Notes: generated from the sequence alone by a model not told the origin. A DNA stretch of 64,000 bases from Mobula birostris (GCF_030028105.1 NC_092398.1:25745649-25809648), one strand, 5' to 3'; shown: positions 1 through 64,000, numbered from the stretch's first letter. A program made the numbers and translations.

Positions 1-916
1 GCCACCCTTGGGCAAGGTGTAGCACCCGCTTAGCCCCTCGATCAGAGTCATGGGAACCACGGGAGCAGATGGTGGACGATCATGAGTAGCTGGTGTATAA
101 TCACAAGTCCTGGTTATGCGACTGGTGACGCCAGGTAGACAATCTCTGAAGAGTATTGATAATGGCTGGGGGTCACCTATCTTGTAAAGACACTGCCCAG
201 AAGGCAGCAATGGCAAACCACTTCTGTAGAAAGATTTGCCGAGAATAATTGTGGTCATGGATAAACCATGATCGCCCACGTCATACGACACAGCACCTAA
301 TGATTTCATGTGACACAGCAAATAATGATGTCATACTATACATCACATAATGATGACATCATACACATAATGATGGCGATGATGTAGGAGGGGAGGGTCA
401 AATTGATCTCAAAGAGTACTGTTCTATGTTAAAAATTTAGAAGAATATTGTTGGGACTTGAGAACCTGAGTTACAGAGAAATAGGTTAGGACTTTATTCT
501 CTGAAGAGTAGGAGATTGAGGGGAGATTGATAGAGGTGTACAAAATTATGAGGGGTACAAAATTATAGGGTAAATGCAAGCAGGCTTTTTCCCCTGAGGT
601 TAGGTGAGACTAAAACTAGAGGTCACAGGTTTAGGGTGAAAGGTGAAATATTTAAGGGGAACCTGAGGCAGAAACGGCTTAACTCAGTGTGGAACGAGCT
701 GCCAGCAGAAGTGGTGGATGCAACACGGGGAGAAGTTTGGACAGGTACATGGATGGAGGGGTATGGAAGCTTGTGGTATAGGTGTGCTTCAATGGGTCCA
801 GGCAGAATAAAAGTTCAGCACAGATTAGAGGGGCCAAAGGGCCTGTTTCTGTGCTGTAGTGCTCTGTGAGACAAGTTTAATCTTCTAATCCTCTTGATTT
901 AATTTTCCTCCAGTTG

Positions 917-3750
917 AGGCTTCCGGTGACACCATGATTCAGTATTGACCTGCCTCGCATTCCCTCCCATGAAACTCCAGGAATAATAGCTGTTACGTTA
1001 CTTTTGACCATCTGTGAAAGACATTTTTTCCAAGTAAATGGTACAGGAACACGAGTATGGCATCTCTGACTTCAAAACACACTGGAAAACAGGAAATACA
1101 AAGAGAAAGCAAAGACAAAAAGATACAGCAAGCTCCAGAACAGGCCGAAGCTAGCAAAGACGACGAGGAGAAAGATATGGCCGTGATACTATGCGAGTTG
1201 AAAGAGCTGAGAAAAGAAAATCGAGAGAGTCATTTTCAGACATCAAGGCATCCCTATCTAGACTGGAGACCTTGGTGATAGACCTGAAGGAACGACTGGA
1301 CCTACTTGAGCAGAGATCTGCCGAGTCTGAGTCCAGAATTAGGGCTAACGAGGACGCATGTTTCTGGCATGAGAGAGCACTTAAATACCTGTTGAAGTGA
1401 GAAGCCGCTCTCACCGCAGCTTGCGATGATCTCCAGAACCGCTTACGAAGAAATAACCTAAGAATTTATCAGATACCCGAGGGTAGTGAGAAAGGAGACA
1501 TGGTGGGGTTTGTCAAACAGTTAATTAAAGTGACGCTTCGGCTGCCAGAGGACTTAAATTTACACATTGAGAGAGGCCACTGATCGCTGATCACAGAGCC
1601 GGCGCCCTCTGCACCACCGCGCTCCGTCATTGTGCGATTATACTGTAAAAGAGACAGTACTGCGTCAAACATGGGCTCAAAAACAAGTCACGTTTCAAGG
1701 CAGAGTCATCTATTTTGATCAGGACGACTCTCCCGAGGTCCAGGAAAGAAGAGCAGCAAAAGGCCGCGCGCCGTGATCAAACAGCTAAAGGAGGAAGGTG
1801 GGCAGGCAAGTTGTCGCTTCCCAGCGCAGCTGAGAGTAAACTCGGATGCTGGAGTGAAGACCTTTCCTTCCCTGACTGAAGCTTTACCCACACTGAACAA
1901 CCTGGGCGTCTCCGTGCCGGTGAGCGGGAGGGAGAAGCTGGAACAGCGGCTCATCAGCGAGGTGTGGCGGGTACAGCGGAGGGGGCGAGGAGGAGGAAGC
2001 ACTGCACCGGAGGCAGACATGAGAGCTTTCCTGACATAGGAAGAGGCCGATTACATCCTTTCTTTCAAAGGAGGAGGTATTATGAACAGTGTCTTCTTTG
2101 GACTGATTAATAATTTCTGGGCGTGAGTGATATTTAACTATCTTCGCCAACATGCATAGCTACTTACCAGCGTAACTGGCATATTTTGATATACAATGTA
2201 GTTTCGTGGTGGTGGGGGGAGGTGAGTTAAATTTTATTAAGCAGACACAAAAGGAAAAGGAATCGCCAAGGAAGGGCAACAACTCAACCAGGGGGATATG
2301 TTTTCCCCGTGGTTTGTAGCTATGACAGCACTGTGTGTGTGTTCCCCACAGAGAAGCATGTGGCATTATTCTCTGCCTAATTATCATCGGGGGTGGTCTT
2401 GATAGGAGAAAAAGCAGTCATAATAATTTGTTTTATCAGGAATTTTAAAAGGCCAACTGGGTTTCTGGAAGTCTTGTTTGGTTTTGTTGTGTTTTGTGGG
2501 TTACATTCTTTAGTAAGTCGTTCTCTAGGCATTGACAGGTCATCACAAGTCTTTCAGTTATTGTACTATAAAACTGCCGGGTTTGGTTGAAGGTGGGAGG
2601 GGGATGGTGATGTACTAAGAGAGATATTGTATCATGGTCACTTTGAACATTATTAGTTATAATATTAATGGAATCAATCACCCCATTAAAAGGAAAAAAA
2701 TATTGGCTCAGTTGAAAAAACTTAATTGCCCTATTGCTCTATTACAAGAAACACATTTAGGAGATATGGAACACAAAAAATTAAAAAGAGAGTGGGTAGA
2801 TCAAGTCTATTATTCATTTTGCCCTAAAAGTAGAAAGGGAGGAGTTGCAATATTAATCAACAGATCAGTTTATTTTGTGGTGGAAAAAGAGGTTAAAGAC
2901 AAGCAGGGTAGATATGTGTTAGCTTTGGACTCGATGGGAGGTGCAGAGTTTACCATCATGAGCATTTATGCACCGAATGAAGTTAACCCCACCTTTTCCA
3001 AAGAAGTAGCTTTATTACTTGCCAGGGAAGCTAGGGGTACTGTTAAAGGAGACTTTAATTGTATTCTTAATAGGCATTTGGATAAATTACCTGGGAATGG
3101 GGATCCTCTAAGCAAGAAGTCGAAAGCAGTAAAAATTATGTTGGATGAGCTTGGGCTAGTATGGCTGGAGAGCAATGAATCCAGGTGCCAGGGATTTTAG
3201 TCATGTATCAGGAGCCTGTGGCTCATATTCAAGAATTGACCTTACTTGCATCCCAAAGAAGAATCTACATCAGGTGAAGGAATGCGTTATTGTCAGATCA
3301 TGTTCCTGTTAGACTTGTACGGGAAGTAGCTTCTGAGCGGCATTTTAAATATTGGAGACTCAATGTTTCCTCGTTGATGGATCCCTTTTCCTATAATCAA
3401 CCAAAACAGTGCATTGACGAATATTTTGTGACAAATGACAATGGGGAGGTTTCCCCCTCGATACTGCGGGAAGGTGCAAAAGCTGTGATTAGGGGAAAAT
3501 GTACTGATTTGGCTGTTCAAATGAAAAAATATCAGAACGAAAAATATAATCAGTTACAAAGTGAAATAAAAAGATTAGAAAAAAAGGCACAAATTAACAC
3601 TGAACAAGGATGATTGGAAAAACCTACAAAAGTGTAGGGATGCCTTGAATGAGTTGCTCACATATAAAGCGGAAGGAACACTTAGATAACACATAAGTAT
3701 TATGAGATGGGGAACGGGGCCAGCTGTCTGTTAGCATTTCAGTTGAGAAA
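917..3750 (+). mobile_element. Decayed L1-clade LINE, 5' half (ORF1 plus APE endonuclease part of ORF2)
   Basis: Broken ORF1 at 1057-2039 (coiled coil, then RRNNLRIYQIPEG, IERGH, P..RSVIV). ORF2 starts at 2634 with LNIISYNINGIN..LLQETHL..IYAPN..GDFN..SDHVPV..WRLN and has stops and frameshifts. No RT follows. Confidence 0.88.
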
Positions 3751-4121
3751 GGTAATTTTCCTCCAGTTCTGGGCACACCCACCCCCTATATTACCAAACT
3801 TTGGAAGACCTGCTTCCGGAGGTGGGAGGGTGGGGGGGGGGAGGTGTGTTCGGGGGTTGGGGGGTGTTTCTCGGTCACTCGTGGATCCTGGTCACAGGCC
3901 GGGCAGGGGGCTGTGTCGCAGCTGACCACCTACTCCTCCTCAGAGGACTCATCTGTGGCCAGGTGTCACTAGAGAGGGAAAACAGGGTGACCCCTGGTTC
4001 CGAACAGGCATTGTGGGGCTGCTGGTGTTGGAGTGGATAGGGGAGTGTCCCCCGCAAAGAGAATGTGCTGTAATCTTTATGTCAACACTATGTAAAAAAT
4101 ATTGAAATACAAGGAACAACT

Positions 4122-4582
4122 TCACACACCCGGGGTCAAACACAAATTGATGCTCCCTCCACACTGTCCCATCACACACTCCCGGGGTCAGACACAGAGT
4201 GAAACTCCCTCCACACCGTCCCATCACACACTCCCGGGGTCAGACACAGAGTGAAACTCCCTCCACACCGTCCCATCACACACTCCCGGGGTCAGACACA
4301 GAGTGAAACTCCCTCCACACTGTCTCATCACACAATCCCAGCGTCAGACACAGAGTGAATCTCCCTCCACACTGTCCCATTACACACTTCCGGGGTCAGA
4401 CACAGAGTGAAACTCCCTCCACACCGTCCCATCACACACTCCCGGGGTCAGACACAGAGTGAAACTCCCTCCACACTGTCTCATCACACAATCCCAGCGT
4501 CAGACACAGAGTGAATCTCCCTCCACACTGTCCCATCACACACTCCCAGCGTCAGACGCGGTGAAGCTCCCTCCACACCGTC
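4122..4582. repeat. 52-bp minisatellite, about 8-9 copies
   Basis: Unit CACACTCCCGGGGTCAGACACAGAGTGAAACTCCCTCCACACCGTCCCATCA; period 52 (4181 to 4233). Confidence 0.92.
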
Positions 4583-4779
4583 GCCTTGTGCATTGTGAAT
4601 AAGTTCCGTACTTGGAAAGCTGGAGAATCAGAGCTAATTTTGAAAGGTTGAGGTGGAGGGGGGGGTTGGACTTCTTCCTTGAGGTCGACAGCCTGGCTCC
4701 TGGCTGCCCCTTTCCTTTTTGATCCAGCGGTGTGGGGGAAGGAACGAGGAGCCTCGCCTTCCTGGAAGCCACCCGTTCT

Positions 4780-7700
4780 TCAGGACATCGAACCCTCTGC
4801 CAGCAGAGAGTCCAGAATGGTCTCGCACAGGTAGAGGCTGCGGGGCAGATGGAAGCACCCTATAAGAGCATGAAAGGCAGAGTCATATCCTTTTTTGGAC
4901 CAGGGCATTTAATTCTTGGATAAGGCTGTTCAATTGTTATTTTCTTCACTGTTAACAATTAATTTTCTGCTTGTATTTTATATAACTACTTATATACTTG
5001 GGTGGAGATACATCCCTACCAAAGGAGGTGTGAGGTGCTCCTTCCCTCCACTAGCCTGCAGGTCACCCTTGGACACAGTGTAGCACCTGCTTAGCCCCTG
5101 ATCAGGGTCACGTGAAGCCATGGGGGCAGGTGGTGGATGGTCGTCTGAGCAGCCGGTGCAGATCACAAGTCCTGGTTATGCACTGATGCCAGGCAGACAA
5201 TCTCTGAAGAGATTGATAATGGCTGCGGTCACCAGTAGCCCAGAAGAAAATGATGGCAAACCACTTACGTGGAAATATTTGCCAAGAACAATCATATTCA
5301 TGGAAAGACCATGAACGCCCACGTCATACGACACGGCTCATAATGAACGAACCTAGTGGCCACAGTATATATGTGCAGCTGTTCAATGTGTTTCTTAGTT
5401 TTTCCACACGATTCTAGAAGCTTCTCTTGGTATTGCTTTATTTGAATAAGGCTTCTAAGATTGGATGACTCTTATCTGTGAATTTGAATGGATGAAAAGA
5501 GCTGACCAGGAGGCTGCGCCATCTTTCGTCTCTCCCTCTCTTCACTTACTAGACCTCTATCAGTGTCTGTTATAACTCTGTTCTTTTAATGCTTAATAAA
5601 ACGATCGTGATACAATGTTCCATCTTATTTTTTTTTTTTACAGCTGCACAGACCAACCACTGCTCAGAGTAGGGGACTTTTACACGGCCTGAAAACTGCA
5701 CAGCACATTATGTAGAAGAAAATTTCCAGCTGCGTGGCAACAAAGGCTATGTGCAGGGGGGCATTTCTGCTACTGCGCAGCTATGCATCTGAGCAGCTTA
5801 GTGGGAATAGTGACTGTGAAGCAGTAAGTTTTGTGCCTCTTTCCTGACTTCCGAAAGAACTCAGAACATCAGAACCCAATACACCCTGCCGGGCTCCCCC
5901 ACCTCCACAACCCTTCCCAACTCTGTCAGTGTGCCGGGATCAGACGTACCTTTGAAAGGTCCTCCCTTGAAGGTGTGGGTGACCTCCCCACGCCGGTTCA
6001 GGTAGCCGTACCATTCTCCGTGCTCCTGATCCGGAAACTGCAGGAGAAACGTTGGAAAACTGAGGCTTTAGTCAGACTGTACTTGGAGTACTGTGTAATC
6101 AGGACAGCCTCTTACTGTTAAAATAAAACAAAAACTAATCAAGAAAATAGCCGGGATGCCCTTCGTTTATTTAGGACACTATATACCGCTCAGTTTGGAC
6201 AGGAGACTATTACTGAAGCATTTCTGATTAGCACCAGTCACATGTAATTGTATGCCTGTTGGGTTCTAGCGATTGGACTGAACAGTTTTTAAATAGCATC
6301 AGTTGCGTGTTTATGTTCGGACACCAGTGACTTTTGTCATGGAGAGTCGGCGTGGAATAAGCAGCAAGACAATTCCCGAACTGTTTTGCTCACCGCCATT
6401 TCAAGCTTTCGGGCTTGGAGATGCCAGAAATGGCCGGGAGTGAGAATGAAACGATTTCACTACTTCAGCAAGTTAGAATTTGAAGGTACCGACAACCATG
6501 TTGAATGTTACAATGAAAATGAAGATTTGCAGGATGCAATAGTCGATAGTGTTGTATGAAGGCAGTCCACTGTCGGTGTCTGCTCTGATTTTGTTCATTT
6601 ACAGTCGATAACTATTAGGAACTAATACACAGTTTTATAGTACTGTGGTTGTATTGGTAGTATTCTAATTTGCTCTGTATTTTATTTAAATACATAATTT
6701 GTTACTGTAGTTTGTCCTTTTTATACCTCCACTATTCCCATTAAACTTCAGCCAATTATGGCAGCTGCTTAATTGGGCCAAAATGTACTGGTCCCGACGT
6801 GTCCCAATTAACCAGAATTCACCAAATTGCGTCATGTAAGCCTCACTGGAGTTTAGAAGAATGAGAGGAGGGGGATTCTCGGAGAAACCTATCCATTATT
6901 GAAAGGCCTAGATAGAGTGATGTGGAGAAGATGTTCCCCATTACAGTGGAGGAAGCGATTGATGCAAGAACGTGACACTTGAAGACAATTGGACAAGACT
7001 GTTGATAGGAAAACTTTATGGCAGGGGTTCCCAAGCTTTTTTTTAATGCCACAGACCTTTGCCATTAACCTGGTTTAGGGGGACCGTGGGTCAAAACGTG
7101 GGCAGATGTGACCAGCTTGGATGGGAAAGGGGAGTGTCAGCAACCAGTTGGGCTGAAGGGCCTCCTTCTGAACCGGGCTCCACGGACAGTCTGTGAGACT
7201 CAGGCAAGCCAGGGACTCGTCGGGTACAACAGACCGTGGACTTGATCCGAATGATGGGTGGACATCCCCCCCCCCGCACCCGCCCCACGCGACCGCGACT
7301 GCACAGGGAAGGGAGGCGAGGGGGTTGCTGGGGGCTGCGGAGAGCAGAAACGTCAGGTAGTGAGAGGCTCAGACGGGCGGTACTCACGTGGCTGAAGCTG
7401 TAGTCGAAGACCTGGCGGAAGAAGTCGAGGAGCCGGGGGTCGCGGCTCAGCTGGTAACCCAACAGGAGGGCCACCAGCGCCTCGGTGTGGGGCCACCAGA
7501 GTTTCATGTCCCATTCAAGCTGGGGGGGGGGAGGGAAAGAGGATGAGAAGGGGAGGGGAGGAAGGGTGGAAGAATAGGGGAAAGGGGAGGGAATGGGGAT
7601 GAGAAGGGGAGGGAAGGAGGGGTGGAAGGATAGGGGAGGGGGAAGTAAAGAACTTGTCAGATCTACAGAGCTTCAGGCATCTCCATTAACTGAGTGATCA

Positions 7701-10700
7701 AATGTGGGGAGGGAGGCGAGGGAGAGCTCAAGGGTGGAGAGAGAAAAGGAGGGGGGTGTAGGGGTGGGCAAGAGATTGGAGGGGACCAGGGAGGATGGGG
7801 AGGAAGGGCGAAGAATGGTTGGGGGGGGGGGTTGAGAAAACCTGTCAGGACCATGCTTTACCAGCAACTGAAGAATCAACAAACCAGTGGGCTAGTGGGT
7901 GGGGTGCAGGGGACCGAGACTCCACGGGGTGGGGTGTCCTCATTTGGGAGGTGGGACAACTCATGGGGAAGGGAGGGAGAGAGGGGGAGACCATGGACGT
8001 CCGGTGCTCCCTCTCTGAGGGGGTGGCGGCGGGTGTAAGAACCTTTCCACTGTACAGAGACCGTCGAACCCCCTTCCCCATCACTTCCATCCCCCAGAGA
8101 GGGGAGGGGAGGGGGATGTTACCTGGGTAGGGGGGAGCCCATTCACGTCGAGGAAGGAGAACAGCCCCCCGTGCTGTTGGTCCCAGCCCAAGCAGAATGG
8201 TCCAACCAGGAACCTCTCCAGCGCCGTCGCCATCAGCTCCTGTGAGCCCGTTGCCTCCGCCCATCGCAGGAGAAACCAGCCGGCCTCCAGCGCATGGCCT
8301 GTCCAACCAGAAGGGTGAGTACACCATCCGCGCACGCACACCCCGCCTCCCCACACCCGGTCCTCTCTCTCCCCATCGCAGGAGAAACCAGCTGTCCTCT
8401 GGCGTGTGGCCTGTCCCACTGTCCGCACACGCTCCTCGCCCCTTCTGCCTGACACTGCTGGAGCAGGTCTGCCTCCAGTGCACTGCACGTCCCACATCCC
8501 CTCCCCTCCCTCATTGTCCCCTCCGTTTGTGACCAAACCTCCTACCGTCCCTCCTCCCTACCTCGCTGTTCATTCCCTCCCGTCTGTCAAACCCTCACTG
8601 TCTCATTGTCCCCATCCTTCCCTTCTCACCTCCACTGACCCCCTCTCTGTCACTTCTCTCTCGTTCTCTCCGTCACCCTCCTCCAAGCCCCTCCCTCACC
8701 CCAGGGAATTCCCATCCCAAGAGAAGTAGGACCAGGCCTTGTAGTTCACCCTCCCCGGCTGAGGGAACCCCACCCCGGGGGGGTCCGGAAAGCACCGGGC
8801 CCTGGGAATCATGCATGGCCTGTACCTGGGTTCAGGAGCCTGCCCTGGCTCCCCGGGAGCTCCTTCCCTTCGGAGGACACAGTCTCCAGCACAGCCGTTC
8901 CGTCCCTCTGCATTGGGGCCGGGGGGGAGGGAGAAGAGTGGTGGGGGAGGAGGGGGTGGGAGGATGAAAAGAGGTAGGGGGTGAAAGGGGGTTTGAAAGG
9001 GGTGGGGGAGGTTGAAAGGGAGCGGAGAGTAGAATCAGCCAGGGTCCCTGCTCCCTATCACTGAGTATACAACACAGAGCAAGGGCAGGGGGCAGGGAGG
9101 GAGGAGGAACAAGCATTTGGGAAAACGAGGGTGATGGGGTCTGAAGGGGAGTGGAGGGGGGAAGGGGATTGGAGGTGGGGGAGTGGATGGGGTAGGGGAG
9201 TGGATGGGGTAGGGGAGTGGATGGGGAGCGGAGTGGAGATGGGGAGCGGAGTGGAGGGGGGTAGGGGAGTGGAGGGGGGTAGGGGAGTGGATGGGGAGGG
9301 GAGTGGAGTGGGGGAGGGGAGTGGAGTGGGGGAGGGGAGTGGAGGGGAGGGGAGGGGAGTGGAGGTGGGGGAGTGGAGTGGAGAATGGGAGGGGAGTGGA
9401 GGATGGGAGGGGAATGGAGGGGCAAGGGGAGCGGAGGGGGGGTAGGGGAGCGGAGGGGGGGTAGGGGAGCGGAGGGGGAAGGGGAGTGGAGCGGGGGAAG
9501 GGGATTGGAGGTGGGGGAGTGGAGTGGAGGGGGAGTGGATGGGGTAGGGGAGTGGATGGGGAGCGGAGTGGAGGGGGGTAGGGGAGTGGAGGGGGAGGGG
9601 AGGGGAGTGGGGGGAGGGGAGGGGAGGTGGGGGAGTGGAGTGGAGAATGGGAGGGGAGTGGAGGATGGGAGGGGAATGGAGGGGCAAGGGGAGAGGGGGG
9701 AGAGGAGGGGGGAAGGGGAGCGGAGGGGGGTAGGGGAGCGGAGGGGGGTAGGGGAGCGGAAGGGGAAGGGGAGCGGAAGGGGGAAGGGGAGTGGAGCGGG
9801 GGAAGGGGAGTGGAGGGGGGAGGAGGAGGATGGAGGATTGAGGGGTCATAGGCGAGTGTGAGGTGGAGGAGGACAGGGAAGGAACAGTCAAACTGCCTCC
9901 CCGTCACTGTCCAATGACCCCAGGGTTGGGAGGGCAGAAATTGGCCTGGGTTCCTCCCCTCTGCCCCACACATCCCAGTCGAGCCCCTCACCTTGCTCTG
10001 ATCCTTTACCTGCAGGTGTTGGAGGATTTTCCGCACGCTCCAATCTCCAACCTCCCAGTACTTCTGCTCGCTCTCCGACACGTCCTCCTCGAGCTGCTCG
10101 ACGAGGCACAGCAACATCATGGGCACCGCCAGTGAGCTGGTGTCCGGGGCCCCGGGCAGATGGGGGCGGCCCAGCCCAGCCGGGTCCACCCGAACCCAGT
10201 GACACACCTGGTCCATCATCAACAGCGCCTCCCTCTGCGGACAGGAGAGCGAGAGGGTGANNNNNNNNNNNNNNNNNNNNNNNNNNNNNNNNNNNNNNNN
10301 NNNNNNNNNNNNNNNNNNNNNNNNNNNNNNNNNNNNNNNNNNNNNNNNNNNNNNNNNNNNNNNNNNNNNNNNNNNNNNNNNNNNNNNNNNNNNNNNNNNN
10401 NNNNNNNNNNNNNNNNNNNNNNNNNNNNNNNNNNNNNNNNNNNNNNNNNNNNNNNNNNNNNNNNNNNNNNNNNNNNNNNNNNNNNNNNNNNNNNNNNNNN
10501 NNNNNNNNNNNNNNNNNNNNNNNNNNNNNNNNNNNNNNNNNNNNNNNNNNNNNNNNNNNNNNNNNNNNNNNNNNNNNNNNNNNNNNNNNNNNNNNNNNNN
10601 NNNNNNNNNNNNNNNNNNNNNNNNNNNNNNNNNNNNNNNNNNNNNNNNNNNNNNNNNNNNNNNNNNNNNNNNNNNNNNNNNNNNNNNNNNNNNNNNNNNN

Positions 10701-13700
10701 NNNNNNNNNNNNNNNNNNNNNNNNNNNNNNNNNNNNNNNNNNNNNNNNNNNNNNNNNNNNNNNNNNNNNNNNNNNNNNNNNNNNNNNNNNNNNNNNCNNN
10801 NNNNNNNNNNNNNNNNNNNNNNNNNNNNNNNNNNNNNNNNNNNNNNNNNNNNNNNNNNNNNNNNNNNNNNNNNNNNNNNNNNNNNNNNNNNNNNNNNNNN
10901 NNNNNNNNNNNNNNNNNNNNNNNNNNNNNNNNNNNNNNNNNNNNNNNNNNNNNNNNNNNNNNNNNNNNNNNNNNNNNNNNNNNNNNNNNNNNNNNNNNNN
11001 NNNNNNNNNNNNNNNNNNNNNNNNNNNNNNNNNNNNNNNNNNNNNNNNNNNNNNNNNNNNNNNNNNNNNNNNNNNNNNNNNNNNNNNNNNNNNNNNNNNN
11101 NNNNNNNNNNNNNNNNNNNNNNNNNNNNNNNNNNNNNNNNNNNNNNNNNNNNNNNNNNNNNNNNNNNNNNNNNNNNNNNNNNNNNNNNNNNNNNNNNNNN
11201 NNNNNNNNNNNNNNNNNNNNNNNNNNNNNNNNNNNNNNNNNNNNNNNNNNNNNNNNNNNNNNNNNNNNNNNNNNNNNNNNNNNNNNNNNNNNNNNNNNNN
11301 NNNNNNNNNNNNNNNNNNNNNNNNNNNNNNNNNNNNNNNNNNNNNNNNNNNNNNNNNNNNNNNNNNNNNNNNNNNNNNNNNNNNNNNNNNNNNNNNNNNN
11401 NNNNNNNNNNNNNNNNNNNNNNNNNNNNNNNNNNNNNNNNNNNNNNNNNNNNNNNNNNGTCTCTCAATTACAGAGGGGGAGACAGGGAGGATGAGGGAAA
11501 AGGGACGTACAGATACACATACAGACAAATACAGAGGGTCTCCACAAGACCCGAAGGTGTAGGAGCAGGATTATGTCATTTGGCCAATCGAGTCATCATA
11601 GCTGATCTACCCCCCCGCGCCCCCCCCCCAGATCCCTGCATGCCGTGACTAACCAATGCCTTAAATATACATAAAGACTTGTCCTCCCCAGCTGCCTGCG
11701 GCAACAAATTCCACAGATCCACCACTCTCTGGCTGAAGAAATTTCTCCTCATCTCCATTCTAAAAGGACACCCCTCTATTCTTGGGTTGTGTCTGCTGGT
11801 CTTAGACTCTCCCACTATATGAAACATCCACTTCACGTCCACTGTATCGAGGTCTTTCACCATTCGACAGCTTTCAATGAGGTCAACCCTCATTCCTCTG
11901 AAGCCTAGTGAATACAGGCCCAGAGCCTTCAGACACTCTTCGTACGACAAGCCGTTTAATCCTGGAATCATTTTCGTGAACCTCCTTTGAATCCTCTCCT
12001 GCGTCAGCATATCCTTTCTCAGATAAGCACCCAAAACTGCACACAATACTCCAAGTACCTCACCAGTGCTTTAAAGTCTCAACATTACATCCTTGTTTTT
12101 ATATTCTCGTCCTCTCAAAATGAATACGAGCATTGCATTTGCTGCCTCACCACAGACTCCACCTGCAAATTAACCTTTAGGGAATCCTGCAGAAGGACTC
12201 CCAAGTTCCTTTGCACCTCAGTGTTTTGTATGTTCTTTCCAGTTAGAAAATAGTCAACCCTTTCATTTCTTCTACTAAAGTGTGTGACCATACACTTCCT
12301 GACACTGTATTCCATCTGCCACTTCTTTGCCCATTCTCCTAATCTGTCCAAGGCTACGTCCACACTAGACCGGATAAATCCATAGCTGAAGCTTTTTCTC
12401 TTCGTTTTGAACTTCCGTCCACACTGAAACGGCGTTTTCCTCCCCTGAAAATGGAGCTTTTCAGAAACGCTCTCCAGAGTGAATTAATCTGAAAACGCCT
12501 AATATCCGGCGTAGTGTGTACGGGGTAACCGGCTATTTTTAAAACTGAGGCGCCGGAACAAATGGAGGCGGCAGCGCGACATTTCATTGTTTTCTTGAAC
12601 GCAGCCTCCAACACCACCACAACGATATCTGACAATAGGTGTGTAACAGCCTAACGTAACATTGTATGGAAATACAAGCTAACACTGATGCAGACATGTT
12701 TTATACATTGAACAAGGTGCTTTATTAATGTATTGCTTGTGCAAACAGTCAATAGATGCAATTGTCACTTTTGCCCAGTAACTCGTTTTATTGCACGTGT
12801 AAAATACAGCAAAATAATACATAAAGACGTGGCAAAAGTAAAGGCAAACAAATTTCACTTTTGCCCAGTTACAAGCCTCATTGCATTTAGTTGTAGCTGT
12901 CGTCCCTTTCATCGGTGAAGAGACTATGGCTGTAGGAAATGTTTCTGGACAAACGCGCACCAAGTCTTTTGTTTCGCAATTTCCTTTTAAGTTTTTCTAG
13001 TCTGTAACTGGACAAACGTGCCCCAAATATACCGTTTCCTCTTCACTTGTTTTCTGTGTGTGTGTGTCCTGCACATGCCCAGTAGGAGGAGATTCGCCCA
13101 AACAGCCATTTTAAAGTGGAAAGAGGTATTTTTAAAAACACCTAGTATGGACGCCTATCGTTTTTACGCGAAACCGGTGTTTTCAAAATTATCCGGTCTA
13201 GTGTGGATGACTCTTTCTAAGTCTTTTTGTAGCCTCTCTACTTCAACACTACCTGCCCCTCCACCTAACTTCATATCGCCCGCAAACTTTGCAGCAAAGT
13301 CACCAATTCCATCATGCAGACCATCGGCATACCTGGTATAGGTCCTGCCCAGTGACCCTCCACAGCTCGTCCATAGCCAGCACGTAGAAACACTCACTGA
13401 AGATGGTTCGCTGGACCTTGACCGCTCTTCCGTCCCGGCTGACACAGAAAGCCCGTTTCTGGCCCTCGCCAAAGGCCGCCGAGTGGCGCATCAGGAACTC
13501 CCCGCCTGAGGGAGGGAACCAACAGCCCCACACACCCGACATGTCAGTTAAGGAACGGTGGGAGGGGCGGCGAGGAGAGGAGGGAGCGCTATGCCGCAGG
13601 AGTGACGGTGAGGAGGGAGCACCGGACCGCAGGAGGGGAGGTAAGGGGGAAGCACAGAGCTTGCGGAGGGGCAACAAGGGCGGCCCACCATACCTCGGGG

Positions 13701-16700
13701 TAAACTCTATCATTGGGAAACTGGGCAAAGAAGTGGCAGGTGGAATACAGAGTAGGGAAGTGTCCAGTCATGCATTTTGGCAGAAGGAATAAAGGTGTGA
13801 ACTATTTTCTAAAACAGGGAGCAAATTTAGAAACCTGAGGCACAACAGGACTTGGGAGTCCTTGTGCAGGATTCCCTAAAGGCTAGTTTTCAGGTTGAGA
13901 CAGTGGCGAAGAAGGCAAATGCAACGTTAGCATTCATTTTGAGAGGAGTAGAATATAAAAGCAAGGATGTAATGCTGAGGCTTTATAAGGCACCGGTGAG
14001 GCCTCACTTGGGAGCAGTTTTGGGCCCCTTACCTAAGAAAGGATGTGCTGGCGTCGGACAGGGTTCAGAGGAGGATTACCAGCTTTATCCTGGGAATGAA
14101 AGGGTTAGTGTTTGAGGCTCTGGGGCTGAACTTGCTGGAGCTTAGAAGAATGAGGAGGAGGAGGGCATCTCATTGAAACCTTTCGAATCTTGAAAGGCCT
14201 AGACGGAGTGGATGTGAACAGGATGTTTCCGATAGTGCGGAGAGTCAAGGACCAGAGGACGGAACCACAGAATAGAGGGAGGTCCCTTTCAAATAGAGGT
14301 GAGGAGGAATTACCTTAGCCAGAGGGTGCTGAATCCGTGGAGTTCATTGTCGCAGACAGCTTATGGAGGCCAAGTCACTGGGTATATTTAAAGTATAAAT
14401 TGATAGCCTCCTGATTAGTCAGGGTGTCAACGGTTACAGGGAGAAGGCAGGAGAATGGGGTTGAGCGGGATAATAAATCAGCCATGTTGGAATGACGGAG
14501 CAGACTCGATGGGCTGAATGGCCTCACTCTGGTCCTACGCCTTATGGTCTTACCAGCTGTCGCTGCATCCAGCAATTCCTGTCGGCGAAAGCGAGGAACT
14601 TTCCGGTAAAGCCGGCAGTAAGTCCAGACCTGTGGAGGGAGGGCGACAAGGACACGTTTTACACATCACAAGACTCCCGCTGGAATACGGCTTTGGAACG
14701 TGGGAGGAAACCGGACTGCTCGGGGGAAAATCCACATGGTGATGAACTCCTTACAACCAGCGGCGGGAATCGCACCCCGATCTAGCAGGCTCGTAAACCT
14801 AGAACATGGAACAGCACAGGGTTTTTGGCCCTGGTAACACTCTAAGGTCAATCTAGCCCTTCCTTCCCACATAGCCCTCCAGTTTCCTTTCATCCATGTG
14901 CCTATCTAAGAGTCTCTTAAATGCCTCTAATATATCTGCCTCCACCACCATCCCTGGCAGGACGTTCCACACACCCACCACCCTCAGTGTAAAAAACCTA
15001 CTTCTGACATCCCCCCCCACCATACTTTCCTCCAATCAGCTTAAAATTATACCCCTCGTGTCAAACATTTCTCAAATTTATCAACACATTTTAGAACATA
15101 CTCTCAATGGCCACATTACTTGGTACCTCCTACACAAAATAAAGTGGCCACTGAGTTTATGTTTGTGGTTTTCTGCTGCTGTAGCCCATCCATTTCAAGG
15201 TGCGACATGTTGTGTGTTCGGCGATGTTCTTCTGCACACCACTGTTGCAACACGTGGTTATTTGAGCTACTGTCGCCTTCCTGTCGGCTTGAACCAGCCT
15301 GGCCATTCTCCTCTGACCTCTCTCGTTTTCACCCACAGGACTGCTGCTCACCGGATGTTTTCTTTTTGTTTTTCACACCATTCTCTGTAAACTCTAGAGA
15401 CCGTTGTGCATGGAAGTCCCGGGAGATCAGCAGTTTCTGAGATACCCAAAGTTCAAAGTACACTTATTATCAAAGTATGTACACATACAACCTTGAGATT
15501 CGTCTCCTAACAGACAGCCCGGAAACAAAGAAACCCAACAGAGCCCATTTTTAAAAATCTATGACACACCCAACGTGCAGAGAGGGGGGAGAATAAACAC
15601 GAGCAAATAGTGTTCTGAAGGGAGAGTTCTTTCACAGACCCTCAGCTCAGCGTAGGACCGAGCAGCAAGCTAAACTGGTCGTCCCTCGCCTCAGACCCTG
15701 CCAATCTGGCCCGGTAGCTGAATCGTCGCCAAACATCGGATTCGGTTACTTCCACGCGCTCTGAGGCTTGATGCTGCTGCAACCTTTCCAATTCGGAACA
15801 GCGCTTAAATCCTGTCACCCCATCTGGCACCAACAATCGTTCCGTGGTCAAAGTCACTGAGATCACGTTTCTTCCTCATTCTGAACAACTGAACCTCTTG
15901 ACCATGTCTGCGTGCTTTTATGCATTGAGTTGCTGCCTCTCCGGTGAAATGATATTGTATTTGTTAAATCATGTCTGCGTGCTTTTATGCATTGAGTTGC
16001 TGCCTCTCCGGTGAAATGATATTGTATTTGTTAAATGGGGGCTGTGCACAATTCTGATTTGATGGAGACAGCCATGAGAGCACGGAGGAACATCTGGAGA
16101 AACTTCTGAAATGCCCGGTTCGCTGCCGCTGCTGCTGTGCAATCGAGAATCTCTGGAGGGAAGGCCCCAAATCCTCGGCTTTGCCTGCTGCTGGTGGCCG
16201 GGGCTGGAGTCGAAGCACTCGGCAAAGATGGTGCTCGGTGTTGGAGGGCTGGTCGGAGGCTCAAAGTTTTCGGACAACTCAGAGTCGGACTGTGGTTGGA
16301 CATGGCAGGGAGAGTTTTCTTCCTTCTCCCGTCTGCGTGAGATGTGGGACTTTTGAGAGACTTTGAACTTTTTACCGTGCCCATGGCCTGTTCTTCATCA
16401 AGTTAAAGTATTGCTTGCACTGTTGTAACTATATGTTATAATTACGTGGTTTTTGTCAGTTTTTGAGTCTTGGTCTGTCTTGTGTTTCTGAGATATCACA
16501 CTGGAGGAATATTGTATCATTTCTTAATGCATGTATTACTAAATAACAATAAAAGAGGACTGTGTGTCCTCATAATCTAATCTAATCTAACATGATTGGC
16601 TGATTTAGTCATAGTCATACTTTATTGATCCCAGAGGAAATTGATTTTCGTTACAGTTACACCATAAATAATTAAATAGTAATGAAACCATAAATAATTA

Positions 16701-19700
16701 AATAGTAATATGTAAATTATGCCAGGCAACAAGTCCAGGACCAGCCTGTTGGCTCAGGGTAACACTCATAACACGCTGGAGGAACTCAGCAGGTCGGCCC
16801 GAAACGTCGACCGATCTTTTCTACGGATGCTGCCCGACCTGCTGAGTTCCTCCAGCGTGTTGTGAGTGTTGCTTTGACCCCAGCATCTGCAGATTATTTT
16901 GTGTTTACTATTGGCTCAGGGTGTCTGACCCTCCAAGGGAGGAGATGTAAAGTTTGATGGCCACAGGCAGGAATGATTTCCTATGACGCTCTGTGCTGCA
17001 TCTCGGTGGAATGAGTCTCTGGCTGAATGTACTCCTGTGCCCACCCAGTACATTATGTAGTGGATGGGAGACATTGTCCAAGATGGCATGCAACTTGGAC
17101 AGCATCCTCTTTTCTGACACCACTGTCAGAGTCGATTTGATATTTGCATTAACAAGTCGGTGTACACACGCATCCAATCAAGTCACCGCCGAGTGCACAG
17201 TGAAATTCTTACAGTGTACCTCCTCACCACCCACCCACCCACCTTCCCCCTCACCTGGTCTGACCTATCACCTGCCAGCCTGTCCTCCTTCCCCTCCATT
17301 CTGCAACCCGTCTTCTTACTCTGGCTTCCTCCCCCTCCCTTTCCAGTCCTGATGACGGGTCTCGGCCCGAAACGTCGACTGTCGACTCCACTCTGTAGAT
17401 GCTGCCTGACCTGCTGAGTTTCTGCAGCGTTTTGTGTGCAGGACCTCCTGAGTGGAGGAAGGATGTGCTTGTGCTCAAGGGAGTGTGGAGGAGACTCACG
17501 GGGAGAAATGGCACGTTTGCCCACGAGCGAAGGTCACCGAGACCCTTTATCAAGGGTGCTGGTCCGAAACGTTGGCTGCTTATTCATTTCCACAGATGAC
17601 CCCTGACCTGCTGCGCGAGTCGTTCTGGATCTCCAGCATCTGCAGAGTCTCGTGAGAATGGGAAGCTTGCTTGCAGGGGCATCTCAAGCAGGCAGATACA
17701 GACAACCCGCACAATATAAACCGTGCAAAAATCAGCCAGGACACCGAAGAAAGGGCACGTAAAATTAAACATCTATGCAGAACAAAGAATTAGGCCATTC
17801 AGCGCATCGAGTCTTCTCTGCCATTCCGTCATGGCTGATTTATTATCCCTCTCAACCTTCTCCCCAAAACGCTTAACCAATCAAAAGCATATCACTCTCT
17901 GCCTTCAATATCCCAGTGAACTGCAGAGATGAACCACTCTTTGGCTAAAGAAATTCCTCCTCGTCTCTGTTCTAAAGGGACACCGTTCTACTTCGAGGCT
18001 GTGCCCTCTGGTCCTAGACTCCCTCGCTATAGGAAACATCCTCTCCATGTCCACTCTATCTGGGCCTTTCAATATTCGATGGGTTTCAGTGAGATCTCCC
18101 CCCCACCCCATCCATTCTTCTGAACTCCAGTGAGCCATCAAACATTCTTCACACGTTAACCCTTTCATTCCTGGGATCAACCTCATCAACCTCTGAGGGT
18201 GACCAGCACATCCTTACTTAGGTAAAGGCATCTGTTAGTCTTGCAAGACCATTGATCTGCGCCTGGAAAGTCTTCACTCTCCAGGGCGCAGGCTTGGGCA
18301 AGGTTGTATGGAAGACCGGCAGTTGCCCATGCTGCAAGTCTCCCCTCTCCATGACACCGATGTTGTCCAAGGGAAGGGCATTAGGACCCATACCAGTGTC
18401 ATCGCAGAACAATGTGTGATTAAGTGCCTTGCTCAAAGGCACAACACATTGCCTCGGCTGGGGCTCGAACTCACAACCTTCAGGTCGCTAGTCCAATGCC
18501 TTAACCACTTGGCCACGTGCCCACAGTACTTAGATAAGCGACCCAAAATCTCTCACGATACTCTAACTGCGGTCTGATCAATCTATTACAATGGCTCATT
18601 AATGCCTTTGAAAAGGTAGTGAATTCAGCTCACAGGTAAACACCTCCCAGCCATTGACCACATCGACATGAAACGCTGTTGTAGGGAAGCAACATCCATC
18701 CTCAGGCCCCACCACCAAGGCCGCGCTCTTGCCTCGCTGCTGCCATCAGGTAGAAGGCACAGGAGCCTCAGGACTCACACCACCAGGTTCAAGATCAGTT
18801 ACCACCCCTCAACCATCAGGATCTTGAACTAAAGGGAATAACTACACTCACTTGCCCCATCACCAAGATGTTGCCACAACCGATGATCTCACTTTAAGGA
18901 CTCTTCATCTCGTTATCTGACGTTCTCGTTACCTATTGCTATTTATTTGTATTTGCACAGTTTGTGATCTTCTGCACTCCGGTTGATCTTTACTTTATTT
19001 TATTGTCGCCAAACAATTGACACTAGAGCGAACAATCATCACAGCGATATTTGATTCTGCGCTTCCCGCTCCCTGGTTTACAAATTGATAGTAAATATTA
19101 AATTATAAATCATAAATAGAAAAGGGGAAGTAACATAGTGCAAAAAAAAAAAACAAGAGGCAGGTCCGGATATTTGGAGGGTACGGCCCAGATCCGGGTC
19201 AGGATCCGTTCAGCAGTCTTATCACAGTTGGAAAGAAGCTGTTCCCAAATCTGGCCGTACGAGTCTTCAAGCTCCTGAGCCTTCTCCCAGAGGGAAGAGG
19301 GACGAAAAGTGTGTTGGCTGGGTGGGTTGTGTCCTTGATTATCTTTCATCGATCCTGTTATAGTTACTATTCTATAGATTTGCTGAGTATGCCCGCAGGG
19401 AAATGAATCTCTGGGTTGTATGTGGTGACATAAGTAGTATAAAATTTATGTTGAACTTTGAGCATTACATCCTCACTTTCAAATTCTACTCCTCTCAAAA
19501 TGAACGCTAACATGGCATTTGCCTTCCTTATCACCGACTCAACCTGCAAGTTAACCTTTAGGGAATTCTGCACGCAGACTCCCAAGCCCCTTTGCACCTC
19601 AGGTTTCTGAATTTGCTCCACTTAGAAAGTAGCCCATGCCTTCATTCCTTCCACCAAAGTGCATCACCATACACTTCCTGACACTGTATTCCACCTGCCA

Positions 19701-20729
19701 GTTTTGTGCCCGTTCTTCTAATCTGTCCAAGTCCTTCTGCAGCCTCTGTTTCTGCAACACTACCTGCCCCTCCACCCATTACACAATTTAATATTTTCTT
19801 TTGAAGAATTTCTGCATATGTCAAGCCTGTAAACTTGTCTTAAACCCTGTGCTGTGCTGGACAAGTACACGCAACAACAAAGTCAGCTTTGAGAACGAGA
19901 AGCGATCAGGGAGATCCCTATAGACCGTAAAGCAGCCGAGATTATTGTCAAACTGGAGATGGTGTGGAGAAGGTGGAGGGGGTGCGTACCCTGTCACTGG
20001 TCCAGGGTTCGTCCCAGCTGTTCGCTCACCTGTCTTCCCTGCAGCCAGATATATTTTAATTCATCGTAGACAGAACCATCGCGACTCAGACACGTGAAAA
20101 AGCCCCTGCGAGGTAAAGTTCTCAAAGATCAGGGACTCCATCCTCACCGCCTCTCCCTCCCTGCCCTCCCTCTCACGGTGCGCCCTCCTTGCTGCCCAAC
20201 CCGTCCCACTCCTTTTCAGCTTGTCGCTCCTCCCACAGTGATCCCTCTCCCTCCTCGCTGCCCCTCTCATGGCTCTTACTCTCCTCGCAGCCACCTCCAA
20301 AGGCGCTCACCCCCATGACACTCCCTGTCCCTCCCACGGTGATTCCTCTCTTCCTCCCTTGCAACCGCCTCACAGTGCTCTCTCTCCTTCACTGCCCCCT
20401 CTTCCTCTCAACTCCCCTCCTACGATAATCCCTCTCTCCCCCGCTGCCCCCTCGTACTCTCCAACTCCCTCACTACCCCTCCTACAGAGTTCTCTCCCTC
20501 ACTGTCCCCTCCCACGGGGCTGACTCTCTCCCTCACTGTCCCTCCCATGGCACTTCATCTCTCCATTGCCACCCCTCCCACGGCACTCCTCCTCCTTCCC
20601 CCCCACCCCGACGCCGTGGACCCCTCACCCAAACTCTGGGTCATGGGAAAACTTCAGCCAGAAGTCAACGGTCCGGTCCAGCTCCTTGCGGATTTTATGC
20701 CGGAAACCTTCGAGCTCTTCCCGCGACAT
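4780..20729 (-). CDS. RENBP: N-acylglucosamine 2-epimerase (renin-binding protein), 10 coding exons, 402 aa
   Basis: Minus-strand coding exons, all GT-AG and in phase: 20629-20729 ([34 protein letters not shown]), 20030-20105 ([25 protein letters not shown]), 14554-14629 ([10 protein letters not shown]..), 13333-13505 (..[12 protein letters not shown]..), 10010-10234, 8826-8907, 8123-8298 ([11 protein letters not shown]..), 7388-7519 ([14 protein letters not shown]..), 5950-6037 (..GEWYGYL..KGGPFK), 4780-4859 (GCFHLPR..stop). Total 1209 nt. AGE-family active-site motifs QGR, FSE, PGHxxE, WW and CFHxPR are all present. Confidence 0.96.
5012..5350 (+). mobile_element. RTE-related short interspersed repeat (second copy at 1-305)
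   Basis: Two similar copies. The 3' part (AATGGCAAACCACTT..TTTGCCAAGAA..ACGACACGG, TGA-type tail) resembles RTE/Bov-A-like ends. Confidence 0.6.
9130..9840. repeat. G-rich polypurine low-complexity tract in a RENBP intron
   Basis: Degenerate GGGGAGTGGAGGGGGGTA repeats with an internal block duplication. Confidence 0.85.
10261..11458. other. Assembly gap (N run)
   Basis: About 1.2 kb of N inside a RENBP intron. The flanking coding exons join in frame with no missing protein segment. Confidence 0.98.
11545..13332 (-). mobile_element. CR1 LINE 3' fragment (split by MITE)
   Basis: [63 protein letters not shown]. Confidence 0.85.
12351..13213. mobile_element. Non-autonomous TIR element (PIF/Harbinger-like MITE) nested in a CR1
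   Basis: Perfect 19-bp inverted repeat TCCACACTAGACCGGATAA (12359-12377 / 13189-13207). CR1 sequence resumes colinearly on both sides. Confidence 0.7.
13695..14553 (+). mobile_element. CR1 LINE 3' fragment with (TCTTATGG)-type tail
   Basis: [33 protein letters not shown], followed by a CR1 3' UTR that ends CCTTATGGTCTTAC at the RENBP exon boundary. Confidence 0.85.
17344..17381 (+). ncRNA. Minimal type I hammerhead ribozyme motif (Penelope-associated), intact core
   Basis: CAGTC-CTGATGA-C-GGGT(CTCG)GCCC-GAAA-CG-TC^-GACTG: stem I CAGTC/GACTG, CUGANGA and GAAA boxes, 4-bp stem II, palindromic ACGT in place of stem III, GUC cleavage triplet. Confidence 0.7.
18222..18522 (-). mobile_element. 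tRNA-headed SINE with RTE-like tail (further copies 32235-32445, 53695-54005)
   Basis: Minus-strand head GGGCACGTGGCCAAGTGGTTAAGGC..GAGTTCGAGCCCC; three similar copies are visible in the window. Confidence 0.7.
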
Positions 20730-21599
20730 CCCTGCAGGCCAGACCAGCGGGAAAAGTGGTCAGCCAACGGTGGGGAGGGGGCAAATCAGGGACACTTCCT
20801 GTCTGCCCCACACCACCTCCAGCCCCACCCTCATCCCATGCATATCCCTCCTCACTTCACTCACACGTTACATACTCTTTTGCTCCAAACTCACACTTCC
20901 CTGAGACTCCATCATCCTCTCCTTCAGTTCAACCCTACCCCATTTTCCTTTAATACACCCTCCCTCCCCTTCACCCAAATCTGAAACCCCTAATACATCC
21001 CTCTCCCCTTTTCCTATCTCCCCTCGTCTCCACTCTCCTTCTGTCTTCTCCACTTTACCCACCACCCTTCCCACTGTCCCCTCCCCTCAACTACACTTCT
21101 CTCTCACCTCTCCCTTCCCTGCCCCCTCCAGCCTCTTCCCCTTTTCTTCCCCCATACTGCCCTCTTCCTCCCATCCTCTTCACCCTCTCCCTTTCTTTTC
21201 TGCCCCTTCCCTCCCCTCCCATTCTCCCCCTCTCCTCCCCAGTCCTATTCTCCCCTCCTTCTCTCTCCCCCTCCTCTCCCTCTGTCAACCCCATCCCCTC
21301 CTTCTCCCCCTCAGCCCCTCCCTCCCTCTCCCCATCTCCTCCTTCTCCCCCCAGCCCCTCTCTCCCTCTCCCTCCTTCTCCCCCCTCAGCCCCTCCCTCC
21401 CTCTCCCTATCCCCTCCTCCCCCCTCGGCCCCTCCCCATCCCCTCCTCCCCCTCAGCCCCTCCCCTCCATCTCACCCTCAGCCCCTCCCCCTTCCCTCCT
21501 ACTCCCTATCATTCTCCCGCTCTTCCTATCCCCTCATCCCCTCTGCTCTCCCATTCTATCCGCTCACCCGCCACTCTCCTACACCTCATCTCACTCCGC

Positions 21600-21760
21600 G
21601 CTGTTCACTCACTCAATCACTCTCGGTCCCGAGACTCCAGTCAGCTGCTCACTCCCCGGCTGCGCCTGCGCACTCGATATCCCTCGCCGCCGCTACCCCG
21701 CTGTGGCGGCGGCGTGACGTCACCGCGTCTTGAGCGGAAACTTCAGATCCGGATCCGACC
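21600..21760 (-). promoter_or_regulatory. RENBP promoter / non-coding exon 1
   Basis: Small CpG-rich unique island with CRE TGACGTCA at 21715-21722, NRF1-like TGCGCCTGCGCA at 21661-21672 and candidate GTGAG donors at about 21610 and 21650. The first coding exon has its own acceptor at 20731, so an upstream exon is expected. Confidence 0.6.
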
Positions 21761-21771
21761 TTTTGACCTCT

Positions 21772-24700
21772 GCCCCTCCTCCCTCCGACTCACACCCCTC
21801 ACTCCGCCCCCCTCCTCCTCCGACTCACACCCCTCACTCCGCCCCCCTCCTCCCTCCGACTCACACCCCTCACTCCGCCCCCCTCCTCCCTCCGACTCAC
21901 ACCCCTCACTCCGCCCCCCTCCTCCCTCCGACTCACACCCCTCACTCCACCTCCCTCCGACTCACACCCCTCACTCCGCCCCCCTCCTCCCTCCGACTCA
22001 CACCCCTCACTCCACCCCCCTCCTCCCTCCGACTCACACCCCTCACTCCACCTCCCTCCGACTCACACCCCTCACTCCACCTCCCTCCGACTCACACCCC
22101 TCACTCCACCTCCCTCCGACTCACACCCTTCACTCCACCTCCCTCCGACTCACACCCCTCACTCCGCCCCCCTCCTCCCTCCGACTCACACCCCTCACTC
22201 CACCTCCCTCCGACTCACACCCCTCACTCCACCTCCCTCCGACTCACACCCCTCACTCCACCTCCCTCCGACTCACACCCCTCACTCCGCCCCCCTCCTC
22301 CCTCCGACTCACACCCCTCACTCCACTCCCTCCGACTCACACCCCTCACTCCACCTCCCTCCGACTCACACCCCTCACTCCACCTCCTCCGACTCACACC
22401 CCTCACTCCGCCCCCCTCCTCCCTCCGACTCACACCCCTCACTCCGCCCCCCTCCTCCCTCCGACTCACACCCCTCACTCCGCCCCCCTCCTCCCTCCGA
22501 CTCACACCCCTCACTCCACCTCCTCCTCCCTCCGACTCACACCCCTCACTCCACCCCCTCCTCCCTCCGACTCACACCCCTCACTCCACCCCCTCCTCCC
22601 TCCGACTCAGACCCCTCACTCCGCCCCCTCCTCCCTCCGACTCACACCCCTCACTCCGCCCCCCTCCTCCCTCCGACTCACACTCCTCACTCCACCTCCC
22701 TCCGACTCACACCCCTCACTCCACCCCCTCCTCCCTCCGACTCACACCCCTCACTCCAACTCCCTCCGACTCACACCCCTCACTCCACCCCCTCCTCCCT
22801 CCGACTCACACCCCTCACTCCGCCCCCCTCCTCCCTCCGACTCACACCCCTCACTCCAACTCCCTCCGACTCACACCCCTCACTCCACCCCCTCCTCCCT
22901 CCGACTCACACCCCTCACTCCACCTCCCTCCGACTCACACCCCTCACTCCACCCCCTCCTCCCTCTGACTCACACCCCTCACTCCAACTCCCTCCGACTC
23001 ACACCCCTCACTCCACCCCCTCCTCCCTCCGACTCACACCCCTCACTCCGCCCCCCTCCTCCCTCCGACTCACACCCCTCACTCCGCCCCCCTCCTCCCT
23101 CCGACTCACACCCCTCACTCCAACTCCCTCCGACTCACACCCCTCACTCCACCCCCTCCTCCCTCCGACTCACACCCCTCACTCCACCTCCCTCCGACTC
23201 ACACCCCTCACTCCACCCCCTCCTCCCTCCGACTCACACCCCTCACTCCAACTCCCTCCGACTCACACCCCTCACTCCACCCCCTCCTCCCTCCGACTCA
23301 CACCCCTCACTCCACCTCCCTCCGACTCACACCCCTCACTCCACCCCCTCCTCCCTCCGACTCACACCCCTCACTCCGCCCCCCTCCTCCCTCCGACTCA
23401 CACCCCTCACTCCACCTCCCTCCGACTCACACCCCTCACTCCACCCCCTCCTCCCTCCGACTCACACCCCTCACTCCACCCCCTCCTCCCTCCGACTCAC
23501 ACCCCTCACTCCGCCCCCCTCCTCCCTCCGACTCACACCCCTCACTCCGCCCCCCTCCGACTCACACCCCTCACTCCACCCCCTCCTCCCTCCGACTCAC
23601 ACCCCTCACTCCACCTCCCTCCGACTCACACCCCTCACTCCACCCCCTCCTCCCTCCGACTCACACCCCTCACTCCAACTCCCTCCGACTCACACCCCTC
23701 ACTCCACCCCCTCCTCCCTCCGACTCACACCCCTCACTCCGCCCCCCTCCTCCCTCCGACTCACACCCCTCACTCCAACTCCCTCCGACTCACACCCCTC
23801 ACTCCACCCCCTCCTCCCTCCGACTCACACCCCTCACTCCACCTCCCTCCGACTCACACCCCTCACTCCACCCCCTCCTCCCTCCGACTCACACCCCTCA
23901 CTCCAACTCCCTCCGACTCACACCCCTCACTCCACCCCCTCCTCCCTCCGACTCACACCCCTCACTCCACCTCCCTCCGACTCACACCCCTCACTCCACC
24001 CCCTCCTCCCTCCGACTCACACCCCTCACTCCGCCCCCCTCCTCCCTCCGACTCACACCCCTCACTCCACCTCCCTCCGACTCACACCCCTCACTCCACC
24101 CCCTCCTCCCTCCGACTCACACCCCTCACTCCACCCCCTCCTCCCTCCGACTCACACCCCTCACTCCGCCCCCCTCCTCCCTCCGACTCACACCCCTCAC
24201 TCCGCCCCCCTCCTCCCTCCGACTCATACCCCTCACTCCGCCCCCCTCCTCCCTCCGACTCACACCCCTCACTCCACCTCCCTCCGACTCACACCCCTCA
24301 CTCCACCCCCTCCTCCCTCCGACTCACACCCCTCACTCCACCTCCCTCCGACTCACACCCCTCACTCCACCCCCTCCTCCCTCCGACTCACACCCCTCAC
24401 TCCGCCCCCCTCCTCCCTCCGACTCACACCCCTCACTCCGCCCCCCTCCTCCCTCCGACTCACACCCCTCACTCCGCCCCCCTCCTCCCTCCGACTCACA
24501 CCCCTCACTCCACCCCCTCCTCCCTCCAACTCACACCCCTCACTCCGCCCCCCTCCTCCCTCCGACTCACACCCCTCACTCCGCCCCCCTCCTCCCTCCG
24601 ACTCACACCCCTCACTCCACCTCCCTCCGACTCACACCCCTCACTCCACCCCCTCCTCCCTCCGACTCACACCCCTCACTCCACCTCCCTCCGACTCACA

Positions 24701-27700
24701 CCCCTCACTCCACCCCCTCCTCCCTCCGACTCACACCCCTCACTCCACCCCCCTCCTCCCTCCGACTCACACCCCTCACTCCGCCCCCCTCCTCCCTCCG
24801 ACTCACACCCCTCACTCCGCCCCCCTCCTCCCTCCGACTCACACCCCTCACTCCGCCCCCCTCCTCCCTCCGACTCACACCCCTCACTCCGCCCCCCTCC
24901 TCCCTCCGGCTCACACCCCTCACTCCACCTCCCTCCGACTCACACCCCTCACTCCACCCCCTCCTCCCTCCGACTCACACCCCTCACTCCACCTCCCTCC
25001 GACTCACACCCCTCACTCCACCCCCCTCCTCCCTCCGACTCACACCCCTCACTCCGCCCCCCTCCTCCCTCCGACTCACACCCCTCACTCCGCCCCCCTC
25101 CTCCCTCCGACTCACACCCCTCACTCCGCCCCCCTCCTCCCTCCGACTCACACCCCTCACTCCGCCCCCCTCCTCCCTCCGACTCACACCCCTCACTCCA
25201 CCTCCCTCCGACTCACACCCCTCACTCCACCCCCTCCTCCCTCCGACTCACACCCCTCACTCCACCTCCCTCCGACTCACACCCCTCACTCCACCCCCCT
25301 CCTCCCTCCGACTCACACCCCTCACTCCACCCCCCTCCTCCCTCCGACTCACACCCCTCACTCCGCCCCCCTCCTCCCTCCGACTCACACCCCTCACTCC
25401 GCCCCCCTCCTCCCTCCGACTCACACCCCTCACTCCGCTCCCTCCGACTCACACCCCTCACTCCGCTCCCTCCGACTCACACCCCTCACTCCGCCCCCCT
25501 CCTCCCTCCGACTCACACCCCTCACTCCGCCCCCCTCCTCCCTCCGACTCACACCCCTCACTCCGCCCCCCTCCTCCCTCCGACTCACACCCCTCACTCC
25601 GCCCCCCTCCTCCCTCCGACTCACACCCCTCACTCCGCCCCCCTCCTCCCTCCGACTCACACCCCTCACTCCGCCCCCCTCCTCCCTCCGACTCACACCC
25701 CTCACTCCGCCCCCCTCCTCCCTCCGACTCACACCCCTCACTCCGCCCCCCTCCTCCCTCCGACTCACACCCCTCACTCCGCCCCCCTCCTCCCTCCGAC
25801 TCACACCCCTCACTCCGCCCCCCTCCTCCCTCCGACTCACACCCCTCACTCCGCCCCCTCCTCCCTCCGACTCACGCCCTTCACTCCACCTCCCTCCTCC
25901 CTCCGACTCACACCCCTCACTCCACCCCCCTCCTCCCTCCGACTCACACCCCTCACTCCACCCCCCTCCTCCCTCCGACTCACACCCCTCACTCCACCCC
26001 CTCCTCCCTCCGACTCACACCCCTCACTCCGCTCCCTCCGACTCACACCCCTCACTCCACCCCCCTCCTCCCTCCGACTCACACCCCTCACTCCACCCCC
26101 CTCCTCCCTCCGACTCACACCCCTCACTCCGCCCCCCTCCTCCCTCCGACTCACAACCCTCACTCCACCTCCCTCTGACTCACACCCCTCACTCCACCCC
26201 CCTCCTCCCTCCGACTCACACCCCTCACTCCGCCCCCCTTCTCCCTCCGACTCAGACCCCTCACTCCGCCCCCCTCCTCCCTCCGACTCACACCCCTCAC
26301 TCCGCCCCCCTCCTCCCTCCGACTCACACCCCTTACTCCACCCCCTCCTCCCTCCGACTCACACCCCTCACTCCACCTCCCTCCGACTCACACCCCTCAC
26401 TCCACCCCCCCTCCTCCCTCCGACTCACACCCCTCACTCCGCCCCCCTCCACCCTCCGACTCACACCCCTCACTCCGCCCCCCTCCTCCCTCCGACTCAC
26501 ACCCCTCACTCCGCCCCCCTCCTCCCTCCGACTCACACCCCTCACTCCGCCCCCCTCCTCCCTCCGACTCACACCCCTCACTCCGCCCCCTCCTCCCTCC
26601 GACTCACACCCCTCACTCCACCCCCCTCCTCCCTCCGACTCACACCCCTCACTCCACCCCCCTCCTCCCTCCGACTCACACCCCTCACTCCGCTCCCTCC
26701 GACTCACACCCCTCACTCCACCCCCCTCCTCCCTCCGACTCACACCCCTCACTCCACCCCCCTCCTCCCTCCGACTCACACCCCTCACGCCGCCCCCCCT
26801 CCTCCCTCCGACTCACAACCCTCACTCCGACTCACACCCCTCACTCCGCCCCCCTCCTCCCTCCGACTCACACCCCTCACTCCGCCCCCCTCCTCCCTCC
26901 GACTCACACCCCTCACTACGCCCCCCTCCTCCCTCCGACTCAGACCCCTCACTCCGCCCCCCTCCTCCCTCCGACTCACACCCCTCACTCCGCCCCCCTC
27001 CTCCCTCCGACTCACACCCCTCACTCCACCCCCTCCTCCCTCCGACTCACACCCCTCACTCCACCTCCCTCCTCCCTCCGACTCACACCCCTCACTCCGC
27101 CCCCGCCTCCCTCCGACTCACACCCCTCACTCCGCCCCCCTCCTCCCTCCGACTCACACCCCTCACTCCGCCCCTCTCCTCCCTCCGACTCACACCCCTC
27201 ACTCCGCCCCCCTCCTCCCTCCGACTCACACCCCTCACTCCGCCCCCCTCCTCCCTCCGACTCACAACCCTCACTCCAACTCCCTCCGACTCACACCCCT
27301 CACTCCACCCCCCTCCTCCCTCCGACTCACACCCCTCACTCCGCCCCCCTTCTCCCTCCGACTCAGACCCCTCACTCCGCCCCCCTCCTCCCTCCGACTC
27401 ACACCCCTCACTCCGCCCCCCTCCTCCCTCCGACTCACACCCCTCACTCCACCCCCCTCCTCCCTCCGACTCACAACCCTCACTCCACCTCCCTCCGACT
27501 CACACCCCTCACTCCACCTCCCTCCGACTCACACCCCTCACTCCACCCCCCTCCTCCCTCTGACTCACACCCCTCACTCCACCTCCCTCCTCCCTCCGAC
27601 TCACACCCCTCACTCCACCTCCCTCCGACTCACACCCCTCACTCCACCTCCCTCCTCCCTCCGACTCACACCCCTCACTCCACCCCCCTCCTCCCTCCGA

Positions 27701-30150
27701 CTCACACCCCTCACTCCACCCCCTTCCTCCCTCCGACTCACACCCCTCACTCCGCCCCCCTCCTCCCTCCGACTCACACCCCTCACTCCGCCCCCCTCCT
27801 CCCTCCGACTCACACCCCTCACTCCGCCCCCCTCCTCCCTCCGACTCACACCCCTCACTCCGCCCCCTCCTCCCTCCGACTCACACCCCTCACTCCACCC
27901 CCCTCCTCCCTCCGACTCACACCCCTCACTCCACCCCCTTCCTCCCTCCGAATCACACCCCTCACTCCGCCCCCCTCCTCCCTCCGACTCACACCCCTCG
28001 CTCCACCCCCCTCCTCCCTCCGACTCACACCCCTCACTCCACCCCCCTCCTCCCTCCGACTCACACCCCTCGCTCCGCCCCCCTCCTCCCTCCGACTCAC
28101 ACCCCTCACTCCACCCCCCTCCTCCCTCCGACTCACACCCCTCACTCCACCCCCCTCCTCCCTCCGACTCACACCCCTCACTCCACCCCCTTCCTCCCTC
28201 CGACTCACACCCCTCACTCCACCCCCCTCCTCCCTCCGACTCACACCCCTCACTCCACCCCCCTCCTCCCTCCGACTCACACCCCTCACTCCACCCCCCC
28301 CTCCCTCCGACTCACAACCCTCACTCCACCCCCCTCCTCCCTCCGACTCACACCCCTCACTCCACCCCCTCCTCCCTCCGACTCACACCCCTCACTCCAC
28401 CCCCTCCTCCCTCTGACTCACACCCCTCACTCCACCCCCCTCCTCCCTCCGACTCACACCCCTCACTCCACCCCCCTCCTCCCTCCGACTCACAACCCTC
28501 ACTCCACCTCCCTCCGACTCACACCCCTCACTCCACCTCCCTCCGACTCACACCCCTCACTCCGCCCCCTCCTCCCTCCGACTCACACCCCTCACTCCAC
28601 CCCCCTCCTCCCTCCGACTCACAACCCTCACTCCACCCCCCTCCTCCCTCCGACTCACAACCCTCACTCCACCCCCTCCTCCCTCCGACTCACACCCCTC
28701 ACTCCACCCCCCTCCTCCCTCCGACTCACAACCCTCACTCCACCCCCCTACTCCCTCCGACTCACACCCCTCACTCCACCTCCCTCCGACTCACACCCCT
28801 CACTCCACCCCCCTCCTCCCTCCGACTCACACCCCTCACTCCACCCCCCTCCTCCCTCCGACTCACACCCCTCACTCCACCCCCCTCCTCCCTCCGACTC
28901 ACACCCCTCACTCCACCCCCCTCCTCCCTCCGACTCACACCCCTCACTCCACCTCCCTCCGACTCACACCCCTCACTCCACCCCCCTCCGACTCACACCC
29001 CTCACTCCACCCCCTCCTCCCTCTGACTCACACCCCTCACTCCACCCCCCTCCTCCCTCCGACGCACACCCCTCACTCCACCCCCCTCTTCCCTCCGACT
29101 CACACCCCTCACTCCACCCCCCTCCTCCCTCCGACTCACAACCCTCACTCCACCTCCCTCCGACTCACACCCCTGACTCCGCCCCCTCCTCCCTCCGACT
29201 CACACCCCTCACTCCACCCCCCTCCTCCCTCCGACTCACAACCCTCACTCCACCCCCTCATCCCTCCGACTCACACCCCTCACTCCACCCCCTCCTCCCT
29301 CTGACTCACACCCCTCACTCCACCCCCCTCCTCCCTCCGACGCACACCCCTCACTCCACCCCCCTCCTCCCTCCGACTCACAACCCTCACTCCACCTCCC
29401 TCCGACTCACACCCCTGACTCCGCCCCCTCCTCCCTCCGACTCACACCCCTCACTCCACCCCCCTCCTCCCTCCGACTCACAACCCTCACTCCACCCCCT
29501 CATCCCTCCGACTCACACCCCTCACTCCACCCCCCTCCTCCCTCCGACTCACACCCCTCACTCCACCCCCCTACTCCCTCCGACTCACACCCCTCACTCC
29601 ACCTCCCTCCGACTCACACCCCTCACTCCACCCCCCTCCTCCCTCCGACTCACACCCCTCACTCCACCCCCCTCCTCCCTCCGACTCACAACCCTCACTC
29701 CACCTCCCTCCGACTCACACCCCTCACTCCACCTCCCTCCGACTCACACCCCTCACTCCACCCCTCACTCCACCTCCCTCCGACTCACACCCCTCACTCC
29801 ACCTCCCTCCGACTCACACCCCTCACTCCGCCCCCTCCTCCCTCCGACTCACACCCCTCACTCCACCCCCTCCTCCCTTCGACTCACACCCCTCACTCCA
29901 CCCCCCTCCTCCCTCCGACTCACACCCCTCACTCCGCCCCCTCCTCCCTCCGACTCACACTCCTCACTCCGCTTCTCTCCTCCCTCCGACTCACACCCCT
30001 CACTCCAACCCCTCCTCCCTCCGACTCACACCCCTCACTCCGACACACACACTTCACTCAGCCCCCCTCCTCCCTCCGACATAAGCTCCTCGCTCGGCCC
30101 CCCTCCTTTGACATACAACCCTCACTCCACTCACCTCCGACACACGCCCC
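21772..30150. repeat. 8.4 kb minisatellite, 36/35/29-bp unit variants
   Basis: Core unit CCGACTCACACCCCTCACTCC(G/A)CCCCCCTCCTCCCT; short variant CCGACTCACACCCCTCACTCCACCTCCCT; degenerate right edge. Confidence 0.97.
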
Positions 30151-30377
30151 TCACTAAAAGCAACATTTTGAACAACAGTCGAAAATTAGGCATGTTTAAT
30201 TGTGGGTGGAGGGATTGTTGAGGGATGGGGTACACAGTCGGTACACCGCAGGCTGCAGAGACAGAGACCATTAAAGCACGCTGTAAACTGATCTCACGGG
30301 GGAAGGGAGGGTAGGACGGAAAGGTGGAGGCAGGTTGGGACGGGGTGGCGAGGATGGGTTAGGACGGACGGCTTCCC

Positions 30378-31270
30378 TCAGGCGGGTGCGCTGTGTTTGT
30401 GCTCCAGGGACTCGAACTCCGGGCTCGGTGGCTCCTGCGTCCTTCGCAGCCGCTCCTTCACTTGAACGAACTCGGGCGCTCCCTCCGCTGCCGCCCGGGC
30501 CGCCAACTCCAGTCTCAGCAGCTGCGGGGAGGGAGAGGAGAGAAAGCTGTCACTCAGGGGAGACCCACCCTGACAAGCCACGCCCACCTAATGACACACC
30601 CTTTCGCATCAAGACCCACCCACAGACAAGCGATGCCACACCCTCCCTTGTGTCCCTTCCCCGCCCCTCATCGCCTGGCCCTGCCCCCCCTCTGCAAGGC
30701 CCGCCCCCAATCCCTTGCCCCACCCCCTGTGTGGCCCCACCCCCTCACCACAAGGCCCCACTCCTCATTCCTGAGCCCCTCTGCCTCACCTCCTCTTTCT
30801 TCTGTTGCCTCCTGAGGAACTCTCGCTGGAGTGGGGAGTGTCCCAGGGGCTCATCCTGCGCCCTGCGCTGTTCCCGCTGTTCCAGAACCTTCTGCAGCTC
30901 CGTCTTGCTGGCCAAGCCCCTTGGGGACGGGGAAGAGTTTGTTAGTAGGTGTGAGTGGTTCAGGGGTTGGGAATGGTAACTACCCACACCTCCCCTCCCA
31001 TCCCCATCAACCCCTCCCCCCACCCCCACCCCCCCTTTGCAATCCCCTCCTGCCCATCAACCCCTCCCCTGCACACACTTCACCACTTCCCCTTCTCTCC
31101 TCACACATATCCTCACCCTGCCCCTCCTCCCTACATTCCTACCCCCATCACTTCCCCCAACATTTCCCTCCCCCTTCCGCGCCCCCTCACCTGCGGTGGG
31201 CAAGGCGCAGTTCGCGGTGCAGGTCCTGGTGAGTCCAAGCTGCCTTCACCGGGCCCAGGGCCGGGAGCAT
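30378..31270 (-). CDS. FAM107-family (DRR1/HITS-like) protein, divergent paralog, about 117 aa from first in-frame ATG
   Basis: Exons 31191-31270 (exon acceptor at 31299; MLPALGPVKAAWTHQDLHRELRLAHR), 30790-30919 (RGLASKTELQKVLEQRE..LQREFLRRQQKKEE) and 30378-30521 (LLRLE..APEFVQVKERLRRT..stop). These match FAM107 motifs PVK..HQDLHRELL, KPELQKV, LL.RQQKLE and PEFVKVK.NLRRT. ATTAAA at 30195-30200 (minus). The true start codon is uncertain. Confidence 0.85.
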
Positions 31271-31804
31271 CCTCTTCCCTGAGTCCCTTGGCTGCAGCCC
31301 TGGGGAACACCAGCCTTTAGTGTGGTCGTGACTGCCAATGCTCCTCCAACCCTTCCACCTCCCCCCCTCCGTCCACAGTCCCTCACTACCCTAACTCCGA
31401 GTATTAACCCCCCCCCATGCTCCCTCAATTGCTCCATGGAGTTTCCCTCAGGCCAAGGGACTCTCATCATCTTATCCCCTTGAATATTTCCAAGGGAAAC
31501 CACTCCACTGTGCCCCCTCAATCCCTCTAGGCTCCCTCAATTCCACCAAGTGATCCTTATCTTCTTCCTTCCACTTTGCTCCCTCTAGACTCCCCCTTTT
31601 CTAGGTTCCCTCAACTCCTCTAAGGTGTCCACTTCCCCTATGCTCCCTGATTTTTTTTTTGAAAGGACTCCCTCCTCTACGCTGTCAATCCTTCTGAGGG
31701 ATCTCCCCCCCCCCCCGGCTCCCTCACTTTCCAAGCACTCCCGCTCTACTGTGCTCCTCCTGTTCTTTCTCCCTGTGGACTGAGAAACGCAGCTAGAGTT
31801 CAAA

Positions 31805-33790
31805 CTTTAAGGGTGTGAAGTGATTAACTTTGGGAGACAGAATTAGAAGGCAGAATACGGGATTGAGGGCAGCGTGGAGGATCAGGGTCCTGGGGTCCAT
31901 GTCCATGGATTTCTCTAAGTTGCCGGGCAAGCTGATAGGGCCGTTAAGATGATGTGTGGTGTGTTGGCCTACAATAGTCAGGGGATTGAGTTCAAGAGCC
32001 GTGAGGTAATGTTTCAGCTCTATAAAACCCTAGTCAGACCACACTTGGGAGTATTGTGTTCAGTTCTGGTCACCTCACCATAGGAAGGGTGTGGAGAGGG
32101 TGCAGAGGAGATTTACTAGGATGCTGTCTGGATTAGAGAGCATGTCTTCTGGACAAAGGTGGAGTGAACTAGGGCTTTTCACTTTAGAATGAAGGAGGAT
32201 GAGAGGTGACTAGATAGAGGTGTAGAAGATGATACAAGGCACTTAACCACACATTGCTCTGCGACGACACCAGTGCCAATCTGTATGGGTCCTAGTGCCC
32301 TTCCCTTGGACAACATCGGTGGTGTGGAGAGGGGAGACTTGCAGCATAGGCAACTGCCAGTCTTCCATACAACCTTGCCCAGGCCTGTGCCCTGGAAACC
32401 TTCCAAGGTGCAAATCCATGGTCTCACAAGACTAACGGATGCCTATATATAAACATGATGATAAGAGACAGAGATAGGGTGGACAGTCATAGACATTTTC
32501 CCAAGGTGAAAGAGGCTAATACGAGGAAGCACAATTTTATGGAGATTGGAGGAAAGTGTAGGGGGGAATACAAGAGGTAAGTTGCCTTATGCAGAGACTG
32601 GTGAGTGCACGGAATGCATTTCGAGGGGCAGTGGTAGAGGCAGATATGTTTGGGACATTTAAGAAACTCTTAGATAGGCTCAAGGATGATGGATAAATGG
32701 AAGGAAGGGTTAAATTGATTGTAGAGTGGGTTAAAGGGTCAGCACAACATTGTGGGCTGAAGGGCCTGTACTGTTCTCATTCACTATTCTGAGTTCACAC
32801 CCACCTCAGAGCTGCTCCTCCCCAACCCCATTCACAGAGAGCACGGCCGAGCTCCCACTTCTACCCCCATCCCTCCACCGACCCCTCCCTTTAACTTCAG
32901 CTGAACTTTAACCCATGGAACGCCAGAGGCTGAGGGGAGACCTGGGAGATGTGTTTAAGATATTGAGAGGCAAAGGTAACAGTAGAAACTTTTTCTTTGC
33001 CGAGTACAGAGGGGCAGTACATGGCGTAACACCATTAGAGCGCCAGCGACTCGGGTTCAACTCCGCCGCTCTCCGTAAGGAGTTTGTACGTTCTCCCTGT
33101 CGCCGTGTGGGCTTACCCCTGGAAACCCCGGTTCCCCTCCCACATTCCAAAGATGTACAACTTGGGTTAGTAAGTTGTGAGCATGCTATGTTGGTGCCAA
33201 GTATATTTAAATCAGAGGTTGATATGCTCTGTAATAGGGAGGGACAGAGGGGAGAGTATATAAAGCATTGATCAGATCACACTTGGGAGTACTGTAAGCA
33301 ATTTGGGATCCTTATCTAAGAAATCATGTGCTGGCATTGGAGCAGGGTCCAGAGGTTCACAAGAATGGTTCTGGGAATGAAAGGGTTAACATACGAGGAG
33401 CACTGATGACTCTGGGCCTGTACTCGCTGGAGTTTAGAAGAACGAGCGGGGGGCTCCCTCAAATATTGAAAGGTCTAGATAGAGTGGATGCAGAATGGGT
33501 GTTTCCTGTAGTGGGGGAGTCTAGGACCGGAGGGCACAGCCTCAGAATACAAGGACATCCATTTAAATCAGAGATGAGAAGGAATTTCTTTAGGCGAAGG
33601 GTAGTGGATCTGTGGAATTCATTGCCACAGATGGCTGTGGAGGCCAAGTCGCCGGGAGGTTCGTCAGGGTGGTGAAGCCATTGAGAAAGTAAGAGAATGG
33701 GTTGAGAGGGACAATATATCAGCCAATGATAGAATTGCAGCACAGACTCAAAGGGCAAATTGTCTAATTCTACTCCTATGTCCTATGGAC
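31805..33790 (+). mobile_element. Cluster of CR1 fragments with nested SINEs
   Basis: CR1 C-terminal motifs ([34 protein letters not shown]); tRNA-SINE remnant at 32235-32445 and V-SINE at 33010-33200. Confidence 0.75.
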
Positions 33791-34511
33791 GCTTGTGGAC
33801 TGCCCCCCTTCCCCCAGCAAAACAAAAAATGAACCCAACTCATGCCAGGCAAAATCTTTCACAAACAAGAAAATCTGCAGATGCTGGAAATCCAAGCAAC
33901 TCACAAAAATGCTGGAGGAGCTCAGCAGGCCAGGCAGCATCTCTGGAAAAGAGTACAGTCAACGTTTCAGGCAGAGACTCTACTCATTCCCATAGACGCT
34001 GCCTGGCCTGCTGAGTTCCTCCAGCACTTTGTGTTGCCAGGCAAAGGCTTTCCTTCTCGACCCTGGTGTGCCCAGCAGTTTGCCAGCTGAGATGCTCAGA
34101 GGAATCAGTTGACCTGCTGGGCCCTATTAATATTGACAAGATCAAAGGCTCTGGCGTAGCCTGCAGTCTGCCTTCTGACCGTCTTGGGTAACCGTAGCAG
34201 TGAGTGTAACGCTTTAAACCGCCAGCAAACTCCGCCGCTGCCTGTAAGGAGTGTGTACGTTCTCCCCTGTGTGGGTTTCCTCCGGGTGCTCCCGTGTCCT
34301 CCCACGTTCCAGAGACGCAGAGGGTGAGTGAACTGTGAGCACCAGAAGTGCGGTGACATTTGTGGGCAGCTCCCCCAGCGCCAGAACAATCCTCAGACTG
34401 CGCTGGTTGTTGCCACAAGCAAGGCATTTCACTCTATGTTCTGATGCACCTGTGACGAACAATTCCCTCAGTTCCTTCTGTGCCTCCCTCTGAGTACTCG
34501 AGGGACCTTAC

Positions 34512-35170
34512 TCCACTCAGCAGCTCTGGATGAATAAACACCTCCTCAGCTGTGACCTTTGGGCGCCCATCAGCCCGATTCTGAACCCTCGCCCTCCGAA
34601 CGTCCCCAACGGGGGTCGGGGAGCACGAGGCCAACACCTAACCCGGCGAGACCCGCGGAAAGTTCCTGCATCGCTGACCTCCGGGGGAAACCCTTCTTCC
34701 CGGCCCTGGATTCGGTCCGGCGAATCCTCGGTCTGCACCTCCCGTCGCGAACGCTCCGCTCGTTTGGTGGGAAGGCCAGACCGATAGCCACGATACCCAC
34801 CGAGAGTTTTGGCAACCCCCCTCCCTCGCCTCTGGTAAAAGAATTTCCCACACATCCACTCATTCCTGTTCCCCTGTACAAAGTGGAACAGGGGCTGGGG
34901 ATGAGGGAGGGGAGGAAGGTTGGGTGGGTGGGGGGGGATGTCGCACCCTGGGCAGATTTCCCGTGGGATAGGAGCCTACCGTGCACGGGGAGGTCCAGCG
35001 AGCGGCGGTGGATGTGGATCTGTGCTGAAGCAGGAGCCGGAGACGGGCACATTACCTGCGGCAGGCAGAGGCAGGGGCTCAGATTTCAGCTCAAGCCATC
35101 CATTATTGATCGAGGCGGCTGTGAGCAGATCCACTGTCTGCAGACTCCCTCGATCCAGACCGCAGCCAAC
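34512..35170 (-). other. Putative 5' non-coding exons of the FAM107-like gene (about 35056-35170 and 34512-34831)
   Basis: CpG-rich unique sequence. Donor CAG|GTAATG at 35056, acceptor TTCTTTTACCAG| at 34831, donor GGA|GTAAGG at 34512. I found no open frame joining in phase with the 31299 acceptor. Confidence 0.4.
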
Positions 35171-35459
35171 ACTGGCACACGCAGAGCGGCTGTGCTCGCA
35201 TGCCTGTGCGCTTGTTTGCACGCGTATATGTGTGTGTGTGTGTGTTTGCGTGTTCATTTGTACACGTTTTGCATATTTGCATGCGTGTTTGGGCACATGT
35301 TAAATATTTAAGTGTGCTTGTTATAAATTTAAGAGTGCATTTGTGTGTGTGTGTGTGTGTGTGTGAGAGAAAGCTGCAAGCACATACATCAATGCATGTC
35401 TGAATGGTTATATGATTCAACAAAAGAGTAATACATTAACGTGCTTCACTATAAAACAA

Positions 35460-35465
35460 TTTATT
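35460..35465 (-). terminator. FAM3A polyadenylation signal AATAAA
   Basis: First TTTATT (plus) downstream of the FAM3A stop, in an AT-rich patch about 700 nt from the stop. Confidence 0.65.
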
Positions 35466-36167
35466 ATCTTTAAATAGAAATGAGAGAATATGAAGTGAGC
35501 AAAAATGAAATTGGCCCCCAGTCCTTGGGGAAGGGGTAGCTTCACTCCCCACCCCAGCCCAACAAGACCCGTGACTGAGCCGGGTGGGGGGTGGGGGTCA
35601 ATCCTCTTCCTGGGAATGTAGCAGCTCGTTGTGGAGAGAGGTGGGAGATGTGGGAGGGGTGGGGAGCCCAGGGGAGGGGGTGTCAGAGCCAGCAACCGAC
35701 CCATGGCGGCTCTGGGGAGAGTCGGGGTTGGGCGGGAGGCTGTGGCCCCGGCAGACACTCAGTCGGTGTCACTGTTACGGTCCCTTCGCAATCCAGGTTG
35801 GCGAGTGAGGGAGGCGACTCAGGAAGGAGGGATGAGGAGGAGGGGAATGTGAGGGGGTGTCAGGGAAGGGTGAGGGACGGCAAGGTCGAGGAAGGGGAGG
35901 GAGAGCATGGGGGATGAGTGGATGGAGAGGGCCCGACGAGGGGGTTGGGAGCCATATGAGATAAGGGTGGAGGAAGAGGAACTGAGGGATCTGCCCCAGG
36001 AAGGAACGAAGGAAACGAGGGAGGGCAAGGGGTTCATTCCGTGAGAGTGGGAGCAGGCATCTGAGACGGCCCTGGACTGGGCTCCTGTGGAGTCGGATCA
36101 GCTGCACCGCGAGCCACGGTCCCTCCGCCCGCGTTTCCAGTGGGGTGGAGAGGGCCTGGTGTCTGCC

Positions 36168-39100
36168 TCACACCTGCTTGTGGGGGATACAGCCCTCGAT
36201 CTCGACAGCCTCCGGCCACCCCTCGTACTTGTTGGTGCTCTTGTCGTTCTTCACGTGCTGCGGGGAGAAAGAAAACCGGGGTCCGGGTCACCAGACATTC
36301 TCACTGGAGGGGGAGAGGTCTTTTATTTAGACTAGAGATACAGCATGGAACCAGCCATTCGAGCCACACTGTCCAGCTACCCCCGGAATGAGCCGAGCCT
36401 AGTCACGGGACAATTTACAATAACCAGTTAACCTACTACCCGGTAAGACCTTGGACTGTGGGAGCAAACCAGCGCACCTGGAGGAGACACACGCAGTCTA
36501 CGGGGAGGACGTACAAACTTCTGACAGACGTCCTGCAAGAACTCTGACGCCCTGAGCTGTAATAGCGTCATGCTAACCGTGTAAGGGGTTGGGAGAGGCC
36601 ACATGACCCATAGAACATCAAATAGCCCCTTTGGCCCATCACGTCTGTGCCCAACAGCACGTCGAAATGAACTACACTCAGTGGCCACTTTATTAGGTAC
36701 ATCTGTTTGCTAATGCAAATATCGAATCAGACTATCACATGGCAACAACTCAATGCGTAAAAGCACGCAGATGTGGTCAAGGGGCCCAGACCAAACATCA
36801 GAATGGGGAAGAAATGTGATCTGGGACTGGCTAGTGGCGCAATGACATCAGCGCTGGACTCTGGAACGGAGGTTCCCAGGTTCGAACCCAGTCGGGTCCG
36901 CTCCCGAGTACACTTCCCATCCGTGCCGGGTTGAGTGTCGAGATCGCAACTCAACCTCGTAAGGTAAAGGTAAAAACGCTGTGAAATGTCCGTGTGAGGA
37001 GCGGCACGCCACACAATCTCTCTCTCACTCCGCACGTTGTAAAGGCATGAGAAAAACATCGCACACGCCAAAAAAAAAGTGATCTGAGTGACTTTGACCA
37101 TGGAATGATTGTTGGTGCCAGATGGGGTGGTTTGAGTATCTCAGAAACTGCTGATCTCCTGGGATTTTCACACACAGCCGTCTCTAGAATTTACAGGGGA
37201 TGGTGCATAAACAAAATAAAAATCCAGTGAGCGGCAGTTCAGTGGGTGAAAACGTCTTGTTAATGAGAGACGTCAGAGGAGAATGGTCAGACTAGTCAAG
37301 CTGACTGGAATGTGACAGTAACTCAAATAACCATGCGTTACAACAGTGGTGTGCAGAAGAGCATCTCTGAACGCACAACACGTTAAACCTTCAAGTGGAT
37401 GGGCTACAGCAGCAGAAGACCACGAATGTACCCTCAGTTGCCACTTCATTAGATACAAGAGAGACCTAGTAAACCCACCAGGGAGTGTACACACTTCCAC
37501 AAACAGTAGAGATCCCTGTGGAACACCACGCCAGCCAGAACACATCCTTTCCCACTGCGACCCTTTAGAAACATAGAAAACCTACAGCACAATACAGGCC
37601 CTTCGGCCCACAAGGCTGTGCCGAACATGTCCTTACCTTAGAAATTATCTAGGGTGACCCATTTTTTTCTGAACTCCATGTACCTATCCAGCAGTCTCTT
37701 GAAAGACCCGATCGTATCTGCCTCCACCACCGTCGCCGGCACTCACCACTCTCTGCGTAAAAAACTTATCCCTGACATCTCGTCTGTATCTACTTCCAAG
37801 AACCTTAAAACTGTGCCCTCTCACGTTAGCCATTCCAGCCCTGGGAAAAAGCCGCCGACTATCCACACACCATCAATGCCTCTCATCATCTTATACACCT
37901 CTATATTCAAACTCTTCTCATCCTCTGTCGCTCCAAGGAGAAAAGGACAAGTTCACTCAACCTATCCTCATAAGGCATGCTCCCCAATCCAGGCAACATC
38001 CCTGTAAATCTCCTCTACACCCTTTCTATGGTTTCCACATCCTTCCTGTAGTGAGGCACCAGAACTGAGCACAGTACTCCAAGTGGGGTCTGACCAGGGT
38101 CCTATATAGCTGCAACATTACCTCTCGGCTCCTAAACTCAATCCCACGACCAAAGGCCAATGTACCATACGCCTTCTTAACTACAGAGTCAACCTGCGTA
38201 GCAGCTTTGAGTATCCTATGGACTCGGGGCCCAAGATCCCTCTGATCCTCCACACTGCCAAGAGTCTTACCGTTAATACTATATTCTGCCATCATATTCG
38301 ACCTACCAAAAATGAACCACCTCACACTTATCTGGGCTGAACTCCATCTGCCACTTCTCAGCCCAGTTTTGCGTCCTTTGTCGATGAGCAGGCCAATTCT
38401 GAAGCCCCACTGCAGGGTCAACGTGGATCTAGTTGAATATCTTCCTGAAGTTCTCGTAGGCAATGACCCCTACCCTGTTCTCATCAATCACCTCGGTCAC
38501 CGCATCAAAACACTCTCAAGGCCAAGGGTTACTGTAATATTATTACTGCCCCAGTGATCCTGGTTCAATTCCACTGCTGTCTGTAAGGAGTTTGTACGTT
38601 CTCTCCGTGACCGTGTGGGTTTCCTCAGGGTGCCCCGGTTTCTTCCCACAGTCCAAAGATGTTAATTAATTAATTGTAATTAAGGATATTAATCACATTA
38701 ATTAAGAATATTCATTCATTAAAGTGATCCTGCCACTAAACATATCTTTACCTCTTTCCCTCACTCTGCTATCCACAGGAATCACTCCCTCTGTGATTCC
38801 CTTATCAACTTGTCCCTCCCGGCATTTTTTCCCTGGAACTGGCCATTCAGCCCCCTCCCTCACCTCCATTCAGGGACCCAAACAGACCTTCCAGGTGAGG
38901 TAACACTTCACCTGTGCACCTGCTGAGGTCGTCTGCCGTGTCCTGATGCGGCCTCCGCTACGTCGGCGAGACCCATGGTAAGTTGGGGAACTGCTTCGCC
39001 AAGCATCTCCGCCCCACCCGCCAAAAGCAGGACTTCCCGGTGGCCAAACATTTTAATTCCCGTTCCGACGTGCCGGTCCGTGGCCTCCTTGTGTGCCAAG

Positions 39101-42100
39101 ATGGGGCCACCCTCAGGGTGGAGGAGCAGCACCTTATATTCCATCTGGGTAGCCTCCAACCTGATGGCATAAATATTGACTTCTCCTTCTAGTGAAAGAA
39201 ATTGCCCTCCCCCTCCCCTCTTATTCTATTCCCTACTCTAGCCTTGCTTCATCTTACCTGCCCTGTCACTTCCCCCCTTCCTTTCCTTTCTCCTATGGTC
39301 CACTCTCCTGTCCTGTCAGATTCCTTCCTCTCCAGCCCTTCACCTTTCCCACCCACCTGGCCTCACCTATCACCTTCTAGCTATCATCCTTCCCCAACCT
39401 TTGTATTGTGGCGTTTTCTTTCTTTCTAGTCCCAAAGAAATGTTTTCGCCTGAAATGTTGGCTGTTTATTCATTTTATGGAAACAAAGAAATCTACAGCA
39501 TATTACAGGCCTCTCAATGTTGTACCAACCATGTAATCTACTCTATACTTTATTGTTGCCAAACAATTGATACTAGAACATACAATCATCACAGCGATAT
39601 TTGATTCTGCACTTCCCACTCCCTGGATTACAAATATTAAATATTAAAAATAGTAAATATTAAAAATTTAAATTATAAATCATAAATAGAAAGTAGAAAA
39701 ATGGTAAGTAAGTTAGTGCAAAAAAACTGAGAGGCAGGTCCGGATATTTGGAGGGTACGGCCCAGATCCGGGTCAGGATCCGTTCAGCAGTCTTATCACA
39801 GTTGGAAAGAAGCTGTTCCCAAATCTGGCCGTATTAGAAACTGCTTAAAATTACCCTACTGCATAGCCCTGTATTTTTCTCAGCTCCATGTGCTAATCTA
39901 AGAGTCTTGTAAAAGACCCTGTTGAATCTGCCTTTACCACCATTGCTGGCAGTGCATTCCACACACCCACCACTCTCTGAGTGAAAAACTTACCCGACAT
40001 CCCCTCAGAACCTACTTCCATGCGCCTCAAAACCATGCCCCTCTTGTTAGCCATTTCTGCCCTAAAAAAGCCTCTGCTATCCACACAATCAATGCCTCTC
40101 ATTATCTTATGCACCTCCGCACCTCCACAGATGCTGCCTGACCTGCAGAGATCCTAAACATCTTGTGTGCATAGCTTTATATTCATTAACTGTATTGTAA
40201 TCATACTAAATGATTAATCATATCCATTAATCAATCATATTAGTTAATTAATTATAGCGGTAACACTATCACAGGGCCAGTGATCCAGGATCAATTCCCA
40301 CCGCAGTCTGTACATTTTCCCCGCAGCCGCGTGGATTTCCTCCGGGTGCTCTGGTTTCCTCCCACAGCCCAAAGGGTTAAAGTAAGGGAGTGGTGGGCGT
40401 GCTATGTTGGCACAATTTGTCAGCCGCTCCCACCCCACCTCCCCAGCGCAGCCGGCCCCGTTTCACCGTGTGTTCCTCCACACTGGAATGGAGCAATCCT
40501 GGACACGGCTTGCACAGATCGGATGTGGACTTGCCCCCGAGTGACATTCAATACCCTCCCTGCTACTGTCTACCCCAGGGGTGGGGGCAGAAGCCGTGGA
40601 GACGCCGGGGGGGCAGGGGGAGGACTCTGGGCCCCTCGTGCCTGTTCTGGGGGGAAACGGGCGGGTCGGAGCCGGTGGCGGCGGTTCACGGACCTGCTCG
40701 AAGGGACTCTTGTTATCGATGCCTTTGGCCCCAACGAACACCCAGCTGTCGCGGAAGCCCAGCGTGTGAATGGCCTTGCTGCCCAGCTCGCTGAATATCC
40801 GCTTTGCTTCGTCGTTCATCCTGCAGGCAAATCACACAACGCACACACTTGGCCAGGTCAGCAGGAACAGCACAGTGGGGAAACAAGGGTGGGGCAGTGG
40901 GGGGGCCAAGAAATGGAGCGGCAACTCACTTTGTGGCTGGGTCATCGTAGGAAGCCACGAACACCAGTGTCCCCTCATAGATTGGCCGCAGGAACTTCAA
41001 CAGCTCCGTAATTCCCGTATCTGGAACCAGAGTGCAGCACGGACAGAGAACACAGATATCTCCAAACTCCCACCGTCCGCACTCCCAATGGGAACCCAAC
41101 CGCTTCCCATTCACTCCCACCGTCCACACTTCCAATGGGAACCCAACCGCTTCGCATTCACTCCCACCGTCCACACTTCCAATGGGACCCCATCCCCTTC
41201 CCATTCACTCCCACCGTCCGCACTCCCAATGGGAACCCAACCCCTTCCCATTCACTCCCACCGTCCGCACTCCCAATGGGACCCCAGCCCCTTCCCATTC
41301 ACTCCCACCGTCCGCACTCCCAATGGGACCCCAGCCCCTTCCCATTCACTCCCACCGTCCGCACTCCAATGGGACCCCATCCCCTTCCCATTCACTCCCA
41401 CCGTCCGCACTCCCAATGGGACCCCATCCCCTTCTCATTCACTCCCACCATCCGCACTCCAATGGGACCCCATCCCCTTCCCATTCACTCCCACCGTCCG
41501 CACTCCCAATGGGACCCCATCCCCTTCCCATTCACTCCCACCGTCCGCACTCCAATGGGACCCCATCCCCTTCCCATTCACTCCCACCGTCCGCACTCCC
41601 AATGGGACCCCATCCCCTTCCCATTCACTCCCACCGTCCGCACTCCAATGGGACCCCATCCCCTTCCCATTCACTCCCACCGTCCGCACTCCCAATGGGA
41701 CCCCATCCCCTTCCCATTCACTCCCACCGTCCGCACTCCAATGGGACCCCATCCCCTTCCCATTCACTCCCACCGTCCGCACTCCCAATGGGACCCCATC
41801 CCCTTCCCATTCACTCCCACCGTCCGCACTCCAATGGGACCCCATCCCCTTCCCATTCACTCCCACCGTCCGCACTCCAATGGGACCCCATCCCCTTCCC
41901 ATTCACTCCCACTGTCCGCACTCCAATGGGACCCCAGCCCCTTCCCATTCACTCCCACCGTCCGCACTCCCAATGGGACCCCACCCCCTTCCCATTCACT
42001 CCCACCGTCCGCACTCCAATGGGACCCCATCCCCTTCCCATTCACTCCCACCGTCCACACTCCAATGGGACCCCATCCCCTTCCCATTCACTCCCACCGT

Positions 42101-45100
42101 CCGTACTCCCAATGGGACCCCATTCTCTTCCCATTCACTCCCACCGTCCGCACTCCAATGGGACCCCACCCTTCGCACTCCCATGGGACTGCACCTCTTC
42201 CCATTCACTCTCCCCTGTATTGGGCCTCACCTCCAGCCCACATGTCGAAGTATTTGGCATCCATCAGCTCTCCAGTGACTCCTGGAAAAAATGTTTTCAG
42301 ACTATTAGCCCTGCTGTTAAAGCCAAGCGATCACGTTGTGTGGTGGGCCAGGAATTAGGCCATTCAGCCCATTGAGTTTGTTCCACCCATTTACTATCCC
42401 TCTCAAACCCATTCTCCTGCCTTCTCCTCGTAACCTTTGACACTCCGACTAATCAAGAACCTATCAATCTCCGCTTTAGATCTGCCCAACGACTAGGCCT
42501 CCACAGCCATCTGTGGCAATATTTTCCACAGACTCGCCACCCTCTAGCTAAAATCTCTGTTCTAAATAGGTGTCCTTCACTTCTGAGGCTGTGCCCTCTT
42601 GTCTTAGACTCTCCTACTATAGGAAACATTCTCTTCACATCCAATCTATCCAGTCCTTTTAATATTTGACACCCCCACTTCCTCTAAACTCCAGCGAGTA
42701 CAGGCCCAGAGCCAAACAACGCTTACCCTTTCATTTCCGGGATCATCCTTGTGTACCCGTCTGGACCCTCTCCAATGCCAGCACAACCTTTTCACAGATA
42801 CGAAGCCATAAACTGCTCACAATATTCCAAGCGCAGTCTGACCAGTGCCTGATAAAGGCTCAATACGGACTTATCTGATCTGGCTGGGTCGCGGGTTGGA
42901 AGCCTTTCACCAAACCGGCGTGAGTAACAGTGATAAACCGATTACCAGCTGGCGTCTGCGTGTCTTACCGTTCACGAGCGCGATGTTGAGTCCACGCCCG
43001 ACGTTGTTCTTCACACTGCTCATGAACCTGGAACCAAAAGTGACCCTCTCATCAATCGAGCTGGCAAGGGGGAGCAAGAGGTGACAGGGAAGGGTGAGAG
43101 CAGGATGATTGGCTTTAGGGGCATGGACTTCAAAATGGCGACAACTCCCTGATGGCACCATTCTACCGTCTCCGTTGACACCACCGCTCACAATAAGTTG
43201 TGTATTTTTTTAAAGTTCGTAGGGATGGTTTTGGGGACAGAGGAGGGAGTTAGAGGTCTGGTTACGGTTTTTGGAGACTGAGTTTAGAGACAGGGGTTCA
43301 GTTATGATTTAGGGGATAGACAGGGGAATTCGGAGTCCGGATACAGTTTTAGGATCAGAGATGCAGCAAAGTCAGGAATCAGAGAGAGGAAGAGGGAAGG
43401 AGGGACAGAATGAGGGAGGAATGGTTAAGAGTTTTACAGCTATGCTGCAGGTATTTTCTTTAAGAGCTGCCTGTCCTGCTTTTAGCTTGTTCCGGTTTGA
43501 GCTGAGATAAGAGGCCTGTTTATCAACTGAGGAATGTGGTGTCAGCCAATCGGGATGGTAGGATTGGGGAGAAGGTTCTAGAGAATGCGGGGCGGAGATG
43601 TTTTGGTTGGCGGGTACTGGGGGAAGGCGGGAGGGAAGATGGCTGAGGCTGCCGTCCCTGTTGCACAAGGTGCTTTGTGAAGATGAAGAGCTTCGAGGAG
43701 GAAGGGCCAATGCGGCCATGGGGTAGCCCGTTCGATCGAGACAGAATTCAAGCAACCCTCAGAAGGTGGTGCGTGTTTTCACGCAGACCGAGGGTCCAGC
43801 ACGTAAGTGACAGACACGTTCAAGATTGGAGACTCCACCGTGCACATGTGACTGCTTAAGGATAATGGATCCCCTTTTGTTTTTTCTTTCTTTCCTTTAT
43901 TCACTTCTACGGAAGTTAACATTCTTAAACATACTTCCTGTTAATTGTACACAGGGTGTGATCTGTATTTCTTGCCAGAGGGCAGTAAATCACACAAACC
44001 GAGGTTTGGATGGGCGAGACATCCCGACCTCACGGACTTGGTGGGACCAAAGTCACGTACAAAGCCTGAGAAAGGTGGGCTTCTCGCCGCGCAATCCAGT
44101 GGCGGTTAGCGAGGGGCTAACGAGTTGCAATTCCAGGGGTGCCCAGTAAAAAGGGGTTTCATGAAGATGGGGAAGGAAGGGATGTTGCGGAGGGTGAGTG
44201 GACAGTTGGGGGGGGGGGGGCGAAAGGAACGTAAAGAGGGGAGTGACGGATATGGGGAGGGAAGAGATACAGGTGGATGGGAGGGAGGAATGTGGTGGGA
44301 GTAGGGAAGGGAAGACACCTAGAGGGGTAAGAGAGGCATGTAGTGGAGGGGTGGGGAAAGGGAGGAGAGAGGAAGGCATGTAGGGGAGGGAGGAGGGGTG
44401 AGGAAGGGACGTAGAGGGGATGTGGGATGGAGGTTTCAGCAGCTGTCACTCACACTTGGTCCTCCATGCAGAACTTGGGTCCGATCACGTTGGCGGCCCC
44501 ACTGACGATACGAAATGCGAAGTGTTTCTCTGGACACGGCATCGGTAGCCCACATTTGTATTTCCGCGGCTTCGTCTCTGCACAGGGCACAGGGCAGAGG
44601 TCGAGGTCAGTGGGACGAAGTTGCGGGGCAAAGGGCCCGAGGAGGGGGCGGGGGAGAAGGCGGCGGACGGCAGGGCAGACGACCACTCACTCCCTACCCG
44701 CGCACCCTCGCGCTGCTGGCTTACCTGCGGTCGGCTGATCCAGGGGACCTGTAGCGGGAGGGAGAGGAGACGTGAGCTCTGGCTCGTGAAGCCCCGCCAC
44801 CCCGCCCACCTCCACCCACACCCGGTCCCCCTCGCCCACAACAACCCTCCGAGGAGACGCCACGCCCCGTCACCTGGCCACATGTGAACTCAGATGACAG
44901 CCGAAGACGGTCAGCTTGGGTGGATGGGGAGGTGGCGAAGGAGCAAGAAAGGATGGGAGGTGCAAAGTGCAGGGGATAGGGTTAAAGAGGGGAGGGGAGA
45001 GAGAAGAGACCCCCTTCCCCAACATCCTGGTTAGAATTAACACAGCCCAACGCCCCTGCCTCACCGCTCAGCAGCTGCCGCAGCTTGTTGTAGGTGCTAC

Positions 45101-45756
45101 CCTGGCCGGAGAACAGGCTGCCCAGCACCCAGAGGACTCCCAACAGCAGCACCAGCACCACCAACCGCAGGGGCCCTGAGACCAGAAGGAGACCAACGTC
45201 AGGGTCAGGCAACCCCCACACCCCAACCCCGGCCCCGGCCCAGCCCGAAACAGACCAACTGGCACAGCACTGAATCAGTGCTCCACCACAATATACCGTA
45301 CCCCACCGGTGCCGTACCCCGGTGTGGCACAGTGACGGACCCGTCCCCACCGGTGCCGTACCCCGGTGTGGCACAGTGACGGACCCGTCCCCACCGGTGC
45401 CGTACCCCGGTGTCGCACAGTGACGGACCCGTCCCCACCGGTGCCGTACCCCGGTGTGGCACAGTGACGGACCCGTCCCCACCGGTGCCGTACTCCGGTG
45501 TGGCACAGTGACGGACCCGTCCCTACCGGTGCCGTACCCCGGTGTGGCACAGTGACAGACCCGTCCCCACCGGTACCGTACCCCGGTGTGGCACAGTGAC
45601 GGACCCGTCCCCACCGGTACTGTATCTGTGTTAAACAGTGACGGTACACATGTAAACTGCCACAGTGAGGAAGGAAGCCATCTTGCCCGAGGACTGAGGG
45701 AACGACGTGGGGGAGCAAGGGGTGGGCTGAAGCGCTCGCTCACCTGCCAGCCTCAT
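36168..45756 (-). CDS. FAM3A: FAM3A (FAM3/ILEI-PANDER domain secreted protein), 9 coding exons, 229 aa
   Basis: Exons 45744-45756 (MRLAG), 45065-45175 ([16 protein letters not shown].., signal/TM segment), 44725-44748 (24-nt microexon), 44454-44577 ([38 protein letters not shown]), 42969-43027 ([18 protein letters not shown]), 42231-42281 (..FDMWAG), 40930-41020 (..[15 protein letters not shown]), 40694-40820 ([22 protein letters not shown]), 36168-36257 (..[17 protein letters not shown]..stop). Total 690 nt. The MRLAGPLR N-terminus and linkage to RPL10/RENBP favour FAM3A. Confidence 0.93.
36824..37078 (+). mobile_element. tRNA-derived SINE with A-tail and TSD, nested in a Tc1-like MITE (about 36675-37455)
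   Basis: A box TGGCGCAATG, B box GGTTCGAACCC (36879-36889), A-rich tail, and direct repeat GTGATCTG at 36816-36823 and 37079-37086. Confidence 0.75.
37570..38380 (-). mobile_element. CR1 LINE 3' fragment
   Basis: [47 protein letters not shown]. Confidence 0.8.
38725..39480 (+). mobile_element. Penelope-like element 3' fragment (GIY-YIG remnant)
   Basis: [38 protein letters not shown], then a pyrimidine tract and a heavily decayed hammerhead-like terminus at about 39428-39465. Confidence 0.78.
41066..42210. repeat. 47/46-bp minisatellite filling a FAM3A intron
   Basis: Unit ACTCCCACCGTCCGCACTCC(C)AATGGGACCCCATCCCCTTCCCATTC. Confidence 0.95.
45295..45620. repeat. 44-bp CpG-rich minisatellite, about 7 copies
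   Basis: Unit CCCCACCGGTGCCGTACCCCGGTGTGGCACAGTGACGGACCCGT. Confidence 0.93.
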
Positions 45757-46194
45757 CGTGGCACCTGGGCCGACGGCTGCAGTCTGCGCCGGCAGTCAAC
45801 CTGTGGGGCAGACGTTACAGGTCAGATGTGAAACAGGAGAGACTGCAACAGCTGAAACCTGGGGCAACACACGTAAAAATTGTCAGGATCAAGCTAGAAT
45901 CTCTTCTTTAATTTCAAAATAAATTCTATTCACACTCTTGCTCTCGGGGAGGGGAGCTGGACGGGACACAGTGCTGTGGAGGAGTGGTCGGGTGCCAATG
46001 CCCCGGGGGAGTGGAGGCTCCCAGTGTCCTGGTGCGGGAGGGAGGGCGACACCGACACTGGAGAGGAGGGGCAAGCTCCAGTCCCAATGCCCCAAGTAGT
46101 GAAGGGGTTGTGAACCGCTGCCTGTGAGGAAGGGCAGGTGGCCAGGGAGTCCCGGTACCCCAGAGGAGTGGGGAGTGGGGGGGGGCAAGGGCGT

Positions 46195-47670
46195 GTCCCT
46201 GTGCCCTAGGGAAGAAGGGGGAGCATGTTCCGGTGCCCCGGGGAAAAAAGGGGGCAGCACCAGTCCCTGTGCCCCAGGGAAGAAGGGGGGAGCACCGGTC
46301 CCTGTGCCCCAGGGAAGAAGGGGGAACACCAGTCCCTGTGTCCAGGGGAAGGAGGGGGGGGATCACCAGTCCCTGTGTCCAGGGGAAGAAGGGGGGAGCA
46401 CCAGTCCCTGTGCCCCAGGGAAGAAGGGGGGAGCACCAGTCCCTGTGCCCCGGGGAAGGGGGGAGCACCGGTCCCTGTGCCCCAGGGAAGAAGGGGGAAC
46501 ACCAGTCCCTGTGTCCAGGGGAAGAAGGGGGGAGCACCAGTCCCTGTGTCCAGGGGAAGAAGGGGGGAGCACCAGTCCCTGTGCCCCAGGGAAGAAGGGG
46601 GGAGCACCGGTCCCTGTGCCCCAGGGAAGAAGGGGGAACACCAGTCCCTGTGTCCAGGGGAAGGAGGGGGGGGATCACCAGTCCTAGTGTCCCGGGGGAA
46701 AAGGGGGGAAGCACAAGTCCCTGTGCCCTAGGGAAGAAGGGGGAGCACGTTCCGGTGCCCCGGGGAAAAAAGGGGGGAGCACCAGTCCTAGTGTCCCAAG
46801 GAAGGGGGGAGCACCAGTCCCTGTGCCCCGGGGAAGGGGGGAGCACCAGTCCTAGTGTCCCAGGGAAGGGGGGAGCACCAGTCCCTGTGCCCCGGGGAAG
46901 GGGGGAGCACCAGTCCTAGTGTCCCAAGGAAGGGGGGAGCACCAGTCCTAGTGTCCCAGGGAAGGGGGGAGCACCAGTCCTAGTGTCCCAAGGAAGGGGG
47001 GAGCACCAGTCCTAGTGTCCCAAGGAAGGGGGGAGCACCAGTCCCTGTGCCCCGGGGAAGGGGGGAGCACCAGTCCCTGTGCCCCGGGGAAGGGGGGAAG
47101 CACCAGTCCCTGTGCCCCGGGGAAGGGGGGAGCACCAGTCCCTGTGCCCCGGGGAAGGGGGGAGCACCAGTCCTAGTGTCCCAAGGAAGGGGGGAGCACC
47201 AGTCCCTGTGCCCCGGGGAAGGGGGGAGCACCAGTCCCTGTGCCCCGGGGAAGGGGGGAGCACCAGTCCTAGTGTCCCAAGGAAGGGGGGAGCACCAGTC
47301 CTAGTGTCCCAGGGAAGGGGGGAGCACCAGTCCCTGTGCCCCGGGGAAGGGGGGAGCACCAGTCCCTGTGCCCCGGGGAAGGGGGGAGCACCAGTCCCTG
47401 TGCCCCGGGGAAGGGGGGAGCACCAGTCCCTGTGCCCCGGGGAAGGGGGGAGCACCAGTCCTAGTGTCCCAGGGAAGGGGGGAGCACCAGTCCCTGTGCC
47501 CCGGGGAAGGGGGGAGCACCAGTCCTAGTGTCCCAGGGAAGGGGGGAGCACCAGTCCCTGTGCCCCGGGGAAGGGGGGAGCACCAGTCCCTGTGCCCCGG
47601 GGAAGGGGGGAGCACCAGTCCCTGTGCCCCGGGGAAGGGGGGAGCACCAGTCCCTGTGCCCCGGGGAAGA
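46195..47670. repeat. 32/35-bp minisatellite in FAM3A intron 1
   Basis: Unit AGCACCAGTCCCTGTGCCCCGGGGAAGGGGGG, with CCTAGTGTCCCA and +GAA variants. Confidence 0.95.
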
Positions 47671-47846
47671 AGGGGCAAGGACGAGTCCCGGGGATCGAAC
47701 GGATCCCGCTGACCCGGGGCGTGGGAATGGTCCCGGAGGAGAAGGGCCAATTCCGGTTTCGGTGCTCCGTGGTGGTCTGATACAGCTGGAGCGACGCCCC
47801 GATCGGCCGGCCGGGATCCGGGCCGCTGCTCTCCGGTCAACAGTAC

Positions 47847-47990
47847 CTCAGCCGGCGGCGTCTCTCTGCTTCGTCCTCCTGCCAGCAGCGGAACGGAAGT
47901 GACGCAGCCTCCCTTACCCCGCCACCCGCCATTGGTCGGCGCTCGAGGACCGTTGGCCAATAGAAAGAAAGCTGGAGGGCGGGACCGACC
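47847..47990 (-). promoter_or_regulatory. FAM3A CpG-island promoter and non-coding exon 1
   Basis: Donor GAG|GTACTG at 47847, ETS CGGAAGT about 47894, two CCAAT boxes (about 47931 and 47957), GC box GGGCGG about 47977, high CpG density. Confidence 0.65.
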
Positions 47991-48237
47991 CCAAACCCAA
48001 CCGTGCCCCCTTCTCGGACTGAGAAGCAGCGCCGCCCTGCGGCTTGGAGGTCTCATTGCGTCAGGCCCAGGGAGTCGTGGAAGGGGCACAAGACCAGATT
48101 CAAATGTCGTGACATTTGTTAACTTTACGGCAGCAGTACAAATAAAATACATTGTAAATAAGTATAGAAAAAATACCAAGCTACATTAACGACAAGGCAC
48201 ATAAAAATTGGCCAGGCAGCATCTTTAGGAAAAGGCA

Positions 48238-48630
48238 AACACGAGGAATTCTGCAGATGCTGGAAATTCAAGCTACACACATCAAAGTTGCTGGTGAACA
48301 CAGCAGGCCAGGCAGCATCTCTAGGAAGAGGTACAGTCGACGTTTCGGGCCGAGACCCCTCATCAGGCCGTCTCGGCCCAAAACGTCGACTGTACCTCTT
48401 CCTAGAGATGCTGCCTGGCCTGCTGCGATCGCCAGCAACTTTGATGTGTGTTGCTTCTCTAGGAAGAGGTACAGTTGACGTTTCGGGCCGAGACTCTTTG
48501 TCAGGCAAAGGGTCTCAGCCGGAAACGTCGACTGTATCTCTTCCTAGATGCTGCCTGGCCTGCTGCATTCACCAGCAATTTTTATGTGCGTTGCCCGAAA
48601 TACCAGCATCTGCAGATTTCCTCGTGTTTA
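48238..48630. mobile_element. Palindromic Penelope-terminus-derived repeat, internally duplicated
   Basis: Inverted arms ..CTGCAGATGCTGG..GCAGGCCAGGCAGCATC / GATGCTGCCTGGCCTGC..CCAGCATCTGCAG with hammerhead-like cores at the apices. Confidence 0.75.
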
Positions 48631-48764
48631 CATTAATGACATATATGTCCACCAAATAGTTATGTTCAATAGGTAGTGAAATAAAACAGAAATTTTTTAA
48701 AAAGTATTGAAGTGGAATATAAGTATAATATAATATAGTGAATATAAGTCCTTTAGATAAAGAA

Positions 48765-50550
48765 GTTAAAAGCTTATGTCAAAAAGCCAAAGAGGAATGG
48801 TTAAACCAGGAATGTGAGCAAATAGAATGAATCCCTATTACTGATCCAAAAAGGTTACACCAACAAATCAAGAATATCACTGGTAAAAAGCTCCTCTGTT
48901 CTTCAGGTGGATGTTTGAAAGCAAAGGACGGTACCATTATCATGGAAAAAGATGAGATTATGAACAGATGGACTGAGTATATTCAGGAATTGTTTGAAGA
49001 CGATCGAGGCGAAAAACCAGAAATTAAGAAAAACATTGAAGGTCCAAGTATTTTAAAATCTGAAGTTCATAATGCAATAAATAAGATAAAGAAAGGAAAG
49101 GCAGCAGGTCCTGATGAATTAGTAATAGAACAAATTATTGCCCTTGAAGATTATAGAATTGAAAAACTTACTGATTTAATCAATGACATTTATGAGACTG
49201 GAATAATACCAGAAGAGATGAAAAATCAGTATTTGTCATTCTTCCTAAGAAACCTGGAACAATAGAATGTGAATTACATAGGACCATAAGCTTAAAGAGT
49301 CAAATCACCAAGATACTTCTAAGAATTTTGATGACAAGAGCTAAAAGTAAGATACAAGCTGAAATAGGCAAAGAAAAATGTGATTTTGTAAAAGACAAAG
49401 GTACAAGAAACACAAAATTGATGTTAAGGATACTATCAGAACGAGCTATTCAAGTGCAAAAAGATTTGTTTGTTTGTTTTATCGACTACACAAAAGCATT
49501 TGATAAAGTGAAGCACAATAAGTTATTTGAAATATTACAGAAAACTCTAGATCTAGATTCGAAAGACCTCCGCCTAATCAGAAATCTGTACTGGGAACAA
49601 GCTGTCGCTGTAAGAATAGATGGAGAAGTGAGTCAGTTTACGAAAATCAAGAGAGGCATTAGACAAGGGTGTGTTTTCTCCCCTGATTTGTTTAATGTGC
49701 ACAGTGAAACAACATTACAAAAAATAAGAGACATCTTGGGAATCAAAGTTGGCGGTGAAAACATCAATAATTTCAGATATGCAGATGACACTGTGTTAAT
49801 TGCAAGTACAGAGGAAGAACTACAAAACTTATTTGATATAATTGTTGAAGAAAGTGCAAAAATGGGTCTATCTATGAATTGCAAAAAGACAGAATGTATG
49901 GTGATATCCAAAAAGAAGGAGAATCCTATCTGCAGGCTGAGAATAAACCGGGAAGACATAAAACAAGTAAAGAACTTTTGCTACTTAGGAAGCTGGGTGA
50001 CATCAGATGGCAGGTGCGACATGGACATCAAAAGAAGAATAGGGATGGCAAAAGGCACCTTTACGAGAATGAAGAGTATACTGACCAATACTAAACTAGG
50101 CATGACAACCCACCTCAGAGTACTGAAATGTTATGTTTATCCAGTTATGTTATATGGCTCAGAATGTTGTAACATGAGGAAATGAATTGTAGCAGCAGAG
50201 ATGTGTTTTTGAGGAGGATGCAAAGAATATCATGGACGAAACAAATATCTGATGAGGATGTCATGGACAGAGCAAACACAAAAAGAGAAATAATGTATGA
50301 GATCATGAAAAGGCAACGTAACTTCATTGGACATGTGATTAGGAAAGAGGAGTTAGAATACATGGTAATTATGGGAAAGATTGAAGGGAAGAAAGCAAGA
50401 GGAAGACAAAGACAAATGATGATGGAGACAGCAGCCAGAGAATTGGAAACGAATGCCAATGAATTGATCCACTTGATCCGAAACAGGAGTGCGTGGGCCA
50501 TGGCAGTCAAAGCTCAAACTGGGCACGGCACCTGATGATGGTGATGATTG
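48765..50550 (+). mobile_element. RTE-clade LINE, 5'-truncated, RT domain largely intact
   Basis: KAAGPDE, CFIDYTKAFDKV, GIRQGCVFSP, FRYADDT, FCYLGS, IEGKKARGRQR; ends in a (TGA)n-like tail. There are a few frameshifts. Confidence 0.9.
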
Positions 50551-51859
50551 AAGTGGTGTTCAGTGTCCATTTAGGAATCGGATGACAGAGGGGAAGAAGC
50601 TGTTCCTGAATTGCTGAGGGTGTGCTTTCAGGCTTCTGTACCTCCTTTCTGACACTAACACTGTGAAGAGAGCATGATTTGGGTGGTGGGGGGTCCTTAA
50701 TGATGGATACTGCCTTCCCAAGGCATTGCTCCTTGAAGATATCTTGGATACTACGGAGGCTGGTGCCCATGGCGGAGCGAATTTTACACGTTTCTGCAAC
50801 TTATTTTGGTCTTGTTCAGTAGATCCCAGAAAGGGGAGCAAACAGGATGAGATTTGACACAGCACAGAGTGCTGGTAATGATTAGGAAGGTATCTTGATC
50901 AGCATGGGCGATTTGTGCCCAGTTCTGCACTGCCCAACACGACCATTGCCTGAACCCTGAGTGACAACGTCGGTGAGGATCTGTCCCGACCCCAACATAT
51001 CGACGCAGTTGCAAAGAATGAAAGACAGCTGAGTTTGAGGAGTTCGATAGGTCACCAAACGCTCCAGCAAATCTATGCAGATGTACCGTGGGGAGTGTTC
51101 TAACTGGCTGAATCACCGCCTGGTACGGAGGGGCCGCTGCACGAGGTCAGAAAAAGCTGCAGAGAGTTGTGAACTCAGCCAGCTCCATCATGGGCACCAG
51201 CCTCCCCAGCACCCACGATATTTTCAAAGGGCAATACCTCAAGAAAGCAGCATCTATCGTCAAGGACCCCCACCACCCAGACCGTGCCCTCTTCTCACTG
51301 CTGCCAGCAGGAAGGAAGTACAGGAGCCTCAGGTCCCACACCACCAGGTTCAGGAACAGTTATTACCCCCTCAACCATCAGGCTTCTGGACCAGTGTGGA
51401 TCACTTCACTCACCCCAACACTGAACTGATTCCACAGCTATGGGCTCACTTTCAAGGACTCTACAACTCACGTTCTCAATATTATTTATTTATTATTAAT
51501 ATTATAAAGATTTTTTTTTTGCATTCCTCCCACCACCGCCCATCCCATGGCTCTGCTGTGTCTTCTGTCCAGTCTGTTCCCGGCACTAAAGATTCAAAGT
51601 TCAAAGTAAATTTATGAACAAAGTTTGTATACGTCACCCTGAGATTCATTTTCTTGCAGGTATTCACAGTAAAACAAAGAAATACAATAGAATCAATGAG
51701 AAACGGCAAACAAGGACAAACAATGTATCCAATATGCAATATGCAAAACAGGAGAAACTGTGCAAATCCAAAAGAATAACAAATAATAAAAAAGCAAGTC
51801 ACTAATAATAATACTGAGAACATGAGTTGTAGAGTCCTTGAAAGTGTGTCTGTAGGTTG

Positions 51860-52352
51860 TGGAGTCTTTCAGTGTTGAGGTCACTGAGAGTATGTTTGTG
51901 GTCTTCCGCTGCTGCAGCCCATCTTCTTCCAGGTTTGATGTGCTGTACGTTCAGAGATGCTCTTCTGCACACCACTGTTGTAACATGTGGTTATTTGAGT
52001 TACCATCGCCTTCCTGTCAGCTTGAACCAGTCTGGCCATTCTCCTCTGACCTCTCTCGTTTTCACCCACAGAACTGCCGCTCACTGGATGTTTTCTTTTT
52101 GTTTTTCACACCATTCTCTGTAAACTCTAGGGACTGTTTTGAGTAAAAGAAGTTTCTGAGATACTCTGGCATCAACAATCAATCATTCCACGGTCAAGGT
52201 CACATTTCTTCCCCCATTCTGTTTGGTCTGATCAACAGCTGAACCTCTTGACCGTGTCTGCATGCTTTTATGCATTGAGTTGCTGCCACGTGATTGGCTG
52301 GTTAGAAATTTGCATTAACGAGCAGGTGTACCCAATAAAGTGGCCACTGAGT
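51860..52352 (-). mobile_element. Tc1/mariner-derived non-autonomous element (related copies about 15100-15940, 36675-37455, 55645-55900)
   Basis: Terminus CACTCAGTGGCCACTTTATTAGG and a transposase N-terminal remnant ([32 protein letters not shown]). Confidence 0.7.
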
Positions 52353-52391
52353 ATATATGGTGAATGATGTTGATTTTTGATTACGATCACA

Positions 52392-52649
52392 AACAAGAGA
52401 AAATCTGCAGATGCTGGAAATCTAAGCAACACACACAATACGCTGGAAGAACTCAGCAGGTTAAGCGGCATCTGTGGAAAAGAGTAAACATTCGACATTT
52501 CCGGGCAACACACTTCATCAGCCCTGATGAAGGGTCTTAGCCTGAAACATCAAGTTTTCTTTACCACAGATGCTGCCTAACCTGCTGAGTTCTTCCAGCG
52601 TATTGTGTGTGTTACTTAGATTTCCAGCATCTGCAGATTTTCTCTTGTT
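52392..52649. mobile_element. Palindromic Penelope-terminus-derived repeat
   Basis: Outer arms of about 85 bp are nearly perfect reverse complements; the apex is CTTCATCAG-CC-CTGATGAAG. Confidence 0.8.
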
Positions 52650-52789
52650 CCCTTCATCCTTATGAAAGCAGACAAATTTGTGATGAGGCAGAGATAGGGT
52701 GAACGTCTGGTAAAATGGGTGAGATCCCACTTTTTCAGGCTGACGGAGCGTAGGTGCTTGGGGAAAAGGTAGATCTCCCAATCTGTGTT

Positions 52790-54180
52790 GGGTCTCACCA
52801 ACATAGGAGGCTACACAGGGAGCACTGGTGTGACCCCAACAGTATATGACCCCAACAGGTGAAGTGTCCCCTCACCTGAAGGGAGTGAATGATAGTGGGG
52901 GAGGAGGTGTAGCACTTATTCCACTTGCAAGGGTAAGTGCCAGCAGGGAGATCAGTGGCGAGGGGATAATGGACAAGGGAGTCGCGTAGGGAGCAATCCC
53001 TGCGGAAAACAAAACATGGGGGTAGGGATATATGTGCTCGGTGGTGGGATCCCATCGGAGATGATGGAAGTTATGGAGAATTATGTGCTGGACATGGAGG
53101 CTGGTGGGGTGGCAGGTGAGGACACGGGGAACCCTATCCCTGGTAGCGTGGCGTGAGGATGGGGTAAGAGCAGACGTGTGTGAAATGGAAGAGATGCGGT
53201 TGAGGACAGCGTTGATGGTGGAGGGAAGGAAGCCCCCTTTCTTTGAAAATGGAAGACATCTTCTTCATTCTAGAATGAAAAGCCTCATCCTGTGAGCAGA
53301 TGTGGCGGAGGCCGAGCAATTGAGAGAAAGGAATGGGGTTTTTACAAATAAAGGGCATGAACTATAGTTCAGGTAGCTGTGAGAGTTCGTGGGTTTCAGG
53401 TAAATTTGAGGGTAGGGTGGAAGTTGGAGGCAAAGTGGATGAAATCGACAAGTTCAGCATGGGTGCAGGAAGCAGTACCAATGCAGTCGTCGATGTAGCG
53501 TAGGAAAAGTGCAGGACAGTCACCAGTGTAGGCTTGGAACATAGCCGACATACAGGCAGACATAGCTGGGACCCATGCGAGTGCCCATGGCCACACCTTT
53601 TGTTTGAAGGAAGTGGGAGGAACCAAAGGAGAAATTATTTAGAGTGAGGATAAGCTCTGCAAGGTAGAGGAGAGGAGGGGAACTGGTTGGGTCCTAAGGC
53701 ATCTGTTAGTCTTGCGAGACCGTGGATCTGCACCTGGAAAGTCTTCACTCTGCAGGGCACAGGCCTGGGCAAGGTTGTATGGAAGACCAGCAGTTGCCCA
53801 TGCTGCAAGTCTCCCCGCTCCACGACACCGCCGTTGTCCAAGCGAGGGGCATTAGGACCCATACAGCTTGGCACCGGTGTTGTCGCAGAGCAATGTGTGA
53901 TTAAGTGCCTTGCTCAAGGACACAACATGTTCCCTCAGCTGGGGCTCGAACTCACAACCTTCAGGTTGCTAGTCCAATGCCTTAACCACTTGGCCACCTG
54001 CCCGCACTACTGTGCAGAAAAAAACAGAGCTTTGAGGTGTTCCTGGTGGGGGGGGGGGGGGGGTGCAGATGTCCATAGTAATAAGATGATAGGGCAGGGA
54101 ACCTGAAATCATTGAAAAGATCCAGAGCCTGTGAAGTGTCACGGATGTAGGTGGGAGGGGACTGAACTAGGGGGGAATAG
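52790..54180 (-). mobile_element. Penelope-like element fragment (RT and C-terminal region), interrupted by a SINE
   Basis: YIRDTS.AL, FLRYIDDCIG and FHPTLKFT RT motifs, plus LRHICSQDEAFHSR and PAGTYPCK..KCYT. A tRNA-derived SINE is inserted at about 53695-54005. Confidence 0.8.
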
Positions 54181-56689
54181 AACATTGCTGCTTGTCTCAA
54201 GTTTGCAAAAGTCTCTGGGATGTTGGTGGGCTTCCTTGCATGAATTGCTTAATTCAGGTGCTTTATAGGATTAATGTTTCTATAGGATTAAGGTCAAAAC
54301 ACAAAACATTCCAAAACACAAATTTTCTTCTTTTTAACCATTCTGTGGTGGATTTACTCTTGTCTTTCAGATCATTGTCTTGTTGCATTATCCAACTTAA
54401 GCTTCAGGTGACAGACCACTACCCTGACAGTCTCCTGTAAAATGTCTTAATACAATATTCCCTCAAAGATTGCAAGTCGTCCAGGCCCTGAGGCAGCAAA
54501 GCAGCCCCGAAACGTGATGCTCCTTCCACCAGGCTTCACAGTTGGGATGAGGTCTTGGTGTTGGTGTGCAGTGCCCTTTTACCTCCAAACATACTGGTGT
54601 GCATTTCTGTCACAAAGTTCAACTTTTGTCCCAGAAACATTGTTGAACATCCAGGTGGTCTTTTGCAAACTTGAGATGTGCGGCAATGTGTTTGTTTGGA
54701 GAGCAGTAGTTTCCTCTGTGGTGTCCTTCCATGAACACCCTTCTTGTTCAGTGCTTTGTTTTGGTTCAGGCATGGTGCACATCAAGATCTGAAGAGCAGA
54801 CTGTCAGTAACCCGACTTTTGTGTGTCTTTTTTATGGAGCAAGGCACCTCTCCAATCTCATCTCATTGATCAGAGCACCTGACTCCAAATAGCATTTGTA
54901 GAAGGAATTACCCCAGTGGTTTGCATACTTTTTCCAACAAATACATGTAGTAGTGGATTATTTTTCTCAATAATGTTTTTGTGCTATTTATTCAATTGGG
55001 TTCTTTTTATCTAGATTTAGGACATCATGAAGATCTGATCACATTTTAAGTCATACTTATGCAGAAGTAGAGAAAATTCTACAGCACTGTAGAACACCAC
55101 TGTAGCTAGTTTGTGGAGGCATTATATTAGTGACCTTTCAAGAATCACTAAATTCTGTTTGATTCCAGAGGACAAGAAGTTTGTAAATGCAATTCCATTC
55201 TTCAGGGAGGCAAAAGACAAGAAATTATAGGCCAGTTAGCCTGACCTCAGTGGTTGGGAAGAAATTAAGACATTATTAAGGATGAGGTTTTGGGGTACTT
55301 GGGAGATACACGATAAAATAGGCTGGAGTCAGCATGGTTTTAAGGGAAAGTCTTGCCTGACAAATCTGCTGGAATTATTTGAGGAAGTAGCAGGCAGGCG
55401 AGAAAAGAATAATTGGATGATGCTTGGATTTTTGGAAGGCGTTTGACAGCATACCGAACGTGACACTGTTTAACAAGGGTCCACAGTATTACACTAATTA
55501 TTCTGGTGTGGATAGAGAATTGGTCAAGTAGCACGAGGTGAAGAGTGTCATAAAAGGAGGCCTTTTGTGGTTAGTAGCAGCCAGTGACTAGTGGTGTTCA
55601 CAGGACTCAGTGTTGGGACCACTTCTTTCCATGTTTTATACTCAATTGCCACTCTGGTATCTCTCGGCAGAGTGCTCGTTTGTAGTCTTCTGCTGCTGCA
55701 GCCCAACCACTTCCAGGTTTGACTTACGCATTCAGAGATGCTCCTCAGCACAACAGTGCTGTAACGCATGCTTTTCTGTGTTAGTCACTGTCCTGTCCGC
55801 TTGAAGCATCCATTGTTTGGCCTGCACTGAACCTCTTGACCATGTCAGCTAGCTTTTGTGCAGATGATTGGCCGATTTAATGAACAAGTGTACTCAATAA
55901 AGTGTATTTCAGACAGCAAGTTTGCAGATGAAACGAAGGTAGGTGGAGGGGCAGATAGTGTTGAGGGAGCAGGGAGTCTGCAGGAATGGGCAAATTGGCA
56001 GATGAAATACAGTACAAGGAAATGTGTTGATAGAAGGAATAAAGGCACAGGCTATTTTCCAAATGGTCTAATTCTGCTCCTATCTCTTATGGACGTCTGG
56101 GGCACAGAAGGATATGGGAAGGCGGCAGGAGATTGGGGCTGAGAGGGAAAATGGATCAACCATAATGAAATGGTGGGACAGACTCAAAAGGCCAAAATAA
56201 TTCTGCTCCTACATCTTATGGACTCTTCTGCTGACGAGGAGATGGGGAGGATGATGTCATTCAGCCAATTGAGTTGACTGCATCACTTTTATCATGGCAG
56301 ATCCATTTCCCTCAACTCTATCCTCCTGCTTTATCTCTGTAACACGCTGACTAACCATTAATCTATCAATCCCCACCTTAAATATACTCAGTAACCCGGC
56401 CTCTACCACCATCTGTGGCAATGAATTCCAGATTCACCTTCTGGAATAAGAAGCTCATCTGTTCTAAATGGATGCCCCTCTTTTCTGAGGCTGTGCCCAC
56501 TGGTCCGAAACTCCCCCCACAAGAGAGAATATCCTCTCCACATCCACTCTATTGCAGCCTAAAGCCACCATTCACTGCTTGTACAATGACCCGGAATCAT
56601 TCTCGTGAACCTCCTCTGAACCCTCTCCACTATCAGTCAGCACATCCTTTCTTTATCCAAGAGGCCCAAAACTGCTCACAACACTAATT

Positions 56690-57590
56690 CTCTGTAACTT
56701 CCACCACCTCCAACGGGATCCCACCACGAAGCACATCTTTCCCTCCCCCCTTCTGCTTTCTGCAGAGATCACTCCCTATACGACTCCCTTGTCCATTCGC
56801 CCCCCCCATCCCTTCCCCTGATCTCCCTCCCGGCACTTATCCTTGTAAGTGGAACAAGTGCTACACATGCTCTTACCACCATTCAGGGCCCCAAACAGTC
56901 CTTCCAGGTGAGGCGACACTTCACCTGTGAGTCGGCTGGGGTGATATACTGCGTCCAGTGCTCCCGATGTGGCCTTCTATATATTGGTGAGACCTGACGC
57001 AGGCTGGGAGACCGCCAGAGAAAGTAGGATCTCCCAGCGGCCACACATTTTAATTCCACGTCCCATTCCCATTCTGACATATCTGTCCACGGCCTCCTCT
57101 ACTGTCAAGATGAAGCCACACACAGGTTGGAGGAACAACAACTTATATTCTGTCTGGGTAGCCTCCAACCTGATGGTATGAACATTGACTTCTCAAACTT
57201 CTGCTATTGCCCCACCTCCCCCTCATACCCCATCAGTTATTTTTTTTTCCCTTTCACTCACTATACTCCTTGCCCATCCTCTGGGTTCCTCCTCCCCCTC
57301 TTCCTTCTCCCTGGGCCTCCTGTCCCATGATCCTCTCATATCCCTTTTGCCAATCACCTGTCCAGCTCTTGGCTCCATCTCCTCCCCGCCATGTTCTCCT
57401 ATCATTTCGGTTCTCCCCCTCCCCCTTTCAAATCTCTTACTATTTCTTCTTTCAGGTAGTCCTGACAAAGGGTCTCGGCCCGAAACATCAACTGTACCTC
57501 TTCCTAGAGATGCTGCCTGGCCTGCTGTGTTCACCAGCAATTTTTATGTTTCTTGAAATTCCAGCATCTGCAGATTTCCTCGTGTTTGCA
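56690..57590 (+). mobile_element. Penelope-like element 3' end (GIY-YIG remnant, pyrimidine tract, decayed hammerhead, terminal repeat)
   Basis: [54 protein letters not shown], followed by TAGTC-CTGACAA-A-GGGTCTCGGCCC-GAAA-CATC-AACTG at 57457-57494. Confidence 0.82.
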
Positions 57591-58759
57591 CAATACAAGT
57601 GAGGCCTCACCAGCACTTTTATAAAGTCTCAACATCCTAGTCTAGTCTAGAAATCAATGCTAACATCTTATTTGTCTTCCTCACCAACAGAAAACTGCAA
57701 GTTAACCTTTGGGGAATCCTGCACGAGGACCCCCAAGTCCCTTTGCACCTCCCCTTTTTAAAAAACATTCTATTTAGAAAAGTCTGTTTTCATTCCTGCT
57801 CCCAAAGAGCTGACCATACACTTCCAAACACTCAAATCCATCTGCCACTTCTTTGCCCATTCTTATCATCTGCAAGTCCTTCTGTCGCCTCTCCATTTTC
57901 TCAGCACAATCTCTTCTCACACGCCCCCCCCCCCCACACCTATCTTCGTACCGCCTACAAACTTCACAGAGCCATCAATTCCATCATCCAAATCATGGAC
58001 ATACAATGCCAAAAAAGTGGCTGCAATATTGACCGCTGTGGACCACCACTGGTCTCTGGCAGCTAGTCAAAAAAAGCTTCTTTTATTTCCTGTAACACCA
58101 CAGACTCCAAGCTGCCTCATCTACTGCACCTCCTCAAACACCTTCAATGTTTGCCCCACTAGAGCTTCCTTGCTCTAATTTAGAAGAATTTGGGAGGGGG
58201 GGGGTAAATCAACTTGAAAACTATTGAAAAATTGAGGGGCTCCCAACCTAGAGTGCACTGACTTAATGGTATTGGTCCCCCCCGGTCAGGATAGAGTGGA
58301 CATATACATTTCCCACAGTGGGGAGACCTAGGACAAGACAGCAGCGCCTCAGAATTGAGGGCCACCCTTTTTAGAACAGATCTGAAGAATTTCCTTAGCC
58401 AGAGGGTGGGTGAATCCATGGAATCCATTGCCACAGATGGCTGGAGGTCAAGTCATGGTGTATATTTGAAGTGGAAATTGATAGGATTTAGTCAGGAAGG
58501 GAAAAGGTTACAGGGAGAAGGCAGAAGAGTGTGGTTGGGAGTAAAATAAACCGGCTATGATGGAATAGCAGAGCAGACCCAATAGGCCAAATAGCCTAAC
58601 ACTGATTTTACCCTCAAGGCCAACCACCCCCACAAGCCACATACCTACCCAAACATTTTCAAACCTGTGATTGTACTTTGTACTACCTTCTCCCGCAGCA
58701 CGTTCCACATCCCCACCACCACCTCAGTGAGAAAGTCACCCCTCAGGTCACTTAAATCT

Positions 58760-59898
58760 GCCGTCCTCAACCACCGTACCGGGCCGCAAGGGAACGATAT
58801 GATTTGGCGATACGAGTCAGTTGCACCTTTCCTCATTCCCTGTCACGCCCACTGTTGAGCTGGAACGCACGTGAAGTCATTAACCGCGTCATCCGTGTCA
58901 GCGCGGGAAGATCAACTCCTCCAGCTTGCAAATGACGGTGGGCTGAAAAGTACGTTTGACATAACATCTCTGCCAGCAGTCCTGATCAAAGTCAAGGCTA
59001 AATATCCTAAGATAGCCCACGAAAGCACTGAAAACGTTGCTTCCATTTCCAACATTTTTCTGCGAAGCGGAGTTTTCTGCAATGAATGCAACGAAAACTA
59101 AATTGCAGAATGGACTGGACATAAAGAACCCCCTTCCAGTATTGCTGTCTCCCATCACCCCTCAATGGGACCGTCTTGTTGCAGGGAAACAAGCCCAGGG
59201 CTCCCACTGATTCAGCGATATTGGTGTTACAATAATTTTATATGTTCGTACGAGAAAAATATGTGTTGTGTTTAATATCCAATCGTTACTTAAAATGTTA
59301 TGATGCTATTGACTTAAGTGACTTGTATAACCATATAACAACTACAGCACAGAAACAGGCCATCATGGTCCTTCTAGTCCGTGCCGAACGCTACTCTCAC
59401 CTAGTCCCAACGACCGGCACTCAGCCCATAACCCTCCATTCCTTTCCTGTCCATATACCTATCCAAATTTTCTTTAAATGATCATATCGAACCTGCTTCT
59501 GCCACTTCTACTGGAAGTTCGTTCAACACTTACTTCAAGCTCCCGTCCTCCCCTGATAATTGATTTATCACTATATTCATGCGAGGAAAATATGCAGTGT
59601 GTTTAATATTAAATTCATTAGATAAACCGTTTGAGAAACGAAATTGAGTGTCTTTGCCATTTATCACCTATATGCTGGTCGTCATTAACCCCCCCCCCAA
59701 ACAGAATCACCGAAAACAATTTGCAGAAAAACACCACAGGTACACGCATGCGCACTGCTGCCTGCGCAAAGCTTCACGGTCATTGTAGTCTTTCTCAAAA
59801 TGTATTTGACTGCTACTCCTTTGTTGGCATCCCTACCCCCCGCGCAAGAATATTGTCAATATTAAACTGGTCCGCAGTGCAAAAAAGGTTGGGGACCG
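58760..59898 (+). mobile_element. hAT (Charlie/Buster-like) deletion derivative
   Basis: Remnant of the hAT C-terminal dimerisation region (EDQLLQLANDGGLK..YPKIA..LLPFPT..CEA.FS.M..TKTK). The right end AAAAAAGGTTGGGGACC is typical of Charlie-type termini. Confidence 0.7.
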
Positions 59899-60294
59899 GA
59901 CTTAAATCTTTCATCTTTACCTTGAAACTCTGCCCTCTGGAGTAAAAATACTGCAACCATCCACCTCAGCTCAAACCTCTGCCCCCGACCATCCACCTCA
60001 CCTACGCCCCTCACAGCTTTGAGGTCACCCCTCAGCCTCCTCCATGCCATGTAAAACCAGACCCAGCCTCTCCCTCAGTCCCAGTAAGATCCTGTGGAGC
60101 TGTCACATCCTCCCTTCAGTACACCAACCAGAACGGCAAACCTGACCGTGCGTGCATCTCGTTGCGCATGCCCAGCCAGTCCCCACGAGTGAACTGATAC
60201 AGAGTGCGACAGACCTTCCGCTGTAGCCATTTCAATCCCACCCCAGTCACCCTGTGGAAGTCAGTCAGACTCGGGGAAGAGGTGGATCAAAGAG

Positions 60295-60300
60295 TTTATT
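60295..60300 (-). terminator. RPL10 polyadenylation signal AATAAA
   Basis: TTTATT on the plus strand about 35 nt past the stop codon. Confidence 0.85.
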
Positions 60301-60333
60301 CAGCGGAAAGGGCTACACGGGGAGTCTCTGCTC

Positions 60334-62894
<2,561 letters not shown>

Positions 62895-63115
62895 CGTGCC
62901 TCGCGCTGTGAAAGAGATTAACATCAATTAGTGACGTCAGCGAGCTTCTTACCCCCCCAACCCCATTCTGCCTCCGTGTTAACTTCTTCCAATACCCCCC
63001 CCCACCCCATTACGATGCGACCGCCCCCCGGCCATCCCAGTCCCACTCGGTCGCCATGGAGACGGCTTTATCCACTCCCCCCCACCCAAAACAACATGAC
63101 GAGCTCCGCTCCCAC

Positions 63116-63200
63116 CTCGCGCTCCGCAGCGAAAGAGAGCACACGCCGCCCGCGCTGCCTATAAGAGACGGAGCACACTTCCGGCCACGCCTCACTTCCG
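63116..63200 (-). promoter_or_regulatory. RPL10 non-coding exon 1 (63116 to about 63137) with TCT/5'TOP start, TATA-like element and ETS sites
   Basis: Minus strand TCTTATAG is followed about 25 nt later by CTCTCTTTCG..GCGAG|GTGGG. ETS/GABP-type CCGGAAGT and CGGAAGT lie at about 63177-63200, with CRE palindromes TGACGTCA at 62932-62939 and 63327-63334. Confidence 0.75.
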
Positions 63201-64000
63201 TCTTCACCGACACCCTGCCTCTCTCTTATTTTTTTTAAACCCCCTCACCGCTATCTCAACGACAATCACGCCCGCACTCGAGTCCGTCCGCGGAGTTTTG
63301 TTATTTAAAATAAAATCGGAGTTTAGTGACGTCATCCAAACGGCGGTATATCTCCATCCGGCGGATGTGGGGCAGTTGGTGGAGTAGCGGAAGTGGGGCT
63401 GCATTTGCGGAGAGGGGCAGAGTTACCACAGGTGGTACTAGCGGGGCGGAAGCAGTTCTGATGATGCGCCCCTGACATGGTGACTGAGGGACTTGGTGTA
63501 GGATATGGTAGTCGTCCCGGGGCAGATAATTTTGTTTTAATCATCTTAGAGGCTTGCTCAACAATGTAACTTTCAGTAATAGAACCAAATGTGTTCCTTG
63601 GGGGAGATTCAAACAAGAGGACATGAGTTGAGAGTTAAAGGGCAAAAGTTTGGGGGTAACATGAGGGGGAACTTCTTTACTCAGAGAGTGGTAGCTGTGT
63701 GGAATGAGCTTCCAGCAGAAGTGGTTGAGGCAGGTTCGATGTTGTCATTTAAAGTTAAATCAGATAGATATATGGACAGGAAAGGAATGGAGGGTTATGG
63801 GCTGAGTGCAGGTCGGTGAGACTAGGTGAGAGTAAGAGTTCGGCACAGACTAGAAGGGCCGAGATGGCCTGTTTCCATGCTGTAATTGTTATATGGTTAT
63901 AACCCCACGGGGTTCGGGTTGGACGTGGCCTCAGGGGAGGCTGCATAATATGACATGTACCGGGGTCCAGTGAAAACCTCTGCCCATCATTTCATTAAAC

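Follow-up and report, generated by a model that had tools for sequence, protein, structure and literature searches.

The motif and its host locus

The window (the whole 64-kb stretch of Mobula birostris DNA analysed here) carries on its minus strand the RENBP gene (N-acylglucosamine 2-epimerase), which extends over 4783-20729 with about ten coding exons located by tblastn. One of its introns holds, on the opposite strand, a fragment of a Penelope-like element (PLE) that includes a 38-base minimal type I hammerhead motif. The features of this region are the following:

14633-20026, minus strand: RENBP intron, between coding exons 20104-20027 and 14632-14543 (tblastn, Pfam PF07221)
17206-17343, plus strand: what is left of the element's 3' untranslated stretch, rich in pyrimidines (5' limit approximate, at 17206-17244)
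17344-17381, plus strand: whole minimal type I hammerhead motif (sequence and descriptor match)
17344-17348, plus strand: stem I 5' strand, CAGUC (CAGTC), pairing with 17377-17381
17349-17355, plus strand: CUGAUGA core box, C3-A9 (sequence; consensus in the PMC4209133 supplement)
17356, plus strand: additional base separating A9 from G10.1 (C in this copy, A in the family; within the published H)
17357-17368, plus strand: stem II, GGGU/GCCC, 4 bp with a 4-nt loop, CTCG (pairing; U.G becomes U-A in subfamily C)
17369-17376, plus strand: GAAA box (17369-17372), ACGU palindrome replacing helix III (ACGT, 17372-17375) and GUC triplet (GTC, 17374-17376)
17377-17381, plus strand: stem I 3' strand, GACUG (GACTG), pairing with 17344-17348
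17382-17438, plus strand: pseudo-LTR sequence after the motif, without a tail, which stops close to the shorter of the two 3' ends of the family

An initial annotation had given the letters, stems, palindrome and GUC triplet of this motif, and its quoted reading agrees with the plus strand letter for letter over the 38 bases. The motif gives the single match to a minimal-hammerhead descriptor in the window, and is the sole intact copy there; block-wise dinucleotide shuffles of the window gave 0/200 matches. The CUGANGA and GAAA boxes and the NUH triplet are present in type I order, helix III is absent (the palindromic positions 15.2-16.2 being ACGT), the extra H after A9 is met by C17356 and the G10.1-C11.1 pair by G17357-C17368. 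The sequence fits the published consensus of PLE minimal type I hammerheads (NNN CUGANGAH G..C GAAAN palindrome NUH NNN; PMC4209133), a class lacking helix III that the annotation had rightly ascribed to PLEs. The cut site is predicted after 17376 from hammerhead numbering. A scan of the window with Rfam covariance models (E<=10) returned 18 matches, none of them to a hammerhead family, presumably because these models expect helix III; the miRNA and plastid matches were rejected as hairpins formed by head-to-head pseudo-LTR copies. The extra nucleotide after A9 had also been noticed, and it is allowed by the published H, but the C is not a family-wide feature: A occupies this position in 98 of the 100 family matches listed, and the C is private to this copy. 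The related point about an extra base after A9 in CChMVd appears in PMC4209133 as a citation only.

The copy is an end fragment of about 230 nt (about 17206-17438), with no ORF remnant directly upstream, which groups by sequence clustering with the older subfamily B and differs from the subfamily B consensus at 1/38 motif positions. It lies antisense to RENBP and, this gene being on the minus strand, the RENBP pre-mRNA would hold the reverse complement of the motif, which is no ribozyme. As a backwards stub in an intron the copy is probably inert. The private C17356 can pair with G12, and the predicted inactive fold is 2.3 kcal/mol deeper than that of an A-type copy (-15.0 vs -12.7 kcal/mol). 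The idea of a self-cleaving system gains no support from this particular copy, which has no ORF and no intact partner and is antisense to its host gene. None of the contigs from the RNA runs bridged its unique flanks, and they are uninformative on its expression.

A query with the upstream tract only matched 23 other places, 13-14 of which have a GIY-YIG remnant within 500 nt upstream, including 38702-39186 in the window. It had been claimed that the same pyrimidine tract follows GIY-YIG remnants at 39200-39430 and 57200-57455; the first case stands (82% over 55 nt with 39341-39395, E 1e-7), but the second gave no match at E<=1e-4 and belongs to another subfamily, A. At the 5' edge of stem I this tract ends in CAG/TAG (17325-17346 in the window, and the same place in all subfamilies), resembling a splice acceptor, and in the Penelope of D. 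virilis an intron ends at helix I (PMC4209133). Inspection by eye of the 9 listed short, non-inverted copies whose start lies between -21 and 0 revealed no upstream exon in common.

Other copies and features in the window

All nine of the related copies previously listed (roughly ten in 64 kb) exist (several lie on the minus strand), yet not one of them matches the descriptor. CUGANGA is not intact in the copies near 16796, 17545, 33955 and 39428, those at 48472 and 57457 carry G8>A and that at 62270 carries A9>G. The core is kept at 52524, with loss of the palindrome and stem I, and at 48334, where stem I is lost and the copy lies within a 31-bp near-perfect hairpin. The corresponding features are:

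16767-16906, no single strand: pseudo-LTR ends in head-to-head arrangement; GAAACGUC is retained on the plus-strand piece, CUGANGA is not
17533-17654, plus strand: decayed pseudo-LTR end, on the same strand as the 17344-17381 motif and 197 nt downstream of it; it retains GAAACGUU but not CUGANGA
33862-34034, no single strand: head-to-head pseudo-LTR ends; core broken at 33988 (minus)
38702-39500, plus strand: PLE remnant of the same subfamily as the 17344-17381 copy, with linker and GIY-YIG pieces, 3' tract and a decayed motif near 39428
48235-48632, no single strand: two head-to-head pairs of pseudo-LTR ends; at 48366 (minus) core intact, stem I lost
52387-54176, minus strand: broken PLE RT/linker remnant, adjoining head-to-head pseudo-LTR ends with motifs at 52521 (minus) and 52524 (plus)
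56684-57590, plus strand: PLE remnant of subfamily A that retains the GIY-YIG end, the 3' tract, a motif (G8>A at 57462) and the tail
62172-62304, minus strand: pseudo-LTR end stub, beginning 2 nt before C3; A9>G

The RT remnant is split by a tRNA-like insertion, probably a SINE, at 53740-53990 (minus strand; weak Rfam tRNA match at 53938-53997). Remnants of a LINE-type RT (Pfam E 7e-27) and endonuclease (E 1e-6) lie at 49196-50185 and 2619-3200, both on the plus strand. A SNORA70 snoRNA (60880-61016, minus strand, Rfam E 8e-16) is found beside a ribosomal protein L10e exon (61055-61402, minus strand, Pfam), which is the usual host arrangement. The roughly 10 kb at about 20300-30200 are C-rich and either tandem or of low complexity (GC ~0.69, GC skew ~-0.88), and contain stop-free frames of more than 2,000 codons; weak Pfam matches on low-complexity frames were taken as chance.

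The parent element

A search of the genome with the element's RT as query gave 131,924 first-look candidates, and 15 of 134 scored matches, picked for long open frames, were examined. Their frames (734-1014 aa) form a single ORF with an RT and, at the C-terminus, a GIY-YIG domain, separated by a linker, CKRNKCYTC (CX4CX2C, which fits CX2-5CxxC). The Pfam matches of the element ORF, RVT_1 (E 8e-7) and GIY-YIG (E 7e-4), each fall slightly short of the curated cut-off, and its homologues carry PF00078 and, in some cases, PF01541. A CX2-5CxxC linker between RT and endonuclease is described for Neptune and shared with Nematis (PMC8557442), and the element is, judged by its domain and linker features, an endonuclease-bearing (EN+) PLE of the Neptune/Nematis type. 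The element protein shares 88-94% of its residues with Mobula proteins, 78-81% with those of Hypanus and 67-72% with those of sharks. Two ray proteins named as kinase-domain and chitinase-domain isoforms match the PLE ORF at 78-88%, and are probably gene models that took in PLE sequence.

The placement of the motif at a Penelope-type terminus, as had been proposed, is well founded: a 3' motif occurs in 15/15 of the long-ORF elements, about 290-320 nt past the ORF/endonuclease end (measured from the stop codon in 14 copies; in L070 the frame reads through), and the subfamily tract is tied to GIY-YIG remnants. Six of the 15 have an inverted copy on their 5' side. In a second genome search, with the 5' part of the ORF as query, 16 of 30 loci have a same-strand motif about 330 nt upstream, and all 16 also have a second same-strand motif, at a spacing of 3.5-3.75 kb in 14 and 0.8-1.0 kb in 2; both motifs are intact in 8/16. 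The motif is thus present throughout both sets of RT/GIY-YIG elements (15/15 and 16/16). The lack of a direct 5' pseudo-LTR in the first 15 loci was rejected as a real feature and attributed, in view of the 16 two-motif loci, to 5' truncation. The order of the full unit is: motif, about 165 nt, ATG (the first of the long frame, counted from C3), ORF (RT, CX4CX2C linker, GIY-YIG), about 300 nt of pyrimidine-rich sequence, and second motif. With a motif at both ends, a single transcript would contain a pair of them separated by 3.5-3.75 kb, and two same-strand motifs per element is the geometry that a dimer needs. None of the 16 two-motif loci has an unbroken ORF from the ATG to the endonuclease end (0/16), and there is no live master among them.

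Some young copies (L056, L060) have an internal duplication of about 210 nt in the proline-rich N-terminal part of the ORF, which accounts for unit lengths of about 3.5 and 3.7 kb. In two internally shortened elements, L240 and L241, a pair of intact hammerheads lies on the same strand, at a distance of 784 and 1,041 nt, and these elements are possible starting points for retrozyme-like units.

Abundance

The near-exact motif has 1,215 matches in the 4.0-Gb genome, and a CpG-tolerant degenerate core pattern, which requires neither the stem I 5' strand nor an intact palindrome, has 53,712 exact matches, with 0 in reversed controls. A sample of sixty 10-kb stretches at round coordinates (600 kb) contained 125 pseudo-LTR ends, which extrapolates to about 8 x 10^5 genome-wide with head-to-head pairs counted twice, and 10 descriptor-intact motifs, equivalent to roughly 3-12 x 10^4 genome-wide (Poisson interval, worked by hand). 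Of the 600,000 sampled bases, 24,796 (about 4%) belong to the element, and the description of the repeat as a very abundant family, made from the window, applies to the genome. Contigs from 7 different RNA runs, mostly of guessed type, place the repeat in several organisms; contigs cannot show RNA ends.

Conservation, decay and covariation

Three subfamilies, A, B and C, were assigned from the sequence downstream of the motif only, and the motif consensuses of all three keep 11/11 core bases. Individual copies decay neutrally. In subfamily B non-CpG mismatches affect 60/467 core and 193/1513 flank positions (12.8% each), in subfamily A 7/201 (3.5%) and 10/554 (1.8%), and excess core conservation among individual copies was found in neither of them by this comparison. 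Such a result is expected from dead copies, and has no bearing on membership. Intact motifs were present in 9 of 60 fully covered random copies (8 of subfamily A and 1 of subfamily B, the latter out of 27), the other 65 of the 125 sample matches being without full motif cover.

Subfamily C differs from the others in its stems. In stem I, U2.1-A1.1 replaces C2.1-G1.1, one compensatory change (U2.1 in 19/23 copies of C vs 6/40 of B, p 1e-7; A1.1 in 25/34 copies of C vs 20/52, p 0.002), in stem II U-A replaces U.G (17/29 vs 7/53), and the triplet is GUU in place of GUC. Of the 37 aligned pieces that came from 35 targeted C loci, 19 missed the core box and were left out there. CpG decay is an unlikely origin of the U17/A1.1 of subfamily C, as both are common together (29/34 and 25/34) and U2.1 is outside a CpG. 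Covariation is absent among single copies: of 100 listed U2.1 copies, one has U17/A1.1 and most keep G1.1. In contigs of another organism, the U-A pair of stem II was found in 4 contigs and the family's A at the extra base in 5.

These changes, a handful of events, support selection in master lineages. The weight of the covariation is modest, with one double and one single-side change among three related subfamilies. Between subfamilies, moreover, the motif and the sequence that follows it are conserved to about the same degree, and conservation alone does not single out catalysis. The check on conservation and covariation proposed with the annotation gave a divided answer: the consensuses keep the core and have changes in stems I and II, but the copies have no excess core conservation.

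Copy ends and predicted folding

Among 54 unselected young copies, 16 have their 5' start at -13 to +5 from C3, the front edge of the motif (most of them head-to-head junctions), and none (0/54) starts at the cut site (+28; range +24 to +36). A pile of starts at about -247 was discarded as an alignment artefact of the reference copy. The 5' ends of copies overall form a continuum that reaches into the ORF. The 3' ends cluster around +95 and +130 from C3, about 35 nt apart, which is the one-sided tail of PLEs. The ends suggest that the template is uncut RNA starting near the front edge of the motif. The proposal that the whole family is a self-cleaving RNA system is therefore only partly sustained: abundance, the core in the consensus and some covariation speak for it, but the copies decay neutrally, 9/60 are intact and their ends are off the cut site.

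In a nearest-neighbour energy model, which ignores core contacts, an inactive fold is favoured both in the monomer (-15.0 vs -9.5 kcal/mol) and in the dimer (-38.3 vs -20.1 kcal/mol). The dominant young subfamily (L056-L070, L226-L241) combines C7 with G10.1.U11.1; with these the core box can pair with the cut site and stem II is weakened, a predicted off state. For the motif of L064 with 110 nt added, the prediction is that the downstream sequence forms a long stem, a candidate RT-binding site, with its 3' arm finishing close to the two 3' ends of copies.

Relation to known elements

Minimal hammerheads in both pseudo-LTRs of metazoan PLEs, including Xena, Poseidon and Neptune of fish, were described by Cervera and De la Pena in 2014 (PMC4209133). 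The motif class and the pseudo-LTR arrangement have been known since then, and the ray copy is a further member. It shares with the published motifs the type I organization, the lack of helix III, the palindromic N15.2-N16.2, the extra H, the G10.1-C11.1 pair and a short helix I, as well as the presence in both pseudo-LTRs and the mostly solitary copies genome-wide, whereas its helix II has 4 bp instead of the usual 5-8, yet inside the published range. The 53,712 pattern matches exceed the 4,000 of coelacanth and the 9,000 of Xenopus tropicalis given in that paper, with search methods that differ. The alignment examined from its supplement includes no cartilaginous fish.

In the Poseidon element of Anolis carolinensis (PAc, PMC11167929), too, the hammerhead lies where pseudo-LTR and ORF meet, the tail is made by two 3' ends located downstream, and there is no sign of ends at the cut site; the PAc ORF, however, starts at stem II, while the long-frame ATG of the ray element lies about 165 nt after C3. 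The ray element has the CX2-5CxxC linker, absent from Poseidon (PMC8557442). With the EN+ elements Neptune and Nematis (Craig et al. 2021, PMC8557442) it shares the C-terminal GIY-YIG, the CX4CX2C linker, the partial-tandem pseudo-LTR, the inverted 5'-truncated copy and the one-sided tail of 30-40 bp. The non-LTR retrozymes of animals (bioRxiv 10.64898/2026.07.22.740005; PMC7229834) likewise carry type I hammerheads from PLE pseudo-LTRs, but form tandem arrays of a short unit, in contrast with the solitary or head-to-head truncations of a coding element seen here. In the literature on hammerheads or Penelope in sharks, elasmobranchs and ray genomes, no report of this ray PLE hammerhead family was found, and the main text of the ray genome preprints searched does not mention Penelope elements or ribozymes, though the family makes up about 4% of the 600-kb sample.

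Origin of the copy and competing explanations

The motif at 17344-17381 is very probably the minimal type I hammerhead of an EN+ PLE pseudo-LTR, carried by a 5'-truncated end fragment that lies antisense in a RENBP intron and is likely inert. From known PLE biology, two such motifs would build helix III by pairing of their ACGU palindromes and cleave slowly after GUC, probably aided by the element's protein. Minimal hammerheads of Schistosoma cleave slowly as dimers (PMC4209133), and cleavage by the Anolis PLE requires protein and is not required for insertion in vitro (PMC11167929). The ribozyme may be held by selection only in a few master elements. Reverse transcription would begin in the sequence 95-130 nt downstream, mostly copying uncut RNA, and this copying would scatter some 10^5-10^6 end fragments that then decay neutrally; the 17344-17381 copy would be one such fragment that still happens to fit the descriptor.

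The absence of copy starts at the cut site, the inactive fold favoured in silico and a flank conserved as much as the core across subfamilies would also suit a hammerhead-derived sequence that never cleaves and persists only as a pseudo-LTR fold or as part of an RT-bound promoter, and so would the hammerhead mutants of the Anolis element, which leave insertion unaffected (PMC11167929), and the Naiad PLEs, which thrive without a canonical hammerhead (PMC8557442). Such a relic or structural signal is nevertheless unlikely, as the between-subfamily changes fall at tolerated sites (N7, H17 and still-paired stems) and at 0 of 11 core bases, a pattern that with about 6 changes in 36 positions is weak alone (about 0.09, hand calculation), and as the minimal hammerheads of other PLEs do cut, slowly as dimers (PMC4209133) or with protein (PMC11167929).

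Most copies are short and have no ORF, and these could be taken for an independent non-autonomous family (retrozyme or SINE), transcribed, self-cleaving and spreading as small circles, a possibility favoured by the two shortened units with intact motifs 0.8 and 1.0 kb apart (2/16 loci) and by the report that one chondrichthyan genome has non-LTR retrozymes descended from PLE pseudo-LTRs (bioRxiv 2026.07.22.740005). The continuum of 5' ends into the ORF and the copy ends away from the cut site make it very improbable, as do the same-strand pairs within 1 kb in the 600-kb sample, which have both motifs intact in 0/11 cases, and the 33 opposite-strand pairs within 1 kb, which fit PLE inverted insertions. 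No tandem array of short non-coding hammerhead units exists at the 17344-17381 locus.

That this copy itself is active or kept by the host, for example by cutting antisense RNA in the RENBP intron, where the partial copies at 16794 or 17546 would serve as substrate strands, is scarcely credible: it is unusually close to its consensus (1/38 against an average non-CpG divergence of about 13% in subfamily B, where only 1/27 fully covered random copies are intact) and two same-strand neighbours no more than 560 nt away keep GAAACGUH, but it was chosen for being intact among tens of thousands of intact ones, is antisense to RENBP, and its private C, able to pair with G12, deepens the inactive fold.

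Significance

Under the preferred reading, a decayed pseudo-LTR end of an EN+ PLE, the locus itself carries little weight, as it is a single decaying member of a motif class published in 2014. The many copies of varied age in this genome are good material for asking what PLE hammerheads do. Their ends favour uncut templates, in agreement with the in vitro result from Anolis, and the covariation between subfamilies favours continued selection. A broader picture, improbable as a whole, would have 30,000-120,000 intact minimal hammerheads in the genome, above the published counts compared here, with fossil copies recording the use of the ribozyme, a competing hairpin restraining it and selection on master elements maintaining it; cutting would occur only with two motifs and protein, perhaps freeing or silencing the coding RNA, and the template would be the uncut RNA that starts at the front edge. 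If this were true, sense-strand intronic copies could be cut in host pre-mRNAs wherever the element's protein is made.
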